The translations under genes and the position numbers were made by a program. DNA of 64,000 nucleotides from an uncultured bacterium (GTDB lineage: Bacteria > Krumholzibacteriota > Krumholzibacteriia > LZORAL124-64-63): assembly GCA_963732385.1 (NCBI GenBank), contig CAVSZB010000007.1, forward strand, positions 1,408,001 to 1,472,000. The letters run 5' to 3'. Position 1 is the first letter of the stretch; each line of letters opens with the position of its first letter. Shown one piece after another: positions 1 through 64,000 of the stretch. The notes beneath the pieces were generated by a model, which was not told the DNA's origin, made no database searches, and was given only the letters and a program-made list of their open reading frames with translations.

Positions 1-623
1 TCGTGGCGCGCCACGGCGGCCGCCAGTTCCCGCTCGCTCGCGTCCAGCGCAGCCCGGGCGGCGGGGCCGGCGCCCCGCAACAGCGGCTGGCGCAGCTCGA
101 GCCGTCCGGCGGCGTCGTATTCCGGATTCAGCGAGGCGAACGCATTGTTGGTCTCGCGCCTGACGCTGGTGAGCGAGCCGGTCAGCTGCGTGCCCCAGCG
201 CGCCCGCCAGCGGGCTCCCAAAGCGCCGCTGGTCTCGTCGGTCGTGAGCACATCAGCCCCGGCGAACAGCGAGGCGGTCGGCGTGTCGGCACTCAGCCGC
301 TTCCACTCCCCGAACAGCTCGGGGTCGAAGGCGCCCCGCTCCCGGCGCACCGCGGCGCGCGCGGCGGCGAGCATGGCCCGCGCACTCCGCGCGTCGGTCG
401 AACCGTCGGCCGCCTCGATCAGCGCCCGCTCGAGCGTCAGCGGCGCCCCTTCGATGCGCGCAAGCGCGTTGACCAGGGCGCTGTCGGGATTGCTCTCCAA
501 CGGCACGGCGGTCCGGGCGCCAGGAGCCAGACCGGCCAGGCAGGCCGCCGCGACGACAGCCGCGGCGAAACCGACCGGTCGCACCCCGGAACGCAGCATA
601 GGGAGTCGCGAGGTCACGATCAT
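1..623 (-). CDS. TolC-family outer membrane efflux protein, 5' part (runs off the window start)
   Basis: Not in the ORF track. Manual translation from the ATG at 623 gives MIVTSRLPMLRSG...signal-like AAAVVAAACLAG...PLTLERALIEAA...ERGAFDPELF...NNAFASLNPEY...LELRQPLLRG. LTLxxA, FDPxL and LxQPLLRG are typical OEP/TolC motifs. Confidence 0.75.
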   Translation of the reverse strand, partial: MIVTSRLPMLRSGVRPVGFAAAVVAAACLAGLAPGARTAVPLESNPDSALVNALARIEGAPLTLERALIEAADGSTDARSARAMLAAARAAVRRERGAFDPELFGEWKRLSADTPTASLFAGADVLTTDETSGALGARWRARWGTQLTGSLTSVRRETNNAFASLNPEYDAAGRLELRQPLLRGAGPAARAALDASERELAAAVARH

Positions 624-893
624 GGAGACAGGCCTCCGAAGGGGGTGGGCTGGCAACGCGGGCAGGCAGCCGCCGCCGGAATAATCCGGCAAGTATAACC
701 ACACAACGTGGCAAACGCACGCCGGGAGAGGGTCTTGCGATGAGAACTCCAATCAGATTTCAGCCCCGGCTCGCCGAGGGCTGAACGCCCCCCTGCAGAC
801 TGAAACCGTGCCGACGTGCTAACGTGCTCCGGTCCGGCCGGCCGGCCGGAGCAACCTGCCGGTCATCCGCGACGCCAACCCCGGAGGCCCCCC

Positions 894-2639
894 ATGTCCA
901 GCCTCATCCGCGCCCACGGCCCACTCATTGCCCTGCTGCTCGGAGGTTGCCTCATGACCGCCGCGGCCGCCACCGGCGCCGACCGCCCCACCGGACGGCC
1001 GTTCGCCACCCGCTCGCCGGTTCTGGCCACGCACGGCATGGTCTGCGCCAGCCAGCCGCTGGCCGCGCAGATCGGACTCGACATCCTGCGGCGGGGCGGC
1101 TCGGCCGTGGACGCGGCCATCGCCGTCGATGCGGCGCTCGGCCTGATGGAGCCGACGAGCTGCGGGGTCGGCGGCGACCTGTTCGCCATCGTCTGGGACA
1201 CGCGCAGCGGCCGCCTGTACGGCCTCAACGCCAGCGGCCGCGCACCGCAAGCCATGACCATCGCGCGACTGCGCGCCGCCGGCATCGTCGACCGCCTGCC
1301 CGATTACGGCCCCTTCACCGTGACCGTGCCGGGCTGCGTGGACGGCTGGAGCTCGCTGCACGCGCGGTTCGGCCGGCTGCCCCTGCGCGAGCTGCTCGCC
1401 CCCGCGATCGGCTACGCGCGCGACGGCTTCCCGGTCACGCCGGTCATCGCCCACTACTGGGCGCTGAGCGCAACGCGATATCCCGAGTCTCCCCGCTTCG
1501 CGGCCACCTTCCTGCCGGGCGGCCGCGCGCCACGGGCCGGTGAGCTGTTCCGCAACCCCGATCTCGCCGCCACGCTCGAGACGATCGCCGGCGGCGGCCG
1601 CGACGCCTTCTACGCCGGCGACCTGGCGCGGCGCATCGCTGGCTGCGTGCAGGAGGCGGGCGGCTGGCTGACCGTTGAGGATCTCGCCGCGAACCGCCCG
1701 CAGTGGGTCGATCCCATCGCCACCGCCTACCGCGGCTACGACGTCTGGGAGCTGCCGCCCAACGGCCAGGGGGCCTGCGTCCTGCAGATGCTCAACCTGC
1801 TCGAGCCGTACGACCTCGCGCGGCTCGGCTTCGGCTCGGCCGAGCATCTCCACCTGCTGGCCGAGGTGAAGAAGATCGTCTACGCGGACCGCGCCGTGTT
1901 CTACGCCGACCCGGTGTTCGCCGGGCTGCCGCTGGCGCGACTGCTGAGCCGCGACTACGCGCGCGGGCGGCTTACGCTCTACGATCCGCAGCACGCCGCG
2001 CTCGCGGTGCCTCCCGGCGACCTGCCGTTGCGCCGGCTCGGCGCCCCGCCGGAGCACAATGACACCGTGTACCTGACGGTCGTCGACGCCGACCGCAACG
2101 CCGTTTCCCTCATCCAGAGCAACTACGCCGGCTTCGGCAGCGGCCTCGTGCCGGAGGGGGCCGGCTTCGGGCTGCAGAACCGCGGCAACCTCTTCGCGCT
2201 CGACCCGGCGCACGCCAACGCCCTCGCCCCCGGCAAGCGCCCGTTCCACACCATCATCCCGGCCATGGTGACGAAGGACGGCCGCGCCGTCTTCTCGTTC
2301 GGCGTCATGGGCGGCGACATGCAGCCGCAGGGGCATGTCGAGGTGCTGTGCAACATCCTCGACTTCGGCATGGACGTACAGGAGGCGGGCGACGCTCCGC
2401 GCCTGCGCCACACCGGCTCGCAGGAGCCGACCGGCGAGACGATGACCGACGGCGGGCTGCTGCATCTCGAGCGCGGCTTCGCTCCGGAAGTGGTGGCCGA
2501 GTTGCAGCGCCGCGGCCACCGATTCGGCGATCCCGCGGTCTCCTACGGCGGCTATCAGGGGATCTGGATCGACTGGGAGCTCGGCGTCCTGCGCGGCGGC
2601 AGCGAATCGCGCAACGACGGCTGCGCCGTCGGTTACTGA
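894..2639 (+). CDS. ggt: gamma-glutamyltransferase (signal peptide)
   Basis: GGSAVDAAIA, EPTSCGVGGDLF, ELPPNGQG, catalytic Thr in NDTVYLTVVD, PGKRPFHTIIP, GGDMQPQGH. GGAGG RBS at 883-887 precedes the ATG at 894. Confidence 0.93.
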   Translation: MSSLIRAHGPLIALLLGGCLMTAAAATGADRPTGRPFATRSPVLATHGMVCASQPLAAQIGLDILRRGGSAVDAAIAVDAALGLMEPTSCGVGGDLFAIVWDTRSGRLYGLNASGRAPQAMTIARLRAAGIVDRLPDYGPFTVTVPGCVDGWSSLHARFGRLPLRELLAPAIGYARDGFPVTPVIAHYWALSATRYPESPRFAATFLPGGRAPRAGELFRNPDLAATLETIAGGGRDAFYAGDLARRIAGCVQEAGGWLTVEDLAANRPQWVDPIATAYRGYDVWELPPNGQGACVLQMLNLLEPYDLARLGFGSAEHLHLLAEVKKIVYADRAVFYADPVFAGLPLARLLSRDYARGRLTLYDPQHAALAVPPGDLPLRRLGAPPEHNDTVYLTVVDADRNAVSLIQSNYAGFGSGLVPEGAGFGLQNRGNLFALDPAHANALAPGKRPFHTIIPAMVTKDGRAVFSFGVMGGDMQPQGHVEVLCNILDFGMDVQEAGDAPRLRHTGSQEPTGETMTDGGLLHLERGFAPEVVAELQRRGHRFGDPAVSYGGYQGIWIDWELGVLRGGSESRNDGCAVGY

Positions 2640-2762
2640 CGGCGCGCCCGAGACGATGACGCCGGAGCCACCGCCCCCCGCGATCTCCCCGTTCCCCCGC
2701 GCCCGCGGCGGTGTTATGGTCCGCGCGGAATATCCGTCCGGAAACCGCGCCAGGGAGAGGTC

Positions 2763-3200
2763 ATGTCCCGCCTGAGACTGCAGCCGTTGCCCGCCTACAC
2801 GTCCGCCTGCGAAATCCGCGTGCGCACGACCGACCTCAACTACGGCGGCCATCTCGGCAACGACCGGCTGCTCGCGCTCGTGCACGAGGCGCGCGTGGAC
2901 TTCCTCGCCACGCACGACTGGTCGGAGCTGGACTGCGCCGGCGCGCAGCTGATCATGGCCGACGCGGCGATCGTCTTCCAGGCCGAGGCGTTCGCCGGCG
3001 ACCTGCTGCGCGTGGAAACGGCCGCTGGCGAGCCGACCCGCGTCGGCTTCCGGCTGTTCCACCGCCTGACCCGCCGGCCGGACGGCGCCGCGGTGGCGCT
3101 CGTCGAGACCGGTCTGGTCTGCTTCGACTACGCGGCCGGGCGGCCGGTGCCGCTGCCGGAGGCGGTGCGCGCCCTCTGCGCGACCGGCCCGGAAGCGTGA
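2763..3200 (+). CDS. acyl-CoA thioesterase (4HBT/hotdog family)
   Basis: VRTTDLNYGGHLGND motif; GGAGAGG RBS upstream. Confidence 0.85.
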   Translation: MSRLRLQPLPAYTSACEIRVRTTDLNYGGHLGNDRLLALVHEARVDFLATHDWSELDCAGAQLIMADAAIVFQAEAFAGDLLRVETAAGEPTRVGFRLFHRLTRRPDGAAVALVETGLVCFDYAAGRPVPLPEAVRALCATGPEA

Positions 3201-3205
3201 GCGCC

Positions 3206-4036
3206 ATGCCGACTCCCGAGCGTCTCACCAGCCTGCAGAATCCGCGCGTGAAGGAGCTGCTCGGCCTGCGCGACCGCCGTGACCGGGATGCGCGCGGCCT
3301 CACGCTGATCGAGGAGCCGCGCGTGATCCGACGCGCACGCCGCGCCGGCTATCCGTTCATCGAGGTCTGGTACTGCCCCGAACTGCTCGACACGGTCGAT
3401 CCCGGGTTGCTGGAGTTCCTGCGCGCCGGCGAGCCGTTCGCGGCCATCGAGGTCAATCAACCGGTGATGGCGAAGATCGCCTACAAGGAGAAGCCGGAGG
3501 GAGTGCTGGTGGTGGCGCCGCAGCAGCGCCTGACGCTCGACCGGCTGACCCTGCCGGAGGCGCCGCTGCTGCTGGTGCTCGAGGCGGTGGAAAAACCGGG
3601 CAACCTCGGCGCCATCCTGCGCGTGGCCGACGGCGCCGGCGCCGACGCCGTCATCGTCTGCGACCCCGGCACCGACATCTTCAATCCCAACGTCCTGCGC
3701 GCCTCCACGGGCGCCTTCTTCACCGTGCCGGTCGTGGAGGAGGACGCCAGCCGCGTCCGCTCCTGGCTGCGCGAAAAGCGGATCCGCGGCGTGGCCACCA
3801 CCCCCGCCGCCGCCGCCCCCTACACCGACGCGGACCTGCGCGGCCCCGTTGCCATCCTGCTCGGCGCCGAGGACCGCGGCCTGTCCGACGAGTGGCTGAT
3901 GCGCGCCGATCTGCAGGTGCGCATCCCGATGCGCGGCGAAGCCGATTCGCTCAACGTCTCGGTCACGGCCGCCCTGATGGCCTACGAGGCGATGCGGCAG
4001 CGCCAACTGCCGCCGGGATCCGACCGCACCGGCTGA
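3206..4036 (+). CDS. TrmH/SpoU-family RNA 2'-O-methyltransferase
   Basis: TSLQNPRVK, EKPGNLGAILR, LGAEDRGLS, IPMRGEADSLNVS (SPOUT motifs). Start taken at the ATG at 3206 inside ORF 2711..4036. Confidence 0.9.
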   Translation: MPTPERLTSLQNPRVKELLGLRDRRDRDARGLTLIEEPRVIRRARRAGYPFIEVWYCPELLDTVDPGLLEFLRAGEPFAAIEVNQPVMAKIAYKEKPEGVLVVAPQQRLTLDRLTLPEAPLLLVLEAVEKPGNLGAILRVADGAGADAVIVCDPGTDIFNPNVLRASTGAFFTVPVVEEDASRVRSWLREKRIRGVATTPAAAAPYTDADLRGPVAILLGAEDRGLSDEWLMRADLQVRIPMRGEADSLNVSVTAALMAYEAMRQRQLPPGSDRTG

Positions 4037-4041
4037 CGGCA

Positions 4042-7000
4042 TCAGACAGCACGTGTCGCGGCCGCCACCGTCCGCCGCTCCAGAGCGTGCCACAGCACCG
4101 GCAGCACGATCAGCGTCAGCAGCGTCGAGGTCACGATCCCCCCCATCACGATCGCCGCCAGCGGCTTCTGGATGTCGGCGCCGGAGCCGGTCGCCAGCAG
4201 CATCGGCAGGTGCCCGATGAAGCTGGTGAGCGCGGTCATGAAGAGCGGCTTGAAGCGCAGGTCGCACCCCTCCACCACCGCCTCGGCCGGCGTGCGTCCC
4301 GCCTCGCGCAACTGACGCAGGAACGCCAGCAGCACCACGCCGTTCTGCACCGCGATGCCGAGCAGGACGATGAACGCCACCGCCGCCGACACCGACAGGT
4401 GCATCCGCAGGGCGACGGCCGCCGCCACCCCCCCCACGAGCGCGAACGGCAGGTTGAGGATCACGAGCAGCGCATTGCGCGCCGAACCGAGCGCCCCGTA
4501 CAGCAGCCCGGCGATCAGCACCAGCGCCAGCGGCAGCACCAGGGCGAGCTGCCGCATCGCCCGCTGCTGGTTCTCGAACTGGCCGCCGTAGGCGAGCCAG
4601 TAGCCGGGCGGCAGCCCCGCCTCCACCTCGCTAAGGCGGGCCCGCACGTCGGCCACGAAGCCGCCCAGGTCGCGCCCGCGCACGTTCGCCTCTACGACGA
4701 CCCGTCGCGCGCCGTTCTCCCGGCTCACCTGCGCCGGCCCCTCCCGCGGGACGAAGCGCGCCACCTGCCCCAGCGGCACCCGCTCGCCCCCCGGCCCGAC
4801 CAGCAGCAGCCCGGCCAGCGCGGCCACATCGCCCCGATCCGCCTCGGGGTAGCGCACCACGATCGGATGACGGCGCTCCCCCTCCACCAGCGTGCCCACC
4901 TGCCGCCCCGCCACCCCCACCGCGAGCAGCTCGCCCAGGTCGGCGGCGTTCAGGCCGTAGCGCGCCAGCGCGTGCCGGTCCGGCTCGACGACCAGCTCGG
5001 TCATGCCGGCCACCTGCTCCACCTTGACGTCGCCGGCCCCCGGCACGTCCATCAGGATGGCCGCGGTGCGGTCTGCGATCTCCTTCAGCCGCCCCAGATC
5101 CGGCCCGAACACCTTTACCGCCAGATCGCTCTTCACGCCGGAGATCAACTCGTTCACCCGCAGGGCGATCGGCTGGGAAAACGAGTAGCGCAGCCCCGGC
5201 ACGCGCGACAGTTCGGCGTTCATCGCCGCCACGAGCGCGTCGCGGTCGCGTCCGGCGCCCCACTGGCGACGCGGCTTGAGCATGACGAACAGGTCGGTCT
5301 GCTCCGGCCCCATCGGATCCTCGGAGATCTCCGCCCGCCCGCTCTTGGCCACCACCGTGGCCACCTCCGGGAAGCGCAGCAGCCGTCGCTCCAGCTCCCC
5401 CGCCACCGCCACCGACCCGGCGAGCGAGGCGTTGGGCAGCCGCACGACATTGATCGCCAGCGCCCCCTCGTCGAGCGTCGGGATGAACTCCGTGCCGAGC
5501 CGCGGCACCAGCGCCACCGCCGGCAGCAGGGTCGCCAGCGCCAGCGCCAGGGTGAGGCGCGGCCGCGCCAGGGCTCCCCGCAGCAGCACGAGGTAGCCGT
5601 TGTGGAAGCGCCGCACGACGCCGAACTCCCGCTCCGGTCGCCGCGCCAGGAAAGTCTCCGCCAGCACCGGAATCACGGTCAGCGCCACCGCGAGCGAGGC
5701 GAGCAGGGCGAACAGCAGCGTCAGCGCGAGGGGACGGAACATCTTCCCCTCGACCCCCTGCAGCGTCAGCAGCGGCACCAGCACCAGCGCCATGATCAGC
5801 ACCGAGAAGGCGACCGGCCGCGCCACCTCCGTCAGCGCCGCCACCGCCACCTCGCGGCGCGACCGTTCCGGCGCGGCCCGCGCCAGGTGCCGACGCACGT
5901 TCTCCACGATGACGATCGAGGCGTCGACCACCATGCCGACCGAAAACGCCAGACCGCCCAGGCTCATCAGGTTAGCCGAGAAGCCGGCGGCCCCCATGAT
6001 CAGGAACGCCACGAGGAAGGTCAGCGGCAGCGAAAGCACGACGATCAGCGCCGTGCGCACCTCGGCCAGGAACAGGCAGAGCACCAGGATCACGAACAGG
6101 CCACCCAGCAGCAGCGCGTCGGTGACCGTGCGCACGCACGCCTCGATCAGTCCGGTGCGGTCGTAGAAGACGTCCAGCCGCGCTCCGGCCGGCAGCGCCG
6201 CGCCGATGGCCGCCACCGCCGCCTTGACCCGCTCCACGACCGTGCGCGAGTTCTCGCCGCGCAGCATGATGACCATGCCGGCGACCGTTTCGCCGCGCGC
6301 GTCGCGGGTGACCGCCCCCTGCCGGGTCATCGCCCCCTCGAAAACCTCGGCCACGTCGCCCACCGTGACCGCCGCCCCGTCCCGCGCGCGCAGCACGACC
6401 CGGCCGATGTCGTCGACGCTGCCGAACAGGAGATGGCCGAGCACGTAGGTCTGTTCCCAGCCGTGCACGATGAAGCCGGCGCCGACGTTGGCGTTGTCGC
6501 GCGCCAGCGCCTCCACGACGTCTCGCGGCGTCAGGCCGTACTCGGCGAGCCGCCCCGGCTGCAGGCGCACGTCGACCTGCCGCACCAGCCCGCCGAAGCT
6601 GTTCACCTCGGTCACGCCGCTCACGGCGCGCAGCCGCGGCGCCACGAGCCAGTCCTGGATCGCCCGCCGCTCGGTCAGGGTGAGACTGTCCCCCTCCACG
6701 GTGTACTGGAAGATCTCGCCGAGGCCGGTGCTCAGCGGCGCCAGCTCCGGCTCGAGCCCCGCCGGCAGCGCCTCGCGCGCCTCCTGCAGCCGCTCGAACA
6801 CGACCTGCCGCGCGAACCACGGGTCGGTGCCGTCGGTAAACACCACCACCACCTGAGACAGCCCGGCCCGCGACAGCGACCGCACCAGTTGCAGCCGCGG
6901 CAGCCCCCCCATGCGCTGCTCGAGCGGGTACGAGACCCGCTGCTCGACCTCCTCGGCGCCGAGCCCCTCGGCCCGGGTCAGGACCATCACCTGCACGTTG

Positions 7001-7125
7001 GTAACGTCCGGGAAGGCATCCACCGGCAGGCGCTGCCAGACGGCCGCGCCGACCGCGGCGATCAGCGCGCCGCACACCAGCACCGGCCAGCGACGCGCCA
7101 GCAGGGCGACAAACCAGCGATTCAT
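4042..7125 (-). CDS. czcA: CusA/CzcA-family heavy-metal RND efflux permease
   Basis: LPVDAFPDVTNVQV, STGLGEIFQY, ANLMSLGGLA, GMVVDASIVIVEN, QGVEGKMFRPLA, GADIQKPLA. Start MNRWF at 7125 with GGAGG RBS. Confidence 0.92.
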   Translation of the reverse strand: MNRWFVALLARRWPVLVCGALIAAVGAAVWQRLPVDAFPDVTNVQVMVLTRAEGLGAEEVEQRVSYPLEQRMGGLPRLQLVRSLSRAGLSQVVVVFTDGTDPWFARQVVFERLQEAREALPAGLEPELAPLSTGLGEIFQYTVEGDSLTLTERRAIQDWLVAPRLRAVSGVTEVNSFGGLVRQVDVRLQPGRLAEYGLTPRDVVEALARDNANVGAGFIVHGWEQTYVLGHLLFGSVDDIGRVVLRARDGAAVTVGDVAEVFEGAMTRQGAVTRDARGETVAGMVIMLRGENSRTVVERVKAAVAAIGAALPAGARLDVFYDRTGLIEACVRTVTDALLLGGLFVILVLCLFLAEVRTALIVVLSLPLTFLVAFLIMGAAGFSANLMSLGGLAFSVGMVVDASIVIVENVRRHLARAAPERSRREVAVAALTEVARPVAFSVLIMALVLVPLLTLQGVEGKMFRPLALTLLFALLASLAVALTVIPVLAETFLARRPEREFGVVRRFHNGYLVLLRGALARPRLTLALALATLLPAVALVPRLGTEFIPTLDEGALAINVVRLPNASLAGSVAVAGELERRLLRFPEVATVVAKSGRAEISEDPMGPEQTDLFVMLKPRRQWGAGRDRDALVAAMNAELSRVPGLRYSFSQPIALRVNELISGVKSDLAVKVFGPDLGRLKEIADRTAAILMDVPGAGDVKVEQVAGMTELVVEPDRHALARYGLNAADLGELLAVGVAGRQVGTLVEGERRHPIVVRYPEADRGDVAALAGLLLVGPGGERVPLGQVARFVPREGPAQVSRENGARRVVVEANVRGRDLGGFVADVRARLSEVEAGLPPGYWLAYGGQFENQQRAMRQLALVLPLALVLIAGLLYGALGSARNALLVILNLPFALVGGVAAAVALRMHLSVSAAVAFIVLLGIAVQNGVVLLAFLRQLREAGRTPAEAVVEGCDLRFKPLFMTALTSFIGHLPMLLATGSGADIQKPLAAIVMGGIVTSTLLTLIVLPVLWHALERRTVAAATRAV

Positions 7126-7147
7126 CGGCGTCGTCCTCCGGTACGGG

Positions 7148-8478
7148 TCAGTCGGCACAGCCGGCGCCCATCTTGGCGCGCAGCACATCGGACTTGAGCA
7201 GGAACGCGCCGCGTGCGGCCACGACCTGGCCCGGCGCCAGCCCGCCGGCGATCTCCACCCACCCGCCCTCCGCGCGGCCGGTCGTGACCGGCCGGCGCAG
7301 GAAGTACCCCGGCCGCGCCGCCACGAAGACGAAGGAGCGCCCCGCGTCCTCGAGCACCGCCTCGGCCGGCACGGCGAGGGCACGCGCGGCGCCCGGCAGC
7401 CGCAGGCGGACATGCGCGAACATCCCCGGACGCAGCAGCCCCTCCGCGTTGTCCACGACGATGCGCGCCCGCGCGGTGCGGGTGCTCGCGTCGAGCGTGC
7501 CGCCAATGGTGTCGAGCCGCCCCTTCAGCACCCGGTCCGGCGCAAAGTGCAACGTCACCTCCGCCGGCACCTCCCCCGCCGCGCGCGCCGCCAGCAGCGG
7601 CCCGATCTCGTGCTCGCGCAGGTTCGCCAGCACCCACATCCTGGAGACGTCCGCCACCAGCAGCAGCGGCTGGTCCGCCGTCACCTGCCGGCCCGGTCCG
7701 AGCTCGCGCTCGAGCACGGTCCCGCCCAGCGGGGCCGTCACGGTCAGGAGCGGCGCGCCGTCGGGGTCGCGCGCGAGCGCCTCCAGCCCCGCCGCGTCCA
7801 GGCCGTGCGCCCGCATCCGCTCCGCCGCGGCCATCTCGGCGGCCGCTGCGCGCGCCCGCTCCGCCTCCGCCTCCAGCAGGTCCTTCCGCGGGCAGATCCC
7901 CTGCGCGTGGAGCTCGGCCTCGCGCGCCGCCGCCGCCCGCGCCAGCGCGTGCCCCGCCCGCGCCTGCAGCCAGACCGCCCGCTCCTGTGCCCAGGCGGGG
8001 CTGGCGATCCGCAGCAGCGGCTGTCCCCGCTGCACGACGCTCCCCACGTCCACCAGCACCTCGCGCACCGTGCCGTCCGCGCGCGACGTCACCCGCACGG
8101 CCCGCTCCGCGTCGAGCTGCGCCTCGCCGTCCAGCTCGAGCACCGCCGGCAACCCCCGCTCCGTCACCGTGACGGTCTGCAGCAGTCCGTCCGGCCCCGC
8201 GAGCGCCGAGTCCACCTTCACCAGGCCCAGTTCGTAGCGGCACTCGTCGCAGCTGTGCTGGGCGATGTCGTGCTCGCAGACGGCCGCGAACAACTCCGCC
8301 TCGCCGCGGTCCAGGTCGGATGTCTCCACCGCGGCCCCGGCGCCCGGCTCCGGCGCGCGCGCCGTCCCGTCCGCCGCGTTCCCGCGCGCGCCGCAGCCGC
8401 CCCCCCCGCCGCCGCCGCGGCGAGCCACAGCGCCGCCGCCGCCAGGCGGCAATATCCGTGCTTGATGGCGATCGTCAT
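7148..8478 (-). CDS. czcB: CzcB-type RND periplasmic adaptor (lipoprotein); apparent 1-nt frameshift in a G8 run at 8400-8407
   Basis: MFP motifs VDVGSVVQRGQPL, TAPLGGTVLER, LDASTRTARARI, LLRPGMFA. The signal peptide MTIAIKHGYCRLAAAALWLAAAAAG begins at the ATG at 8478, which overlaps the czcC stop, and is out of frame with the downstream GGCG lipobox-like segment. Confidence 0.85.
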
Positions 8479-9737
8479 GGTGTCTCTCCCCCGGGCGCCG
8501 CCAGCGGCGTCCCCAGCAGTGATTCCAGTTCCAGACGCGCCGCGTGCAACGCCGCCAACGCCTCGAGCTGCCGCAGCCGCGCCGCCGCCAGCGTGCGGCG
8601 CGCATCGAGGGCATCGAGCAGTCCGAACTTGCCCCGCCGGTACCCCTCGTCCAGCGCCGCCCGCACCCGCGCCGCCTCCGGCACCACCGTCTCGCGCAGC
8701 ACCCGCTCCGCCGCGATCGCCGCATCCAGGTCGTCCCATGCCGCCAGCCGCGCCGCGCGCAGCCGGTCGCCAAGCGCCCGCAGCTCGTGCCGCGCCTGCG
8801 CCTCCCGCGCCGCCGCCTCCGCTACCGCCCCACCCCCACGGTCGAACAGCGGCAGCGGCAGCGCGACCGAAGCCACGAACGCCCGCTCCCCGCTCGCCGC
8901 GAACCGCCGCACCCCTCCCGCCGCCGTCGGATCGGGCCACCGCCCCGCCCGCGCCAGCCGCGCCAACGCCGCCTGCCGCGCCACCACCGCCTCCTGCCGC
9001 GCCAGCTCCGGATTCGCCGCGGTCCAGGCCGCCACTTCCGCGCGCGTCGGCGCGGCAATCCCCGTCACCAACTCCCCCGCCGCCCGCGTCGAGTCTCCCT
9101 CCGCCCCGCCCCACAACTCCGCCATCGCCGTACCAGCCCGACGCGTCCCGGCCACCGCCGCGTCCCGGTCGATCGCCGCCAGCGCCCGCTCCCCCCGCGC
9201 CCGCGACAACTCCACCGGCGACACCTCCCCCGCCCGCACGAGCGCCCCTACCGCCGCCGTCAACGAGTCAGCCACCGCCACCTCGCCATTGAGCAGCTCC
9301 ATCCGCCGCTGCGCCACCAGTTGCGCCACGAATCGCCGCTCGACCTCGCCGAGCAGATCGCGCCGCGCCGCCGCAAGGCCGGCCGCCGCCGCCTCCCGCC
9401 CCCGTCTTCCCGCCTCCGCCGCCGCCCCGCGCCGCGCGAGAAAGCCGAGGTTCTGCGCCAGCGACCAGGTCACTTCCGCCTCCCCCCACTGCGCCAGATC
9501 CCCCCCGAAGTTCTCCACCTCGAAGGACAGCTCAGGATTCGGCACCGCCCCCGCCTGCCGCGCCGCCCCCGCCGCCGCCGCCGAATCCGCCACCGCCGCC
9601 GCCAGCACCGGACTGTTGGCCAGCACGCGCGCCCGGCAGTCATGAAGGGTGAGTTGAACCTCGGCCCCGGCCACGGGCCCGGCAGTCAGCAGCCACCCCA
9701 GCACCACCCCGACCCGCCAACAGACATCCGCACGCAT
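8475..9737 (-). CDS. czcC: CzcC/TolC-family outer membrane channel
   Basis: Signal peptide, LTLHDC...NSP, QAGAVPNPELSFEVENFGG, LPLPLFDRG, GYRRGKFGLLDALDARR. Confidence 0.88.
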   Translation of the reverse strand: MRADVCWRVGVVLGWLLTAGPVAGAEVQLTLHDCRARVLANSPVLAAAVADSAAAAGAARQAGAVPNPELSFEVENFGGDLAQWGEAEVTWSLAQNLGFLARRGAAAEAGRRGREAAAAGLAAARRDLLGEVERRFVAQLVAQRRMELLNGEVAVADSLTAAVGALVRAGEVSPVELSRARGERALAAIDRDAAVAGTRRAGTAMAELWGGAEGDSTRAAGELVTGIAAPTRAEVAAWTAANPELARQEAVVARQAALARLARAGRWPDPTAAGGVRRFAASGERAFVASVALPLPLFDRGGGAVAEAAAREAQARHELRALGDRLRAARLAAWDDLDAAIAAERVLRETVVPEAARVRAALDEGYRRGKFGLLDALDARRTLAAARLRQLEALAALHAARLELESLLGTPLAAPGGETP

Positions 9738-9819
9738 CGCTGCCTCTTTTCGCGCACGAAGACATGACGCACCCGCGCGCCGCGCGCGGACGACCCTGTT
9801 CACGATGAGGTGCGGAAAA

Positions 9820-10239
9820 TCAGATACGCAGCACGCAGGAGCGCGCCGACAGGAAGAGGTCCGGCCCACTGCCGTCCCCCGCCCACCCCGGCACGTCCAC
9901 CACAGCAGAAGCAAACGGCGCCCCGACCACCGACGCCACCCCAGGCAGGACCCGCGCCCCGCCCCCCATCAACACCGCACTGAGCGAAACCGGCGAATCA
10001 CTGCATCCCTCGGCCGCCCCGACGAGACAAGCGTCACAACCGCCGCCACCCGGCGCATCCTCGCCCGCCGCCGCAGCCGGCGAACACCCCCGCCCCGCCA
10101 ACTCGACCGCCAGATGCCCTCCCGGCGCATGGCACAGCACGACCGGCATCGCCCCGGCCCCCAGCACGGCCAGAGCCGCCGCGAGCAAAAGCCCGCCGCC
10201 CCTCCGCCGCTGCCGCCGCTGTCCGTCCCTGAACGCCAT
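9820..10239 (-). CDS. small Cys/His-rich exported protein heading the czc operon (putative metal-binding)
   Basis: AGGAGG RBS, hydrophobic N-terminus, VLCHAPGGHLAVE, CDAC, CSD, and a hydrophobic C-terminus SCVLRI. Confidence 0.6.
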   Translation of the reverse strand: MAFRDGQRRQRRRGGGLLLAAALAVLGAGAMPVVLCHAPGGHLAVELAGRGCSPAAAAGEDAPGGGGCDACLVGAAEGCSDSPVSLSAVLMGGGARVLPGVASVVGAPFASAVVDVPGWAGDGSGPDLFLSARSCVLRI

Positions 10240-10262
10240 GCACCCTCCTGAGAAGACCCCCA

Positions 10263-10291
10263 ACGCTATGTCGCTCCGGTCCCAGCGTCAA
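10263..10291 (-). promoter_or_regulatory. putative sigma70 promoter of the czc block
   Basis: Minus strand reads TTGACG-N17-TAGCGT, 23 nt upstream of the ATG at 10239. Confidence 0.45.
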
Positions 10292-10481
10292 GGCGCCGGC
10301 TCCGCGGGTCCCTCCCGTCGTGGCACATTTACCCCTGCCGGCCCCAACCCGAATCCAGCCGCACTACAATGCAGCGTCGGGCGAGCACCAAACAGCTTCC
10401 GTGCGGTTCCCTCGACGTCCTCCCGCACGAAGTACGGGACATTGACAATGCCGGCGTCAGAAACCGCCGCCGCCTGAAACG

Positions 10482-10979
10482 TCAGCGGGCCGGCAGATCG
10501 AGCAACTTCTTGCGGGTATAGGGGATGAGCCCGCCGGCGTCGATGATCGCCTGGCGCGCCGGCGGCAGGGGCACGGTGGCGAACTCCCTGCCGCTGGTCC
10601 TGTTCAGGACCCTGCCTGGAACGAGCTTAATGTCGTCCCCCTCGTTCGCCTCGATGGTCGGGCAGATGATCAGGTTCAGGCCGAGGTTGATGGCGTTCTG
10701 CAGGAAGATGCGCGCGATGCTCCGGGCGACGATGATGAGTTCGTGGCCCCGGATGGCGCTCACCGCCTGCTCGCGGCTCGAGCCGCAGCCGAAGTTCTCG
10801 TCGGCGACGACGACGCTGCCCGCCGGAATCGCCCCGGCCTTGAGCCGGCCGTTGAACTCCGTGCGATCGTTGAAGCAGAACTGCGGCGTCTCGGTCGGCA
10901 GGACCGTGGCCATGAACCGGCCGGGGTAGATGTCATCGGTGCTGATGTCCTTGCCGAGCTTCAGTACGACCTGGCCCAT
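10482..10979 (-). CDS. LeuD/HacB-type (homo)aconitase-family small subunit
   Basis: DISTDDIYPGRF, ENFGCGSSREQA, ARIFLQNAINLGL, IIDAGGLIPY. Confidence 0.9.
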   Translation of the reverse strand: MGQVVLKLGKDISTDDIYPGRFMATVLPTETPQFCFNDRTEFNGRLKAGAIPAGSVVVADENFGCGSSREQAVSAIRGHELIIVARSIARIFLQNAINLGLNLIICPTIEANEGDDIKLVPGRVLNRTSGREFATVPLPPARQAIIDAGGLIPYTRKKLLDLPAR

Positions 10980-10980
10980 G

Positions 10981-12273
10981 TTAACGTCCTCCTGCGCGCG
11001 GATCGGTGATGACGCCGGTGATGGCGCTGGCCGCGGCGACGGCGGCGCTGCACAGGTAGACCTCGGATTTCGGGTTGCCCATGCGACCCTTGAAGTTGCG
11101 GTTGGTGGTGGCGAACGCCACCTCCTCGTCCCCGAGCGCCCCCTGATGGATGCCCAGACACGGCCCGCAGCCCGAGTTCATCACCACGGCGCCGGCCTTC
11201 ATGAACTCCTGCAGGTAGCCGGCCTCGAGGGCCTGGGCGTAGATCCGCCCGGAGGCCGGAAAGACCAGCATGCGCGTGCCCTGCGCGACCTTCCTGCCCT
11301 TGAGGATCCCGGCGGCGATTTCCAGATCGTCCAGGCGGCCGTTCGTGCAGCTGCCGATCACGATCTGCTGGATCGGCTTGCCGGCGACCTCGTCGACCGG
11401 CTTGACGTTGTCGACCATGTGCGGACAGGCGATCTGCGGCGCGAGCCGCGACACGTCGATCTCGACGACCTTCTCGTAGACAGCATCGGCATCCGGCAGG
11501 ACCCGCTCGATGGGCCCGGTGACGCCGGCCTCCTGGCGCAGGTAGCGCTCGGTCTCGTCGTCGGCGGGCACGATGCCGCTCGTGGCGCCGGCCTCGACGC
11601 TCATGTTGCAGACGACGAGGCGCCCGCTCGTGGACATCGCTCCCGATCGTGTCGCCGTGGAACTCGAGCACGCGGAAGTTCGCGCCCTGCGCCGTGAGCC
11701 GGCCGATCAGGTGCAGGATCAGGTCCTTCGGCCCGACGTGTTCCGGGAACTTGCCGGTGACGATGACCTTGATGGTCGGCGGCACCTCGATGTTGAGCGC
11801 GACGCCGAGCGTCCAGACCGAGGCCATCTCGGTGGCGCCGATGCCGAAGGAGAAGCGCCCAGCGCTCCGTGGCTGGTCGTGTGGCTGTCGGTGCCGACGA
11901 CCACGAAACCGGGCCGGACGTAGCCGTACTCCGGCAGGATCTGGTGGCAGATGCCGCCGCGGTCGCCGCGGATGTCGTGGAATTTGGCGATTCCGTGCTG
12001 CGCCACGAAGCCGCGGATGAGCTTGTGGTTGGTGGCGGTCTTGGGCCCCTCGGCCGGCACACGGTGATCGAAGATGATGGCGATGCGGGAGGGATCCCAG
12101 GGTTTGGGCTCGCGACCCGTACCCTGATAGATCTCCTTGAACTGGTTGATGACCAGGGCCGCGTTCTCGTGCGACATGGCGAGATCGACCTGCGGCTCCG
12201 TGATGTCAAGGGCCTTGACGACCTTCACGCCCGCCGCTTTGGCCAGGATCTTTTCGACGACTGTCATTCCCAT
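10981..12273 (-). CDS. LeuC/HacA-type (homo)aconitase-family large subunit, interrupted by two single-base frameshifts (about 11855 and 11643)
   Basis: Three frames join into MGMTVVEKILA...DHRVP...GICHQ...GTDSHTTSHGALGA[FSFGIGATE]MASVW...KDLILHLIG...CNMSVEAGA...IGSCTNGR...GCGPCLG...TNRNFKGRMG. Confidence 0.88.
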
Positions 12274-12299
12274 CGTAGCTCCTCATCACGGCCGGGGTT

Positions 12300-13507
12300 T
12301 CAGATGACTGCCTTCTGCTTGAGTTCGGCGAGCTGAGCCTCGGCGAAGCCCAGGCGGCCCAGGATCTCGGCGTTGTGCTGTCCGAGCGTCGGCGGCGGGG
12401 TGGTGACGGCGCCCGACGCGCCGTCGAACAGGGCGGTGAGGCCGAAGACCTCGATCTCGCCCAGACCTGGCACGTCCACCTTCTGCAGGACCCCTCGGTG
12501 CTCGATCTGAGGCTGGCGCAGCGCCTGCTTCAAGCTCAGGATCTCGCCGCTCGGCACGTCGCGCGCGTTCAGGGCCTCGACCCAGTGCAGTGTCGGCTTC
12601 CGGGTGAGACGCGCTTCGAGGAGCGGCGTCAGGGCCTTGCGGTTCTTCTTGCGGGTGTCGCGCTCCTGGAAGCGCGGATCGACCTTCAGCTCCGGGAGCT
12701 CGAGGACATCGCAGACCGCCTCCCACTGCTCCTGCTTGTTGGCGGCGATGTTGATGTGGCCGTCGAGCGTGCTGAAGGTGCCGCTCGGCGCCGCGGTGAA
12801 GTTGTCGTTGCCCATGACGGGCGGCTCGTGTCCGCCGATCAGGAGGTTCGCGACCACCCAGCCCATCAGCGGCATGATCGAGTCGAGGAGCGCGACATCG
12901 ATGCACTGGCCCTGCGCCGGTCCGCTCGCGGTGGAAGAGGGCGGCCATGACCGCGAACGCCGCGTTCAGCCCGCCCACGGTGTCGCAGACGGGAAAGCCG
13001 GCGCGCAGCGGCGTCAGCCGTTCGTCGCCGTTGATCGCCATCTCGCCGGAGAGCCCCTGGATGATCTGGTCGTAGGCCGGCTTGTCGGCGTCCGGGCCGG
13101 TCTGGCCGAAGCCGGAGATCCCGCAGTAGACGAGCCGGGGATTGATCTCGCGCAGGACGTCGTAGCCGAGCCCGAGCCGCTCCATGACGCCGGGCCGGAA
13201 GTTCTCGATCACGCACGTCGGCGTCCCGGACGAGACGTTTGAAGATCTCCTTGCCCTCCGGGCTCTTGGTGTTGAGGGTCACCGACTTCTTGTTGCAGTT
13301 CTGCGCCAGGAAGCTCGTCCCCATCAGCCGCTTGTTGTACTCGGGAACGATCCCGAGCTTGCGGGCCAGATCACCGTCCTTGGGGTTCTCGATCTTGATG
13401 ACCTCCGCGCCCAGCAGCGCCAGGTGGAGCGAGGCGAACGGACCGGAGAGGACGTTGGTGAGGTCAAGGACCTTGATGCCGTCGAGAATGCGCGGTTTGT
13501 CTGTCAT
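12300..13507 (-). CDS. family III (CaiB/BaiF) CoA-transferase, interrupted by two single-base frameshifts (about 13214 and 12914)
   Basis: LDGIKVLDLTNVLSGPF, LGAEVIKIE, NKKSVTLN, [V]IENFRPGVM, YDQIIQGLSG (catalytic Asp region), [GQCIDVALLDS], PPTLGQHNAEIL. Confidence 0.88.
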
Positions 13508-13522
13508 CGCAGCACCTGTCTG

Positions 13523-14419
13523 TTAGAAGAGCGGTCCGGTCTTGTGGACCCGGCCCGGCATCTCCCGGCCGAAATGTGTGGCGACCTCGCGGGCCACGGC
13601 GATGATCGCGTCGAGATCGATCTCCTCGCGCAGGCCGCTGCGGCGGAGGGCGTGGACCAGGTCCTCGGTGGCCACGTTGCCGGCCGCTACCTTCGTGAAC
13701 GGGCAGCCGCCCAGGCCGGCGACCGAGGTTTCGAAGCTCACGACCCCCGACTCCAGCGCGGCATAGATGTTCGCCATGCCGAGTCCGTAGGTGTCGTGGA
13801 AGTGGCACGTGCAGCGGATCTCCGGCGCGAGTTCCCGGATCCTGCCGAACAGCCGCCTCACCTGCCCGGGATACGCGTGGCCGGCGGTGTCGGCGAGGCT
13901 GATGTTCGTGAGACCCGCCTCGAGATAAGCGGCGACGATGCCGAGGACCCGCTCCTCGGCCACGCGGCCCTCGAAGCCGCAGCCGAACGCGCTCTGCACC
14001 GAGACCTGGATCTTTTTGCCGGCCGCGACCGCCGCCCTGGCCGTGGCGATGATGCGGCGCTGAGCCTCCTCCGACCCCATGCCGGTGTTCTTCAGGCTGT
14101 GCGTCTCGGAGGCCGAGACCCCGAGGCAGAACATCTCCACGCCGCACGCGAGGCCGCGCTCGAGCCCCTTCTCGTTGAGCACGAGGCCCGAGAGAATCGT
14201 TCGGCCTCTCGGCTCAGCGACGAGAGTGCGGAAGAGCGCGTCCGTGTCGGCCATCTGCGGCACCTTCTCGGGGTGCACGAACGAACCGACCTGGACGATG
14301 TCCAGGCCCGCGGCGATCAGCGACCGGATCCACCCGAGCTTCTGCTCGGTCGCGACCACCTGCTTCTCGACCTGCAGGCCGTCCCGGGGACCGACTTCGT
14401 GGATGATGATCTCGGACAT
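13523..14419 (-). CDS. HMG-CoA-lyase-family (DRE-TIM) acyl-CoA lyase
   Basis: HEVGPRDGLQ, GSFVHPEKVPQMAD, SASETHS, LADTAG, HFHDTYGLG, GLGGCPF, GNVATEDL. The frame is intact. Confidence 0.92.
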   Translation of the reverse strand: MSEIIIHEVGPRDGLQVEKQVVATEQKLGWIRSLIAAGLDIVQVGSFVHPEKVPQMADTDALFRTLVAEPRGRTILSGLVLNEKGLERGLACGVEMFCLGVSASETHSLKNTGMGSEEAQRRIIATARAAVAAGKKIQVSVQSAFGCGFEGRVAEERVLGIVAAYLEAGLTNISLADTAGHAYPGQVRRLFGRIRELAPEIRCTCHFHDTYGLGMANIYAALESGVVSFETSVAGLGGCPFTKVAAGNVATEDLVHALRRSGLREEIDLDAIIAVAREVATHFGREMPGRVHKTGPLF

Positions 14420-14423
14420 TGCG

Positions 14424-15541
14424 CTACAGCTTCCTGGCGATCGCCTCGCCCATCTCCAGGGTCGTGGCGCTGCCGCCCATGTCGTACGTGCGCACGCTGC
14501 CTTCGGCGATGACCTGGGCGGTGGCCTGCTCGAGCCGGGCGCCCTTTTCGGTCTCGCCCAGCCATTCCAGCATCATCTTGCCGGCGAGGATGGTGGCGAT
14601 GGGATTCACCTTGTACTGGCCGGCGTACTTGGGCGCGCTGCCGTGGCTCGGCTCGAACACGGCGAGCTTCTCGCCGATGTTGCCGGAGCAGCCGAAGCCG
14701 AGGCCGCCCACCATCTGCGCCGCGAGGTCGCTGACGATGTCGCCGAACATGTTGGTGGCGACGAGCACGCCGTAGCTCCGGGGATTCTTGAGAAGCCACA
14801 TGCAGATGGCGTCGATGTTCGCGTCGTCCATCTGGATCCCCGGGTAGTCTTTGGCGATCCGCTTTCCGGTCTCCAGGAACAGGCCCTCGGTCGCGCGCAC
14901 CACGTTGGCCTTGTGGATCACGGTGACCTTCGGGTAGTTGAACTTCCTGGCGTACTCGAAGGCGGCACGGATGATCCGCTCGCAACCCTTGTTCGTGTTG
15001 ATCTTGCAGCTGATGGCGTAGTCGTGGCCCGGCAGGCTGGCGAAATGAGCGAACGGCTTGCTGAGCCGGCTCAGGACGCTGACGAGTTCGTCCGGGACCG
15101 GGCTGAACTCGACGCCGGCATAGAGATCCTCCGTGTTCTCGCGGAAGACCACGAGGTCGATGCCCTCCTTGTAGTTGAGAGGGTTGCCAGGATAGGCCTT
15201 GCAGGGCCGCAGGCAGGTGTAGAGGTCGAACAGCTGCCGCATGCGGACGATGGGACTGCGGTAGACCAGCCCCTTGCCCTGCAGCTCCGGGATGAGCTCG
15301 CGCTCCGCGTCCTTCACCGGCTTGGAGGTGATGGCGCCGAACAGAGCCGCGTCACTTGACCTCAGAAGCTCGACCGTGCGCTCCGGGAAGGCGTCGCCCT
15401 CCGGCACCAGAACTCCCAGCCGATGTCGCCGTGCGTGTAGGTGGCGTCGAACTTGAGGGCGTCGAGACAGATCCTGGTCGCCTCCATGACTTCCACGCCC
15501 ACGCCGTCACCCGGCAGCCATGCGATCTTGTACCTGCTCAT
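14424..15541 (-). CDS. beta-decarboxylating dehydrogenase, homoisocitrate-dehydrogenase-like; frameshift at about 15401
   Basis: MSRYKIAWLPGDGVGVEV (ATG at 15541, GGAGG RBS) joins EGDAFP...LFGAITS...YRSPIVRMRQ...RENTEDLY...HKANV...NMFGDIVSD...FEPSHGSAP. Confidence 0.88.
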
Positions 15542-15732
15542 GGATCCTCCATGGGGCCGTGCCTGGGCGACCTGATCCGCCGCACCATGCATTTTTAGAA
15601 TGATCGAGGAGAAGCGACAATTCATCTCCCCGAGCCGATCACGGAACTTAATCCTTGTATTCAAGTGAATTATGATGCACTGTCGGCCATGATCACAAAC
15701 GATGATTTTTCAGGAACCAGTTCCAAAAAGTC

Positions 15733-16629
15733 ATGAACACTAAGCGTGTCCTCCCATCACTCACCGCGCTCCAGTTCTTCGAAGCCGCGGTGCGCCACAT
15801 GAGCTTCACCCGGGCGGCGCGAGAGCTGAACGTCACGCAGAGCGCCGTAAGCCGCCAGATCCGACAACTCGAGGAGCACGTCGGCAGGCCGCTGTTCCGC
15901 CGCCTCAAGCAGCGGCTGGTCCTGACCGAGCCCGGCGAGGCCTACTTCATAGCCGTGCGCGAACTGCTCGACCGCGCCGAGGCGGCCACCCTCCAGCTGA
16001 TGGCCTACGGCAGCGGAGGCGGCCTGCTGACCGTCGCTTTGCTGCCCACCTTCGGATCGCGGTGGCTCGTCCCCCGGCTCGGCGACTTCACGACGCAGCA
16101 TCCCGACATCCAGCTCAACCTGGTGACGCAGGTAAAGCCGTTCGACTTCGCCGGCAGCGAAATCGACGTGGCCATCCACTTCGGCAGCGAGGTCTGGCCG
16201 GGCGCGATCTGCCACCGGCTGATGGGCGAAGTGGTCGTTCCGGTGGCGGCGCCCTCCCTGCTCGGACGCTCCCGGCTGACCCGCCCCGAGGACGTGGGCC
16301 GCTACACGCTGCTACAGCACGTGACGCGCTCACAGGCCTGGCAGGAGTGGCTTCACGCCTGCGGCGTGGAAGAGCTCGACGGCCACGTGGGGCCGCGCTT
16401 CGAGCAGTTCCACATGGTCATCCAGGCCGCCATCGCCGGCCTCGGGCTCGCGGTCCTGCCCCGGTTCCTGATCCAGGACGAGCTCACGAGCGGCAGGCTC
16501 GTCGTCGCGATCGACCGACCGGTGAAAAGCGAGCATGCGTACTACCTCGTCCATCCGGAGCGCAAGGCGGACCTCCAGCGCGTCACGGTGTTTCGTGACT
16601 GGTTGCTGCAGCAGTGCGCGGGAGGGTAG
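15733..16629 (+). CDS. LysR-family regulator (GcvA/GcdR-like), divergent from the dehydrogenase operon
   Basis: LPSLTALQFFEAAVRHMSFTRAARELNVTQSAVSRQI HTH; PTFGSRWLVPRL, HRLMGE and GPRFEQF are typical of the GcdR/GcvA subgroup. Confidence 0.92.
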   Translation: MNTKRVLPSLTALQFFEAAVRHMSFTRAARELNVTQSAVSRQIRQLEEHVGRPLFRRLKQRLVLTEPGEAYFIAVRELLDRAEAATLQLMAYGSGGGLLTVALLPTFGSRWLVPRLGDFTTQHPDIQLNLVTQVKPFDFAGSEIDVAIHFGSEVWPGAICHRLMGEVVVPVAAPSLLGRSRLTRPEDVGRYTLLQHVTRSQAWQEWLHACGVEELDGHVGPRFEQFHMVIQAAIAGLGLAVLPRFLIQDELTSGRLVVAIDRPVKSEHAYYLVHPERKADLQRVTVFRDWLLQQCAGG

Positions 16630-16693
16630 GATAGATGAGCACGCGGGCGTCGGGACCGAGGCCTGAGCCAACCGTTTGCTTCCGGGGGATGGC

Positions 16694-17359
16694 ATGACCG
16701 AGACTTCGTTGGCGATCCTCGTCTGGACGGCGATTTCGATCGGGGTCACGCATACGGTGATCGGGCCTGACCACTACGTTCCGTTCATCGCGCTGGCGCG
16801 AGCGCGGGGCTGGACGGGCGGGCGGACGCTCGCGGTGACGGCGCTGTGCGGGGTGGGGCATGTGCTGTCATCGGTGGTGATCGGGGGGCTTGGCATCGGC
16901 CTGGGAACGGCGCTTGGCCGCCTCGAAGCGATCGAGAGCGCGCGGGGCGAATGGGCCAGTTGGGGGCTGATCCTGTTCGGGGTCGGGTATGGGGTCTGGG
17001 GGTTGTGGCGGGCGCGGCGGGGGCATGGGCATCGGCATCTGCCGGGAGGCGGGCATCTGCACGACCACGAAGCACGGTCGGTCACGTTCTGGACGCTGTT
17101 CATCGTGTTCGTGCTGGGGCCTTGCGAGCCGCTCATTCCGCTGCTGATGTTTCCGGCGGCGAAGCATGACTGGGCGGGGGTCTGGGTGGTGACGGGGGCG
17201 TTCGGGGTCGCCACGATCGGCGCCATGTGCGCGCTGGTGCTGGCGGGGAGACGGGGGCTGGCGCGGGTGCGGCTGGCGGGGCTGGAGCGCTATGCGCATG
17301 CGCTCGCGGGCGGCATCATCGCGATGTCGGGGGCGGCGATCCGGCTGTTCGGGATCTGA
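16694..17359 (+). CDS. His-rich nickel/cobalt permease-like membrane protein (NiCoT/UreH/RcnA-like)
   Basis: HTVIGPDHYVPF, GHVLSS, a His-rich loop GHGHRH...HLHDHE, GPCEPLIP, about 6 hydrophobic segments; lies beside a NiFe hydrogenase operon. Confidence 0.75.
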   Translation: MTETSLAILVWTAISIGVTHTVIGPDHYVPFIALARARGWTGGRTLAVTALCGVGHVLSSVVIGGLGIGLGTALGRLEAIESARGEWASWGLILFGVGYGVWGLWRARRGHGHRHLPGGGHLHDHEARSVTFWTLFIVFVLGPCEPLIPLLMFPAAKHDWAGVWVVTGAFGVATIGAMCALVLAGRRGLARVRLAGLERYAHALAGGIIAMSGAAIRLFGI

Positions 17360-17372
17360 GGGACAGCGCAGG

Positions 17373-17861
17373 TCAGACGTCGGCAGCCAGCAGCTCGCGC
17401 ACTGCGACCAGGATCTCGTCGCGCAGAGCGGGGTAGCGCGCCTCGAGCTCCTCGGTCATCCGCTCGCTGAAGGTCAGGTTGTCGACGATCTCCACGGCGA
17501 AAATATGGATCTCCGCATCGGGCGGCAGGCGCAGGCCGAGACGACGGCCGAGCTCCAGCGCGGTGGCGAAGTTCGTATCGTGGACGTTGGACAGGTTCAT
17601 CGTCGGGCGCAGGGCGGCGGCGGTGAACCGGTGCCAGGCGCCGGGCAGCGCATCGCGGGTCTTGACCGAGTCGAGGCAGACGAGGCGGTCGTGGCCCTGC
17701 AGGACGTCGAGCAGGTTGAGACCGCCGACGGAGCATTCCTCCAGCCAGGCCAGGGCGGGGCGGTCGCCGAGCGCGAGGCGCAGGTCGCGCGCCAGGCGCA
17801 CGCCGACGGCGTCGTCGGTCAGGATCGGGTTGCCGAGGCCCACGACCAGGGTCGTCATCAT
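17373..17861 (-). CDS. NiFe hydrogenase maturation protease
   Basis: VVGLGNPILTDDAVG, conserved D in LVCLDSV, and H in NVHD. Confidence 0.9.
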   Translation of the reverse strand: MMTTLVVGLGNPILTDDAVGVRLARDLRLALGDRPALAWLEECSVGGLNLLDVLQGHDRLVCLDSVKTRDALPGAWHRFTAAALRPTMNLSNVHDTNFATALELGRRLGLRLPPDAEIHIFAVEIVDNLTFSERMTEELEARYPALRDEILVAVRELLAADV

Positions 17862-17937
17862 CGGGCGTCTCCGCGGGGATTTCGGGGCGCCGGCCGAGGT
17901 CCGATCGGGACGACGCCTCCCGCTGCCGGGCGATCGC

Positions 17938-19404
17938 TCAGCAGTTCCGCTTGATCGTCTGCACCAGTTCCCCGCCGCGGATCAGTCGCACCTCGAGCGG
18001 CATCTGGCCCGGGAGGCTGTGCGTGGCGCAGGAGTAGCACGGATCGAAGGCGCGGAAGCCCATCTCGATCATGTTCAGGATGCCCTCATTGGCCGGCTGG
18101 CCAGGCTTGATCAGCGCTTTGGCGATCTTGCGGGTCACCATGTGGATGGGGGCGTTGTTGTTCGTGGTGCCGACGATCAGGTTGGCGCTCGTGCAGATGC
18201 CGTTCTCGTCGCAGGTGTAGTGGTGCGTCAGGGTGCCGCGCATCGCCTCGACGATGCCAACCCCCTCCCCCGTGATCTTCTGCGGCACGACGCGGTAGCG
18301 GGCGCCGGTGATCTCGGGATCGGCGCAGTGGCGCTGCAGCATCTCCGCGTTCTGCACCATCTCCACGAGGCGGGCCCAGTGATTCGCCAGCAGCGCCCGG
18401 CAGGGGTGGCCGCCGAGCGTGGTGAACATCTCCTCGAACGCGATCTGCGCCTGTGGCGTGGCCATCCGGTCGGCCACGTTGAGGCGGGCGAGCGGCGTGG
18501 CGCAGTAGAGGCTGGAGTCCTCCCCCTCCACGAATCCCTTCCAGCCGCGCTGCTTCAGGTAGGGGAACTTGAGGTAGCTCCACGGCTCCACGTGCTCGGC
18601 CACGTATTCGTGGTACTCCTCGGGACGGTAGCGGCAGATCTCATGGCCGTGGAAGTCGACCACGCGCACCTGACCATGGTAGAAGTTGGGGGCGTTGTTC
18701 TCGTCGACCAGCCCCATGTTGTGCACGTCGAGCGTGTACGGCCCGTTGACGATCAGGTCCACGTAGCCGGGGTTGCCGAGCACCACGTCGCGGAACAGCT
18801 GCAGCGAGAACTGCGTGAAGTCGTACAGCTCGGCCACGAGGGGCCGGATCCGCTCCAGCTCCTCCGGCGTGCACCCCTTCGACACGCCGCCCGGCAGGCA
18901 CCACACCAGGTGCGTGCTGCGCCCGCCCAGGATCGTCTGGATCTCCTGCGCCATGGCGCGCGCCCTGATGACGGCGCCGCCGATCTCCAGGCCGACCTTC
19001 GCCACCACGCCGAGGATGTTGCGCGTGGCGGGATCGCTGTCGGGACCGCAGACGAAGTCGGGGGCGGCCAGCGCGTAGAAGTGGGCGATGTGGCTGTGGA
19101 TGTAATGCGCGTGGTAGTACATGTCGCGCAGCTTGTGCGCCAGCGGGGGGCACTCGCCGCCGAAGCAGCCGTCAACCGCCTTGGCGCTCGCCATGTGGTG
19201 ACTGGCGGGGCAGACGCCGCAGATCCGCGTCACGATGCGCGGCAGCTCCTCGATCGGCCGCCCGACGACGAAGCGTTCGAACCCGCGCAGTTCGGGGATC
19301 TGGAAATAGGTGTCGCGCACCGAGCCGTCGTCGTTGAGGAAGATCGAGATCTTGCCGTGCCCCTCGAGGCGCGTGATCGGATCGATGTGGATCGTCCGCG
19401 TCAT
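17938..19404 (-). CDS. mvhA: group 3c NiFe hydrogenase large subunit
   Basis: IDPITRLEGHGKI, L1 motif RICGVC, L2 motif RAFDPCYSCATH followed by a cleavable C-terminal extension. The ATG at 19404 overlaps the mvhG stop. Confidence 0.93.
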   Translation of the reverse strand: MTRTIHIDPITRLEGHGKISIFLNDDGSVRDTYFQIPELRGFERFVVGRPIEELPRIVTRICGVCPASHHMASAKAVDGCFGGECPPLAHKLRDMYYHAHYIHSHIAHFYALAAPDFVCGPDSDPATRNILGVVAKVGLEIGGAVIRARAMAQEIQTILGGRSTHLVWCLPGGVSKGCTPEELERIRPLVAELYDFTQFSLQLFRDVVLGNPGYVDLIVNGPYTLDVHNMGLVDENNAPNFYHGQVRVVDFHGHEICRYRPEEYHEYVAEHVEPWSYLKFPYLKQRGWKGFVEGEDSSLYCATPLARLNVADRMATPQAQIAFEEMFTTLGGHPCRALLANHWARLVEMVQNAEMLQRHCADPEITGARYRVVPQKITGEGVGIVEAMRGTLTHHYTCDENGICTSANLIVGTTNNNAPIHMVTRKIAKALIKPGQPANEGILNMIEMGFRAFDPCYSCATHSLPGQMPLEVRLIRGGELVQTIKRNC

Positions 19405-20363
19405 GTAAGACTCCTCTGCAACAGCGATCCCGGCAGACCGAAGCGGTAGGCGTAGCCCATGATGTCGGGCACGTCGGCGAGGATCCGGTCGATTTCGGCA
19501 GGGTCCCTGCTGTCGATGATCGAGGCGATCGCGCTGATCAGCTTGGCCCCCTGGTCGACGACGTTGGGCGCCGGGCCGTAGCAGCCGCGGCACGGCATGT
19601 TGCTGTTCGGGCAGCGCACGCCGCAGCCGGAACGCGTGGCCGAGCCGGCGCAGACGATCCCCTGTTCGAGCAGGCAGCGCTCCGGATCCTGGATGATCTG
19701 CCACGGACGATGGAACTTCGCCACCTTCTTCTCTTCCTTCTTCCGCTGGCAGTCGTCGCAGACATTGCGCTCGGACGCGCCAACCACCGACCCCCGCGGC
19801 GGCAGCTGGCCGGTCACGACCGCGGTCAGCACCTCGCGCACGCGATCGGGGTGCGGCGGGCAGCCCGGCACGGTGTAATCGACCTCCACCACGTCGCCCA
19901 GCCGGTAGACGCGGCGGTACATGGTCGGGATCTCCAGCCCGCCGCATTCCACCCGGCTCTCCGGCAGCGGCACCGTGCGGTTGCCCGGCTCGATGGAGGG
20001 GTTGTTCAGGTAGGCGCGCTCGAAGATCTCCTCGCGCGTGAACTGGTTGGCCAGGCCCGGAATGCCGCCGAGGTGCGCGCACGAGCCGAACGCCACCAGC
20101 AGCTTCGCCTTGCGCCGCAGCAACTTCGCCACGTGCTCGTTCTCGCTGTTGCGCACGGCGCCGTTGAAGATCGCCAGATCGAGCTCGCCGTCGGCCATGG
20201 CCTCGAGATCGTGGTACTTGCCGTCGACGGCGATCGGCCAGAAGCGGATGTCGGCCGCCGCGGCCACGTCGAGGATGAACTCGTTGGTGTCGAGCACCGC
20301 GACGTCGCAACCGCCGCACGCGGCGCCCCAGTAGAGCGCGATCTGCAGCTTACGATCGGGCAT
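19401..20363 (-). CDS. mvhG: group 3c NiFe hydrogenase small subunit
   Basis: CGGC, FGSCAHLGGIPGLAN, PGCPP, VCDDC, CLLEQGIVCAG, CRGCYG. Confidence 0.92.
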   Translation of the reverse strand: MPDRKLQIALYWGAACGGCDVAVLDTNEFILDVAAAADIRFWPIAVDGKYHDLEAMADGELDLAIFNGAVRNSENEHVAKLLRRKAKLLVAFGSCAHLGGIPGLANQFTREEIFERAYLNNPSIEPGNRTVPLPESRVECGGLEIPTMYRRVYRLGDVVEVDYTVPGCPPHPDRVREVLTAVVTGQLPPRGSVVGASERNVCDDCQRKKEEKKVAKFHRPWQIIQDPERCLLEQGIVCAGSATRSGCGVRCPNSNMPCRGCYGPAPNVVDQGAKLISAIASIIDSRDPAEIDRILADVPDIMGYAYRFGLPGSLLQRSLT

Positions 20364-20366
20364 CTC

Positions 20367-20801
20367 TCACCTCGTGGCCTGGTCCTGGGTGAGGGCCGTC
20401 TTCACCATGCACGGCCCGAGCGCGCGGATCTTTTCGGTCATGTCGTTGACCAAGTCGGCGAACCGCTTCCCCTCGCTGGCGCTGACCCACTCGAGGCGGA
20501 CCCGTTCCGGCTCGATGCCGTAGTCGGCCAGCAGGCGCTTGAGCAGGGGATAGCGCCGCATCGTCTTGTAGTTGCCCTCGCTGTAGTGGCAGTCGCCGGG
20601 ATGGCAGCCGCAGATGAGCACCCCGTCGGCCCCCTGCTGCAGCGCCTTCAGCACGAAGGTGGGGTCGATGCGCGCGGAACACATCACGCGGATCACCCGC
20701 ACGTTGGCGGCGTACTTGATGCGACTGGTGCCGGCGAGATCGGCCCCCGTATAGGAGCACCAGTTGCAGAGCAACCCCACGATCTTGGGCTCGAAGGCCA
20801 T
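20367..20801 (-). CDS. mvhD: [2Fe-2S] hydrogenase delta subunit
   Basis: FEPKIVGLLCNWCSYTGADLAG, RVMCSARIDP, GCHPGDCHY, WVSASEG. Confidence 0.95.
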   Translation of the reverse strand: MAFEPKIVGLLCNWCSYTGADLAGTSRIKYAANVRVIRVMCSARIDPTFVLKALQQGADGVLICGCHPGDCHYSEGNYKTMRRYPLLKRLLADYGIEPERVRLEWVSASEGKRFADLVNDMTEKIRALGPCMVKTALTQDQATR

Positions 20802-22522
20802 CAGAGCACCCCCTCGATCTGGGCGAATATCTGCTCGTCGGTGAAATGTCGCGCCTTGATCGCGCCGGACGGACACGCCGCCACGCAGGTCCCGCACGCC
20901 TTGCAGAGCGCGCTGATGACGTGGCTCCGCTTCTTCCCTTCGTCGTATTCGATCGCCGCGTAGGGGCACAGCTCGTTGCACATCCGGCAGCCGGAGCAGT
21001 GCTCCTCGTCCACCTCGGCGTAGACGGCATCGACCTCGATCCGACCGATCGCGATCTTCTGCAGGATGCGCGCCGCCGCGGCGCGGGCCTGGGCCACGGA
21101 GTCGGTGATGTCCTTGGGCGCCTGGCAGGCGCCGGCGATGAACACCCCGTCGGTGGTGGTGGCGACCGGATCGAGCTTCGGATGGCTCTCGATGAACCAG
21201 CCGTCGCGGTCCTGGCTGATGTTCACCAGGCGGGCCACCCGGCCGGCGTCCGGACGCGCCTCCATGCCGACCATGAGCACGACCATGTCGGCCGGGATGT
21301 CCACCTCCTCACCGCTCAGTTCGTCGTTCACCCGGATCAGCATCCCGCAGTCGTACTTCGGACCGGCCTGCCGGATCTCCGGCGACGTGCCCTTGCGGTA
21401 CATCATGAAGATGGTCTTGATCTCCGCCGAGCGGCGATAGAAGTCCTCGCAACCCTTCCCGAAGGCGTGCATGTCGATGTAGAGGTCGTAGACGAACGCG
21501 TCGGGAATGGCCGACTTCACCTCGTGCGCGTACTTCAGCGCCGTCATGCAGCAGACGCGCGAGCAGTAGGGATGGAATTCCTCGCTCCGGCTGCCGATGC
21601 AGTGGATGATCGCCATGTACTGCGGCGGCTTGCCCTGGTCGGTGAGGATCCGTCCCTCGCGCAGCATGTGCTCGAACTCGAACGAGGTGATCACGTTCGG
21701 GAACCAGCCGTAGCCGTAGGCCTTCACGCGTGCGGCGTCGAACGGCTCGTAGCCGGTGCACACCACGACGCTGCCCACTTTCGCCTCGAGCGTTTCGGCG
21801 TCGTCGTCCGCGCCGGTCCGGATCCGCGCCGTGAAATTGCCGATGTACCCGGTGAGCTCCTCCACCTGCGCGTTCAGCAGCAGGCGTACGCGCGGGTCCT
21901 CCTTCACCCGGGTGATCCGCTCCAGCAGCATGTCACGCCCGGAATCGAGATAGGGCGCCGTCAGGTCCACGCGCGCCACGTTGCCGCCCAGATGGTCGCT
22001 CGCCTCCACGAGGAAGACAGGCTGTTCGGCGCCGGCCAGCTCGAGCGCCACCGTCATGCCGGCCATGCCGCCGCCGATCACGAGCGTGGCGGGATTCATG
22101 TCCACGTAGCGCTTCTCGAGCGGCTCGTGGAGCGCGACCCGGCGCACGGCCGCCCGGGTCAGCGCCGCGGCCTTGTCCGTGGCGGCGCGGTGATCCTCGT
22201 GCACCCACGAGCACTGCTCGCGGATGTTGGCCATCTCGAGGAAATACGGGTTGAGCCCCGCCCCGCCGAGGGCGGTGCGGAAAGTCGGCTCGTGCATGCG
22301 CGGGCTGCAGGCCGCCACCACCACCCGGTCGAGCCCGAGCTCGCGGATGTCCTGCTGGATCATCTCCTGGCCCGGATTGGAGCACATGTACTTGTAGGAG
22401 CGGGCCACCACCACGCCCGGCAGCGCTTCCGCGGACCGCGCGACTTCGTCGCACTCGACAACTTTCGCGATGTTCGTGCCGCAATTGCAGACATAGACGC
22501 CGATCCTGCGCTCGTCCGTCAT
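20801..22522 (-). CDS. hdrA: heterodisulfide reductase subunit A-like flavoprotein (copy with N-terminal Cys domain and C-terminal ferredoxin)
   Basis: IGVYVCNCGTNIA, YMCS, AACSP, NIREQCSWVH, GGGMAG, HCIGSR...YCSRVCC, AGACQAPKDI, C-terminal CSGCRMC and CKACGTC. Confidence 0.92.
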   Translation of the reverse strand: MTDERRIGVYVCNCGTNIAKVVECDEVARSAEALPGVVVARSYKYMCSNPGQEMIQQDIRELGLDRVVVAACSPRMHEPTFRTALGGAGLNPYFLEMANIREQCSWVHEDHRAATDKAAALTRAAVRRVALHEPLEKRYVDMNPATLVIGGGMAGMTVALELAGAEQPVFLVEASDHLGGNVARVDLTAPYLDSGRDMLLERITRVKEDPRVRLLLNAQVEELTGYIGNFTARIRTGADDDAETLEAKVGSVVVCTGYEPFDAARVKAYGYGWFPNVITSFEFEHMLREGRILTDQGKPPQYMAIIHCIGSRSEEFHPYCSRVCCMTALKYAHEVKSAIPDAFVYDLYIDMHAFGKGCEDFYRRSAEIKTIFMMYRKGTSPEIRQAGPKYDCGMLIRVNDELSGEEVDIPADMVVLMVGMEARPDAGRVARLVNISQDRDGWFIESHPKLDPVATTTDGVFIAGACQAPKDITDSVAQARAAAARILQKIAIGRIEVDAVYAEVDEEHCSGCRMCNELCPYAAIEYDEGKKRSHVISALCKACGTCVAACPSGAIKARHFTDEQIFAQIEGVL

Positions 22523-22535
22523 GCTTCGCCTCCCG

Positions 22536-23678
22536 TCAGGCGACCTGCGCCTGGGTCGCGGTCCGCGGCTCGCGGTCGCGGACCGTGAACGCCTCCGCCT
22601 GCAGCTCGGAGAAGTACATGGCCAGTGGCCGATAGGCCAGATGGGCCCACTTGCTGAACGGCACTTCGAGCACCAGCATCGGCACCACGCCCATCATGTG
22701 GGCGAGGTAGAGGATGTTGGCCGCGTGTCCCTGCCCCGTGCGGTGCAGGACGTGCTGCGCCACGCCGGTCGCCGCCACGTAAAGGAGCATCACCAGGAAG
22801 ATCCAGTCCGTCTCGTGCGAATGCCGGTAGTGCGTTTCGGTCTTGCGCAGCCGCCCGCGCAGCGCCCAGATCCCGGTGCCCAGCAGGCCGGCCGAGGCGA
22901 GGTAGCCGAAGACATGCACGCCCCAGTTGATCTCGGGGCCGTGCTGCATCTGGTGCAGGAACAGCATGATCAGCACGAGCATCGTCAGGTAGCTGAGCAT
23001 CAGCACCAGGTGGACGGCCCAGGGCCGCTTCCGGTCGCACTCGCGGTAGCGCTTCTGGGTGAGGAAGTGCAGCGGCAGCAGCCACGCCTTGCGCAGGTAG
23101 GCCGACAGCGGCACGCGCAGCGGCTGCCGTCCCATGGTGTACCACCACATGCGGGCGCAGTTGACGAGCAACAGAGTCCCCAGCACGCCGGCCATGATCC
23201 AGTCGAAGGTGTGCACGAACGAGCTGGCCAGGAACGCCCGCGGTCCGTCGTACTGCCGGATGTCCCCGTGCGCGGTGCCCCAGGCCCAGAAGCCGAGGCC
23301 GGTCAGCAGGGCCACCACCACGATCGCCGCGGCCTCGAGCCGCCACGAACGGTAGAACAGGCGCGAAAGGCCGGTGAAGTCGTACTGTGCGGTGAGCCAG
23401 CGGCGCATGCTCATCATCGTCTCGCCCGGCTCCGCATCGCGCGGGCACTCGTCCGAACACTCCCCGCAGTAGTAGCAGAGCCACGGCTCGAGATTGCCGC
23501 GCAACTTGTCCTCCAGCCCCATCTGGAGGAACCGCATCGATTTGCGGGGGAACAGGAACGGCTCCTTCGAGAAGGGACAGGTGGCGCTGCAGTTGCCGCA
23601 GTGGTAGCACTTCAGCACGTCCTGCGCGCCGTAGTGCTCCAGTTCTCCGACCAGCCTCGGATTCGCCATCACCACCAT
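22536..23678 (-). CDS. QmoC-like protein: HdrC-type 2x[4Fe-4S] domain fused to a His-bearing, cytochrome b-like membrane domain
   Basis: CYHCGNCSATCP and CYYCGECSDECP, followed by about 6 TM segments with WAVHLV, LAHMM and PFSKWAHLAYRP. Confidence 0.85.
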   Translation of the reverse strand: MVVMANPRLVGELEHYGAQDVLKCYHCGNCSATCPFSKEPFLFPRKSMRFLQMGLEDKLRGNLEPWLCYYCGECSDECPRDAEPGETMMSMRRWLTAQYDFTGLSRLFYRSWRLEAAAIVVVALLTGLGFWAWGTAHGDIRQYDGPRAFLASSFVHTFDWIMAGVLGTLLLVNCARMWWYTMGRQPLRVPLSAYLRKAWLLPLHFLTQKRYRECDRKRPWAVHLVLMLSYLTMLVLIMLFLHQMQHGPEINWGVHVFGYLASAGLLGTGIWALRGRLRKTETHYRHSHETDWIFLVMLLYVAATGVAQHVLHRTGQGHAANILYLAHMMGVVPMLVLEVPFSKWAHLAYRPLAMYFSELQAEAFTVRDREPRTATQAQVA

Positions 23679-23695
23679 GCCGCGTCTCCTTCGGT

Positions 23696-25522
23696 TCAGA
23701 CGGCCGCGCCGGCGCGCGCCCGGGCGCGCGCGACGATCTCATCGAGCGAGACATTGCCGCGACTGTCGCGCCCCTTCCCGCTGAGGATGCTGCGCAGGAC
23801 ACGAGCCGCCACGGCCGAGGCCTGCGCCACGGTGTCGGGAATGTCCTTCGGGCCCTGGCAGACGCCCGCCACATAGACGCCCCCGCGCTCCGTGCCCGTG
23901 GGATCGGTGTTGTAGTCCGCCTCGCTGAACCAGCCGTCCGGGTCGCGCGGGATGCCGAGGCGTGCCGCCAGCGCGTCCGTGCCGGGCGCCGGCTCGAGAC
24001 CCACGGCGAGGATGACCATGTCCACGGGGAATTCGAGCAGTTTCTCGCTGAGGATATCCTCCCCGCGCACGATCAGGCGCCCCTCCCGCGCGGAGACCTT
24101 GGCGCTGCGGCCGCGCACCACGAACACCCCCTCGTCTTTGATCCGCTCGAAGAACGCCTCGTAGCCCTTCCCATAGGCCCGCATGTCGATGTAGTACTCG
24201 TAGCAGGCCGCGTCGGGCAGTTTCTCCTTCACGAGATGGGCGAATTTCAGCGAGTACATGCAGCAGACGCGCGAGCAGTAGGCGTTGTAGTTCACGTCGC
24301 GCGAACCGACGCAGTGGATGATCGCGATGCTCTGCGGGCGCGGACCCTCCTGCTCGAACACCCATTCGTCCTGCTTCGTGCGCCGGTTGTGCCGCTGCGT
24401 CTTCATCACCACCGCCCCACCCGTGGGGCCGGAGGCGTTGGTGAGCCGCTCGAATTCGAGCGCCGTCAGCACGTTGGGGTGCACGCCGTAGCCGTAGCGC
24501 TCGATGCGCCCGGCATCGAAGGTCTCATAGCCGGTGGCCAGCACGATGTTGCCCACCTCGAGTTCCACCACCTGGTCCTGCTCGTCGAAGTGGATCGCCT
24601 CCTTGGCGCACTTCTTCAGGCAGGCGCCGCAGCGCTGGCCGCCACTCTGCACATAGAGACAGTTCGCGGCGTCGATGACGTAGGCGTTCGGCACCGCCTG
24701 CGGGAACGCCATGTAGATCGCCTTGCGCGTCGTGATGCCGTGGTCGAATTCGCTCGGCACCGAAACCGGGCAGACCTCCGCGCAGGCGTGACACGCCACG
24801 CAGGCGTCGGCGGCCACGCGCTTGGCGTGCTGCAGGACGCGGACGCGATAGTCGCCGGGCCGGCCCGTCACGTCCTGCACCTCGGCCATCATCAGCAGTT
24901 CGATCTGCGGATGCTGACCGACAGCCACCATTTTCGGCGTGAGAATGCAGGCGGCGCAGTCGAGCGTGGGGAAAGTCTTGTCGAACATCGCCATGTGGCC
25001 GCCGATGGTCGCCGAGCGCTCGATCAGGTACACCTTCTTGCCGGCGTTGGCGATCTCGAGCGCGGCCTGGATGCCGGCCACCCCGGCGCCGATCACGACC
25101 GTTTCCGAACGGACCGTGGTCACATCGGGCACCGCCGCCAGACCGTACGGGACGCCGAGCACCGCGCAGGTGAGGACCGCCTTCGCCCGCTCGGTGGCAT
25201 TGCGCAGCCCCGCGGCGTGTTCGCGGAAGGAGGCGAGTTTGACCTCCGCCGCATTCCCGCCGGCGTCGGCCATGGCGCGCGTGAAGGCCGGTTTGAAGAA
25301 GCCGGGCGAATCGCCGGCGATGACGAGCCTGGTCAGTCCGGCTTTGCGGATCCGCGCGGTGAGCGCCTCGGGAACGAGCGTCGGCATCTCGCCCAGGTCC
25401 TCGACCAGCGTGACTTCGGGGAGGTTCGCGGCATGGCCGGCGACCGCCTTGAAGTCCACCGCGTCGGCGATGCCGGTTCCCCGCCGGCAGAGGTAAACTC
25501 CAACCCTCGCCACGGCGTCCAT
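23696..25522 (-). CDS. hdrA: second HdrA-like flavoprotein (copy with DCxxC and inserted ferredoxin)
   Basis: GAGVAG, DKTFPTLDCAAC, CVACHACAEVCP, CGACLKKC, HCVGSR...YCSRVCC, AGVCQGPKDI. ATG at 25522 with GAGG RBS. Confidence 0.92.
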   Translation of the reverse strand: MDAVARVGVYLCRRGTGIADAVDFKAVAGHAANLPEVTLVEDLGEMPTLVPEALTARIRKAGLTRLVIAGDSPGFFKPAFTRAMADAGGNAAEVKLASFREHAAGLRNATERAKAVLTCAVLGVPYGLAAVPDVTTVRSETVVIGAGVAGIQAALEIANAGKKVYLIERSATIGGHMAMFDKTFPTLDCAACILTPKMVAVGQHPQIELLMMAEVQDVTGRPGDYRVRVLQHAKRVAADACVACHACAEVCPVSVPSEFDHGITTRKAIYMAFPQAVPNAYVIDAANCLYVQSGGQRCGACLKKCAKEAIHFDEQDQVVELEVGNIVLATGYETFDAGRIERYGYGVHPNVLTALEFERLTNASGPTGGAVVMKTQRHNRRTKQDEWVFEQEGPRPQSIAIIHCVGSRDVNYNAYCSRVCCMYSLKFAHLVKEKLPDAACYEYYIDMRAYGKGYEAFFERIKDEGVFVVRGRSAKVSAREGRLIVRGEDILSEKLLEFPVDMVILAVGLEPAPGTDALAARLGIPRDPDGWFSEADYNTDPTGTERGGVYVAGVCQGPKDIPDTVAQASAVAARVLRSILSGKGRDSRGNVSLDEIVARARARAGAAV

Positions 25523-25566
25523 AGGACCTCGCTTTCGCTGTCGAAGAGATTGTGAGCGTAAGCCAA

Positions 25567-25584
25567 CTGTGACGCGATTCACAA
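25567..25584. promoter_or_regulatory. Rex/CRP-type palindromic operator upstream of the hdr-mvh operon
   Basis: Minus strand reads TTGTGAATCGCGTCACAG: a perfect TGTGA-N6-TCACA core with 2 mismatches to the Rex consensus TTGTGAANNNNTTCACAA, about 45 nt upstream of the hdrA start. Confidence 0.65.
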
Positions 25585-25668
25585 GCCCAAATCGGCAGCC
25601 AAAGGCCGAAAAGACGGGGAATATTCCGGGCCGGGGCTTTGGCTATTATCGCGATTAAATATATCGAC

Positions 25669-27567
25669 TTAGTCCACTGCCGGCAGGACCAGCGTGAAGG
25701 TCGTGCCGCGCTGCTCGGCGCTCTCGAAGGAGATGGCGCCGCCATGCCGTTCGACAATGTCCTTCACGATGACCAGTCCGAGGCCGGTGCCGGAAATCTC
25801 CAGCCGCTTCGCGTTGTCGGCGCGGAAGAATTCGGTGAACAGACTGGCCCGGGCCGACGCGGGAATCCCGATGCCGGTGTCGCTCACGTCGATCCGCGCG
25901 CCGCCGGCGGTCGCGCGGGCGAGCGTCACGGTGACCCTGCCGCCGGACGGGGTGTACTTGATGGCGTTCGAAACGAGGTTCTCCAGCGCCTGCTCCAGCA
26001 ACTCGGCATCGCCCAGCGGCGAAGGGGCGTCGGGAGCCGACTGGATGACGAACTGCAAGCCGCGCTCGGCCGCCTTCTCCTGGAACGTGCGCCCCACTTT
26101 CGCGGCTAGCGCGGCCAGGTCCACCCGCTCGCGCACGAACTCACGCCGCTCCCCCTGGTTCGCGGCGAGCACCATCAGCTCGTTCACCATCTGCCCCAGC
26201 GACCCGGCGCGCCGCTCGACGCGTCGCAGGTACTCGCGCTGGTTTTCGCTGATTTCGCCGATGTAGCCGTCCCGCACCACGGTCAGCATGCTCGACATCG
26301 CCGCCAGCGGCGCGCGCAGATTGTGGGCGATGCGATACGTGAACCGCTCCCGCTCGCGCCCCGCCTCCTCCACGGCCTCGTAGGCGCGCGCGTTTTCGAG
26401 CGCGATCGCCACGAGCTCGGCCGCCAGTCCCATGAAATCCACGTCGTCGCGGCGGAAACGCTCCGGCTCGCGGCAGTAGGCGCCCAGGATACCGATCACC
26501 CGCTCGCCGGTCCTGAGCGGCACGAACAGCACGGACTGGAGGAGCGTCGCCGCGAATCCCTCGCCAAGTTGCGCCAGCTCCGCCTGCGTGACCTGGCCCG
26601 CCGCGAACGGCTCCCCGGCCAGGATGCGCTGGTTGAGCGGACTGAGCGCCGTCTCCACTGCGCCCGCCGCCTCCAGCCCGGGCGGCAGCCCATGCGAGGA
26701 GGCGAGACGCAGGGTCCGGCCGTCCTCCGCCAGCAGCTTCACGGAGCAGCCCTGCACGTCCATCACCTTCGCGAGCTCCGAACAGACCAGCGCCAGCACG
26801 GTTTCGAGCCGACGGCTCCGCACGATCGTCTGCATGATCGTCTGCAGGCTCTGCAGCTTGCGGTTGAGGCCGAGCACCGCTTCGGTCAGATCGGCCAGGT
26901 GCGCGATGCGCAGGCGGATCAGCTCCATGATGCTCGTCGTGGCGAACGAGGTGATCAGCACGGTGGCGGCGAAGAAGCCCCAGGTGAAGAGCGAAGGGAG
27001 CGTGCGCCCGGTCAGGCTCACCGGCTGGTCGCGGTACAGCAGGGGGTGGCCCGGCAGCCAGCCCTGGCTCTCGGCCAGCGTCAGCAGACCCATGCCCAGC
27101 GCCGCCGCGCAGGCGAACCAGTGCGCGGTGCCGTGGCGCAGGAGGATCGACGCGAAGATCACGTGGAAGATGAAGAAGAAAACGAAGGGACTGCCCCCGC
27201 CCCCCGTGAAATGGACGAGCAGGAACATCGCGCCGAAGTCGCAGACCACCTGCCACCGCGTGAACCGGCGCAGCGTCTCCTCGCTCTGCATTTCCGGCTC
27301 GTGGACGAACCGACGATGCCAGCGCAGAAAGAAGAAATTGTAGCCGAGCACCAGCAGCGCCGTGGCCAGCAGCGGCACCGCCGGCAGCCCGACGCCGAGC
27401 AGCCGGCCGAGCGCGAGCCCGGCGACCACGCCCGGCGGCACCCACCACCGCACCCGCACGAACCACAGCGAACGGTCCTTGAGCTCGTGCAGCAGCAGCC
27501 GACGACGCGCCCGCCGGTCCGAGGCGACCCCGTCCGTCTCCCGCTCCAGTGGGCCGTGCGTCGTCAT
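25669..27567 (-). CDS. membrane sensor histidine kinase with GAF domain
   Basis: About 6 TM segments, a GAF-like region (VLFVPLRTGERVIGIL), H-box IAHNLRAPL, ENLVSNAIKY, DTGIGI, GTGLGL. Confidence 0.9.
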   Translation of the reverse strand: MTTHGPLERETDGVASDRRARRRLLLHELKDRSLWFVRVRWWVPPGVVAGLALGRLLGVGLPAVPLLATALLVLGYNFFFLRWHRRFVHEPEMQSEETLRRFTRWQVVCDFGAMFLLVHFTGGGGSPFVFFFIFHVIFASILLRHGTAHWFACAAALGMGLLTLAESQGWLPGHPLLYRDQPVSLTGRTLPSLFTWGFFAATVLITSFATTSIMELIRLRIAHLADLTEAVLGLNRKLQSLQTIMQTIVRSRRLETVLALVCSELAKVMDVQGCSVKLLAEDGRTLRLASSHGLPPGLEAAGAVETALSPLNQRILAGEPFAAGQVTQAELAQLGEGFAATLLQSVLFVPLRTGERVIGILGAYCREPERFRRDDVDFMGLAAELVAIALENARAYEAVEEAGRERERFTYRIAHNLRAPLAAMSSMLTVVRDGYIGEISENQREYLRRVERRAGSLGQMVNELMVLAANQGERREFVRERVDLAALAAKVGRTFQEKAAERGLQFVIQSAPDAPSPLGDAELLEQALENLVSNAIKYTPSGGRVTVTLARATAGGARIDVSDTGIGIPASARASLFTEFFRADNAKRLEISGTGLGLVIVKDIVERHGGAISFESAEQRGTTFTLVLPAVD

Positions 27568-27694
27568 CTCATTCTCCGGCGCGAGGATAGGTTGGCGGAA
27601 TGCTAGCATCGCCCCCCGTCGATGACACGCGGAATTCGCGCGGCGGCCATGCGACCTGACCCGTCCGCCGTCTCCTGCCGCCAGGATCGGAACC

Positions 27695-27732
27695 AAAAAC
27701 AGAAGGGCCGCCTTCCCGAAGGAAGGCGGCCC
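27695..27732 (-). terminator. intrinsic terminator after 27754..28458
   Basis: 12-bp stem GGGCCGCCTTCC/GGAAGGCGGCCC with a 4-nt loop, followed on the minus strand by TTCTGTTTTT. Confidence 0.8.
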
Positions 27733-27753
27733 CAGACAAGGTCACCAAAAATA

Positions 27754-28458
27754 CTACCGGTACTGGGACTTCACGGAGCTCCAGGAGCTGTCCGTGGTCG
27801 GCACAACGCCGCCCAGGCAGAAGGAGGTGCTGACCGTGACGTCATCGATGGTCGCAGTGCCATACCCGGCGGACTGCCGGATCGCGAACCCGGAGATGAG
27901 AGTACCGGGGTACGTGGCCTCGCCGACCAGGCTCGGGCTGGACTCATCGACCGGGTCGATCCACATCGTCGACACGCCCGAGGTCGCATCGTACTTGATG
28001 ACGATGGTGTGGAACTCATCCTTGTTGAGCGGGGCCGACCAGATGGTGGGCGCCGTGCTGGTGGTGTTGATACCGAGCTTGTAAGTGTTGGCATCGACGA
28101 CCCCAGCGAAGACGCGGGCCGCGAAGTAGGTGCCGTTGTTCATGAAGTGGGCGAAATACGCCGAGGCCGTCTGAGTGCCGCTGATCTTCAACTGGAAGCA
28201 GGCGTAGAGCACGTCGGTGGCCGTGGCCTCTTCCTGGGTGCGGAACTGATAGTTGTCGTCGGGCGCAGCGGTCGAGGTGGCGACGGCTTCTCCGTTGAGG
28301 ACCTGAACGTCGGTCCCGGTGCCGCTGTGGGTCACCCAGCCGGGGTTGGCCGTTAGATTTCCGTCCAGGTAGTTGAAATGCTCGGTCCAGGGGAGGGCAG
28401 CTGAGGCCGAAGACGCCGCGAGGACGCCAAGCGCGAGGATAGCGATAACTTTACGCAT
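27754..28458 (-). CDS. secreted beta-rich protein with C-terminal VPTTDSSWSSVKSQYR tail
   Basis: AAGGGAG RBS, signal peptide MRKVIAILALGVLAASSASA, a Thr/Ser/Asn-rich lectin-like body, and its own promoter and terminator. Confidence 0.8.
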   Translation of the reverse strand: MRKVIAILALGVLAASSASAALPWTEHFNYLDGNLTANPGWVTHSGTGTDVQVLNGEAVATSTAAPDDNYQFRTQEEATATDVLYACFQLKISGTQTASAYFAHFMNNGTYFAARVFAGVVDANTYKLGINTTSTAPTIWSAPLNKDEFHTIVIKYDATSGVSTMWIDPVDESSPSLVGEATYPGTLISGFAIRQSAGYGTATIDDVTVSTSFCLGGVVPTTDSSWSSVKSQYR

Positions 28459-28643
28459 GTTGTGGGTCTCCCTTTGGTTAGTGCGTGAACCATGGTGTTG
28501 TGCGGGTCCGGAGTTTTGCTCCAATCCGCTTGAAGGAGAACGGTGACCACGGCTTCCCGCGGTGGATTCGTGTCCGCGACGGAGTATACACAGCCTCTCG
28601 GCTGCCGCCAGTTCTGATACTCCTGCACGCTAGGACCATTCTG

Positions 28644-28673
28644 ATCATAGTTGAAATCGTGCGCGGGATTCAA
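28644..28673 (-). promoter_or_regulatory. sigma70-type promoter for 27754..28458
   Basis: Minus strand reads TTGAAT-N18-TATGAT within an AT-richer intergenic region. Confidence 0.6.
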
Positions 28674-28896
28674 GCAAAAAGAATCGGCAGGCGCGCTGAT
28701 GACGGTAAAATGCCTCAATAACCGTCATATTTCTCCGATATCACCGCCTGGTCCAACCGCCTCGCCCCCCGCAAGCCGGTCGGGGGCTTCCGCAAAACCC
28801 GATCTGGCCTGCAGATGGACGATGTCCGCCGGACGGTCGGGGCGGCTTTTTCAAGCCGCCCTGCCGTCAGCTGTCCACCAGGTCGTCGCCCACGGC

Positions 28897-29472
28897 TCAG
28901 GCCGGCGCCACCTCGCAGGTGACTTTTTCGATGCGCAGGGGCTCCTGCGGGGTGCCCCGCTCCGAGCCGGCCGCTTCGAGCGCCTGCAGCGTCTCGAGCC
29001 CCCCCTCGACCGCGCCGAAGATCGTGTGTTTGTCGTCGAGCCAGGCGGTCGGCACGAAGGTCAGGAAGAACTGGCTGCCGTCGGTGCCGGGGCCGGCGTT
29101 GGCCTGGGACAGCAGACCGGCGCGGTCGTGGCGCAGCTGCGGGGTGAACTCGCCGTCGAAGCGGTAGCCGGGGCCGCCGGTGCCGGTGCCGAGCGGGCAG
29201 CCGCCCTGCGCCATGAAACCCTTGATGACGCGGTGGAACGCCAGACCGTCGAAGAAGCCGAGCCGCGCCAGGTAGAGGAAGCTCGTGGCGTGCATCGGCG
29301 ACTCGGTCGTGAACAGGCGGATGCGCAGCGGACCCTTGTTGGTCGTCATGTCGGCGTAGTACGCCTTGTCGGCCGCGAAGGCGACCGCCTGCGGTTTGGG
29401 CAGCTTCGTCCGCCAGTCGCCGCGCGTGGTGTCCACCTTGGCCGTGGCGACCAGAGCGTCGATCTCCTGCAT
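28897..29472 (-). CDS. cyclophilin-type peptidyl-prolyl isomerase
   Basis: FFDGLAFHRVIKGFMAQGGCPLGTGTGGPGY, ANAGPGTDGSQFF, WLDDKHTIFG. Confidence 0.95.
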   Translation of the reverse strand: MQEIDALVATAKVDTTRGDWRTKLPKPQAVAFAADKAYYADMTTNKGPLRIRLFTTESPMHATSFLYLARLGFFDGLAFHRVIKGFMAQGGCPLGTGTGGPGYRFDGEFTPQLRHDRAGLLSQANAGPGTDGSQFFLTFVPTAWLDDKHTIFGAVEGGLETLQALEAAGSERGTPQEPLRIEKVTCEVAPA

Positions 29473-29490
29473 GATCCCTCTCCTTCCGGG

Positions 29491-30882
29491 CTACTGCCCC
29501 GGGTGTTTTTCGAGCCAGCGGTTGTACAGCCACATGCTCAGCGCCGACAGGAAGCCGATCGTCATCAGGATCAGCCAGCCGGCCGTGGCCGCCGCGGGGC
29601 GCAGCTCGAGCAGGCCGTTGGGCAGTTCGACGGCGCCGCGGGCCATGACGTCGTTGAAGATGACCGCGCCGACCGGTCCGCCCACGAGCGAGCCGATCGC
29701 CATCGGCAGATTCGCGTAGCCGAGGAACAGCCCCTCCTGCCCCTTCGGCGCGAGCGCGCCGATCCATTCGTAGGTGCGGGGCGAGGTGAACAGTTCGCCG
29801 AAGGCGATCAGCGACACGGTCAGGATGATGAACAGCGAGCCGATCGGCAGCCAGTTCATGGTCAGCGCCCGCACGCCGCCCGCGGCCCAGATCGGCACGA
29901 TGTTGAGCACCATCGACAGGCCGATGATGACCGTGCCGACGACGATCGAGCGGATCGGCCGCATCTTCCCGAACAGTTTCGTGATCAGCAGCTGGAAGGC
30001 GACGATGGTGATGGGATTGGCCGCGGTGTACAGGTCCATCGCCGGATCGGTCTCGACCACCCGCTTCACGTACAGCGGCAGCACGTTGTAGACCTGGTTG
30101 TACAGGAACCAGAAGCCGGACGACACGAGCAGAAAGAGCGCGAACCGGCCGTTGCGCAGCACCAGAACCATGTTCAGCAGGACCTGCCCGGGCGTCTTGC
30201 GCGGCTGCGCCTTCGCCTCCGCCGACCGCTCCTGGTCACGATAGAAGAACAGCACGACGAAGAAGGCCACGACCGCCGCGCCGGTGGCCACGGCGAAGAT
30301 GAAACTCAGGTTGTCGTAGACGTGCCGCACGTAGTAGGCGACCACGCGTCCGACCAGCGAGCCGATGTTGATCACCATGTAGAAGATCGCGAAGGCGAGC
30401 GTGGCCCGACCGGCGTGCGTCTTCTGGACCGTGCCGCTGATGCACGGCTTGATGATCGAGCCGCCGACGCCGATCAGCACGATGGCCAGCAGGATCGGCA
30501 GCAGGACCCCCTGCCCCGCGGTCATCTCCCTGCCGACCCCGGGCGCAAGCGTCTGCCCGCCGAACCAGACGGGGTAGCCCATCATGAAATAGCCCGCCGC
30601 CAGCAGCACGAACGCCAGCAGCAGAGACTTCCGGAAGCCGACCTGGTCGGCGATCGTCCCCGAGAGGATCGGCAGGAAGTAGACCAGGAACCAGAGCGTG
30701 CCGTTCAGGTTGCTGGGCCAGTAGGAGCCCAGCCCGAGCCGCCCGAGGTAGATGACGACGAAGCTCGCCATGGAGTAGTAGGCGGCCCGTTCGAACAGCT
30801 CGGTGACGTTGGCCATCCAGAACACACGGGGAAATTTCTGCGGGACGGGGGTGGCGGCGGACTCGCCGGGAGTCGTCGTCAT
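29491..30882 (-). CDS. MFS transporter, POT/PTR peptide-transporter-like
   Basis: ELFERAAYY (ExxER motif), IKPCISGTV, FAIFYMVINIGS, GELFTSP. Confidence 0.85.
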   Translation of the reverse strand: MTTTPGESAATPVPQKFPRVFWMANVTELFERAAYYSMASFVVIYLGRLGLGSYWPSNLNGTLWFLVYFLPILSGTIADQVGFRKSLLLAFVLLAAGYFMMGYPVWFGGQTLAPGVGREMTAGQGVLLPILLAIVLIGVGGSIIKPCISGTVQKTHAGRATLAFAIFYMVINIGSLVGRVVAYYVRHVYDNLSFIFAVATGAAVVAFFVVLFFYRDQERSAEAKAQPRKTPGQVLLNMVLVLRNGRFALFLLVSSGFWFLYNQVYNVLPLYVKRVVETDPAMDLYTAANPITIVAFQLLITKLFGKMRPIRSIVVGTVIIGLSMVLNIVPIWAAGGVRALTMNWLPIGSLFIILTVSLIAFGELFTSPRTYEWIGALAPKGQEGLFLGYANLPMAIGSLVGGPVGAVIFNDVMARGAVELPNGLLELRPAAATAGWLILMTIGFLSALSMWLYNRWLEKHPGQ

Positions 30883-31115
30883 ACGGCGTCCTTTCAGCCG
30901 GGGACAAGGCGCCACCTGCCCGCCGAGGGGCGCGGGCAGCGGGGAATCTGAGCATTCTACACGGCGCAGCGGCCGCCGGGCAAGCGGTCGCAGCGCGCGC
31001 CAATAATCGGCACGGGATATGCGGATTGAAAGAAAGATTCCCTCCCGTTGCGATGCGGCCACCACGTTGGTCCGCTGCAGGTGTCATCATTCCGTTGCCG
31101 ACAAGGAGTCCTGTC

Positions 31116-33575
31116 ATGCGCATCCCGTCCTCCCGTGCCGTCCGGGGGCTCTTCGTGGTGCTCCTCGCGTGCGCGTCCGCCTGCCTGGTGGCGCCTGCGG
31201 CCGTTGCCCAGGACTGTTCCGATTTCGAGAACCTCATTCACTACGTCGGCTCGCTGCCGCCGGTCGGCAGGACGCTGGGCGTGACCGCGTCCGACGACGA
31301 CCTCTTCATCATGCTCGACGGCGCGGCAGGGGCGCGCATCTTCCGGATGGTGCCCCAGCAGGGACCCGAACAGACGGCGACCATCGCCGCCCTCGATTCG
31401 CTGCGACACGCGGTCTTCCTGGGCACGGACCTCTACGTGGCCGACGGCTCGCGCATCATCGTCTACGACCTGAGCGACCCCACCGCGCCGGCGCAGCTCG
31501 GCGCCCTCGATTTCCGCGGCAACGAGATCCGCAAGCTGGCGATCTGGGACAACCTGCTGGTCGCGGCGCGCGGCGTCGACGGCCTCTCCCTCCTCGACTG
31601 CAGCGATCCGTCGGCCCTGGACTATCTCGTGACGCTGCCGATGCCCGGCGCGGGCGCGCTCGACGTCGCGGTGCGTGACAACATCGTGGCGGTGGCGACC
31701 GGCGACACGCTGTTCACCTTCGACTGCAGCGACCCTGCGTCGCCGCTGTCTGGCGCCAGCCTGGCTCTGCCGGGGCAGGCGAGCCTTGTGACCTGGGACG
31801 GCGACTGGGCCGCGACCGCCGGCACGGCGTCCGGCGTGCCGATCGTCGACATGTCGGATCCCCTGGCGCCGAATCCGCTCGTCACCCTGGCCTACCCGTC
31901 GCCGCGCGCCCTGTTCGCCTCCGGCGACCTGCTGTACGCGAGCGCGGACTACTTCACCGTGACCGACCTGGGCGATCCCTCCTCGCCGGAGCGGCTGGGC
32001 ACGACCCACCTGCCGAGCCGGCAGTACACGTTCCCCGACCGCGGGGGGCTGGAGATGGCGCTGCTGGGCGCCACGCTGCTCGTGGCGGACGGCCCGGCCG
32101 GCGGCCACGGCTTCGAGCCGGGCGACGCGCCGCCGGCCTCGCTGCTGTCCGCCTGCGGACCGGTGCTGGAGATCGTGGACTTCGCGTTCTGCGGCGACCT
32201 GGCCGTCGTCGCCCCGAGCGCTTTCGGACCGGTCAGGCTGTTCGACATTTCCGACCCGACGACGCCCGTGGGCCGGGGGTCGATCCCGCCGGTCGGCTGG
32301 TTCGTCGCCGCGCGCGATCCGTACGTGTACCTCGTGTCGAGCAGCGCGGTCACCGTCTACGACGTGACCGACCCCGACGTGCCGGTGCTGACCGGGAGCT
32401 GTGACCTGGGCCTGGCTCCCCCGGCCAGTTGCACGCTGTCCGGCAACTACCTGTACATCGCCGCGGCCGAACTGGGCGTGATCCCGGTCGATGTGAGCGA
32501 TCCGGCGCATCCCGTCGCGCTGCCGGCGTTCTTCCTCGCGCAGGGCGCCGAGCATCTGGCGTTCATCGCCCAGACCGCCTTCGTGATCGCCGGGACCTCG
32601 CTCTCGTCCGTCGACTTCCATGACCCGGCCAACCCGGTCGTGCTCGACACCGTGGCCTGCCCCGACGTGACGCGCGGCGTGACCGCCTTCAACGGGCTCG
32701 TGTACGTGGCCGCCGGCGCGGCCGGGGTGACGGTCTTCGACGCGGGCGATCCGGCGGACCTGAGCCTCCGCATGACCCTGCCGGTCGCCACGTCCGCCAC
32801 CGGCATCGCCTCGGCGGGCGGCTGGCTCTATATCCTCGATGAGCAGGCCGGTCTGCTGGTGGCGGACGGGCGCTGGAACGACAACTTCGGCATCCGGGGC
32901 CAGGTCTTCGACACCGCCGCCAACGCCTTGTGCGTGCGCACCGGTTCCGACCTCGTCGGCGTGCTGTCGCTGACTCATCTGCAGTTGGCCGCGCCGGGCT
33001 GCGACGGGATCACGCCGACCTTCCTGGCCGCGTTCACGGCGGTGGCCAACCCCGCCGGGACGACGCTGAACTGGCGGGCGAGCCTCGGCGCGGGCGGCGA
33101 GTTCCGCCTGTCGGCGCGGCTCGGCGCGCGCAGCTGGGACGTGCCGTGGCAGTCGCTGGGCGGCGAGGAGTTCGGCGCGACCGACGTCTCGCCGGAACTC
33201 GCGGCGGGCGGAACCGCCGTCTACACGCTCTGGTACCGCGAGCCGGGCGACATCGCCTGGCAGGTGCTGGCCGTCAACTCGGTCGCGCTGCCGGCGCCGC
33301 GCACGGTCCTGCTGGCGCCATACCCGAACCCCTTCAACCCCCGCACGACAGTCGTCTTCACGCTCGCGCGCGCCGGCGCCGCGCGAGTGACTGTGCACGA
33401 CGCCGCCGGTCGCCGCGTGGCGACCCTCGTGGACGGCGCCTGCGCGGCCGGCCGCACCGAGCTGGTCTGGAACGGGCGCGACGTCCGCGGACAGCAGGTC
33501 GCGTCGGGGACCTACTTCGTGCGCCTCGAGACGGACGACGTGCACTCCGCGCAGCGGCTGACGCTCGTGCGCTGA
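31116..33575 (+). CDS. secreted LVIVD-repeat beta-propeller protein with C-terminal FlgD-Ig (PNPFNP) domain
   Basis: AAGGAG RBS, signal peptide, many [IV][YFV]D[LVI]SDPxxP repeats, then PTFLAAFTA and PYPNPFNP...WNGRD...SGTYFVRL. Confidence 0.85.
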   Translation: MRIPSSRAVRGLFVVLLACASACLVAPAAVAQDCSDFENLIHYVGSLPPVGRTLGVTASDDDLFIMLDGAAGARIFRMVPQQGPEQTATIAALDSLRHAVFLGTDLYVADGSRIIVYDLSDPTAPAQLGALDFRGNEIRKLAIWDNLLVAARGVDGLSLLDCSDPSALDYLVTLPMPGAGALDVAVRDNIVAVATGDTLFTFDCSDPASPLSGASLALPGQASLVTWDGDWAATAGTASGVPIVDMSDPLAPNPLVTLAYPSPRALFASGDLLYASADYFTVTDLGDPSSPERLGTTHLPSRQYTFPDRGGLEMALLGATLLVADGPAGGHGFEPGDAPPASLLSACGPVLEIVDFAFCGDLAVVAPSAFGPVRLFDISDPTTPVGRGSIPPVGWFVAARDPYVYLVSSSAVTVYDVTDPDVPVLTGSCDLGLAPPASCTLSGNYLYIAAAELGVIPVDVSDPAHPVALPAFFLAQGAEHLAFIAQTAFVIAGTSLSSVDFHDPANPVVLDTVACPDVTRGVTAFNGLVYVAAGAAGVTVFDAGDPADLSLRMTLPVATSATGIASAGGWLYILDEQAGLLVADGRWNDNFGIRGQVFDTAANALCVRTGSDLVGVLSLTHLQLAAPGCDGITPTFLAAFTAVANPAGTTLNWRASLGAGGEFRLSARLGARSWDVPWQSLGGEEFGATDVSPELAAGGTAVYTLWYREPGDIAWQVLAVNSVALPAPRTVLLAPYPNPFNPRTTVVFTLARAGAARVTVHDAAGRRVATLVDGACAAGRTELVWNGRDVRGQQVASGTYFVRLETDDVHSAQRLTLVR

Positions 33576-33596
33576 GCCCGCCCGTACCGTTCACGG

Positions 33597-33632
33597 AAGA
33601 GGCCGGCGGGCTCCTGCCCGCCGGCCTCTTTT
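33597..33632 (+). terminator. intrinsic terminator between convergent genes
   Basis: AAGAGGCCGGCGGG-N6-CCCGCCGGCCTCTT followed by TT. Confidence 0.8.
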
Positions 33633-33675
33633 CACGACATTCCCTGACCCGGGGCGCCGTCGCGTCGGCGTCCGG

Positions 33676-33807
33676 TCAGTGTTCCTCGGCCTCTTCGTCG
33701 ATGCGCTGGAAATCGTCCGCTGTCGCGCCGCAGATCGGGCACTCCTCGGGCGGCTGCTTGCCAGTGTGGACGTAGCCGCAGATCTCGCATTCCCAACGCT
33801 TGGACAT
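33676..33807 (-). CDS. 43-aa rubredoxin-like protein
   Basis: Not in the ORF track. Translates as MSKRWECEICGYVHTGKQPPEECPICGATADDFQRIDEEAEEH, with CxxCGY and CPxCG knuckles and a GGGGAGAAGG RBS. Confidence 0.85.
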   Translation of the reverse strand: MSKRWECEICGYVHTGKQPPEECPICGATADDFQRIDEEAEEH

Positions 33808-33890
33808 GGCCTTCTCCCCTCGTAGAGGACTGACGGGCCGCGCCCGTCACCCATGCACACCATGAGCGTAAGCAATCGCGCGCGCCAGCG

Positions 33891-35288
33891 CTAGCCCAAC
33901 ATCACCTTCTCGATGCTGACACCGTCCCGGCGACGCGAATCGGCGATCTTCACCAGCAGGGCGAAGATGAACCCGACGGCCGCCACCCCGGCAAACATGA
34001 GCATCATGCCCGTGTAATCGACCTGCAGGACCTCTTTGCCATCGACCAGCGTGCGGGTGGTCCCGGCGTCGGCCAGCCGGCCGGCCACGATCGGGAAGAG
34101 CCAGAGACCGAAGTTCTGCACCCAGCCGACCACGCCGAAGGCCGTGCCCAGGTTGCGCTGCGGCACGAGCATCGGGATGGCCGCCCAGAGCGCCGCGGGC
34201 ACCAGCGAGAGCGCCACGCCGATGCAGAAGATCGGCAACACCGGCCAGACACGCGTCAGGCCGAGCGCGAGATGGCACGGAATCAGCAGCAGCGCGCCGA
34301 CGATCATCATCGTGGCGCGTCTGCCCTTCCGGTCCACCCACCAGCCGAGGATCGGCGTGAAGATCATCGTGCCCAGGATCAGGGCCGAGGTGAAGCTGCC
34401 GGCCGTGGTAGGGCTGTAGCCGAAGCGGCGTTCGAGCAGGGCCGGCGCGAACGACATGAACGGAAAGACGGCGGAGTAGAAGGTCACGCACAGCAGAGCG
34501 ATATACCAGAAGGCGGAGTTGAAGCTGAACGCCTCGCGGAAGACGAAGCGGTCCTCCGGGGCGCTGATGGTGTCCATCTCGGCGGGAGCGCCCACCCGCC
34601 CGCGCGAGGCACGCTCGAGCGCGAGGTAGCCGAAGAACGTGAGGAAGCCGACCCCCATGATCGTGGCGGCCAGGCCAAGCGCCCCCTGCAGACTCATCCA
34701 GCCGACGGCCCGCGCCTGGAGATTCAGCGCGAGGAACGTGCCCAGGCGCATGATCGTCAGGTTCACGCCATAGGCGAACGCCAGTTCCTTGCCCTTGAAC
34801 CAGCGTGCGAGCACCTTGTTGTTCACGAGCAGGATCGCCTCGGCGCCGATGCCGTAGATCGTCCGTCCGAGCAGCATTATCTTCAGCTCGGGGCTCCACT
34901 CCGGCTTGATGAAGCCGTGCAGCCAGTCGTAGCCGGGGCCGAGCAGGCCGGGCAGCCCCTTCCACGCCCCCAGCGCCGTCAGGAAGGCGCCGAGGAAGCA
35001 GAAGAACCCGTAGAGGATGCCCGAGGTCCGCATGCCGAGCTTGTCCACGAGAACGCCCGCCAGCAGCACCATGCCCAGGAAAACATTGGCGAACGCGTAG
35101 GCCGAGAAGAGCAGGCCGTAGTTTTCGCTGCTCAACCCCAGCTCCTGCTGCAGCGTGGTGCCAAGCGGCGTGATGGAATCGTAGATGTAATACTGCGCGA
35201 AGCAGATCAGGCTCATCGCCGCCAGCACGAGCCAGCGGTAATGGCCCGGAAGCGGACGTTTGGCGGATGCCGGCACGTACTGTGTCAT
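33891..35288 (-). CDS. MFS transporter (MFSD1-like)
   Basis: About 12 TM segments, YYIYDSITPL, GVLVDKLGMR, WFKGKELAFAYG; AAGGAGG RBS. Confidence 0.85.
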   Translation of the reverse strand: MTQYVPASAKRPLPGHYRWLVLAAMSLICFAQYYIYDSITPLGTTLQQELGLSSENYGLLFSAYAFANVFLGMVLLAGVLVDKLGMRTSGILYGFFCFLGAFLTALGAWKGLPGLLGPGYDWLHGFIKPEWSPELKIMLLGRTIYGIGAEAILLVNNKVLARWFKGKELAFAYGVNLTIMRLGTFLALNLQARAVGWMSLQGALGLAATIMGVGFLTFFGYLALERASRGRVGAPAEMDTISAPEDRFVFREAFSFNSAFWYIALLCVTFYSAVFPFMSFAPALLERRFGYSPTTAGSFTSALILGTMIFTPILGWWVDRKGRRATMMIVGALLLIPCHLALGLTRVWPVLPIFCIGVALSLVPAALWAAIPMLVPQRNLGTAFGVVGWVQNFGLWLFPIVAGRLADAGTTRTLVDGKEVLQVDYTGMMLMFAGVAAVGFIFALLVKIADSRRRDGVSIEKVMLG

Positions 35289-35447
35289 GGCGCCTCCTTG
35301 AAAGGGGCCGCAGTCTACCATTGGCCCGCCCGGCGCCGCAAGCACGCGTGACGGCGGGAGATTCGTTTACTTGCCGCGACCGCTGGCGGTAGAATCGCCG
35401 CCCATCCTCGCCGCGCTCCGTCACCCGATTCCGAGGGGGTCCCCCGG

Positions 35448-38400
35448 ATGGAACGCCAACTTCGATTCCGCTATCTCACCGCACTGCTGACATTCGTGCT
35501 TTTACTCCCGCTGTTAGGCGCGGCGCGCCCGGCCAGCGCGTCCGAGCAACCGCGGGCTTTCGCCCCGGTGCAGGGAGGCTTCGACCCCGTCGGCGAAACC
35601 GTTTCGCCGTACGCGCCGGGCCGCCTGCTGGTCAAGTTCACGCCTGTCGCCCTGCGCGCCTCTACGCTGAACGTCGCGGCGCAGAAGGGGGCTGCCCAGG
35701 CAGGCGTCATGACCGGGATCGCCGCGGTTGACGTCCTCGGCCGCGATGCCGGTCTCAAGCGCATTTCGCGCCCCTACGATCCGGCCGCCAACACCGCGCT
35801 CGCCGCCCGCATCGGCCTCGACCGCTGGTACCTGCTGGAGGTGTCCGGCACGGTCGACATCCCGGCGCTCGCCGCCCGCTACGCGGCCGATCCCGCCGTG
35901 GAGGCGGCCAGTCCCGACTGGCGCGCGTTCCCGGCGGCCATCCCCGCCGACCCGCTCTACGCTATGCACTGGGGGCATAACAACACCGCCCAGCTCCTCT
36001 CCTACAACTGGACCACAAACACGCATGAGGCCGGCACCCCGGTCGGCACCATCGGCTTCGACGCCAACGCCCAGGCGGCCTGGGACGGCACGCAGGCCTA
36101 CGGCGATCCGGCCGTGGTCGTGGCGATCATCGACTCCGGCGTGGACATCGACCACCCCGACCTGCGGATCGTCACCGGCTACGATTTCGGAGACAACGAC
36201 ACCAATCCCGACGACAACAGCGCCGCGCCGGGCCACGGCACCTGCTGCGCGGGCGTCGTCGCCTCGAAGGTCAACAACGGCCTGGGCGCGGCCGGCATCG
36301 CCGCCGCCTGCGGCATCATGCCGCTGAAGGTGGCCAACAGCGCCGGCTCGATGTACTTCACCGCCATCCAGAACGCGCTGCGCTACGCGGCCGACAACGG
36401 CGCGGAAGTGATCAGCATGAGTCTGGGCGCCGCCATCAGCAGCGATGCCGCCACGGACGACGCTATCCTCTACGCCCACAACGCCGGCGTGGTCATCCTC
36501 GCGGCGACCGGCAACGAGAACGCCAGCACCATCAGCTATCCCGCGATCAACGCCAACGTCATCGGCGTGGGCGCCGCCTCGCCCTGCGGCGAACGCAAGC
36601 GCAGCAGCAGCCTCTCGACGGAGGTCAACTCCGGTGTCTACACCGATCCCAACGGCTACACCTGCGACGGCGAGCGCTGGTGGGGGTCCAACTACGGCTC
36701 CACCACGAAGGACGCGGCGGGCGCGGTCGATGTCATCGCCCCGACCATCCTGCCGACCACCGACATCGCCGGCAGCGGCGGCTACGTGTCGGGCGATTAC
36801 GAGCTGTGGTTCAACGGCACGTCGTGCGCCACGCCGTACGCGGCCGGCGTCTGCGCGCTGATCAAATCGAAGAATCCGACCTGGACCCCGGCGCAGATCC
36901 GCGCCCAGCTGGTCGGCACGGCCCAGGACGTGGTGAGCGTGGAATCTGTCTCCGGCTGGGACCGCTACGCCGGGTACGGCATGGTCGATGCCGCCGCGGC
37001 CGTCGGCGCCGGCGTCACGCCCACCAACTCGGTGACCGTGGTCGCCCCCAACGGCGGAGAAGTGCTGGCCGCCGGCGCGAGCACGAACATCACCTGGACG
37101 ACCACCGGCACGATCGCCAACGTGAAGATCGACTACTCGGCCGACGGCGGCAGCACCTGGAGCGCCGTCATCGCCTCCACGGCGAACGACGGCACCCACC
37201 CCTGGACCGTCCCCGCCACGGCGACCACTCAGGGCCGGATCCGCGTCGCCGACGCGGCGGTCTCGACAACCTACGACATCAGCAACGCCAACTTCACCAT
37301 CCAGGCCGCCGCGACCTACGCCACCCTGCCGTACAGCACCGGCTTCGAAACCGGCGCGCTCGACCAGTACTGGACGAAGAAGTCGTCCGGAACCACCGGC
37401 CGAATCCTGATCACCACGGCCAACGCGCCGCACGCCGGCAGCTACCACATGACGATGGACGTCTCCACCAGCGGCACCTACGTCCAGAACGAAGCGTGGC
37501 TGAATCTGAACCTGACCGGCCAGTCCCAGGTGGCCCTGACCTTCTGGTGGAAGGACTTCGGCGACGAGACCCACACCCAGGACGGCGTCTACTTCTCCAG
37601 CAACGGCGGCACATCGTTCGTCAAGGTGCTCAACCTCGACGGCGGCAGCACCACCAACAACGTCTGGTACCAGAAGAGCCTCGACCTCGACGCCCTCGCC
37701 GCCGCGGCCGGCCTGTCGCTGACCAGCACGTTCGTGGTCAAATTCCAGCAGTACGACAACTACCCGATCACCAGCGACGGCATGGCGTTCGACGACATCT
37801 CCGTCACCGCGGTCACGCCCAACACGCTCACGGTGACCGCTCCCAACGGCGGCGAGTCTCTGGCCGCCGGCACGAGCACGAACATCACCTGGACGTCGAC
37901 CGGAACGGTCGCCAACGTCAAGCTGGACTGCTCCATCGATGCCGGATCGACCTGGACCACGATCATCGCCTCCACGCCGAACGACGGCACGCAGGCGTGG
38001 ACGGTTCCGTCCACCGCCACGACGCAGGGACGCGTCCGCGTCTCGGACGCCGCCGACGCCACGACCCTGGACACGAGCAATGCCAACTTCACCATCACGG
38101 TGCCGGCCGGAACGTACGCCACCCTGCCGTACAGCACCGGCTTCGAGACCGGCGCGCTCGACCAGTACTGGACGAAGAAGTCGTCCGGGACCACCGGCCG
38201 CATCCTGATCACCACGGCCAACGCGCCGCACGCCGGCAGCTACCACATGACGATGGACGTCTCCACCAGCGGCACCTACGTCCAGAACGAGGCGTGGCTG
38301 AAGTTGGACCTGACCGGCCAGTCGCAGGTGGCCCTGACCTTCTGGTGGAAGGACTTCGGCGACGAAACCCACACCCAGGACGGCGTCTACTTCTCCAGCA

Positions 38401-39278
38401 ACGGCGGCACATCGTTCGTCAAGGTGCTCAACCTCGACGGCGGCAGCACCACCAACAACGTCTGGTACCAGAAGAACCTCGACCTCGACGCCCTCGCCGC
38501 CGCGGCCGGCCTGTCGCTGACCAGCACGTTCGTGGTCAAGTTCCAGCAGTACGACAACTACCCGATCACCAGCGACGGCATGGCGTTCGACGACATCTCC
38601 GTCAGCGCCGTGTCGGCGCCGGTCTACATCACCACCGAGACCGAGCCGAACGCCTCCTCGACCGCGGCGAACGGCCCGGTCGGCACCGGCATCACGGTGA
38701 CCGGAGCGATCTCCTCCAGCACCGACGACGACTGGTTCTGGTTCGACGTCGCCACCGCCGGCGTCGTCAACATCTCGCTGCAGATCGGCAGCAGCGCGGA
38801 CCTCGACTGGTTCCTCTATAATTCCAGCCTCACCGAGGTCGCGCGCGGCTACACGACCAGCAATCCGGAGGTCGGCAGCTACACGGCGGCCGCCGGGCGC
38901 TACTATCTGTTCGTGGACGGTTACAGCGGCGCCACGGCCTCCTACACCCTGAGCATCACCGGCGGCCTGGCCAAGTTCGCCTCGACGCCACCATCGCCGA
39001 AGGAGTTCGCGCTGCATCAGAACCGGCCGAACCCCTTCAACCCGGTCACCATGATCGATTTCGACCAGCCGAGGACCGCCTTCGTGAGCCTGCGGATCTT
39101 CGATCAGCGTGGCCGCCTCGTGACCACCCTGGTGAACGAGGAACTCCCGGCGGGCTATCATCACGTGAAGTGGGACGGGCGGGATGCCGTCGGACAGCGC
39201 CTCGCTTCCGGCGTTTACATCTACCGCCTGGATACGGCTGATCGTGTGTTGACTCGCAAGTTGCTGCTGGCTAAATAG
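35448..39278 (+). CDS. secreted S8 subtilase with duplicated accessory domains, a PPC domain and C-terminal FlgD-Ig domain
   Basis: Catalytic triad IIDSG / HGTCCAG / NGTSCATP, oxyanion ATGNE, two PNGGE plus LPYSTGFE modules, ETEPN PPC-like domain, NRPNPFNP tail. Confidence 0.92.
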   Translation: MERQLRFRYLTALLTFVLLLPLLGAARPASASEQPRAFAPVQGGFDPVGETVSPYAPGRLLVKFTPVALRASTLNVAAQKGAAQAGVMTGIAAVDVLGRDAGLKRISRPYDPAANTALAARIGLDRWYLLEVSGTVDIPALAARYAADPAVEAASPDWRAFPAAIPADPLYAMHWGHNNTAQLLSYNWTTNTHEAGTPVGTIGFDANAQAAWDGTQAYGDPAVVVAIIDSGVDIDHPDLRIVTGYDFGDNDTNPDDNSAAPGHGTCCAGVVASKVNNGLGAAGIAAACGIMPLKVANSAGSMYFTAIQNALRYAADNGAEVISMSLGAAISSDAATDDAILYAHNAGVVILAATGNENASTISYPAINANVIGVGAASPCGERKRSSSLSTEVNSGVYTDPNGYTCDGERWWGSNYGSTTKDAAGAVDVIAPTILPTTDIAGSGGYVSGDYELWFNGTSCATPYAAGVCALIKSKNPTWTPAQIRAQLVGTAQDVVSVESVSGWDRYAGYGMVDAAAAVGAGVTPTNSVTVVAPNGGEVLAAGASTNITWTTTGTIANVKIDYSADGGSTWSAVIASTANDGTHPWTVPATATTQGRIRVADAAVSTTYDISNANFTIQAAATYATLPYSTGFETGALDQYWTKKSSGTTGRILITTANAPHAGSYHMTMDVSTSGTYVQNEAWLNLNLTGQSQVALTFWWKDFGDETHTQDGVYFSSNGGTSFVKVLNLDGGSTTNNVWYQKSLDLDALAAAAGLSLTSTFVVKFQQYDNYPITSDGMAFDDISVTAVTPNTLTVTAPNGGESLAAGTSTNITWTSTGTVANVKLDCSIDAGSTWTTIIASTPNDGTQAWTVPSTATTQGRVRVSDAADATTLDTSNANFTITVPAGTYATLPYSTGFETGALDQYWTKKSSGTTGRILITTANAPHAGSYHMTMDVSTSGTYVQNEAWLKLDLTGQSQVALTFWWKDFGDETHTQDGVYFSSNGGTSFVKVLNLDGGSTTNNVWYQKNLDLDALAAAAGLSLTSTFVVKFQQYDNYPITSDGMAFDDISVSAVSAPVYITTETEPNASSTAANGPVGTGITVTGAISSSTDDDWFWFDVATAGVVNISLQIGSSADLDWFLYNSSLTEVARGYTTSNPEVGSYTAAAGRYYLFVDGYSGATASYTLSITGGLAKFASTPPSPKEFALHQNRPNPFNPVTMIDFDQPRTAFVSLRIFDQRGRLVTTLVNEELPAGYHHVKWDGRDAVGQRLASGVYIYRLDTADRVLTRKLLLAK
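37021..38604 (+). repeat. intragenic tandem duplication, 798-bp period
   Basis: 37317..37806 and 38115..38604 are near-identical in DNA; the preceding PNGGE halves are clearly more diverged. Confidence 0.95.
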
Positions 39279-39403
39279 GTCTAGGTCTCCGCCCGTGCCG
39301 GCGGGCCCGTAGCGGCCGGGCGTCCCTCCCCCCGGGAGCGGACGCCCGGCCCGATGACCCGGCAACCGGCCGCCTGAACCGCCTTTCGCCCTGGAGGAGT
39401 CCG

Positions 39404-39877
39404 ATGCCCGATTCCGTGAACGACCGCCAGCTCATCCGCGACTGCAAGATCGGCGAAGGCACGAAGATCTGGAACTTCGTCAACATCTACGGCTGCGAGA
39501 TCGGCCGCGACAGCATGGTCGGCTGCTTCGTCGAGATCCAGGCCGGCGTGAAGATCGGCGACCGCACGCGCGTGCAGAGCCACACCTTCATCTGCGACAT
39601 GGTGGAGATCGGCAACGACGTCTTCGTCGGACACGGCGTGATGTTCATCAACGACGTCTACCCGCCGCAGCCGGACAAGTCGGTCTGGAAGGGCACGGTC
39701 ATCGAGGATCGCGCGAGCCTCGGCTCGAACTGCACCGTGCTGCCGGTGCGGGTCGGCCACGACGCAATCGTCGGCGCCGGTTCGGTCCTGACGAAGGACG
39801 TGCCGCCGGGCGCGGTGGTGGCGGGCAATCCGGCGCGGCTTTTGCGCTGGCGCGAAGGGTTCGGACCGCAAAAGTAA
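39404..39877 (+). CDS. hexapeptide-repeat (LbH) acyltransferase, sugar N-acetyltransferase-like
   Basis: KIGEGTKIW, EIGRDSMVG, QSHTFIC, GHGVMFIND, VTKDVP-like VLTKDVPPGAVVAGNPAR. Confidence 0.88.
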   Translation: MPDSVNDRQLIRDCKIGEGTKIWNFVNIYGCEIGRDSMVGCFVEIQAGVKIGDRTRVQSHTFICDMVEIGNDVFVGHGVMFINDVYPPQPDKSVWKGTVIEDRASLGSNCTVLPVRVGHDAIVGAGSVLTKDVPPGAVVAGNPARLLRWREGFGPQK

Positions 39878-39993
39878 TATCCACCTGGCCGGGGGCTGGC
39901 TGCCCCGGTCCGATCGGATTAACATGACCGTGCGGACGGCTGTTTCCCCGCCGCCCGCGCGGTCTTTTCATTTCCCAAAGGAGGCGATCCCGC

Positions 39994-40704
39994 ATGAGCG
40001 ACAAGCCCCAGGGGTGCGTGTCACCCGCGAAGGGCGTCCTGACGCCCGCGGCCTCCGCCGCGGCGCCGCGCGAGGGATCCACTCAGGAGGTGCCCCGCAT
40101 GCAGATCATGGTCGGCAGACCCGCCCCCGATTTCGAGGCGAGCGCCTACATCGACGGCGGCTTCGCGAACGTGAAACTGTCGGACTACCGGGGGAAGTGG
40201 GTGACGCTCTGCTTCTACCCCGGAGATTTCACCTTCGTCTGACCCACCGAACTGGCGGCGGTCGCCGCCAATCATGACCAGCTGGTCAAGCTGGGCGTCC
40301 AGGTGCTCGCCATGAGCACCGACAGTCGCTTCACGCACAAGATCTGGCAGGAGGAGGAGCTGTCGAAGATGGTGCCCGGCGGGGTGCCGTTCCCGATGCT
40401 CTCCGACGCCGGCGGGCGCGTCGGCGCGGCCTATGGCGTGTACGACGAAGCGGCCGGCGTGAACATGCGCGGGCGCTTCCTGATCGACCCCGACGGCGTG
40501 ATCCAGGCGATGGAAGTGCTCACCCCTCCGGTCGGCCGCAACTTCGCCGAACTCACCCGTCAGATCCAGGCTTTCCAGCTCGTGGCCGCGACGAAGGGCG
40601 CCGAGGCCACGCCGGCCGGCTGGCGTCCGGGCGACCCCACGCTCAAGCCGGGGCCTGACCTGGTCGGCAAGGTCTGGAAGGTGTGGAAGCCGAAGCAGGA
40701 GTAA
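39994..40704 (+). CDS. prxU: selenocysteine-containing peroxiredoxin (in-frame UGA at 40240-40242)
   Basis: ORFs 39994..40242 and 40303..40704 share one frame. [16 protein letters not shown] places the UGA at the peroxidatic Cys of AhpC; VGRN and ATPAGW follow. Confidence 0.93.
40253..40270 (+). promoter_or_regulatory. bacterial SECIS-like hairpin
   Basis: TGGCGGC-GGTC-GCCGCCA starts 10 nt after the UGA; the loop is G-led. Confidence 0.75.
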
Positions 40705-40739
40705 CCGCCGCGCGAGGCGGCCGGTGTGTTCCCACCCGC

Positions 40740-40779
40740 AAAAACGCCCGCCGCCCCCCGCTGCGGGGACGGCGGGCGC
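40740..40779 (-). terminator. probable terminator between convergent prxU and the M16 gene
   Basis: CGCCCGCCG...CGGCGGGCG stem with an A-run on the left, which is a U-tract on the minus strand. Confidence 0.6.
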
Positions 40780-40795
40780 TGCCGAAAATCGCCGG

Positions 40796-42394
40796 TCAGT
40801 CGGCCAGCGGCTTCATCGTCAGCGGATCGCGCAGCGGCAGGCGGTGCGGCTCGCCGCCGGCGAGGCCGACGAGGCTCACGTCGTGCTTGCCATCGCCGAG
40901 CAGCATCTCGTCCACCTTGCCGACCAGCAGGAACGTCATCTGCGTCGGATCGAGCAGGCGCTGCGCCACCCGCTGCACATCGGCAGCCGTGACCGCCGCG
41001 ATGCGCTCGCGGAACTCGGCGAAGTAGCGCGGATCCCTCTGATAGCGTCCGGTCAGCTCCTCCGTGGCCAGGGCGCCGGCGATGGCGCCTGCCGTTTCGA
41101 ACTGTGTCGGGAAGGTCTCGATGAACTTGTTCTGCGCGGTCTGCAGCTCGGCGTCAGACACCGGCTGCTCGCGGATGCGCCGCACCTCGGCCAGGCCGAC
41201 ATCGACCGCGAACGCCGCGGAACGCACCTTCGTCTGGAAGGTGACGCGCCACGCGTCGGGCCAGTAGACGCCCCCCTCCTGCCGCGAGCGCACCGAGTAG
41301 GCCAACCCCTCGTCGGAGCGGATGCGGTTGACGAGCCGCGCGCTGAACCCGCCCCCGCCGAGAATGTCGTTCAGCACGAGCGCCGCGAACCAGTCCGGAT
41401 CGGAGCGGTCGAGCGTGCGCAGGCCGAACGACACGCGGGCCTGGCTGACATCCTTGTCCACGACGTACCAGCCGGGGGCGGCCGGGGCGTTCGGGGCCGG
41501 CGGCGGACCGGGTCGCTCGCCGGAAACGGGCCAGTTCGCGAACGCCCGCTCGAGCGCGCGGATCATGGCCGCGCGGTCGAAGTCGCCCGAGACGGCGAGC
41601 AGGAAGTTGCGGGGGCCTACGTAGCGGCGCGTGAACGTCTCCAGGTCGGACCGCGTGAGCCCCTCGATCGAGGCCTGCGTCGGGTAGCGATTGCCCCAGA
41701 ACTCCTCGCCGCGCGCGAGGAAGCCCCATTCCCGCCCCTCGATCTGCGCGGTCTCGTCATTGCGCTCCTTCATCTGCTGGACGAGCTGGTCCTTGGCGAG
41801 CTGCAGACGGTCGTCGGCGAATGCCGGTTCGCGCAGACACTCCACCAGCAGCGCCAGACCGGCGTCGAGATCCTTGCTGAGCAGGTTGAGCGAGGCGCGC
41901 GCCTCGGCCGGCCCGATCGGCACGCCGCCCAGGCCCATGAAACCACCGCCGCGCCCGCCGACTGAGGCATCGAGCATCGCGCCGAGCGCGCTGACGGCAT
42001 CCTCCACCGCGGTGGCGGAACGCCGCGCCGTGCCGCCGCGCGTGAGTTGGTCCACCGCCAGGGCGGCCAGCCCCTCGCGGCCGACGGGGTCGAGATCGGC
42101 GCCGATCCTCATCAGCACGTGCACGCTCACCAGCGGCAGCGCGCGGTCGGGGACCAGATAGACGACGATGCCGTTCTTCAGCTGGACCCGGGCGTCCTTC
42201 GCCACGGGCGGGTCGTAGCTCAGGGGCGGGAAGGTGAGCTGCTCCGGGCGGTCCGGGATGGCGGATCCGCCGGCCGGAGCCGCCGCGGGCAGCGCACAGA
42301 GCAGGGCGCAGGTCGCCAGAGCGGCCGCCGCCGGAAACGCGCGGCCGGGCCGGGAGGCCGCGGCGCGCGTGAGCGTGTTCGCACGGGTCTTCAT
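40796..42394 (-). CDS. M16 peptidase partner subunit (no HXXEH)
   Basis: Signal peptide, LKNGIVVYL, NDILGGGGFSARL, IRSDEGLAYSV (R/Y motif). Confidence 0.87.
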   Translation of the reverse strand: MKTRANTLTRAAASRPGRAFPAAAALATCALLCALPAAAPAGGSAIPDRPEQLTFPPLSYDPPVAKDARVQLKNGIVVYLVPDRALPLVSVHVLMRIGADLDPVGREGLAALAVDQLTRGGTARRSATAVEDAVSALGAMLDASVGGRGGGFMGLGGVPIGPAEARASLNLLSKDLDAGLALLVECLREPAFADDRLQLAKDQLVQQMKERNDETAQIEGREWGFLARGEEFWGNRYPTQASIEGLTRSDLETFTRRYVGPRNFLLAVSGDFDRAAMIRALERAFANWPVSGERPGPPPAPNAPAAPGWYVVDKDVSQARVSFGLRTLDRSDPDWFAALVLNDILGGGGFSARLVNRIRSDEGLAYSVRSRQEGGVYWPDAWRVTFQTKVRSAAFAVDVGLAEVRRIREQPVSDAELQTAQNKFIETFPTQFETAGAIAGALATEELTGRYQRDPRYFAEFRERIAAVTAADVQRVAQRLLDPTQMTFLLVGKVDEMLLGDGKHDVSLVGLAGGEPHRLPLRDPLTMKPLAD

Positions 42395-42408
42395 GTCGCG
42401 TTCCTCCC

Positions 42409-44205
42409 TCACTTGTTGCCGGACTGGAGTTCGGTGAGGCGCGCCTGCGCCTTCGTCCGCAGAAAGTCCATCGCGCCCTTCAGTTCGGGCGGCATCTGGC
42501 CCGCCCGCTCCTCAAGACGCCCGATGTACGCCTGCACCTGAGCCGCGTCGGCCATCCCCTGCAGACGGGCGAGGCTGCCCATGATCATCGGTTTCGCCTC
42601 GGCCGGCAGCGCCGCGAGCGCGGGATCCTCCGCCGCCCCGCCCGTCTTGCGGGTCCAGACGGCGACGGCGCGGTTCTCCTTCGCGAAATAGGTTTTCGCC
42701 ACGCGTTGCACATCCTCCGCCGTGACCTGCTGGACGGCGCGGTCGGCGGCGTCGGCGTCGCGCCACGAGCTCGTCGCCTCGGCCCGACCGTAGCGGATCA
42801 TGAGGAAGAAGTTGCTGTCGAGGCGACGGTAGCTCGAGGCAAGGTAGCGGTTCTTCACCCCCTGCAGTTCGTCCGCCGGGACCGGCTCCCGCTGCAGCTT
42901 CTCGAGCTCGGTGTAGATCGCCGCCTCGACCTGCTCGGGCGTCCGCCCATCCTTGGCCTCGGCTTCGATTTCGAACATGCCCTCGTACTTCTGGGCGTCC
43001 TGGGACGCGCGGGCGCTCGTGGCGGGGCCATCGCCCAGGACGAGGGCGCGGCGCAGCCGGCCGGCTGTTCCGTCAAGGATCCCGGACAGCACCTCGAGGG
43101 CCGGAACGTCGCGGTGCACCGCCGCGACCGTGTGCCAGCGTACCGTCACGGCGGGATTCGTCTCCGCCTCGCCATAGAACCGCTTCTCGGCCAGCTGCCG
43201 CGGCTCCATGGTGATCATTTCCGGCGCCGGCTGCGGGCCGGTCGGTATGCGGCCGAGGTATTTTTCGGCCAGCGCCAGCGCCTGCGGCGCGTCGAAGTCG
43301 CCCACCAGCACCGCACAGAGGTTCTGCGGCGCATAGTAGAGCGCGTAGTAGGCCCGCGCCTGCTCGTAGGTCAGACTCGCCACGTCGCTCGCCCAGCCGA
43401 TCACCGGCCAGCTGTAGGGACTCGCCTCCCAGAAGACCGCGTCGAATGCCTCCTGATACTTGCCGGTCGGCGTGGATTCGACGCCGAGACGACGCTCCTC
43501 GTTGACGACATCGCGCTCGGAGTAGAATTCGCGGAAGACCGAGTTCGCGATCCGGTCCGACTCCAGCCAGAACCACAGCTCCAGCTTGTTGGCCGGCAGG
43601 TTCTCGATATAGAACGTCATGTCATTGCCGGTGAAGGCGTTGATGCGACTGCCGCCGTTGCGCTGCAGGATGTTGTCGAATTCGTTCTTCACCATGTTGG
43701 CGCGCTGCATCGCGACCAGCGAGTCGAAGCGGGCCTCGAGCTCGCGATAGCGCGGCGTCTTCGCCTCGGGCTTCATCATGTCGTCGATTTCGCCCCGGCG
43801 CTGGGCGGCCCGCAGCAGCGACAACTCCGCCCGCATCCCGGCCTGGACGCGCTCCTGCTCGTCCATGAGCTGCCGGTCGAGCGCGGCGTCTTTCGTGCCG
43901 ATCGTGGTCGTCCCCTTGAACATCATGTGCTCGAAGAGGTGCGAGAGGCCGGTAATGCCGGCGCGCTCGTTGGCTGAGCCGACCTTCGCCACCCAGCCGG
44001 CCGCCACGCTCGGCGTGATGTGCCGCGGCACGAGCAGCAGCTTCATGCCGTTGGCGAGGATATGTTCCTGGACCTCGGGGCCGGGCGCCGGCGGCGCACC
44101 GGCCGGCCTGGCGCCGGCGGCCGTCGCCGCGAGCGCCACGAGAAGCAGCGCGAGCGCCGACGCCCGTGGGGCGACGACACCTGCCGGGTGCGAAGATCTG
44201 GCCAT
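42409..44205 (-). CDS. M16 (pitrilysin-family) zinc peptidase, catalytic subunit
   Basis: LANGMKLLL, GLSHLFEHMMFKGT, NAFTGND, ERDVVNEERR, WPVIGW. Confidence 0.92.
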   Translation of the reverse strand: MARSSHPAGVVAPRASALALLLVALAATAAGARPAGAPPAPGPEVQEHILANGMKLLLVPRHITPSVAAGWVAKVGSANERAGITGLSHLFEHMMFKGTTTIGTKDAALDRQLMDEQERVQAGMRAELSLLRAAQRRGEIDDMMKPEAKTPRYRELEARFDSLVAMQRANMVKNEFDNILQRNGGSRINAFTGNDMTFYIENLPANKLELWFWLESDRIANSVFREFYSERDVVNEERRLGVESTPTGKYQEAFDAVFWEASPYSWPVIGWASDVASLTYEQARAYYALYYAPQNLCAVLVGDFDAPQALALAEKYLGRIPTGPQPAPEMITMEPRQLAEKRFYGEAETNPAVTVRWHTVAAVHRDVPALEVLSGILDGTAGRLRRALVLGDGPATSARASQDAQKYEGMFEIEAEAKDGRTPEQVEAAIYTELEKLQREPVPADELQGVKNRYLASSYRRLDSNFFLMIRYGRAEATSSWRDADAADRAVQQVTAEDVQRVAKTYFAKENRAVAVWTRKTGGAAEDPALAALPAEAKPMIMGSLARLQGMADAAQVQAYIGRLEERAGQMPPELKGAMDFLRTKAQARLTELQSGNK

Positions 44206-44388
44206 GGGCTTCTTCTTTCCTGTGACGAGGAACTCCGTGACGCGCGGGAAAACGCCCGCCATCCTAGCAAACGGGGGGCGCGGCGGCAACCGCCCCACCG
44301 GCTCCTGGCGCGCCATCGTCGGGCCCGTCTTGCAGCCGCTTCAGCATCCCGCGGATGTCGCGCAGGTCGGACGCGGACCGACCCATCG

Positions 44389-45297
44389 TCAGCCCCGGAG
44401 CCGTGGCGGGTAGTCGCCGCGGGCGACCAGGGTGCGCAGGCGGGCCGCCACCGTGTCGCGGTCCTCGCGGTAGGTCATGCCAAACCAGGGATCGGGCGAG
44501 TCGAGCAGCTGCACTGTGGCCGTCCCCTCGTCCATCAACTCCTTCACGACCGCCGGGATGTACAGTTCCGAGCCGGACTCGCCGCCACGCGTGCGCAGGA
44601 ACCGGTCGAAGCGCTCCGCGAGGCAGGGGAAAATGGCCGGCGTGAAACCCCAGAAGTTCATGGAGACGGGAGTGTCGCCGGGGTAGCGACGGTCATCGCC
44701 ATCGGGACCGGTTTCGCGCGCGCCGCCGTCGCACGGCGCCAGCGCCGTCCGCTCGACGATGTCGCGCAGCAGCCCGTCCGGCCCCGCCGCGCAGATGCCG
44801 CGCGACACGGTCCCGTGCTCGGACAGCGTGTTCGCCAGGCGGTAGCCGACCATCGCCCAGCGCGCAGGGGGCATCACGGCCGGTTCACGCAGGAAGCGGA
44901 CCATCTGCGCGTAGCCGGCCGCGCCGTAGAAATCGTCGGCGTTGATCACCATGAAGGGGGCGCTTACCGCCTCGCGCGCCGCGAAAATGGCGTGCGCCGT
45001 GCCCCACGGCTTGATGCGTCCCGCCGGAACTGTGAACCAGGACGGCACGTCGGCCAGCTCCTGGTGCGCGTAGACAACCTCGACGCGCCCGGCGAACCGC
45101 GAACCGATCTGGGCGTGGAAGTCCGTCTCCATATCGCGACGGATCACGAAGACGACCCGTTCCACCCCGGCGCGCAGCGCGTCGAAAATGGAATAGTCGA
45201 GCAGCTTCTCGCCACCCGGGCCGACCGGCTCAAGCTGCTTGAGACCGCCGAAGCGCGAGCCGACGCCCGCCGCCATGACCAGCAGTTCCGGTTGCAT
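44389..45297 (-). CDS. sugar-phosphate nucleotidyltransferase family protein
   Basis: MAAGVGSRFGGLKQ, KPWGTAHA, INADDFYG, VSMNFWGF. Confidence 0.88.
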   Translation of the reverse strand: MQPELLVMAAGVGSRFGGLKQLEPVGPGGEKLLDYSIFDALRAGVERVVFVIRRDMETDFHAQIGSRFAGRVEVVYAHQELADVPSWFTVPAGRIKPWGTAHAIFAAREAVSAPFMVINADDFYGAAGYAQMVRFLREPAVMPPARWAMVGYRLANTLSEHGTVSRGICAAGPDGLLRDIVERTALAPCDGGARETGPDGDDRRYPGDTPVSMNFWGFTPAIFPCLAERFDRFLRTRGGESGSELYIPAVVKELMDEGTATVQLLDSPDPWFGMTYREDRDTVAARLRTLVARGDYPPRLRG

Positions 45298-45419
45298 GAA
45301 TGACCGTCATCCTCGCGTGAGGGGGGAACGTGGCGCGCGAAGCACGCGGTATGAGGCGATTCATACCCCACGCAGGGGCCGGAAGCAACCGGCGATGCGG
45401 CGGACGCCGGGCGAAGGAT

Positions 45420-48400
45420 CTAGCTGGAAATCGGGGCGTGAAGCAGTTCCTGGATCGCCGCGAACAGCCGGCGGGGCTCGACCGGCTTGGTCACGTATCC
45501 GTCCATGCCGGAGTCCAGACAACGCGCGCGGTCATCGGCCATGGCGTGGGCCGTGAGCGCGATCACCGGGACATGCCGTCCGGTGCCGCCCTCGCGGCGG
45601 CGCAGTTCGGCGGTCGCCTGGAGACCGTCCATCACCGGCATCTGCACGTCCATGAGCACGATGTCGAAGACCTCCCGCGCGCAGGCAGCCAGGGCCGCCT
45701 CGCCGTTGTCGGCCATGACGACAACGTGGCCCGCCTTCTCGAGCAGCCGCCGCATCAGCAGCTGGTTTACGGCGTTGTCCTCCGCCACCAGCACCCGCAG
45801 TCCGTCGCCGGAGATGCGGGGCGTCTCCGGAAGGGACGCCGCGGGCACCTCCTCTTTCTGCGCTACCGCCGACTCGTCGGCCACCGGGAACACGCAGGAG
45901 AAGAAGAACGTGGTGCCCCGACCCGGCTCACTCTCCACGCGCAGATCGCCCCCCATGGCGGCCACGAGGCGGGTCGAGATCGACAGTCCCAGACCGGTGC
46001 CTCCGGGCCGTTGATGCGCCTTGCCGGCCACCTGTCTGAACGCTTCGAAGACCTGCGGCAGTTGATCCGCCGGAATGCCGATGCCGGTGTCCCGGACGGC
46101 GAAACGGAGCTCCACACCGTCCGGACCGGCCGGCGCCGGGCCCGGCGCCGCGCTCACCACGATTTCGCCGACGTCGGTGAACTTCACCGCGTTGCCGACC
46201 AGATTGATGAGAACCTGCCGCAGGCGCACCTCGTCGCCGACGATCGCCGCCGGAACGCCAGGCTCCGTCTCGCAGCGCAGCGTGATCCCCTTCTCCCGCG
46301 CGCCCAGGGCGACCGGCCGTAGCGCCTCCTGCATACAGCGGCGCGGAGCGAACGGCTCCCGGACCAGTTCGAACCGTCCGGCATCGATCTTGGAGAGGTC
46401 GAGAATGTCGTTGATGAGATCGAGCAGCGAGTGAGCCGAACTGTCCACGATGCCCAGGTACTCCTGCCGCTCCTCCTCGCGCGCGGTTTCTACGGCCAGC
46501 CGCGTCATGCCGATGATGCCGTTCATCGGCGTGCGGATCTCGTGGCTCATCTGGGCCAGGAACTCGCCCCGCGTCCGCGTCGCCTGCTCCGCCTCGTCCT
46601 TGGCCGCCTGCAGTTCCCAGGTGCGCTCCTGCACGAGGCTGGCCAGCTCGTCGGCGCGGCGGCGGACCTGGCGCACTCGCCAGCGGAACAGCGCCACCAC
46701 GCCCAGAAGCGCGATGGCCGCGACGGCGCCACGGAATAACGGCGACTGGTGCAGGTGCGGCTGGAGGGAGAACGCGTAGGATTTCTCCTCGCCGCCGAAC
46801 TCGCCCCGGATGTTGCTCGCCTGGACGGTGAAGGTGTAGCGGCCCGGCGGAATATTGGTGTAGTAGGCCTCGCGACGACCGCCCGCCATATGCCACTCAT
46901 CTTCATAACCATCGAGTCGGAAGCGGAAACAGATGCGGTTCGCATAGCGTGCGCTGGCGGCGCTGTATTGGAAATGGAGGTCGCCGCTGCCGGGCGGCGC
47001 TCTCAGGGGACTCGAGAGATCCGCGCGCCGGCCCGAGACGAGGGCCCGGTCGATGACCAGTTGCGGGAACGGCGGGGGCGCGACGGCGATCCGCGGATCG
47101 ACGACCGTCACGCCGTCATTCGTGGCGAACCAGAGGCGACCGTCACGATCCCGCACGGCCGGCGGATGCGTGGCGCCGTTGCACTCCGCGGTCTTCATGC
47201 CGTCGTCACGACCGTAGACGTCGCAGGTCAGCGTGTCGAGGAGACCTTCGGCGAAGGCGTCGAGAGCGACGTGGCGGACGCGGAACACGCCCCGGTTGCA
47301 TCCGAACCAGAACGAACCGCAATCATCTTCCAGGATGGCCAGCACGAGACTGTCGAACAGGCCGTTTTCAGCGCTGTAGGTGAAGAAACGACCATTGTGA
47401 TGGCGCACGAGGCCGTCCATGGTGCCAATCCAGACGTCGCCGTCAGCGTCCAGGTGCATCGCCAGCACGACCTTCGTCGGCAGGCCCCTGATCGCGCCAG
47501 GTTCCTCCAGGCGTCCGGCGCGCAGGCGATTGACACCGCCCTCGGTGCCTACCCAGATCACCCCTTCGCGGTCCTCGACGATGCCGCCCCACACCACGTC
47601 GCTCCGCAGACCGTCGGCGGCGGTGTAGCGGTTCAGGCGCCCGGCGTGCAGTCGGCAGAGACCGTCCCGCCGGGTGCCGAACCAGAAATCGCCGGCGCGA
47701 TCCTGGAGCATGCAGCGCACCTGTTCGATCGTCGCTCCGTCCGCGTCGCGAAAGAGCCGGAAACGCCCGTCCTCGTAGCGGTAGAGCGAGCTGTTGGTGC
47801 CTGCCCAGAGCGTGCCATCCCGGTCCTCGTAGAGGCTCGACACGAAATCGTTCGGCAGACCGTCGGCGCGCCCCAGCACCTCGACTCTGCCGTCGCGCAG
47901 GCGGCTGAGCCCCGGCGCGCTCCCGCCCACCCACAGCGTGCCGTCGCGGGTCTGCAGGACGGCCCGCACCGAATCGTCGCCCAGCCCCTCCGAGGTGGAG
48001 ACCGTGGTGAACAGCCCCCCCCGCAGACGATGCACGCCGTCACCGAAAGTCCCGATCCAGAGATCCCCGTCCGGAGACAGGAACAGCGCCTGGATCGCCG
48101 CGGTGTCGAGCGGACCGTCGATCCGGGCGGACGTGGGGCGGCCGCGGCGGATCAGGCCGAGCCCCGCCCCCTCCGTGCCGACCCAGATGTTGCCGTCGGG
48201 ATCGGCCGCGAGCGCGGAAATCACCTCGCCCGGCAGTCCATCGGCCCGGTCGTAGACACGCAGGGCGCCCTGCCGGCGGCAGACCAGCCCGCGTTGCGTG
48301 CCGATCCACACCGCGCCGTCGGGGGCGATGACCAGGGCACGGACGGTCGCATCGGGCAGCCCGTCTGCCAGGCCGAAGCGTTGCACGGTCTGCCCTTCGC

Positions 48401-48998
48401 GACGCAGCAGACCGTCGTTCGTCCCGATCCAGACCGTGCCGGAAGGCTCCACCGCCAGCGCCGTGACGAAGACCGACGCGGCATCCGCCGTGAGCGGGAT
48501 CGCCTCGACCCGCTCCCTGACCACGCGCATCAGTCCGTGGGACGTCCCGACGAGCAGCGCCCCGGAGCGGTCGAAGGCCAGAGCGTTGACGGCCATATCC
48601 CGCAGCGCGGCATCCCGGTCCAGCGTCGTGAAGGCGCCCGCCCGCAGACAGACCAGCCCCTGGAAGGTGCCGATCCAGAGCTCGCCGTCCCCGCCGGGCA
48701 ACAGGCACTGGATGCGCAGCGAGTTCAGGGGGGGATCGCTGCGCCGGTCGAAAAGGGTGAAGGAGAGTCCGTCGTAACGGGCCAGCCCCTCCTGGGAACC
48801 GATCCAGAGATTGCCGTCTGCGGTCTGCGCGAACGACGACGCCATGTCCGTCGTCAGACCCTCGCGCACACCCCAGGAGTCGTGCACGTACTGCGTGACG
48901 GCGAGATCGGGCGACAGGGCCACGGCGGGCACAACGGGCCACAGCAACGCGCCCATCGTCAGCATGGCTGTCCGCCATAGCCGGGAACTGCTCGACAT
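45420..48998 (-). CDS. hybrid sensor histidine kinase / response regulator with Reg_prop beta-propeller and Y_Y_Y domain
   Basis: Repeated DxDGxLW[IV]GT units, YTNIPPGRYTF, a TM segment, SHEIRTPMNG, NLVGNAVKFT, GGTGLGL, receiver AEDN...MDVQMP...KP. Confidence 0.93.
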   Translation of the reverse strand: MSSSSRLWRTAMLTMGALLWPVVPAVALSPDLAVTQYVHDSWGVREGLTTDMASSFAQTADGNLWIGSQEGLARYDGLSFTLFDRRSDPPLNSLRIQCLLPGGDGELWIGTFQGLVCLRAGAFTTLDRDAALRDMAVNALAFDRSGALLVGTSHGLMRVVRERVEAIPLTADAASVFVTALAVEPSGTVWIGTNDGLLRREGQTVQRFGLADGLPDATVRALVIAPDGAVWIGTQRGLVCRRQGALRVYDRADGLPGEVISALAADPDGNIWVGTEGAGLGLIRRGRPTSARIDGPLDTAAIQALFLSPDGDLWIGTFGDGVHRLRGGLFTTVSTSEGLGDDSVRAVLQTRDGTLWVGGSAPGLSRLRDGRVEVLGRADGLPNDFVSSLYEDRDGTLWAGTNSSLYRYEDGRFRLFRDADGATIEQVRCMLQDRAGDFWFGTRRDGLCRLHAGRLNRYTAADGLRSDVVWGGIVEDREGVIWVGTEGGVNRLRAGRLEEPGAIRGLPTKVVLAMHLDADGDVWIGTMDGLVRHHNGRFFTYSAENGLFDSLVLAILEDDCGSFWFGCNRGVFRVRHVALDAFAEGLLDTLTCDVYGRDDGMKTAECNGATHPPAVRDRDGRLWFATNDGVTVVDPRIAVAPPPFPQLVIDRALVSGRRADLSSPLRAPPGSGDLHFQYSAASARYANRICFRFRLDGYEDEWHMAGGRREAYYTNIPPGRYTFTVQASNIRGEFGGEEKSYAFSLQPHLHQSPLFRGAVAAIALLGVVALFRWRVRQVRRRADELASLVQERTWELQAAKDEAEQATRTRGEFLAQMSHEIRTPMNGIIGMTRLAVETAREEERQEYLGIVDSSAHSLLDLINDILDLSKIDAGRFELVREPFAPRRCMQEALRPVALGAREKGITLRCETEPGVPAAIVGDEVRLRQVLINLVGNAVKFTDVGEIVVSAAPGPAPAGPDGVELRFAVRDTGIGIPADQLPQVFEAFRQVAGKAHQRPGGTGLGLSISTRLVAAMGGDLRVESEPGRGTTFFFSCVFPVADESAVAQKEEVPAASLPETPRISGDGLRVLVAEDNAVNQLLMRRLLEKAGHVVVMADNGEAALAACAREVFDIVLMDVQMPVMDGLQATAELRRREGGTGRHVPVIALTAHAMADDRARCLDSGMDGYVTKPVEPRRLFAAIQELLHAPISS

Positions 48999-49106
48999 GG
49001 GACGATATTCCTCCTGCGATCCACCCACCGGGAGGACCGCGGGCAGCCGCCGGTTCAGTCCGGCGGCGCCCGCTTCAGGAGGGTATCGACAAGCAGCGCA
49101 GCGGCT

Positions 49107-51380
49107 TTAGCCGCGGACCTGACGGATCCGATTGAGGGCCGAACCGGCCCGGAACCAGGCGATCTGCTCGACTGTGAGGGTGTGTCGGACCGGGCAGGCG
49201 TCCCGCGTCCCGTCGGCGTGATGCAACACCGCCGTCAGCGGTTCGCCCGGAGCGAGTCCGGCCAGGCCGGTGATCGCGATCCGGTCGTCCTCGCGCACCT
49301 TTTCGTAGTCGGCCGGATCAGCGAAGGTAAGCGGCAGGACCCCCTGCTTCTTGAGGTTGGTCTCATGGATCCGCGCGAAACTCCGGGTGATCACCGCGGC
49401 GGCGCCGAGGTGCCGCGGCGACATGGCCGCATGCTCGCGGCTCGAGCCTTCACCGTAGTTTTCGTCACCCACGACCACCCAGCGCAGTCCGGCCGCCTTG
49501 TAGGCGCGCGCCACCTGCGGCACCGGCAGCCCGGTCTCCCCCGTGAGCAGATTGCGGGTCCGGCCGGACTCGCCGGTGAAGGCGTTCGCGGCGCCCAGGA
49601 ACATGTTGTCGCTGATCCGGTCGAGATGTCCGCGGTACTTCAGCCACGGCCCGGCCGCGGAGATGTGGTCGGTGGTGCACTTGCCCTTCGCCTTGAGCAG
49701 CAGCGGCAGGTCGATGAGGTCGCCGCCATCCCAGGCCGCAAACGGATCCAGCAGCGCCAGCCGGTCGCTGTCGGGTTTCACGCTCACCGCCACCCCCGCG
49801 CCGTCGGCCGGGGGCGCCACGTAGCCGCCCATCCCCGGCGCGAAGCCGCGGCGCGGCAGCTCGTCGGCCTGGGCCGGGATGTCGAGTTTCACCGCTTCGC
49901 CGCGCGCGTTCTCCAGCGTGTCGGTGAGCGGGTTGAAGTCCAGCCGTCCCGCCAGCGCACAGGCCACCACCACTTCCGGGCTGCCGATGAAGGCGAACGT
50001 GTCCGCGCTGCCGTCGTTGCGGCGCGGAAAATTGCGGTTGAAAGAGGTGAGGATGCTGTTGCGCTCCCCTTTCTTCACGTCGTCGCGCTGCCACTGCCCG
50101 ATGCACGGACCGCAGGCGTTCGCCAGCACGATCGCCCCCACCGCCTCGAGATCGGCGAGCTGACCGTCCCGCCTGATGGTCTCGTAGATCAGGTCGGAGC
50201 CGGGCGTGACCATGAGCGGGGCGCGCATGCGCAGACCCTTCGCCAGGGCCTGCCGCGCCACGTCCGCGGCCCGCCCGATATCCTCGTACGACGAGTTGGT
50301 GCAGGACCCGATCAGCGCGAAGCGCAGTTCGACCGGCCACCCTTCGCGCCGCACGTCCTCGCCCAACCGGCTCACCGGCCGCGCCAGGTCGGGGGTGTGC
50401 GGCCCGACGACGTGCGGCTCGAGCGTCGTCAGGTCGATCTCGACCACGCGGTCGTAGAACTTCGCCGGGTCCCGCTCCACCTCGGGGTCGGCGACGAGCA
50501 GGTCGCGGCTGGCCTCCGCCAGGTCGGCCAGCGCGGCGCGGCCCGTGGCGCGGAGGTAGGCGCCCATGCGCTCGTCGTACGGGAAGAGGCTGGTCGTGGC
50601 GCCGTGCTCGGCCCCCATGTTGGTCACGGTCGCCTTGCCGGTACAGGAGATCGCGCGCGTGCCGGGCCCGAAGTACTCCACGATGGCGTTGGTGCCCCCC
50701 TTGGTGGTCAGGATCTCGCAGACCTTCAGGATGACATCCTTGGGCGACGTCCAGCCGTTCAACTCCCCGGTCAGCTTCACGCCGATCATTTTCGGGTGCT
50801 TGACCTCCCACGGCATGCCGACCATCACGTCCACCGCGTCGGCCCCGCCCACGCCGCAGGCCACCATGCCGAGCCCGCCGGCGTTGGGCGTGTGGCTGTC
50901 GGTGCCGATGATCAGGCCGCCGGGGAAGGCGTAGTTCTCGAGCACGACCTGATGGATGATGCCGGAACCGGGCTTCCAGAAGCCCATGCCGTACCGGCCC
51001 GCGGCGGTGCGCAGGAAATCGTACACCTCGCGGTTCTCGTCCTCCGCGACCTGCTGATCGGCGGCCGCCCCCGCGTGGGCGCGGATCAGGTGGTCGCAAT
51101 GGATGGTGGTCGGCACCGCGGTCCGCGGGATCCGCGCCGACATGAACTGCAGGATCGCCATCTGCGCGGTGGCGTCCTGCATGGCGACGCGGTCGGGCCG
51201 CAAAGCGAGCGTGGCCTCGCCGCGCGCCAGCGGCTGCCCCGCCGGGTCGTCGAGGTGTCCGAGCAGCACCTTCTCCCCGAGCGTCAGCGGCCGGCCGAGC
51301 CGCCCGCGCACGATCTCCAGCCGCGAGCGCATCTGCGCGTAAACGTCCTGCACCATCTCGGGGGTGGTCTCGATCCGCAT
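49107..51380 (-). CDS. aconitate hydratase (single-chain, mitochondrial-like type)
   Basis: [61 protein letters not shown]. Confidence 0.95.
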
Positions 51381-51702
51381 GGTCCGACTCCTTGCTGGCT
51401 GGTCGTCTCGTCCGGGACCGGCGCCGTCGCCTGTCGCGCTGGTTGCGCAGCACTTCCGGGAAGGCCTATGCCGGGATCATCATTACCAGAGTCGTCACTG
51501 CCGCGCCAGCGAAGCGTGCGCCGCCGCGCGCGTCCGCCGCCACGAACCGGCACGCTCAAAGACCCGGATCGGCCCGGAAATGGGAACGGAAAGCATGATG
51601 CTGTTCCAGAATATCGGGCCGGCAGGGGTTGACCGGAGCGGGACAGTCTTACATCCTAGTGACGGGGAACCAACGCGGAAGTCGCGCGCACCGCGCGTCC
51701 CG

Positions 51703-51735
51703 CGCCCAGCGCCCAGCGCCCAGCGCCCAGCGCCC
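51703..51735. repeat. heptamer tandem repeat (CGCCCAG) x4.7
   Basis: Four exact units plus CGCCC, just upstream of the RBS of the 51769 gene. Confidence 0.85.
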
Positions 51736-51768
51736 CGCGCGCGATCGCCTTCCGAGGAGCGTGAGCCC

Positions 51769-53226
51769 GTGTCGTCCCAGCCGAACGCCGCCGCCGAATC
51801 CGTGCTCGCCCGCACCGCCGCCCGCTGCCGCGAGCGGGGGGTCGTCATCCCCACGCTGGCCGAGATGCGCGATCCCGCGCGGATCCCCGCAAAGATCCGC
51901 CAGCGCCTCGGCAAAGTCCATCTTTGGGATGTCGATCCGGTCAACCTCTTCCGCATCACCTGGAAGAACGACCCAAAGACCGGCCTGTTCAACGACGGCA
52001 ACTGGCTGGAATTCCCGCCCGAGCTGACCGGCATCGACGCCCGCATCGTCGGCGTGGTCGGCAAGTGGTTCCCGACCGGGTCGCACAAGGTCGGCGCCGG
52101 TTTCGGCTGTCTGGCGCCACGGCTGGTGACGGGACAGTTCGACCCCACGACGCAGGTGGCGGTGTGGCCGAGCACCGGCAACTACTGCCGCGGCGGCGCC
52201 TTCGACTGCGCGCTGCTGGGCTGCCGTTCGCTCGCGATTCTGCCCGAGGAGATGAGCCGGGAGCGCTTCGAATGGCTCCGCTCGATCGGCGCGGAGATCA
52301 TCGCCACGCCCGGCTGCGAGTCGAACGTGAAGGAGATCTACGACGAGTGCTGGAACATCCGCAAGACGCGGCCCGAGTGCGTGATCTTCAATCAGTTCGA
52401 GGAGTTCGGCAACCCGATCTGGCACTACCACGTCACCGGCGCGATCGTCGACGAACTGTTCACGCGACTTGCCGGACCCCGCGACCGCCTGGCCGGCTTC
52501 ACCTCCGCCACCGGCTCCGCCGGCACGATCGGCGCCGCCGACTTCCTGCGCACCCGCCATCCATCGCTGCGGGTGGCGGCCGTGGAGGCGCTGCAGTGCC
52601 CCACGCTCCTGCAGAACGGCTTCGGCGCGCATCGCATCGAGGGGATCGGCGACAAGCACGTGCCCTGGATCCACAACGTGCGCAACACCGATTTCGTGGC
52701 CGCCATCGACGACGCGCAGTGCCTCGACATCATGCGCCTGTTCAACGAGCCGGAGGGGCAGACCGAGCTGGAACGTGCCGGTGTCCCGCTCGCGCTCGTG
52801 GAGCAGCTGCCGCTGCTGGGCATCTCCGGCATCTGCAATCTGGTCGCGGCGATCAAGCTGGCGCGGTACTACGAAATGGACCGTCAGGACTTCATCTTCG
52901 TGCCGCTGACCGACTCGATGGAGCTTTACCAGTCGCGGCTGCAGGAGCATCGCCAGGAGCGCGGCCGCTACGACCGCGAACAGGCCGTGGCCGCCCACCA
53001 GCGCTGGCTCCTGGGCGCCCTCCCCGACCATGTGCGAGAGCTCGGCTACCGGGACCGCAAGGCGCTGCATAACCTGAAGTACTTCACATGGGTCGAGCAG
53101 CAGGGCCGCACGGTGGAGGACCTGCGCCGCCTCTGGGATCCCGACTTCTGGGTCGAGACCTACGCCGTGGCCGACGAGTGGGACCGCCGGATCGACGCCT
53201 TCAACGCGCGGGTGGCGGCGGGCTGA
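51769..53226 (+). CDS. fold-type II PLP-dependent enzyme (cysteine-synthase-like, long form)
   Basis: FPTGSHKVG (PLP Lys), WPSTGNYCRGG, ATGSAGT, HRIEGIGDKH; GTG start after GAGGAG. Confidence 0.85.
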   Translation: MSSQPNAAAESVLARTAARCRERGVVIPTLAEMRDPARIPAKIRQRLGKVHLWDVDPVNLFRITWKNDPKTGLFNDGNWLEFPPELTGIDARIVGVVGKWFPTGSHKVGAGFGCLAPRLVTGQFDPTTQVAVWPSTGNYCRGGAFDCALLGCRSLAILPEEMSRERFEWLRSIGAEIIATPGCESNVKEIYDECWNIRKTRPECVIFNQFEEFGNPIWHYHVTGAIVDELFTRLAGPRDRLAGFTSATGSAGTIGAADFLRTRHPSLRVAAVEALQCPTLLQNGFGAHRIEGIGDKHVPWIHNVRNTDFVAAIDDAQCLDIMRLFNEPEGQTELERAGVPLALVEQLPLLGISGICNLVAAIKLARYYEMDRQDFIFVPLTDSMELYQSRLQEHRQERGRYDREQAVAAHQRWLLGALPDHVRELGYRDRKALHNLKYFTWVEQQGRTVEDLRRLWDPDFWVETYAVADEWDRRIDAFNARVAAG

Positions 53227-53749
53227 CCACGCCCGTCAACTCCAGCGCCCGGCCGCGCAGCCGGTAGGAACGCGCCTCCCGCCGCGTCGGGCAGCACATC
53301 GGGTCATCCGGGCCCTGCGTGACCAGGTCCACTACAACCTGACCATCCTCGATGCGCAGCCGCTCGATCTTCACCCGGTCGCCGAGGAATGTCGTGCCGG
53401 GGTTGAGCGGCCGTCCCTGCCGGTTGAACACCGGCGCGAGCTGCACGAACACCCCGCTGCCGCCGGTTTCGCAGGCGAGCAGCACCGCCGCGTCGATGGC
53501 GCCGTCGCCGTCAAGATCGCCGAACGCCGTCCGGTCGAGCAGCGTGATCCGCACCGGGGTCTCCCCGTCGTTCTCGTACCGCCCGTCGTGCAGCGAAACC
53601 CGCCCCTGCTCCACGTACTCCGCGTGGTAGGACGCGTTGCGCAGCGCCTCGGCGGTCAGCGGCGGTGAGGCGCCCCGCTCGCACCCCGCCGCCCCCGCGC
53701 CCAGCAGCGCCACCGCCGCGGCCAGGACCTGCAGGCGTTGTCGATTCAC
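53201..53749 (-). CDS. lipoprotein of unknown function
   Basis: GTG start with GGAGG RBS, lipobox-like AGAAGC, GDLDGDG loop, GGSG and DDPMCCPT motifs. Confidence 0.7.
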   Translation of the reverse strand: MNRQRLQVLAAAVALLGAGAAGCERGASPPLTAEALRNASYHAEYVEQGRVSLHDGRYENDGETPVRITLLDRTAFGDLDGDGAIDAAVLLACETGGSGVFVQLAPVFNRQGRPLNPGTTFLGDRVKIERLRIEDGQVVVDLVTQGPDDPMCCPTRREARSYRLRGRALELTGVVSPPPPAR

Positions 53750-53865
53750 CCGCCGACCCCCTCCACGAGTGGACCCGCCAGCGGCGATGAATCCTGCGGC
53801 GGCATCCCCATGGCCGTCCACCCCTCGCGCAACGGCCTGCAGACGCCGACGACCCTCCGTCCGCA

Positions 53866-55065
53866 TCAGCCCACCCGTCGCAGCCACAGCCCCTTCAGGT
53901 ATTCCCCTTCGCGGTGGCAGGCATTGAACGGATGATCGGCGCCGGCGCCGAGTCGGCCGAGCACCTGCAGTTCCTGCCTCGCCTCCTTCGCCGCCTCGAA
54001 CACGATCTGCTGGAACAGGATCAGGTTGACCGCCTGGCTGCAGGAGAAGGTCAGCAATTGTCCGCCGGGGGCGAGTCGCTCGAGCGCCAGTCGATTGATG
54101 TCGTGGTAGCCACGGGCGGCGTCGGTCACCTCCCCCTCGCGGCGGGCGAATTTCGGCGGATCGAGCACGATCAGGCCGTAGCGGGACCGGTCGGCGCGCA
54201 GGTGGTGGAAGACGTCGGCGCGCACACAGCGCGCCGCGGCGTCGGCAAAACCGTTGCGCTCGAGGTTCGCGCGGGCGAGTTCCACCGCGTCGCGGGAAAG
54301 GTCCACCGAGACGACCGGCGCGCCTCCCCCCGCCGCCGCGTGCACCGAGAAACCCCCGGTGTAGCAGAAGCAGTTGAGCACCGGCACGCCACGCGACAGC
54401 TGTCCGGCCAGCCGACGATTGTCGCGCTGGTCAAGGTAGAAACCGGTCTTGTGCCCCCGGGCCGGATCGGTGGCGAACTCCAGCCCCCCCTCGCGGATCA
54501 CCAGCGGCGACGGCAGCGCTCCCGACAGCAGGCCCACCGCCGACGCCAGCCCCTCCTCGCCCCGCAGCGGCGAGTCGCTGCGCTCGTAGATGAAGGCGGG
54601 GGCGATCCGTTCGCGCAACATTTCCAGCAGATTGCTCCGTGAGCGCTCCATGCCGGCGGTGAGAAACTGCACGCACAGCCCCGAGCCATAGCGGTCGACG
54701 ATCAGGCCCGGCAGGAAATCGCCCTCGCTGTTGACGAGACGCCAGGCATCGGTGCCGTCATCCCCGGACGCGAGACGCGCCCGGAGCGCGAGCGCCGCGT
54801 CGAGACGCGCCGCCCAGAGCCGGGGACCGGGAGGCTCGTCGCGCGAAACCACCCGGCAGACGATCTGGGAATTGGCGTTGAGGTAGCCGAAACCGAGCCG
54901 CTCGCCGGCGGCCGAGAGAATCGCGCAGGGATCGCCGGGGAACCGATACCCCTCCAGCCGCTCGATCGAGCCGGAGAAGATCCAGGGGTGACCGCCCAGC
55001 ACCGGCTTTTCGCGACCGGGGCGCAGGATCGCCTGCGCGAGGCGCGCGTTCCGCCCGGTGGTCAC
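53866..55065 (-). CDS. rlmI: RlmI-like 23S rRNA m5C methyltransferase
   Basis: HPWIFSG, SEGDFLPGLIVDRY, HKTGFYLDQRDNR, FCYTGGF, LDPPKF, FSCS, YLKG. Confidence 0.88.
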   Translation of the reverse strand: MTTGRNARLAQAILRPGREKPVLGGHPWIFSGSIERLEGYRFPGDPCAILSAAGERLGFGYLNANSQIVCRVVSRDEPPGPRLWAARLDAALALRARLASGDDGTDAWRLVNSEGDFLPGLIVDRYGSGLCVQFLTAGMERSRSNLLEMLRERIAPAFIYERSDSPLRGEEGLASAVGLLSGALPSPLVIREGGLEFATDPARGHKTGFYLDQRDNRRLAGQLSRGVPVLNCFCYTGGFSVHAAAGGGAPVVSVDLSRDAVELARANLERNGFADAAARCVRADVFHHLRADRSRYGLIVLDPPKFARREGEVTDAARGYHDINRLALERLAPGGQLLTFSCSQAVNLILFQQIVFEAAKEARQELQVLGRLGAGADHPFNACHREGEYLKGLWLRRVG

Positions 55066-56000
55066 GGAGCGCCGCCCTTGCGACCGCCTTTGCCGCCGCC
55101 CGGCCCGCCGCCGTGGGACGGCGTGCCCCGCCCGCCACGCACTCCGGACGACTGGCCCGTGGATTTCTGCCGCGGCGACGCCCGACGCGCCTTCGGCCGC
55201 CCGCGACGGATCGTCTCGATCTCACCCACCGTGAGTGGCCGCACCTCGCCCGGGGCGAGCTCGCCGAGGCTGACCGGGCCGATGCGGACCCGGTGCAGGA
55301 CCAGGATCTCGTGGCGCAGGACGCTGAACAGGCGCCGGATCTGGCGGATCTTGCCCTCGGGCATGACCAGTCGCAACAGAGTCTCCGTGTCGTCGGCCTC
55401 TTCGATCTTCGCGGTCAGCGGCTTCACAAAACCGATTTTCGGGATCGTGATGCCGGTCATCAACAGATCGAACTCCAGTTCGGCAAACACGCCGGCGATA
55501 CGCACCAGGTACTCCTTGTCGAACCCGGCGCCTCCGGCCGCGTTGACGTTCCAGGCCGCATCGTTGGACAGGAGAACCAGGCCGGTGGTATCGGCGTCGA
55601 GACGGTCGGCCGGGCGCAGCCCGCGGATGCCGGACGGGAACAACCCGGCCGTGGCCCGTCGCTTGTCACGCTCGCCAGGACCGATCGCCAGGTGTTGCGG
55701 CTTGTGGAAGGCGAAATAGCGCCGCGGCACTTCGCTGATGCGCTGGCCGTCGATCCGGATCTCGGCGTCCGCGGCCACGCCGGTCTGCGGCTCGCGCACG
55801 ATGACGCCGTCAACCCGCACGCGCCCCGTGCGCACGATCGTTTCGGCCTGCGGACGGGTGCCATAGCCGGCCCTGGCGATGATCCGGGCCAGGCCGCACA
55901 GCTTGGTCGACGGCTCGTCCGGAGTGGCGTCCGGGACCGACCCCGGCGCGCGATCGGAGGCGGCTGCGCTGGCGCCGGCGGCGGGGATATCGTCGTCCAT
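55062..56000 (-). CDS. RsuA/RluB-family pseudouridine synthase with S4 domain
   Basis: S4 segment GRVRVDG, FHKP, RLDADTTGL (catalytic Asp), KEYLV, EGKIRQIRR, LHRVRIG. Confidence 0.88.
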   Translation of the reverse strand: MDDDIPAAGASAAASDRAPGSVPDATPDEPSTKLCGLARIIARAGYGTRPQAETIVRTGRVRVDGVIVREPQTGVAADAEIRIDGQRISEVPRRYFAFHKPQHLAIGPGERDKRRATAGLFPSGIRGLRPADRLDADTTGLVLLSNDAAWNVNAAGGAGFDKEYLVRIAGVFAELEFDLLMTGITIPKIGFVKPLTAKIEEADDTETLLRLVMPEGKIRQIRRLFSVLRHEILVLHRVRIGPVSLGELAPGEVRPLTVGEIETIRRGRPKARRASPRQKSTGQSSGVRGGRGTPSHGGGPGGGKGGRKGGAP

Positions 56001-56113
56001 GCACCCTCTCCTGCGGAAGTCGGGCGGGCGGGCCGCGCCGGCCCGGCGAAGGATCGCGCATACCCACAGGCATTGCAACCCGCGGGGTCGCCGCCACCGC
56101 GGGCCGGTCCACC

Positions 56114-56731
56114 TCAGATCAGCGCCACCGCCCGCACGGGTGACGCCTCGGTGCCCTCGAGCTTGAGCGGCAGCACCAGGAAATCGAACCGCCCGGCCGG
56201 CAGCGCCGCCAGGTTGGCCAGGTTCTCGACGTTGATCAGGCCGGCGGCCGCGAACAGGTCGTGGCAGAACCGTCCGCCGAGGGGATCGAGACTCGGCGAA
56301 TCGAGACCGACCCCCTTGAGCCCCGCCCCCGCCAGTGCGCGGGCCAGCGCCGGCGACAGCCATGGCCAGTCGCGATAGTAGCGCGGCGTACCCCAGTATC
56401 GCTCCCACCCCGTGCGCAGGATCAGGTAGTCGACCGGGTCAAGATCGAGACCCGCCACGATTTCCGGCGGGATCTCCCCCGTCGGCGCGTCGACCACGAT
56501 GCCCCGGCCGTGAAACCGCTCGATCGGCATCGCCTCGAGTCCCGGCTGACCGTCGAGGAAATGCAGGGGGGTGTCGAGGTGCGTGCCGAGGTGGCAGGTG
56601 AAATCGAGCGCCGACACCAGGTGTCCCCCCTCGGCGAACGTCATGCGGCGGATGACACGCGGCGGCGGCGCATCGCCCGGATACTGGGCCATGCCATCGC
56701 GAATCGTGTGACTGAGGTCGATGATCGGCAT
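56114..56731 (-). CDS. cyclase / kynurenine-formamidase family metal hydrolase
   Basis: IDLSHTI, HLGTHLDTPLHF, GLDSPS, ENLANL, EASPVRAVA. Confidence 0.9.
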   Translation of the reverse strand: MPIIDLSHTIRDGMAQYPGDAPPPRVIRRMTFAEGGHLVSALDFTCHLGTHLDTPLHFLDGQPGLEAMPIERFHGRGIVVDAPTGEIPPEIVAGLDLDPVDYLILRTGWERYWGTPRYYRDWPWLSPALARALAGAGLKGVGLDSPSLDPLGGRFCHDLFAAAGLINVENLANLAALPAGRFDFLVLPLKLEGTEASPVRAVALI

Positions 56732-56775
56732 CGCGTTCCTTTCCGCGCCGGCGGCACCTTCCGTCGCGTGGCGCG

Positions 56776-57090
56776 TCACCCGCCCGAATGCTCCGACCAG
56801 GTGGCCACGTCCCGGTGCAGCGCGGCCACTTCGAATTCCGACGCGTAGATCAGCCGCTCGGCAACGGCCAGCCGCGTTTCGAGTTGCGCCACGCTGCCCG
56901 ACACGTCCGTGATCGCCAGGAACAGACGCTGTCTCAGATCGGCCGGCCCGACCTGGGCAACCGCGAAATCGAGGCTGTGCAGCTTCTGGACGAGCGGACG
57001 CACCGCACCGCGCCGTTCCTTGAGCGAAGCGGCGTGCGGCAGTACGAGGTCGGCCACCAGCGTGCCGGTGTGGACGCGCACATCATCCAT
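56776..57090 (-). CDS. DUF503 (YlxP-like) protein
   Basis: About 100 aa; LVLPHAASLKERRGAVRPL...VAQVG matches the DUF503 SLKxKR pattern. Confidence 0.75.
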   Translation of the reverse strand: MDDVRVHTGTLVADLVLPHAASLKERRGAVRPLVQKLHSLDFAVAQVGPADLRQRLFLAITDVSGSVAQLETRLAVAERLIYASEFEVAALHRDVATWSEHSGG

Positions 57091-57159
57091 GGCGTAAGCG
57101 CGGCGGGACAGAAACCGCGTCCCCGTCCCGCCGCACGCCCGAGGCTGCCGACCCGATCT

Positions 57160-59991
57160 TCACTTTGTCAACATCATCTTGCGGGTGGCGACCTGCCCGC
57201 CGCTGGCCAGCCGCGCCAGATAGGCCCCCGACGGCACCGCCCGACCTGCGTCATCGAGGCCATCCCACTCGTACGTTGCCGTTCCGGCCGGCAGATCGTC
57301 CCGCACCAGGGCCCGCACGCGACGTCCCTGCAGATCGAGGATCTCCACCGTCGTCAGGCCGGGAACCGCCAGCGTGAAACTGATCTGAGTGAACGGGTTG
57401 AAGGGGTTCGGATGGTTGCCGGCCAGCCGGAACGCCGGCGGCGGGCCGCCCGAGGCGTCGACGATCAGTTCCACCGGCAAGACAGCGGGGCTGCCGGCGG
57501 CGTCGTGCACGATGACGAGCACTGCGGCGTACGTCCCTTCCGCCAGGACGGCGGCGTCGAAGTCGAGGGTCAGCATCTGCTCGATCCCCTGCGCGACGGA
57601 GCCCGCAAACGGCTCGACCGTCAGCCACGGCACGGGGTCGTAGACCAGGACATCGCCATCGCTCACATCGACCACCGATCCGTCGGGAACCCCCACCCGC
57701 AGGCGCAGGTTCGCGGTCGCGGGGCCGGTCACCGGCCAGTCAAAGACGCCGTCGTTCGGGATCGCGGCAACGAGCGTCTCCCACGTGGATCCCCCGTCGC
57801 GACTCCCGTCCAGGGTCACGTCAGGCACCAGACCGGTGTGGTTCCAGGTGATGGTCGCGGTCTCCCCGACCGGCCACAACTCGCCGCCGGCTGGCGAGGT
57901 CACCGTGAGAGTCGGACCGGAAGGTGGCGCCAGCGTGAACAGCCCGCTCACGACGTGGGGGGCATCGCCATTGATGTCGCCGGCAAGGGTGAAGGGAATA
58001 CTCAGGGCGCCTTCCAGACCGGCGGCAAAAGTCACGTTCACGGTGGCGGTGGCCGTCTGACCCTCGCCCCAGACATTTCCGTAGTCCCCGTTCCGGTCGG
58101 TCCAGGTGACGAAGGCGCCGTCTCCGATCGAGCCGTCGGTCACGAGGGGGCCGTCCGTGCCGCCGACGAAGTCGGTCGAACCGGTCACCGTCACGCCGGC
58201 CGGGAAGTCGATCGCCGCGCTCACCAGCCACTCATCGTCGGGACTCGGATTCGTCACGGTCAGCGCCAGCGTGGCGCCCGCGCCCGGCAGATAGGCGGCC
58301 GGGCTGCTGACGACCATCGCTCCGGCGATGCTCTTGCCCCCCCCCGCCGTCGGCAGCGCCAGCATGGTCGCGGCCGTGTAGTGGATGAGGGAGCCGATTT
58401 CGCCTGAGTTCGCGAGCCTGACCTCCGCGCTGCCGGTCTCGCCCGGACCGAGCGTCCGGCTGACCGACTCCTGAGACACCGTCAGCAACGGATCTGCCGG
58501 ACCGGGCGTGACGGTGAGGGTATAGCCCTGCGGCGCCCCACCGATCGCCCCGTTGCCCACCACGAACCCGAGCGCCGCGATTTCGGACAGCGGCACGGGG
58601 AGGCTGGCGTCGCCGTCATTCGCAGCGTCGAGGATGATCGGATGGAACAGGGCCGTGCCGTCGGTCCGGGTGATGACCGCCGTCAGGCGCAACTGCGAAC
58701 CGTCGGCGCCGGCGAACTGCACGCGCACGCGGCCCGTCACGGTCGGCAGCGATATGCAGCGCACGAAACCGGCGGCCAGGTAGGACACCGACCCGCCGAC
58801 CGCCGCCGGGTAGGCGGCCAGCGTGGCGGCCGGACCGGTGGGATACGCCGCGGCCTCGCCATACCCGGCCCCGGCCACGGCGCGCGTGCCGGTGAGAAAA
58901 TTCCAGGCGGCGAAGGTCGGCCAGCCCAGCGCCACCGACGACCCGCGGTCAGTGAGCATATGATTGTAGGAGACCATCACGGGCTCGCCCTGATGCGTCT
59001 TCCGCCGGTTCCAGAAGTCGATGATGATCTGGTTGCCCCAGGTCTCGGTCAGCCAGTGCTGGAAGACGCAGTCCTCGTAGGAACCGCCGGCGCCCCCGTT
59101 GTCCAGCGAGGTCGCGGGGGCGCTGATAGGACTGCCAATGGGCAGGTAATTGTAGTAATCATTCACAAAGTCGTACGCGACGTCCTCCATCCAGGTCGCG
59201 TCGAGCTCCACCCAGCCCCCCTCCGACCAGAGCGACCCCGCCCGCTGCGAGGCGTGCTTGAATTCGTGCGCCACCGTCACTTTGGCCGCGCCCCACTGAT
59301 TCCCCTCGGGATCGGTGTTGGGCGGAAAATCGAGATACGTGTTGTGCAGGGTGATCCGCGTGGCACCGGTCGGGAAAGTGAGAGGCGTGGTATAGCCGTA
59401 GAAGCCCATGGCCTCGAAATTGATCTGATAGCGTCCGGAGCCGAGCGGGGGCGGGGTGAAACCGAGCGTCTCGATCTCGTAGATCCAGCACTCGTCGCAA
59501 TAGGACGCCACCTTCTCGACAAAGTCCGGAATGCCGTTGGCAGGCGTGGTGTCGGTCGCCGGGACGGCGTTCGTGCCGATCGTGTCGTAGGTCAGCGTGA
59601 AGTGACCGCCGGGACTGTTGTAGATCGCCTTGTCGGCCCCCTCCGGCGCGGGCGCCAGCCAGGCATCGATCCGCGTGACCTCCGCCGGCGCCAGCCGGCC
59701 GCGCATCCGCTCGAACTCGGCGATCAGCGCCGTGCCGCACTTGAGCGGCACCCGCCTCTCCACCTGGAAGCGGGCCGGCAGCGTTTCCGGCGCGAAGCCG
59801 TAGGCGAATTTGCAGACCAGCGCCTCCCCCTCCGAGATCTCCCCCGCGGCGACCGCGGCCTCCACGCCGGCCAGAAAACGCACGCCGGCGTTCGGGAGCA
59901 CGGCAGAGTCGCGAGCGAAGGCGGAACCAGGCGAAAGCCCGCCACCCGGAGCCGGGAAGGCCAACAGGATGAGCAAAAGGCGACGGTTCAT
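57160..59991 (-). CDS. secreted zinc metalloprotease-like protein with C-terminal FlgD-Ig domain
   Basis: Signal peptide, KCGT pro-motif, NGIPDFVE, AHEFKHASQ...W.ELDATWMED (HEXXH plus E), an SPAGGE module, NHPNPFNP tail. Confidence 0.83.
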   Translation of the reverse strand: MNRRLLLILLAFPAPGGGLSPGSAFARDSAVLPNAGVRFLAGVEAAVAAGEISEGEALVCKFAYGFAPETLPARFQVERRVPLKCGTALIAEFERMRGRLAPAEVTRIDAWLAPAPEGADKAIYNSPGGHFTLTYDTIGTNAVPATDTTPANGIPDFVEKVASYCDECWIYEIETLGFTPPPLGSGRYQINFEAMGFYGYTTPLTFPTGATRITLHNTYLDFPPNTDPEGNQWGAAKVTVAHEFKHASQRAGSLWSEGGWVELDATWMEDVAYDFVNDYYNYLPIGSPISAPATSLDNGGAGGSYEDCVFQHWLTETWGNQIIIDFWNRRKTHQGEPVMVSYNHMLTDRGSSVALGWPTFAAWNFLTGTRAVAGAGYGEAAAYPTGPAATLAAYPAAVGGSVSYLAAGFVRCISLPTVTGRVRVQFAGADGSQLRLTAVITRTDGTALFHPIILDAANDGDASLPVPLSEIAALGFVVGNGAIGGAPQGYTLTVTPGPADPLLTVSQESVSRTLGPGETGSAEVRLANSGEIGSLIHYTAATMLALPTAGGGKSIAGAMVVSSPAAYLPGAGATLALTVTNPSPDDEWLVSAAIDFPAGVTVTGSTDFVGGTDGPLVTDGSIGDGAFVTWTDRNGDYGNVWGEGQTATATVNVTFAAGLEGALSIPFTLAGDINGDAPHVVSGLFTLAPPSGPTLTVTSPAGGELWPVGETATITWNHTGLVPDVTLDGSRDGGSTWETLVAAIPNDGVFDWPVTGPATANLRLRVGVPDGSVVDVSDGDVLVYDPVPWLTVEPFAGSVAQGIEQMLTLDFDAAVLAEGTYAAVLVIVHDAAGSPAVLPVELIVDASGGPPPAFRLAGNHPNPFNPFTQISFTLAVPGLTTVEILDLQGRRVRALVRDDLPAGTATYEWDGLDDAGRAVPSGAYLARLASGGQVATRKMMLTK

Positions 59992-60285
59992 ATCCTGCCC
60001 CTGAAAGAGGATGCAACATCGCAGCCGGCATATCGACAAATTCTGGCGAGGAGCCGCGGGCGGGCCGGAAAGCGAACCCCCTAAAATGCACCCAACCCAA
60101 TAGTAACATATGGAGATAAGCCTTGTGCCGCCGAAATTGTTTTCTCCGCCCAGGTGCTCTCATTGGTCTTTTCGTCCGGCGCGAACCGGCCAATTCCGGC
60201 TGGTTGTCGGCTGGGAATCCGGCCGGAAACAACTTCGGCTGCGCCATATTTTGAACATCTGAAATCATTACGGAGCGTGGTGAGG

Positions 60286-60313
60286 TTGACATCCGACCCT
60301 ATTCCGGTACCTT
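60286..60313 (+). promoter_or_regulatory. putative promoter of the mltF-like gene
   Basis: TTGACA-N16-TACCTT ends 7 nt before the ATG at 60321. Confidence 0.5.
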
Positions 60314-60320
60314 TCTCCAC

Positions 60321-62009
60321 ATGTCCATCTCACAGCCGCGCCTGACTCCGGCGACCCGAGGTCGACCAACGCGGCGGGTGACGCGATCCCTGCGGGTGCT
60401 CGCTCTGCTCGTCCTCTCCGGAGTCCTGGCCCTCCCCAGACTGCTGCTCTTCCCGGCTCTGCCGGTCCTGCCCGGGTGGTTCTCCATCCCCGGTCTGGCC
60501 ACCATTTCGGCTTTGGCCGGAGGCTGCACGGCGGTCGGGGAGTTGCGGCATGAACTGGCGGCGGCGGGTCCGGCGGTGCCGCGGCCCCAGGTGATGCGTG
60601 ACTTCGACCGGATCCGGCTCGGCGGCACCCTGCGGATGGTCACCCGGGCGAGCGCCAGCAGCTACTTCGTCCACAAGGGGGACGACGCCGGCTTCGAGTT
60701 CGAACTCCTGCGCGACTTCGCGCGGTCGTGGAATCTGAAACTCGAGGTGCTGGTCGTCGACCCGCGGGCCGATCTGATCTCGATTCTTAACAGCGGACAG
60801 GCGGACGTGGCGGCATCGGACCTCGATGTCGATCCCGAGGAGGCCCGGTTCGCCGCCTTCACGAGCCCCTGCAGCCTGGTGCGGCAGGTCCTCGTGCTCA
60901 GGGGCATCGATCCCCGGCCCCGCAACCTCGAGGCGCTCAACGACCTGGCGATCCACGCTCCCGCCGGTTCGGCCGCCTGGCGCGCGGTGGCCGAACTGCG
61001 CGATGCGCTCGGCTATCGCTGCACGCTGGTGCCCTCCGCCCCGGAGCTGTCCGTCGAGGCGTTGATTCAGCGGGTCGCCAGGGGGGAAATCGCGGCCACG
61101 GTGGCGCCGGAGAATCTGGCTCGCGCCGTCCTGCCGCAACTGCCGGGCGCCAGTCTGGGACCGCCGCTCAGCCAGGAGCAGCCGGTCGCCTGGCTGGTGC
61201 GCGACAACAGCCCCGACCTGCTTTCAGCCCTCGACCTCTTCCTGCAGGGGCAGTTCCAGGTCACGGAAGAGGGGGAGCGGCACAGCCTGGCCTACGGATC
61301 GCTTTACGACCGCTATTTCGCCTATCCGGACCGGAGAGGGGTGCAGACCGCCACCGACCGGCCCGACCTGGGCGGCCGACTCTGCCAATATGACGACCTC
61401 ATCCGTGCCGTGGCGGACAGCGCCGGCGTCGACTGGCGGCTGGTGGCGGCGATCATCCACGCGGAGTCGCGTTTCGATCCCCGGGCGGTCAGCCCGGCTG
61501 GCGCGGTCGGCCTGATGCAGGTCCTGCCCTGGAGCGGACGCCCGCCCGCGTGGCAGCTGCGTGACCCCGCCGTCAACGTCCGCGCCGGAGTCCGCCATCT
61601 GATGGCGGTCTACCAGAGTTTTGCCAATCTCGACTCGCTCGACCGCTGGCGTCTGACCCTGGCCACCTATCACGCCGGCATCGGCAACGTCCTGGAGGCG
61701 CGCGACCGGGCCCGGGCCGCGGGGCGCGATCCCCATCGCTGGGATAACGGCGTGGCGTACGGCATGCTGCTGCTGACGAAGGAGAGCCAGGCGGGAACCG
61801 GCCCGGCGTTCCATGGGATGGGCACCATCGAGTATGTCAGGCGGGTGACCGAGCGGTATCGGCGCTACTGCGGCGTGACTCCGCGCAACTCCCCCTCCGG
61901 CTGGCGATCTCCCGCCCTGCCGGTGGACCAGGCAACGACCGGTCCGTTCCGCCCCGCCGGCGATCCGCGCGGCGGAACGTTGGCGCTGGCGACCCGGCTG
62001 GCGCCGTAG
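60321..62009 (+). CDS. MltF-like lytic transglycosylase (SBP family 3 domain plus SLT domain)
   Basis: GFEFELLRDFA binding domain; DWRLVAAIIHAESRFDP, GAVGLMQV, TYHAG, IEYVRRV. Confidence 0.88.
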   Translation: MSISQPRLTPATRGRPTRRVTRSLRVLALLVLSGVLALPRLLLFPALPVLPGWFSIPGLATISALAGGCTAVGELRHELAAAGPAVPRPQVMRDFDRIRLGGTLRMVTRASASSYFVHKGDDAGFEFELLRDFARSWNLKLEVLVVDPRADLISILNSGQADVAASDLDVDPEEARFAAFTSPCSLVRQVLVLRGIDPRPRNLEALNDLAIHAPAGSAAWRAVAELRDALGYRCTLVPSAPELSVEALIQRVARGEIAATVAPENLARAVLPQLPGASLGPPLSQEQPVAWLVRDNSPDLLSALDLFLQGQFQVTEEGERHSLAYGSLYDRYFAYPDRRGVQTATDRPDLGGRLCQYDDLIRAVADSAGVDWRLVAAIIHAESRFDPRAVSPAGAVGLMQVLPWSGRPPAWQLRDPAVNVRAGVRHLMAVYQSFANLDSLDRWRLTLATYHAGIGNVLEARDRARAAGRDPHRWDNGVAYGMLLLTKESQAGTGPAFHGMGTIEYVRRVTERYRRYCGVTPRNSPSGWRSPALPVDQATTGPFRPAGDPRGGTLALATRLAP

Positions 62010-62043
62010 CCGCGCGCGATCCACGCCTCACCGCAACTCGCCC

Positions 62044-62412
62044 CTACGGCCCGGGCGCCGGCGCCGGGCCGTCGGTCGCGAGCTCCTCCAACAGCGCGTG
62101 CGCCCGCCTCAGGTGCGGGATCACGATCGACCCGCCAACGATCAGCCCCACGTCGAAGACCTCCATCAGTTCCGCCTCCGTGACCCCCTCCTCGAGGCAG
62201 CGAATCACGTGGTAACTGATGCAGTCGTCGCAGCGCAGGACCATCGAGGCGGCCAGGCCGAGCATCTCCTTGGTGCGGGCCGGCAGGGCGCCGTCCTCGT
62301 AGCAACGACCATCGAGATTGAAAAACCGCTTCGTGATCAGGGTGCCGCGCTCGTGGATGCGGGCGTTCATCCGCTCGCGGAAGACGCGGAACTCCTCCTG
62401 ACGCTTGCTCAC
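62044..62412 (-). CDS. carboxymuconolactone decarboxylase / AhpD-like protein
   Basis: KRFFNLD, TKEMLGL...LRCDDCISYH, VGGSIVIPH; GTG start with GGAGG RBS, coupled to the upstream stop. Confidence 0.87.
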   Translation of the reverse strand: MSKRQEEFRVFRERMNARIHERGTLITKRFFNLDGRCYEDGALPARTKEMLGLAASMVLRCDDCISYHVIRCLEEGVTEAELMEVFDVGLIVGGSIVIPHLRRAHALLEELATDGPAPAPGP

Positions 62413-63749
62413 GAAACACCTCCCGGTCGACGACGGATCCGGCGCCAGAGCGCCAGCGACGAGAACGACGCCGCCATGAACAGGCCGAAGGCGAGCCAGA
62501 AGACGGCCCGCAACCCGAACAGCTCGTAGACGACGAAACCGGCGAGCGGCCCGAGCGTGCCGCGGATGCCGACCATCGCCACGTGGATCCCCTGATAGTA
62601 CCCCCCCTGCCCCGGCGGCGCGAACGCCATCGAGCCCACGTTCCAGGCGATGTTCACGCCGGCCATCCCGACCGAGTAGAACGCGAACGCCAGGTAGACC
62701 AGCCGCACCGGCGCCGCCAGGGGCAGCGCTCCGGCGAGGTCGAGCACGACAGGATAGAGCGCCAGGATCGCGAAAGCGACGGCGCAGAGCCGCACGGGAT
62801 GGTAGCGGTCCATCAGCCGGCCCACGGCCGGGCCAAGCAGCGCGACGGCGATCTGCCCGATCAGCACCCGCGCCGTGGAGATCTCGTGGTAGCTCAGCCG
62901 CAGTTGCTCGGTCAGGAAGATCGGCACGATCGGGCTGAGACACATGAAGGCGGCGCCGTAGGTCATGAAGTTGACCTCGAACCAGTTGAAATCGCGATCC
63001 TCGCGGTAGATGCGCATGGCGTCAGCGAACGGTCGCCCCAGGCCGCGCCAGATCCGCCCCGGCGTGAACGGCCCGACCGCCCGCGGCGGCAGCGACAGCA
63101 TGCCGAACAGGCGCGCGCCGCGCGGCTCCGGCGGCGTCCCCTCCGGTTCCGGCGCCCGCGATAACAGATAGAGAAAGACGAAGCCGCACACCCCGAGCAC
63201 CGCGTAGATGATCCGGAACAGATCGGGGTCGCGGTCGAGCATCCGGCCGATCACCAGACTCGCCACCACCGCCACGCCGTTCTGGATCGCCGTGCCGATG
63301 CCGAAGTAGCGCCCCTGCAGCGTCGGCCGGAAGTTGCGCTGGAAGATCGCGTTCTGGGCCGGGTAGACCATCGCCGAGAAGAAATACACCACGGCCAGCA
63401 GGCACGACATCTGCACCGCATCGTGCACGAACAACGCCAGCACCATCACCAGCCGCCCGAGCACCCCGGCCCAGACCAGGTAGGCGCGCCGATGCCCCCG
63501 CGTCGCCAGCAGATGTCCCCAGTACAGCGCCAGGAACATCCCCACGTTGTCGAGCATCACCGAGAGCGTGATCAGACTGCCCGGCGCCCGCAGACTCTTG
63601 GCCAGGACGTACGGGATCAGCAGATAGCCGGCCCACCACAGCCCCTGGAATGCCATGCCGACCAGGAAACGACGCAGCGTGGCGCGCTCCAGCGGGGTGG
63701 GATCGACGCGTCCGGCGAAACTGTCGCGCAGCGGGGCCCACAGATCCAT
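62409..63749 (-). CDS. MFS transporter
   Basis: About 12 hydrophobic segments; GRMLDRD and GRLMDRY motif A-like loops. Confidence 0.82.
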   Translation of the reverse strand: MDLWAPLRDSFAGRVDPTPLERATLRRFLVGMAFQGLWWAGYLLIPYVLAKSLRAPGSLITLSVMLDNVGMFLALYWGHLLATRGHRRAYLVWAGVLGRLVMVLALFVHDAVQMSCLLAVVYFFSAMVYPAQNAIFQRNFRPTLQGRYFGIGTAIQNGVAVVASLVIGRMLDRDPDLFRIIYAVLGVCGFVFLYLLSRAPEPEGTPPEPRGARLFGMLSLPPRAVGPFTPGRIWRGLGRPFADAMRIYREDRDFNWFEVNFMTYGAAFMCLSPIVPIFLTEQLRLSYHEISTARVLIGQIAVALLGPAVGRLMDRYHPVRLCAVAFAILALYPVVLDLAGALPLAAPVRLVYLAFAFYSVGMAGVNIAWNVGSMAFAPPGQGGYYQGIHVAMVGIRGTLGPLAGFVVYELFGLRAVFWLAFGLFMAASFSSLALWRRIRRRPGGVS

Positions 63750-63889
63750 GTCATCACCCGGCGGGAAGATCAGCGTTCCCGTCACCGGTTGCCAGCGAAA
63801 AGCCGGGCGGGTACCATTGCCGCGCATCAGCCGAATGCGCGCGCGGTCCCAGCCGTGACCGCATCCGCCACATCAGCCCGGGAGTCATT

Positions 63890-64000
63890 GTGCCCCCGTT
63901 CCCAACGCCTGTCGTAACCATCTTCGGCACCTGGGCCGTCTACGCTCTCGTCTGCCTCGTGCTCGCCTGCGCCCAGGCCGTCTACGTGCTGTTCGGCTTC
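63890..64000 (+). CDS. 5' fragment of a membrane protein, probably TauE/SafE (TSUP) family
   Basis: A GTG after GGGAG opens VPPFPTPVVTIFGTWAVYALVCLVLACAQAVYVLFGF, which runs off the window edge. Confidence 0.5.
   Translation, partial: MPPFPTPVVTIFGTWAVYALVCLVLACAQAVYVLFGF

What the first reader, a model, noticed from the sequence alone, without database searches (positions are those of the whole stretch)
10482..16629. Candidate new pathway: homocitrate chemistry with a CoA-lyase plus CoA-transferase in place of a synthase, under a GcdR-like regulator
Seen: one tightly packed operon (dehydrogenase, HMG-CoA-lyase-family enzyme, family III CoA-transferase, hydratase large and small subunits), divergent from a LysR. 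No isopropylmalate, homocitrate or citramalate synthase and no lysW/lysX genes lie nearby. Known: the dehydrogenase motif LFGAITS...YRSPIVRMR and the small-subunit motif TDDIYPGRF resemble homoisocitrate dehydrogenase and homoaconitase more than LeuB/LeuD. The LysR resembles GcdR, which controls glutarate/lysine catabolism. A lyase plus CoA-transferase pair typically cleaves a tertiary hydroxy acid, as in HMG, citramalate or citrate cleavage. A separate TCA aconitase sits at 49107. Inference: the operon may run the homocitrate route backwards (2-oxoadipate + CO2 -> homoisocitrate -> homocitrate -> homocitryl-CoA -> 2-oxoglutarate + acetyl-CoA), a carboxylating lysine/tryptophan catabolic route that bypasses glutaryl-CoA. 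Alternatively it is a CoA-conserving replacement for homocitrate or citramalate synthase.
Basis: partly seen in the sequence, partly recalled or inferred. Interest (0 to 1): 0.85.

Follow-up and report, generated by a model that had tools for sequence, protein, structure and literature searches.

The report
Reverse homocitrate route for lysine breakdown
Five linked genes, kept in the same order in bacteria of many phyla, likely break down the lysine product 2-oxoadipate by adding CO2 and then splitting the product into 2-oxoglutarate and acetyl-CoA, an oxygen-free route that no enzyme test has yet shown.

Summary
The operon is real. Its five frameshifts are most likely assembly errors, and all five genes lie in order in 48 of 80 related loci.

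The dehydrogenase is closest to homoisocitrate dehydrogenases and has an NADP-type cofactor loop. This 96%-complete genome has no LeuA/CimA/homocitrate synthase, LysX or LysA, but has a lysine-to-aminoadipate catabolic operon. One relative joins the five genes to saccharopine genes. The same dehydrogenase clade also pairs with an unrelated cleavage module (PrpD, fungal-type homoaconitase, CitDE/CitF). The regulator's best-scoring plasmid relative faces hglS, the known 2-oxoadipate oxygenase, and outscores gcdH-linked regulators.

Best reading (0.62): 2-oxoadipate + CO2 + NADPH to homocitrate, then homocitryl-CoA, then 2-oxoglutarate + acetyl-CoA.

Against: both hydratase subunits score slightly closer to isopropylmalate isomerase and lack the homoaconitase arginine; the lyase lacks the synthase arginine; GcdH coexists in 36 of 51 genomes; direction is untested. 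Nine paper searches aimed at the route and its enzymes found no description. The scan noted this operon before on other DNA, with split readings.

The parts
14424..15541 (-). Beta-decarboxylating dehydrogenase, homoisocitrate-dehydrogenase-like, NADP-type cofactor loop; one frameshift near 15402
   Evidence: PF00180; best NCBIfam model AksF2 HICDH, below cut-off; top PDB hits are HICDHs; Lys-Tyr cofactor loop in 62 of 64 loci; frameshift absent from relatives' contigs
13523..14419 (-). HMG-CoA-lyase-family (DRE-TIM) C-C lyase of a distinct subfamily; predicted homocitryl-CoA lyase; intact
   Evidence: Passes PRK05692 (277 vs 246); PDB best hits HMG-CoA lyases; metal and catalytic motifs conserved, Gln for the usual strand-2 Glu and Gln-x-Ser on strand 5
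12300..13507 (-). Family III (CaiB/BaiF) CoA-transferase; two frameshifts near 13212 and 12913
   Evidence: PF02515; intact relative L001 is closest to human succinate-HMG CoA-transferase in PDB (7e-83) and to NF052585 below cut-off (294 vs 750); catalytic Asp motif in 76 of 76 loci
10981..12273 (-). LeuC/HacA-type [4Fe-4S] hydratase large subunit (archaeal-type family); two frameshifts near 11855 and 11639
   Evidence: Intact relatives pass TIGR01343, TIGR02086, PRK00402 but not leuC, LEU2 or HacA_Meth; three Cys ligands and His/Asp/Arg motifs conserved; PDB: 4nqy 4.5e-117, 4kp2 2.8e-109
10482..10979 (-). LeuD/HacB-type small subunit; intact; specificity loop lacks the HacB arginine
   Evidence: PF00694; TIGR02087 106 vs 109; PDB 3vba > 2pkp; catalytic Ser/Arg motif in 59 of 59 loci
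15542..15735 (.). Divergent control region with two conserved stretches (about 15586-15603 and 15700-15735) that look like LysR boxes
   Evidence: Alignment of 10 operon intergenic regions and 3 hglS-lysR regions; binding is inferred, no chance control run
15733..16629 (+). LysR regulator, GcvA subfamily; present at 19 of 80 related loci; best-scoring plasmid relative is divergent from hglS
   Evidence: Passes PRK11139 (327 vs 288)
49107..51380 (-). TCA aconitase (mitochondrial type); not part of the operon, possible helper for the homoaconitate-homocitrate half step
   Evidence: Passes TIGR01340; helper role inferred from PMC3556520 (abstract and passages read)

Best explanation
The operon likely runs the first half of the alpha-aminoadipate pathway backwards: the dehydrogenase would carboxylate lysine-derived 2-oxoadipate with NADPH and CO2, the hydratase would isomerise homoisocitrate to homocitrate, the CoA-transferase would activate it, and the lyase would split homocitryl-CoA into 2-oxoglutarate and acetyl-CoA. 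Shown: gene content, order, family membership, motifs, co-occurrence. Inferred: every substrate, the CoA donor (probably succinyl-CoA), the direction, and whether the TCA aconitase helps with one half of the isomerisation. The likely benefit is an O2-independent way to turn ketogenic lysine into a C5 skeleton, regenerating the 2-oxoglutarate that lysine catabolism consumes and spending reducing power.
For: (1) Dehydrogenase: top three PDB hits of an intact relative are Thermus HICDH (5e-73 to 7e-71); the four best hits of the N-terminal 127 residues of the genome's paralogue are all HICDHs (3e-12 to 3e-11; IPMDH and IDH from 7.5e-8). The substrate loop matches S. pombe HICDH (Ser-Pro-Ile-Val) and has Ile where IDHs have Asn115 (PMC3521221 passages); it is unchanged in 58 of 59 loci. 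(2) NADP-type Lys-Tyr loop like the genome's own NADP-IDH, unlike Thermus HICDH. (3) No biosynthetic frame: no LeuA/HCS/CimA-family gene in 34 of 51 operon genomes, LysX over cut-off in 0 of 73, thioester reductase over cut-off in 0 of 5. (4) Lysine catabolism: own genome has LKR, saccharopine dehydrogenase and P6C dehydrogenase (NF050084, 766 vs 730) in one run with glutamate dehydrogenase. Lat or P6C dehydrogenase in 44 of 51 operon genomes. In L216 the five genes run straight into LKR, SDH and an AOR-like gene. Lat lies within 3.5 kb in L018, L023, L026. (5) Module swap: the same dehydrogenase clade is operonic with PrpD, fungal-type homoaconitase and CitDE/CitF in L106 and L255, and with CitDE/CitF in L126; L255 nests among the operon enzymes. 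All 20 lyase-negative family members have the dehydrogenase and CitF, 17 have TIGR00139 homoaconitase, none a synthase. (6) Regulator: best E-value plasmid hit and two more top-30 hits are divergent from HglS (NF049974 passed). (7) Separate NADP-IDH, aconitase and citrate synthase exist, and 6 of 8 inspected synthase-family genes sit beside an ordinary LeuB-type gene.
Against: Both hydratase subunits score a little higher against the M. jannaschii isopropylmalate/citramalate isomerase than against its homoaconitase, and the small subunit lacks the HacB Arg. The lyase has Gln where homocitrate synthase has Arg on strand 5. No gene passes a homocitrate-specific cut-off. GcdH is in 36 of 51 operon genomes and in this one with OGDH E1, so the route is not needed to fill a gap. 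P6C dehydrogenase is background in this class: 20 of 20 lyase-negative family members and 5 of 5 other class members, two of which lack the dehydrogenase clade. Lat is absent from this genome and its five closest operon-bearing relatives. 7 of 51 genomes show neither Lat nor P6C dehydrogenase. One operon genome (G129) has a true homocitrate synthase. Shorter DUF1338 proteins occur in 11 of 51. 3 of 8 inspected LysR hits face other genes and 2 had no annotation of their neighbours beyond my own test of one. This genome has dapB but no lysA, so a lysine-making role is not excluded. The same architecture serves maleate/citramalate-type chemistry in Peribacillus.
Confidence: 0.62

Rival explanations
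1. The enzymes handle another or several 2-oxoacids (2-oxobutyrate via citramalate, or branched-chain 2-oxoacids via alkylmalates), shortening or lengthening them while keeping the thioester bond.
For: Hydratase subunits are closest to isopropylmalate/citramalate isomerase. Lyase strand 5 has the Ser that IPMS shares with HCS and lacks the HCS Arg. A reversible (R)-citramalyl-CoA lyase with a succinyl-CoA:(R)-citramalate transferase is described (PMC8307300 passages). A Peribacillus plasmid has CaiB, LeuC, LeuD, HMGL, an Asp/Glu-racemase-family gene and tartrate dehydrogenase in one run.
Against: The dehydrogenase lacks the LeuB loop and the NAD-type motif seen in the ordinary LeuB genes of these genomes and in the Peribacillus enzyme. 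The Peribacillus proteins are only 33-44% identical. The lyase lacks the Tyr of HMG-CoA lyases on strand 5. Links to saccharopine genes, Lat, TIGR00139 homoaconitase and hglS-type regulators are unexplained.
Confidence: 0.15
2. Same homocitrate chemistry in the biosynthetic direction (or freely reversible): lyase plus CoA-transferase replace homocitrate synthase, and lysine is made through saccharopine with an aldehyde:ferredoxin oxidoreductase reducing aminoadipate.
For: This genome and its family lack lysA over cut-off (0 of 22) yet have LKR/SDH. L216 joins the operon to LKR, SDH and an AOR-like gene. This genome has an AOR-family gene about 3 kb from CitDE/CitF. Oxidative decarboxylation is the direction of all characterised HICDHs (recalled).
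Against: P6C dehydrogenase, regarded as one-way (recalled), is in the same operon as LKR/SDH here. 21 of 51 operon genomes have lysA. No LysX, no Lys2-type reductase. AOR absent from 2 of 5 tested. The family also lacks LeuA, so auxotrophy is ordinary. Regulator relatives control catabolic genes.
Confidence: 0.13
3. A dedicated reverse-TCA segment for glutamate fermentation: 2-oxoglutarate + CO2 to isocitrate, citrate, citryl-CoA, then oxaloacetate + acetyl-CoA.
For: NADP-type loop and a Ser at the IDH Ser113 position; NAD-IDHs follow closely in the PDB ranking (7e-70 against 5e-73); the genome has an OadA/OadB-like decarboxylase and CitDE/CitF.
Against: Ile replaces the isocitrate-binding Asn115. 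The genome already has NADP-IDH and aconitase. The alternative module uses a homoaconitase that passes TIGR00139.
Confidence: 0.07

Closest known systems
First half of the alpha-aminoadipate pathway (fungal Lys20/21, aconitase + Lys4, Lys12; Thermus HCS, HacAB, HICDH; methanogen AksADEF)
   Same: HICDH-like dehydrogenase and an aconitase-family hydratase; same predicted intermediates.
   Different: No synthase; a CoA-transferase and a lyase instead; NADP-type dehydrogenase; no LysX or Lys2; linked to catabolic genes; predicted to run in reverse.
(R)-citramalyl-CoA lyase (EC 4.1.3.46) with succinyl-CoA:(R)-citramalate CoA-transferase (EC 2.8.3.20)
   Same: A lyase plus CoA-transferase pair that cleaves an (R)-2-alkylmalate reversibly (PMC8307300 passages); family assignments HMGL and CaiB are recalled.
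   Different: Here joined to an HICDH-like enzyme; the Chloroflexus sequences could not be fetched, so no direct comparison was made.
HMG-CoA lyase with succinate-HMG/glutarate CoA-transferase (SUGCT, CaiB/GcdG)
   Same: Best PDB matches of the lyase and the transferase; metal site and Cys loop conserved.
   Different: About 35-42% identity; strand-2 Glu is Gln, strand-5 Arg-x-Tyr is Gln-x-Ser; transferase fails NF052585; no methylcrotonyl-CoA carboxylase context.
HglS route of Pseudomonas putida and plants (2-oxoadipate to 2-hydroxyglutarate; bioRxiv 10.1101/2020.01.30.927905)
   Same: Predicted to link 2-oxoadipate to a C5 acid; related regulators sit beside hglS.
   Different: HglS consumes O2 and loses CO2; this route would need no O2, fix CO2 and yield acetyl-CoA.
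Reverse-TCA citrate cleavage (IDH, aconitase, citrate or citryl-CoA lyase)
   Same: Same reaction logic: reductive carboxylation, isomerisation, CoA activation, retro-aldol.
   Different: One carbon longer; LeuC/D-type hydratase and DRE-TIM lyase.

Membership tests
Homoisocitrate dehydrogenase | Closest characterised relatives are HICDHs | tested here: met
   margin over NAD-IDH is small for the full length, and with the window's truncated ORF three IDH-labelled chains ranked first
Homoisocitrate dehydrogenase | Substrate loop like fungal HICDH, without IDH Asn115 or the LeuB loop | tested here: met
Homoisocitrate dehydrogenase | Passes a curated HICDH model | tested here: not met
   AksF2 334 vs 540; AksF 290 vs 500
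Homoisocitrate dehydrogenase | NAD-type cofactor loop as in Thermus HICDH | tested here: not met
   Lys-Tyr in 62 of 64 loci against Asp-Ile in 3asj
Homoisocitrate dehydrogenase | Activity on homoisocitrate | not testable with these tools
   Needs assay
Homoaconitase HacAB | Large subunit in the HacA/archaeal LeuC family with intact cluster and catalytic motifs | tested here: met
   TIGR01343 500 vs 386; motifs. The family also holds isopropylmalate isomerases
Homoaconitase HacAB | Arg in the small-subunit specificity loop, as in 2pkp | tested here: not met
   Ala in the listed variants of 59 loci; role of this Arg is recalled
Canonical LeuBCD | Pass TIGR00169/00170/00171 and occur with LeuA | tested here: not met
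   leuB 206 vs 353, leuC 229 vs 560, leuD 39 vs 116; no LeuA in this genome
HMG-CoA lyase family | Passes PRK05692; His-x-His, Arg-Asp and Cys loop | tested here: met
HMG-CoA lyase (HMG-specific) | Strand-2 Glu and strand-5 Arg-x-Tyr as in liu-type enzymes | tested here: not met
   Gln, and Gln-x-Ser in 80 of 80 loci for strand 5
Homocitrate synthase | Passes TIGR02146/TIGR02660; C-terminal HCS_D2 domain; strand-5 Arg-x-Ser | tested here: not met
   73 and 80 bits; no PF22617; Ser kept, Arg absent
(R)-citramalyl-CoA lyase / Sct | Orthology with the Chloroflexus enzymes | not tested
   No model or sequence was available in the libraries used
Family III CoA-transferase | PF02515 and catalytic Asp | tested here: met
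GcdR | Closest to regulators divergent from gcdH | tested here: inconclusive
   hglS-linked 288 bits, gcdH-linked 217 and 196, one with no match; P. putida GcdR itself not compared
LysW-type or fungal lysine biosynthesis | LysX or Lys2-type reductase present | tested here: not met
   0 of 73; 0 of 5 over cut-off; LysW not searched

The most novel reading that the evidence does not exclude
A widespread, undescribed CO2-fixing branch of anaerobic lysine catabolism, built on a clade of NADPH-dependent 2-oxoadipate carboxylases and completed by interchangeable, unrelated homocitrate-cleaving modules: HMGL-type lyase with CaiB transferase and LeuCD-type hydratase (here), or CitDE/CitF with PrpD and fungal-type homoaconitase (also in this genome). 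It would make lysine a source of 2-oxoglutarate without oxygen and add two new enzymes, homocitrate CoA-transferase and homocitryl-CoA lyase.
Probability: 0.5. Interest if true: 0.85.

Novelty: new variant of a known kind. Interest (0 to 1): 0.72.

Why it matters
The described fates of 2-oxoadipate are oxidation through glutaryl-CoA and the O2-dependent HglS step. A third, carboxylating route would change how lysine turnover is read in genomes of Acidobacteriota, Gemmatimonadota, Bacteroidota, Elusimicrobiota, Eisenbacteria, Zixibacteria and others, where these genes match leucine-pathway and HMG-CoA lyase models. It would be a heterotrophic CO2-fixing step, supply an NADP-linked HICDH and a thioester-conserving C-C enzyme pair for pathway engineering, and explain bacterial fungal-type homoaconitases that have no synthase. 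It can be tested directly in Geothrix fermentans DSM 14018, which has the full operon, Lat and P6C dehydrogenase.

Tried and rejected
Canonical leucine pathway: rejected (cut-offs failed, no LeuA here, separate leu clusters in LeuA-bearing genomes). Pseudogene reading: rejected. Lat as the upstream enzyme in this genome: not found; the saccharopine route is present instead. GcdH absence as the reason for the operon: rejected. Saccharopine-dehydrogenase family as a marker: uninformative, 71 of 73. A synthase gene beside LKR in G138 proved to be an isopropylmalate synthase. LysR tree: 13 rows with two long branches, suggestive only. Dehydrogenase tree: FastTree, no characterised HICDH among the rows, so it shows only the clade and the module swap. 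RNA-library contigs cover much of the region but do not show transcription; no silent control was laid. Small word shares of the runs are no evidence of habitat. ESM Atlas gave only generic HMGL clusters. Structure prediction was not obtained, so no pocket model. Paper searches (homocitryl-CoA, reverse route, specificity residues) gave no relevant paper; others gave background papers; one gave only unrelated ecology papers.


Full report
OBSERVATION. The minus strand holds five genes with gaps of 1-26 bp, faced by a LysR on the plus strand. Pfam and NCBIfam give an Iso_dh dehydrogenase, an HMGL-like enzyme passing PRK05692, a family III CoA-transferase, aconitase-family large and small subunits, and a GcvA-subfamily LysR passing PRK11139. 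Three genes carry five single-base frameshifts. Contigs of related organisms in four public runs (at most three samples, two studies) differ from the window by one base at each of these places, and the closest relative L001 is intact at 91-97% identity, so these are most likely assembly errors. Where a gene was broken I used intact relatives.

CONSERVATION. A lyase-anchored scan of GTDB genomes confirmed 345 relatives and returned the best 80, at 62-91% identity, titled as Acidobacteriota, Gemmatimonadota, Bacteroidota, Elusimicrobia, Eisenbacteria, Zixibacteria, Myxococcota and others, including cultured Geothrix fermentans DSM 14018. All five genes lie in order with gaps up to 400 bp in 48 of 80 loci, and in 46 of the 60 with room for all five; the LysR is present in 19 of 80. 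Three genomes whose locus has only lyase and transferase carry dehydrogenase, large and small subunit together elsewhere. A dehydrogenase-anchored metagenome scan found the lyase beside it in 42 of 80 loci, many of them short. In an even sample of the own phylum the lyase subfamily is patchy: 6 of 111 genomes.

DEHYDROGENASE. With an intact relative the top PDB hits are Thermus HICDH (5e-73), then NAD-IDHs (7e-70). With the window's truncated ORF three IDH-labelled chains ranked first. The N-terminal 127 residues of the genome's own paralogue (73-74% identical) hit four HICDHs first, then IPMDH and IDH about three orders of magnitude weaker. The substrate loop aligns with S. pombe HICDH (Ser-Pro-Ile-Val) and is unchanged in 58 of 59 loci. 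It has Ile where IDHs have the isocitrate-binding Asn115 (PMC3521221, passages read) and lacks the LeuB loop seen in ordinary leuB genes of these genomes. No HICDH model is passed (AksF2 334 vs 540). The cofactor loop has Lys-Tyr in 62 of 64 loci, like the genome's NADP-IDH; PMC3521221 names this pair as the NADP discriminator. Thermus HICDH has Asp-Ile. NADPH use would suit reductive carboxylation (inference), but NADP-IDHs also work oxidatively.

HYDRATASE. Intact large subunits pass TIGR01343, TIGR02086 and PRK00402 and fail leuC, LEU2 and HacA_Meth; cluster and catalytic motifs are conserved. Both subunits score somewhat higher against M. jannaschii isopropylmalate/citramalate isomerase than against its homoaconitase (4.5e-117 vs 2.8e-109; 6.7e-28 vs 1.5e-23), and the small subunit has Ala at the HacB Arg. 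PMC3556520 (abstract and passages) reports that the methanogen enzyme does both half reactions while fungal and Thermus homoaconitases need an aconitase; the window's aconitase (TIGR01340) could fill that role.

LYASE AND TRANSFERASE. The lyase keeps the metal and Cys-loop motifs but forms its own subfamily: Gln for the strand-2 Glu, and Gln-x-Ser on strand 5 in 80 of 80 loci, where liu-type HMG-CoA lyases have Arg-x-Tyr, IPMS Glu-x-Ser and homocitrate synthase Arg-x-Ser. Loss of the Tyr suggests room for a group larger than methyl; loss of the Arg leaves the distal carboxylate without its usual partner (roles recalled). The transferase is closest to human succinate-HMG CoA-transferase (7e-83) and fails NF052585.

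GENOME CONTEXT. The own genome is 95.8% complete. It has no LeuA/CimA/HCS, no LysX, no lysA though dapB is present, no Lat, no HglS and no isocitrate lyase. It has LKR, saccharopine dehydrogenase, P6C dehydrogenase (passes NF050084), a PPDK_N protein and glutamate dehydrogenase in one run. It also has GcdH, OGDH E1, citrate synthase and NADP-IDH. For cross-genome counts I used this genome plus the genomes of 50 of the 80 loci (51 'operon genomes'; some carry only part of the operon at the locus; completeness is not given for the 50), 20 lyase-negative members of the same family, and from then on two further lyase-positive genomes (73 in all). In the 51: synthase-family domain 17, Lat 29, P6C dehydrogenase 32, either 44, lysA 21, GcdH 36, DUF1338 11, all shorter forms. 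LysX passes in 0 of 73. Of 8 synthase-family loci inspected out of 17, six lie beside a LeuB-type gene, one is a lone IPMS and one is a true homocitrate synthase. Kin are not independent, and P6C dehydrogenase is also in 20 of 20 and 5 of 5 controls, so these counts show that the substrate can be made, not a specific association.

DIRECT LINKS. In L216 the five genes continue without a break into LKR, SDH and an AOR-like gene (the AOR label is from sequence likeness, 87% to a PF01314-positive gene in G152). Lat passing TIGR03251 lies within 3.5 kb in three Holophagae loci; class III aminotransferases follow the small subunit in four others. These are 1 of 80 and 7 of 80 loci.

MODULE SWAP. The dehydrogenase clade is in 73 of 73 genomes. 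All 20 lyase-negative family members have a CitF subgroup, 17 have a fungal-type homoaconitase passing TIGR00139, and none has a synthase. In L106 and L255 the dehydrogenase is operonic with an HD protein, PrpD, this homoaconitase, a CitD-CitE fusion and CitF; L126 has dehydrogenase, CitDE and CitF. The L255 enzyme nests among the HMGL-operon enzymes. This genome carries both sets, the second scattered. Two unrelated CoA-transferase plus lyase pairs on one HICDH-like enzyme, one with a certified homoaconitase, point to homocitrate cleavage.

REGULATOR. Of the 30 listed plasmid hits I opened 7. The best by E-value (S. meliloti, 5e-86) and two Rhizobium hits are divergent from HglS, which passes NF049974; three face other genes and one was unresolved. 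Regulators beside gcdH scored 217 and 196 bits, or gave no match, against 288 for the hglS-linked one. P. putida GcdR was not compared; its preprint (10.1101/557751, passages) describes a glutarate sensor. HglS consumes O2 equimolar with 2-oxoadipate (10.1101/2020.01.30.927905, passages). The GcvA subfamily is broad, so this is a hint.

A NATURAL CONTROL. A Peribacillus plasmid has CaiB, LeuC, LeuD, HMGL, an Asp/Glu-racemase-family gene and a tartrate dehydrogenase passing TIGR02089. This looks like the maleate/citramalate version of the same design. Its proteins are 33-44% identical to ours and its dehydrogenase is NAD-type. It shows that the design is used for cleavage of other acids, and that ours is a separate clade.

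MECHANISM. Lysine goes to aminoadipate semialdehyde (saccharopine route or Lat), aminoadipate and 2-oxoadipate. Predicted next: carboxylation with NADPH to homoisocitrate, isomerisation to (R)-homocitrate, CoA transfer, and cleavage to 2-oxoglutarate and acetyl-CoA. The steps should be near equilibrium (recalled by analogy with reverse TCA), pulled by use of 2-oxoglutarate in the upstream transfers. Lysine C1-C2 would end in the acetyl unit and CO2 in glutamate C1. All of this is inferred.

LITERATURE AND EARLIER NOTES. 'Homocitryl-CoA' occurs in no paper of the library; searches found no description of the route. The library lacks most subscription journals, and I read no supplements. PMC4302243 (passages) and PMC8307300 (passages) gave background only; PMC6667623 was seen as a search listing. 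The scan noted this operon at least eight times on other DNA, four times with a lysine/homocitrate reading and four with citramalate-type or open readings, and noted the CitDEF and an ACL-like variant. I had found the CitDEF swap before those look-ups. These notes are not independent support.

VERDICT. A real, conserved, apparently undescribed pathway module. Reverse homocitrate catabolism 0.62; other 2-oxoacids 0.15; biosynthetic or reversible 0.13; reverse TCA for glutamate 0.07. New variant of a known kind; interest 0.72.

Noticed in passing
G000:C6:74978-78474 (L088), C1:24558-25682 (L086), C5:227860-230639 (L180), C1:136200-136721 (L181): A second, scattered set in the same genome: PrpD with a fungal-type homoaconitase (passes TIGR00139), a second HICDH-like dehydrogenase, a CitD-CitE fusion with CitF, and the HD protein that is operonic with them elsewhere.
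   Followed up: partly
G000:C7:902237-911079 (L100): LKR, saccharopine dehydrogenase, P6C dehydrogenase, a receiver/PPDK_N protein and glutamate dehydrogenase in one run.
   Followed up: yes
L286:5380-13308 (Peribacillus frigoritolerans plasmid NZ_OY970401.1): GntR-linked CaiB, LeuC, LeuD, HMGL, Asp/Glu-racemase-family gene, tartrate dehydrogenase and SLC13 permease: a likely maleate/citraconate catabolic operon in a culturable host.
   Followed up: partly
L253:3-5407: HD protein, the dehydrogenase and two different LeuC/LeuD-like pairs in a row; perhaps one pair per half reaction.
   Followed up: no
L087:6936-9703 (G000:C8): A fused LeuC-LeuD-like protein (607 aa) behind an enoyl-CoA-hydratase-like gene; function unknown.
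   Followed up: no
L180:11779-16000 (G000:C5): An Fe-S/AOR-family fusion with a ThiF-like gene and an NADH-dehydrogenase-like subunit about 3 kb upstream of CitDE/CitF.
   Followed up: no
L295:6429-7553 (G129): A lone Thermus-type homocitrate synthase (passes TIGR02146) in a genome that has the operon and no LysX over cut-off.
   Followed up: partly
L272:289-5859 (Ruegeria plasmid): LysR divergent from aminotransferase, GcdH-like and 2-oxoacid dehydrogenase genes: a candidate aminoadipate-to-glutaryl-CoA operon under a related regulator.
   Followed up: no
L165:4239-7317 and L166:2488-5553: In two Bacteroidota genomes without NF050084, a GucD-like aldehyde dehydrogenase directly precedes Lat and may be a different aminoadipate-semialdehyde dehydrogenase.
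   Followed up: partly
window 17373-25582 (-): A cluster that reads like HdrA/HdrC-, MvhD-, MvhG/A-type hydrogenase and maturation-protease genes 0.7 kb beyond the LysR, with a putative nickel-transport membrane gene at 16676-17359; labels from reading the translations, no family search run.
   Followed up: no
window 4042-9914 (-): Heavy-metal RND efflux-type trio (outer-membrane factor, adaptor, CusA/CzcA-like pump) downstream of the operon; label from reading the translations.
   Followed up: no
L085:721-3366 (G000:C7:1134500-1137200): OadA/OadB-like biotin-dependent sodium-pumping decarboxylase subunits; the only other HMGL-like domain in the genome.
   Followed up: no
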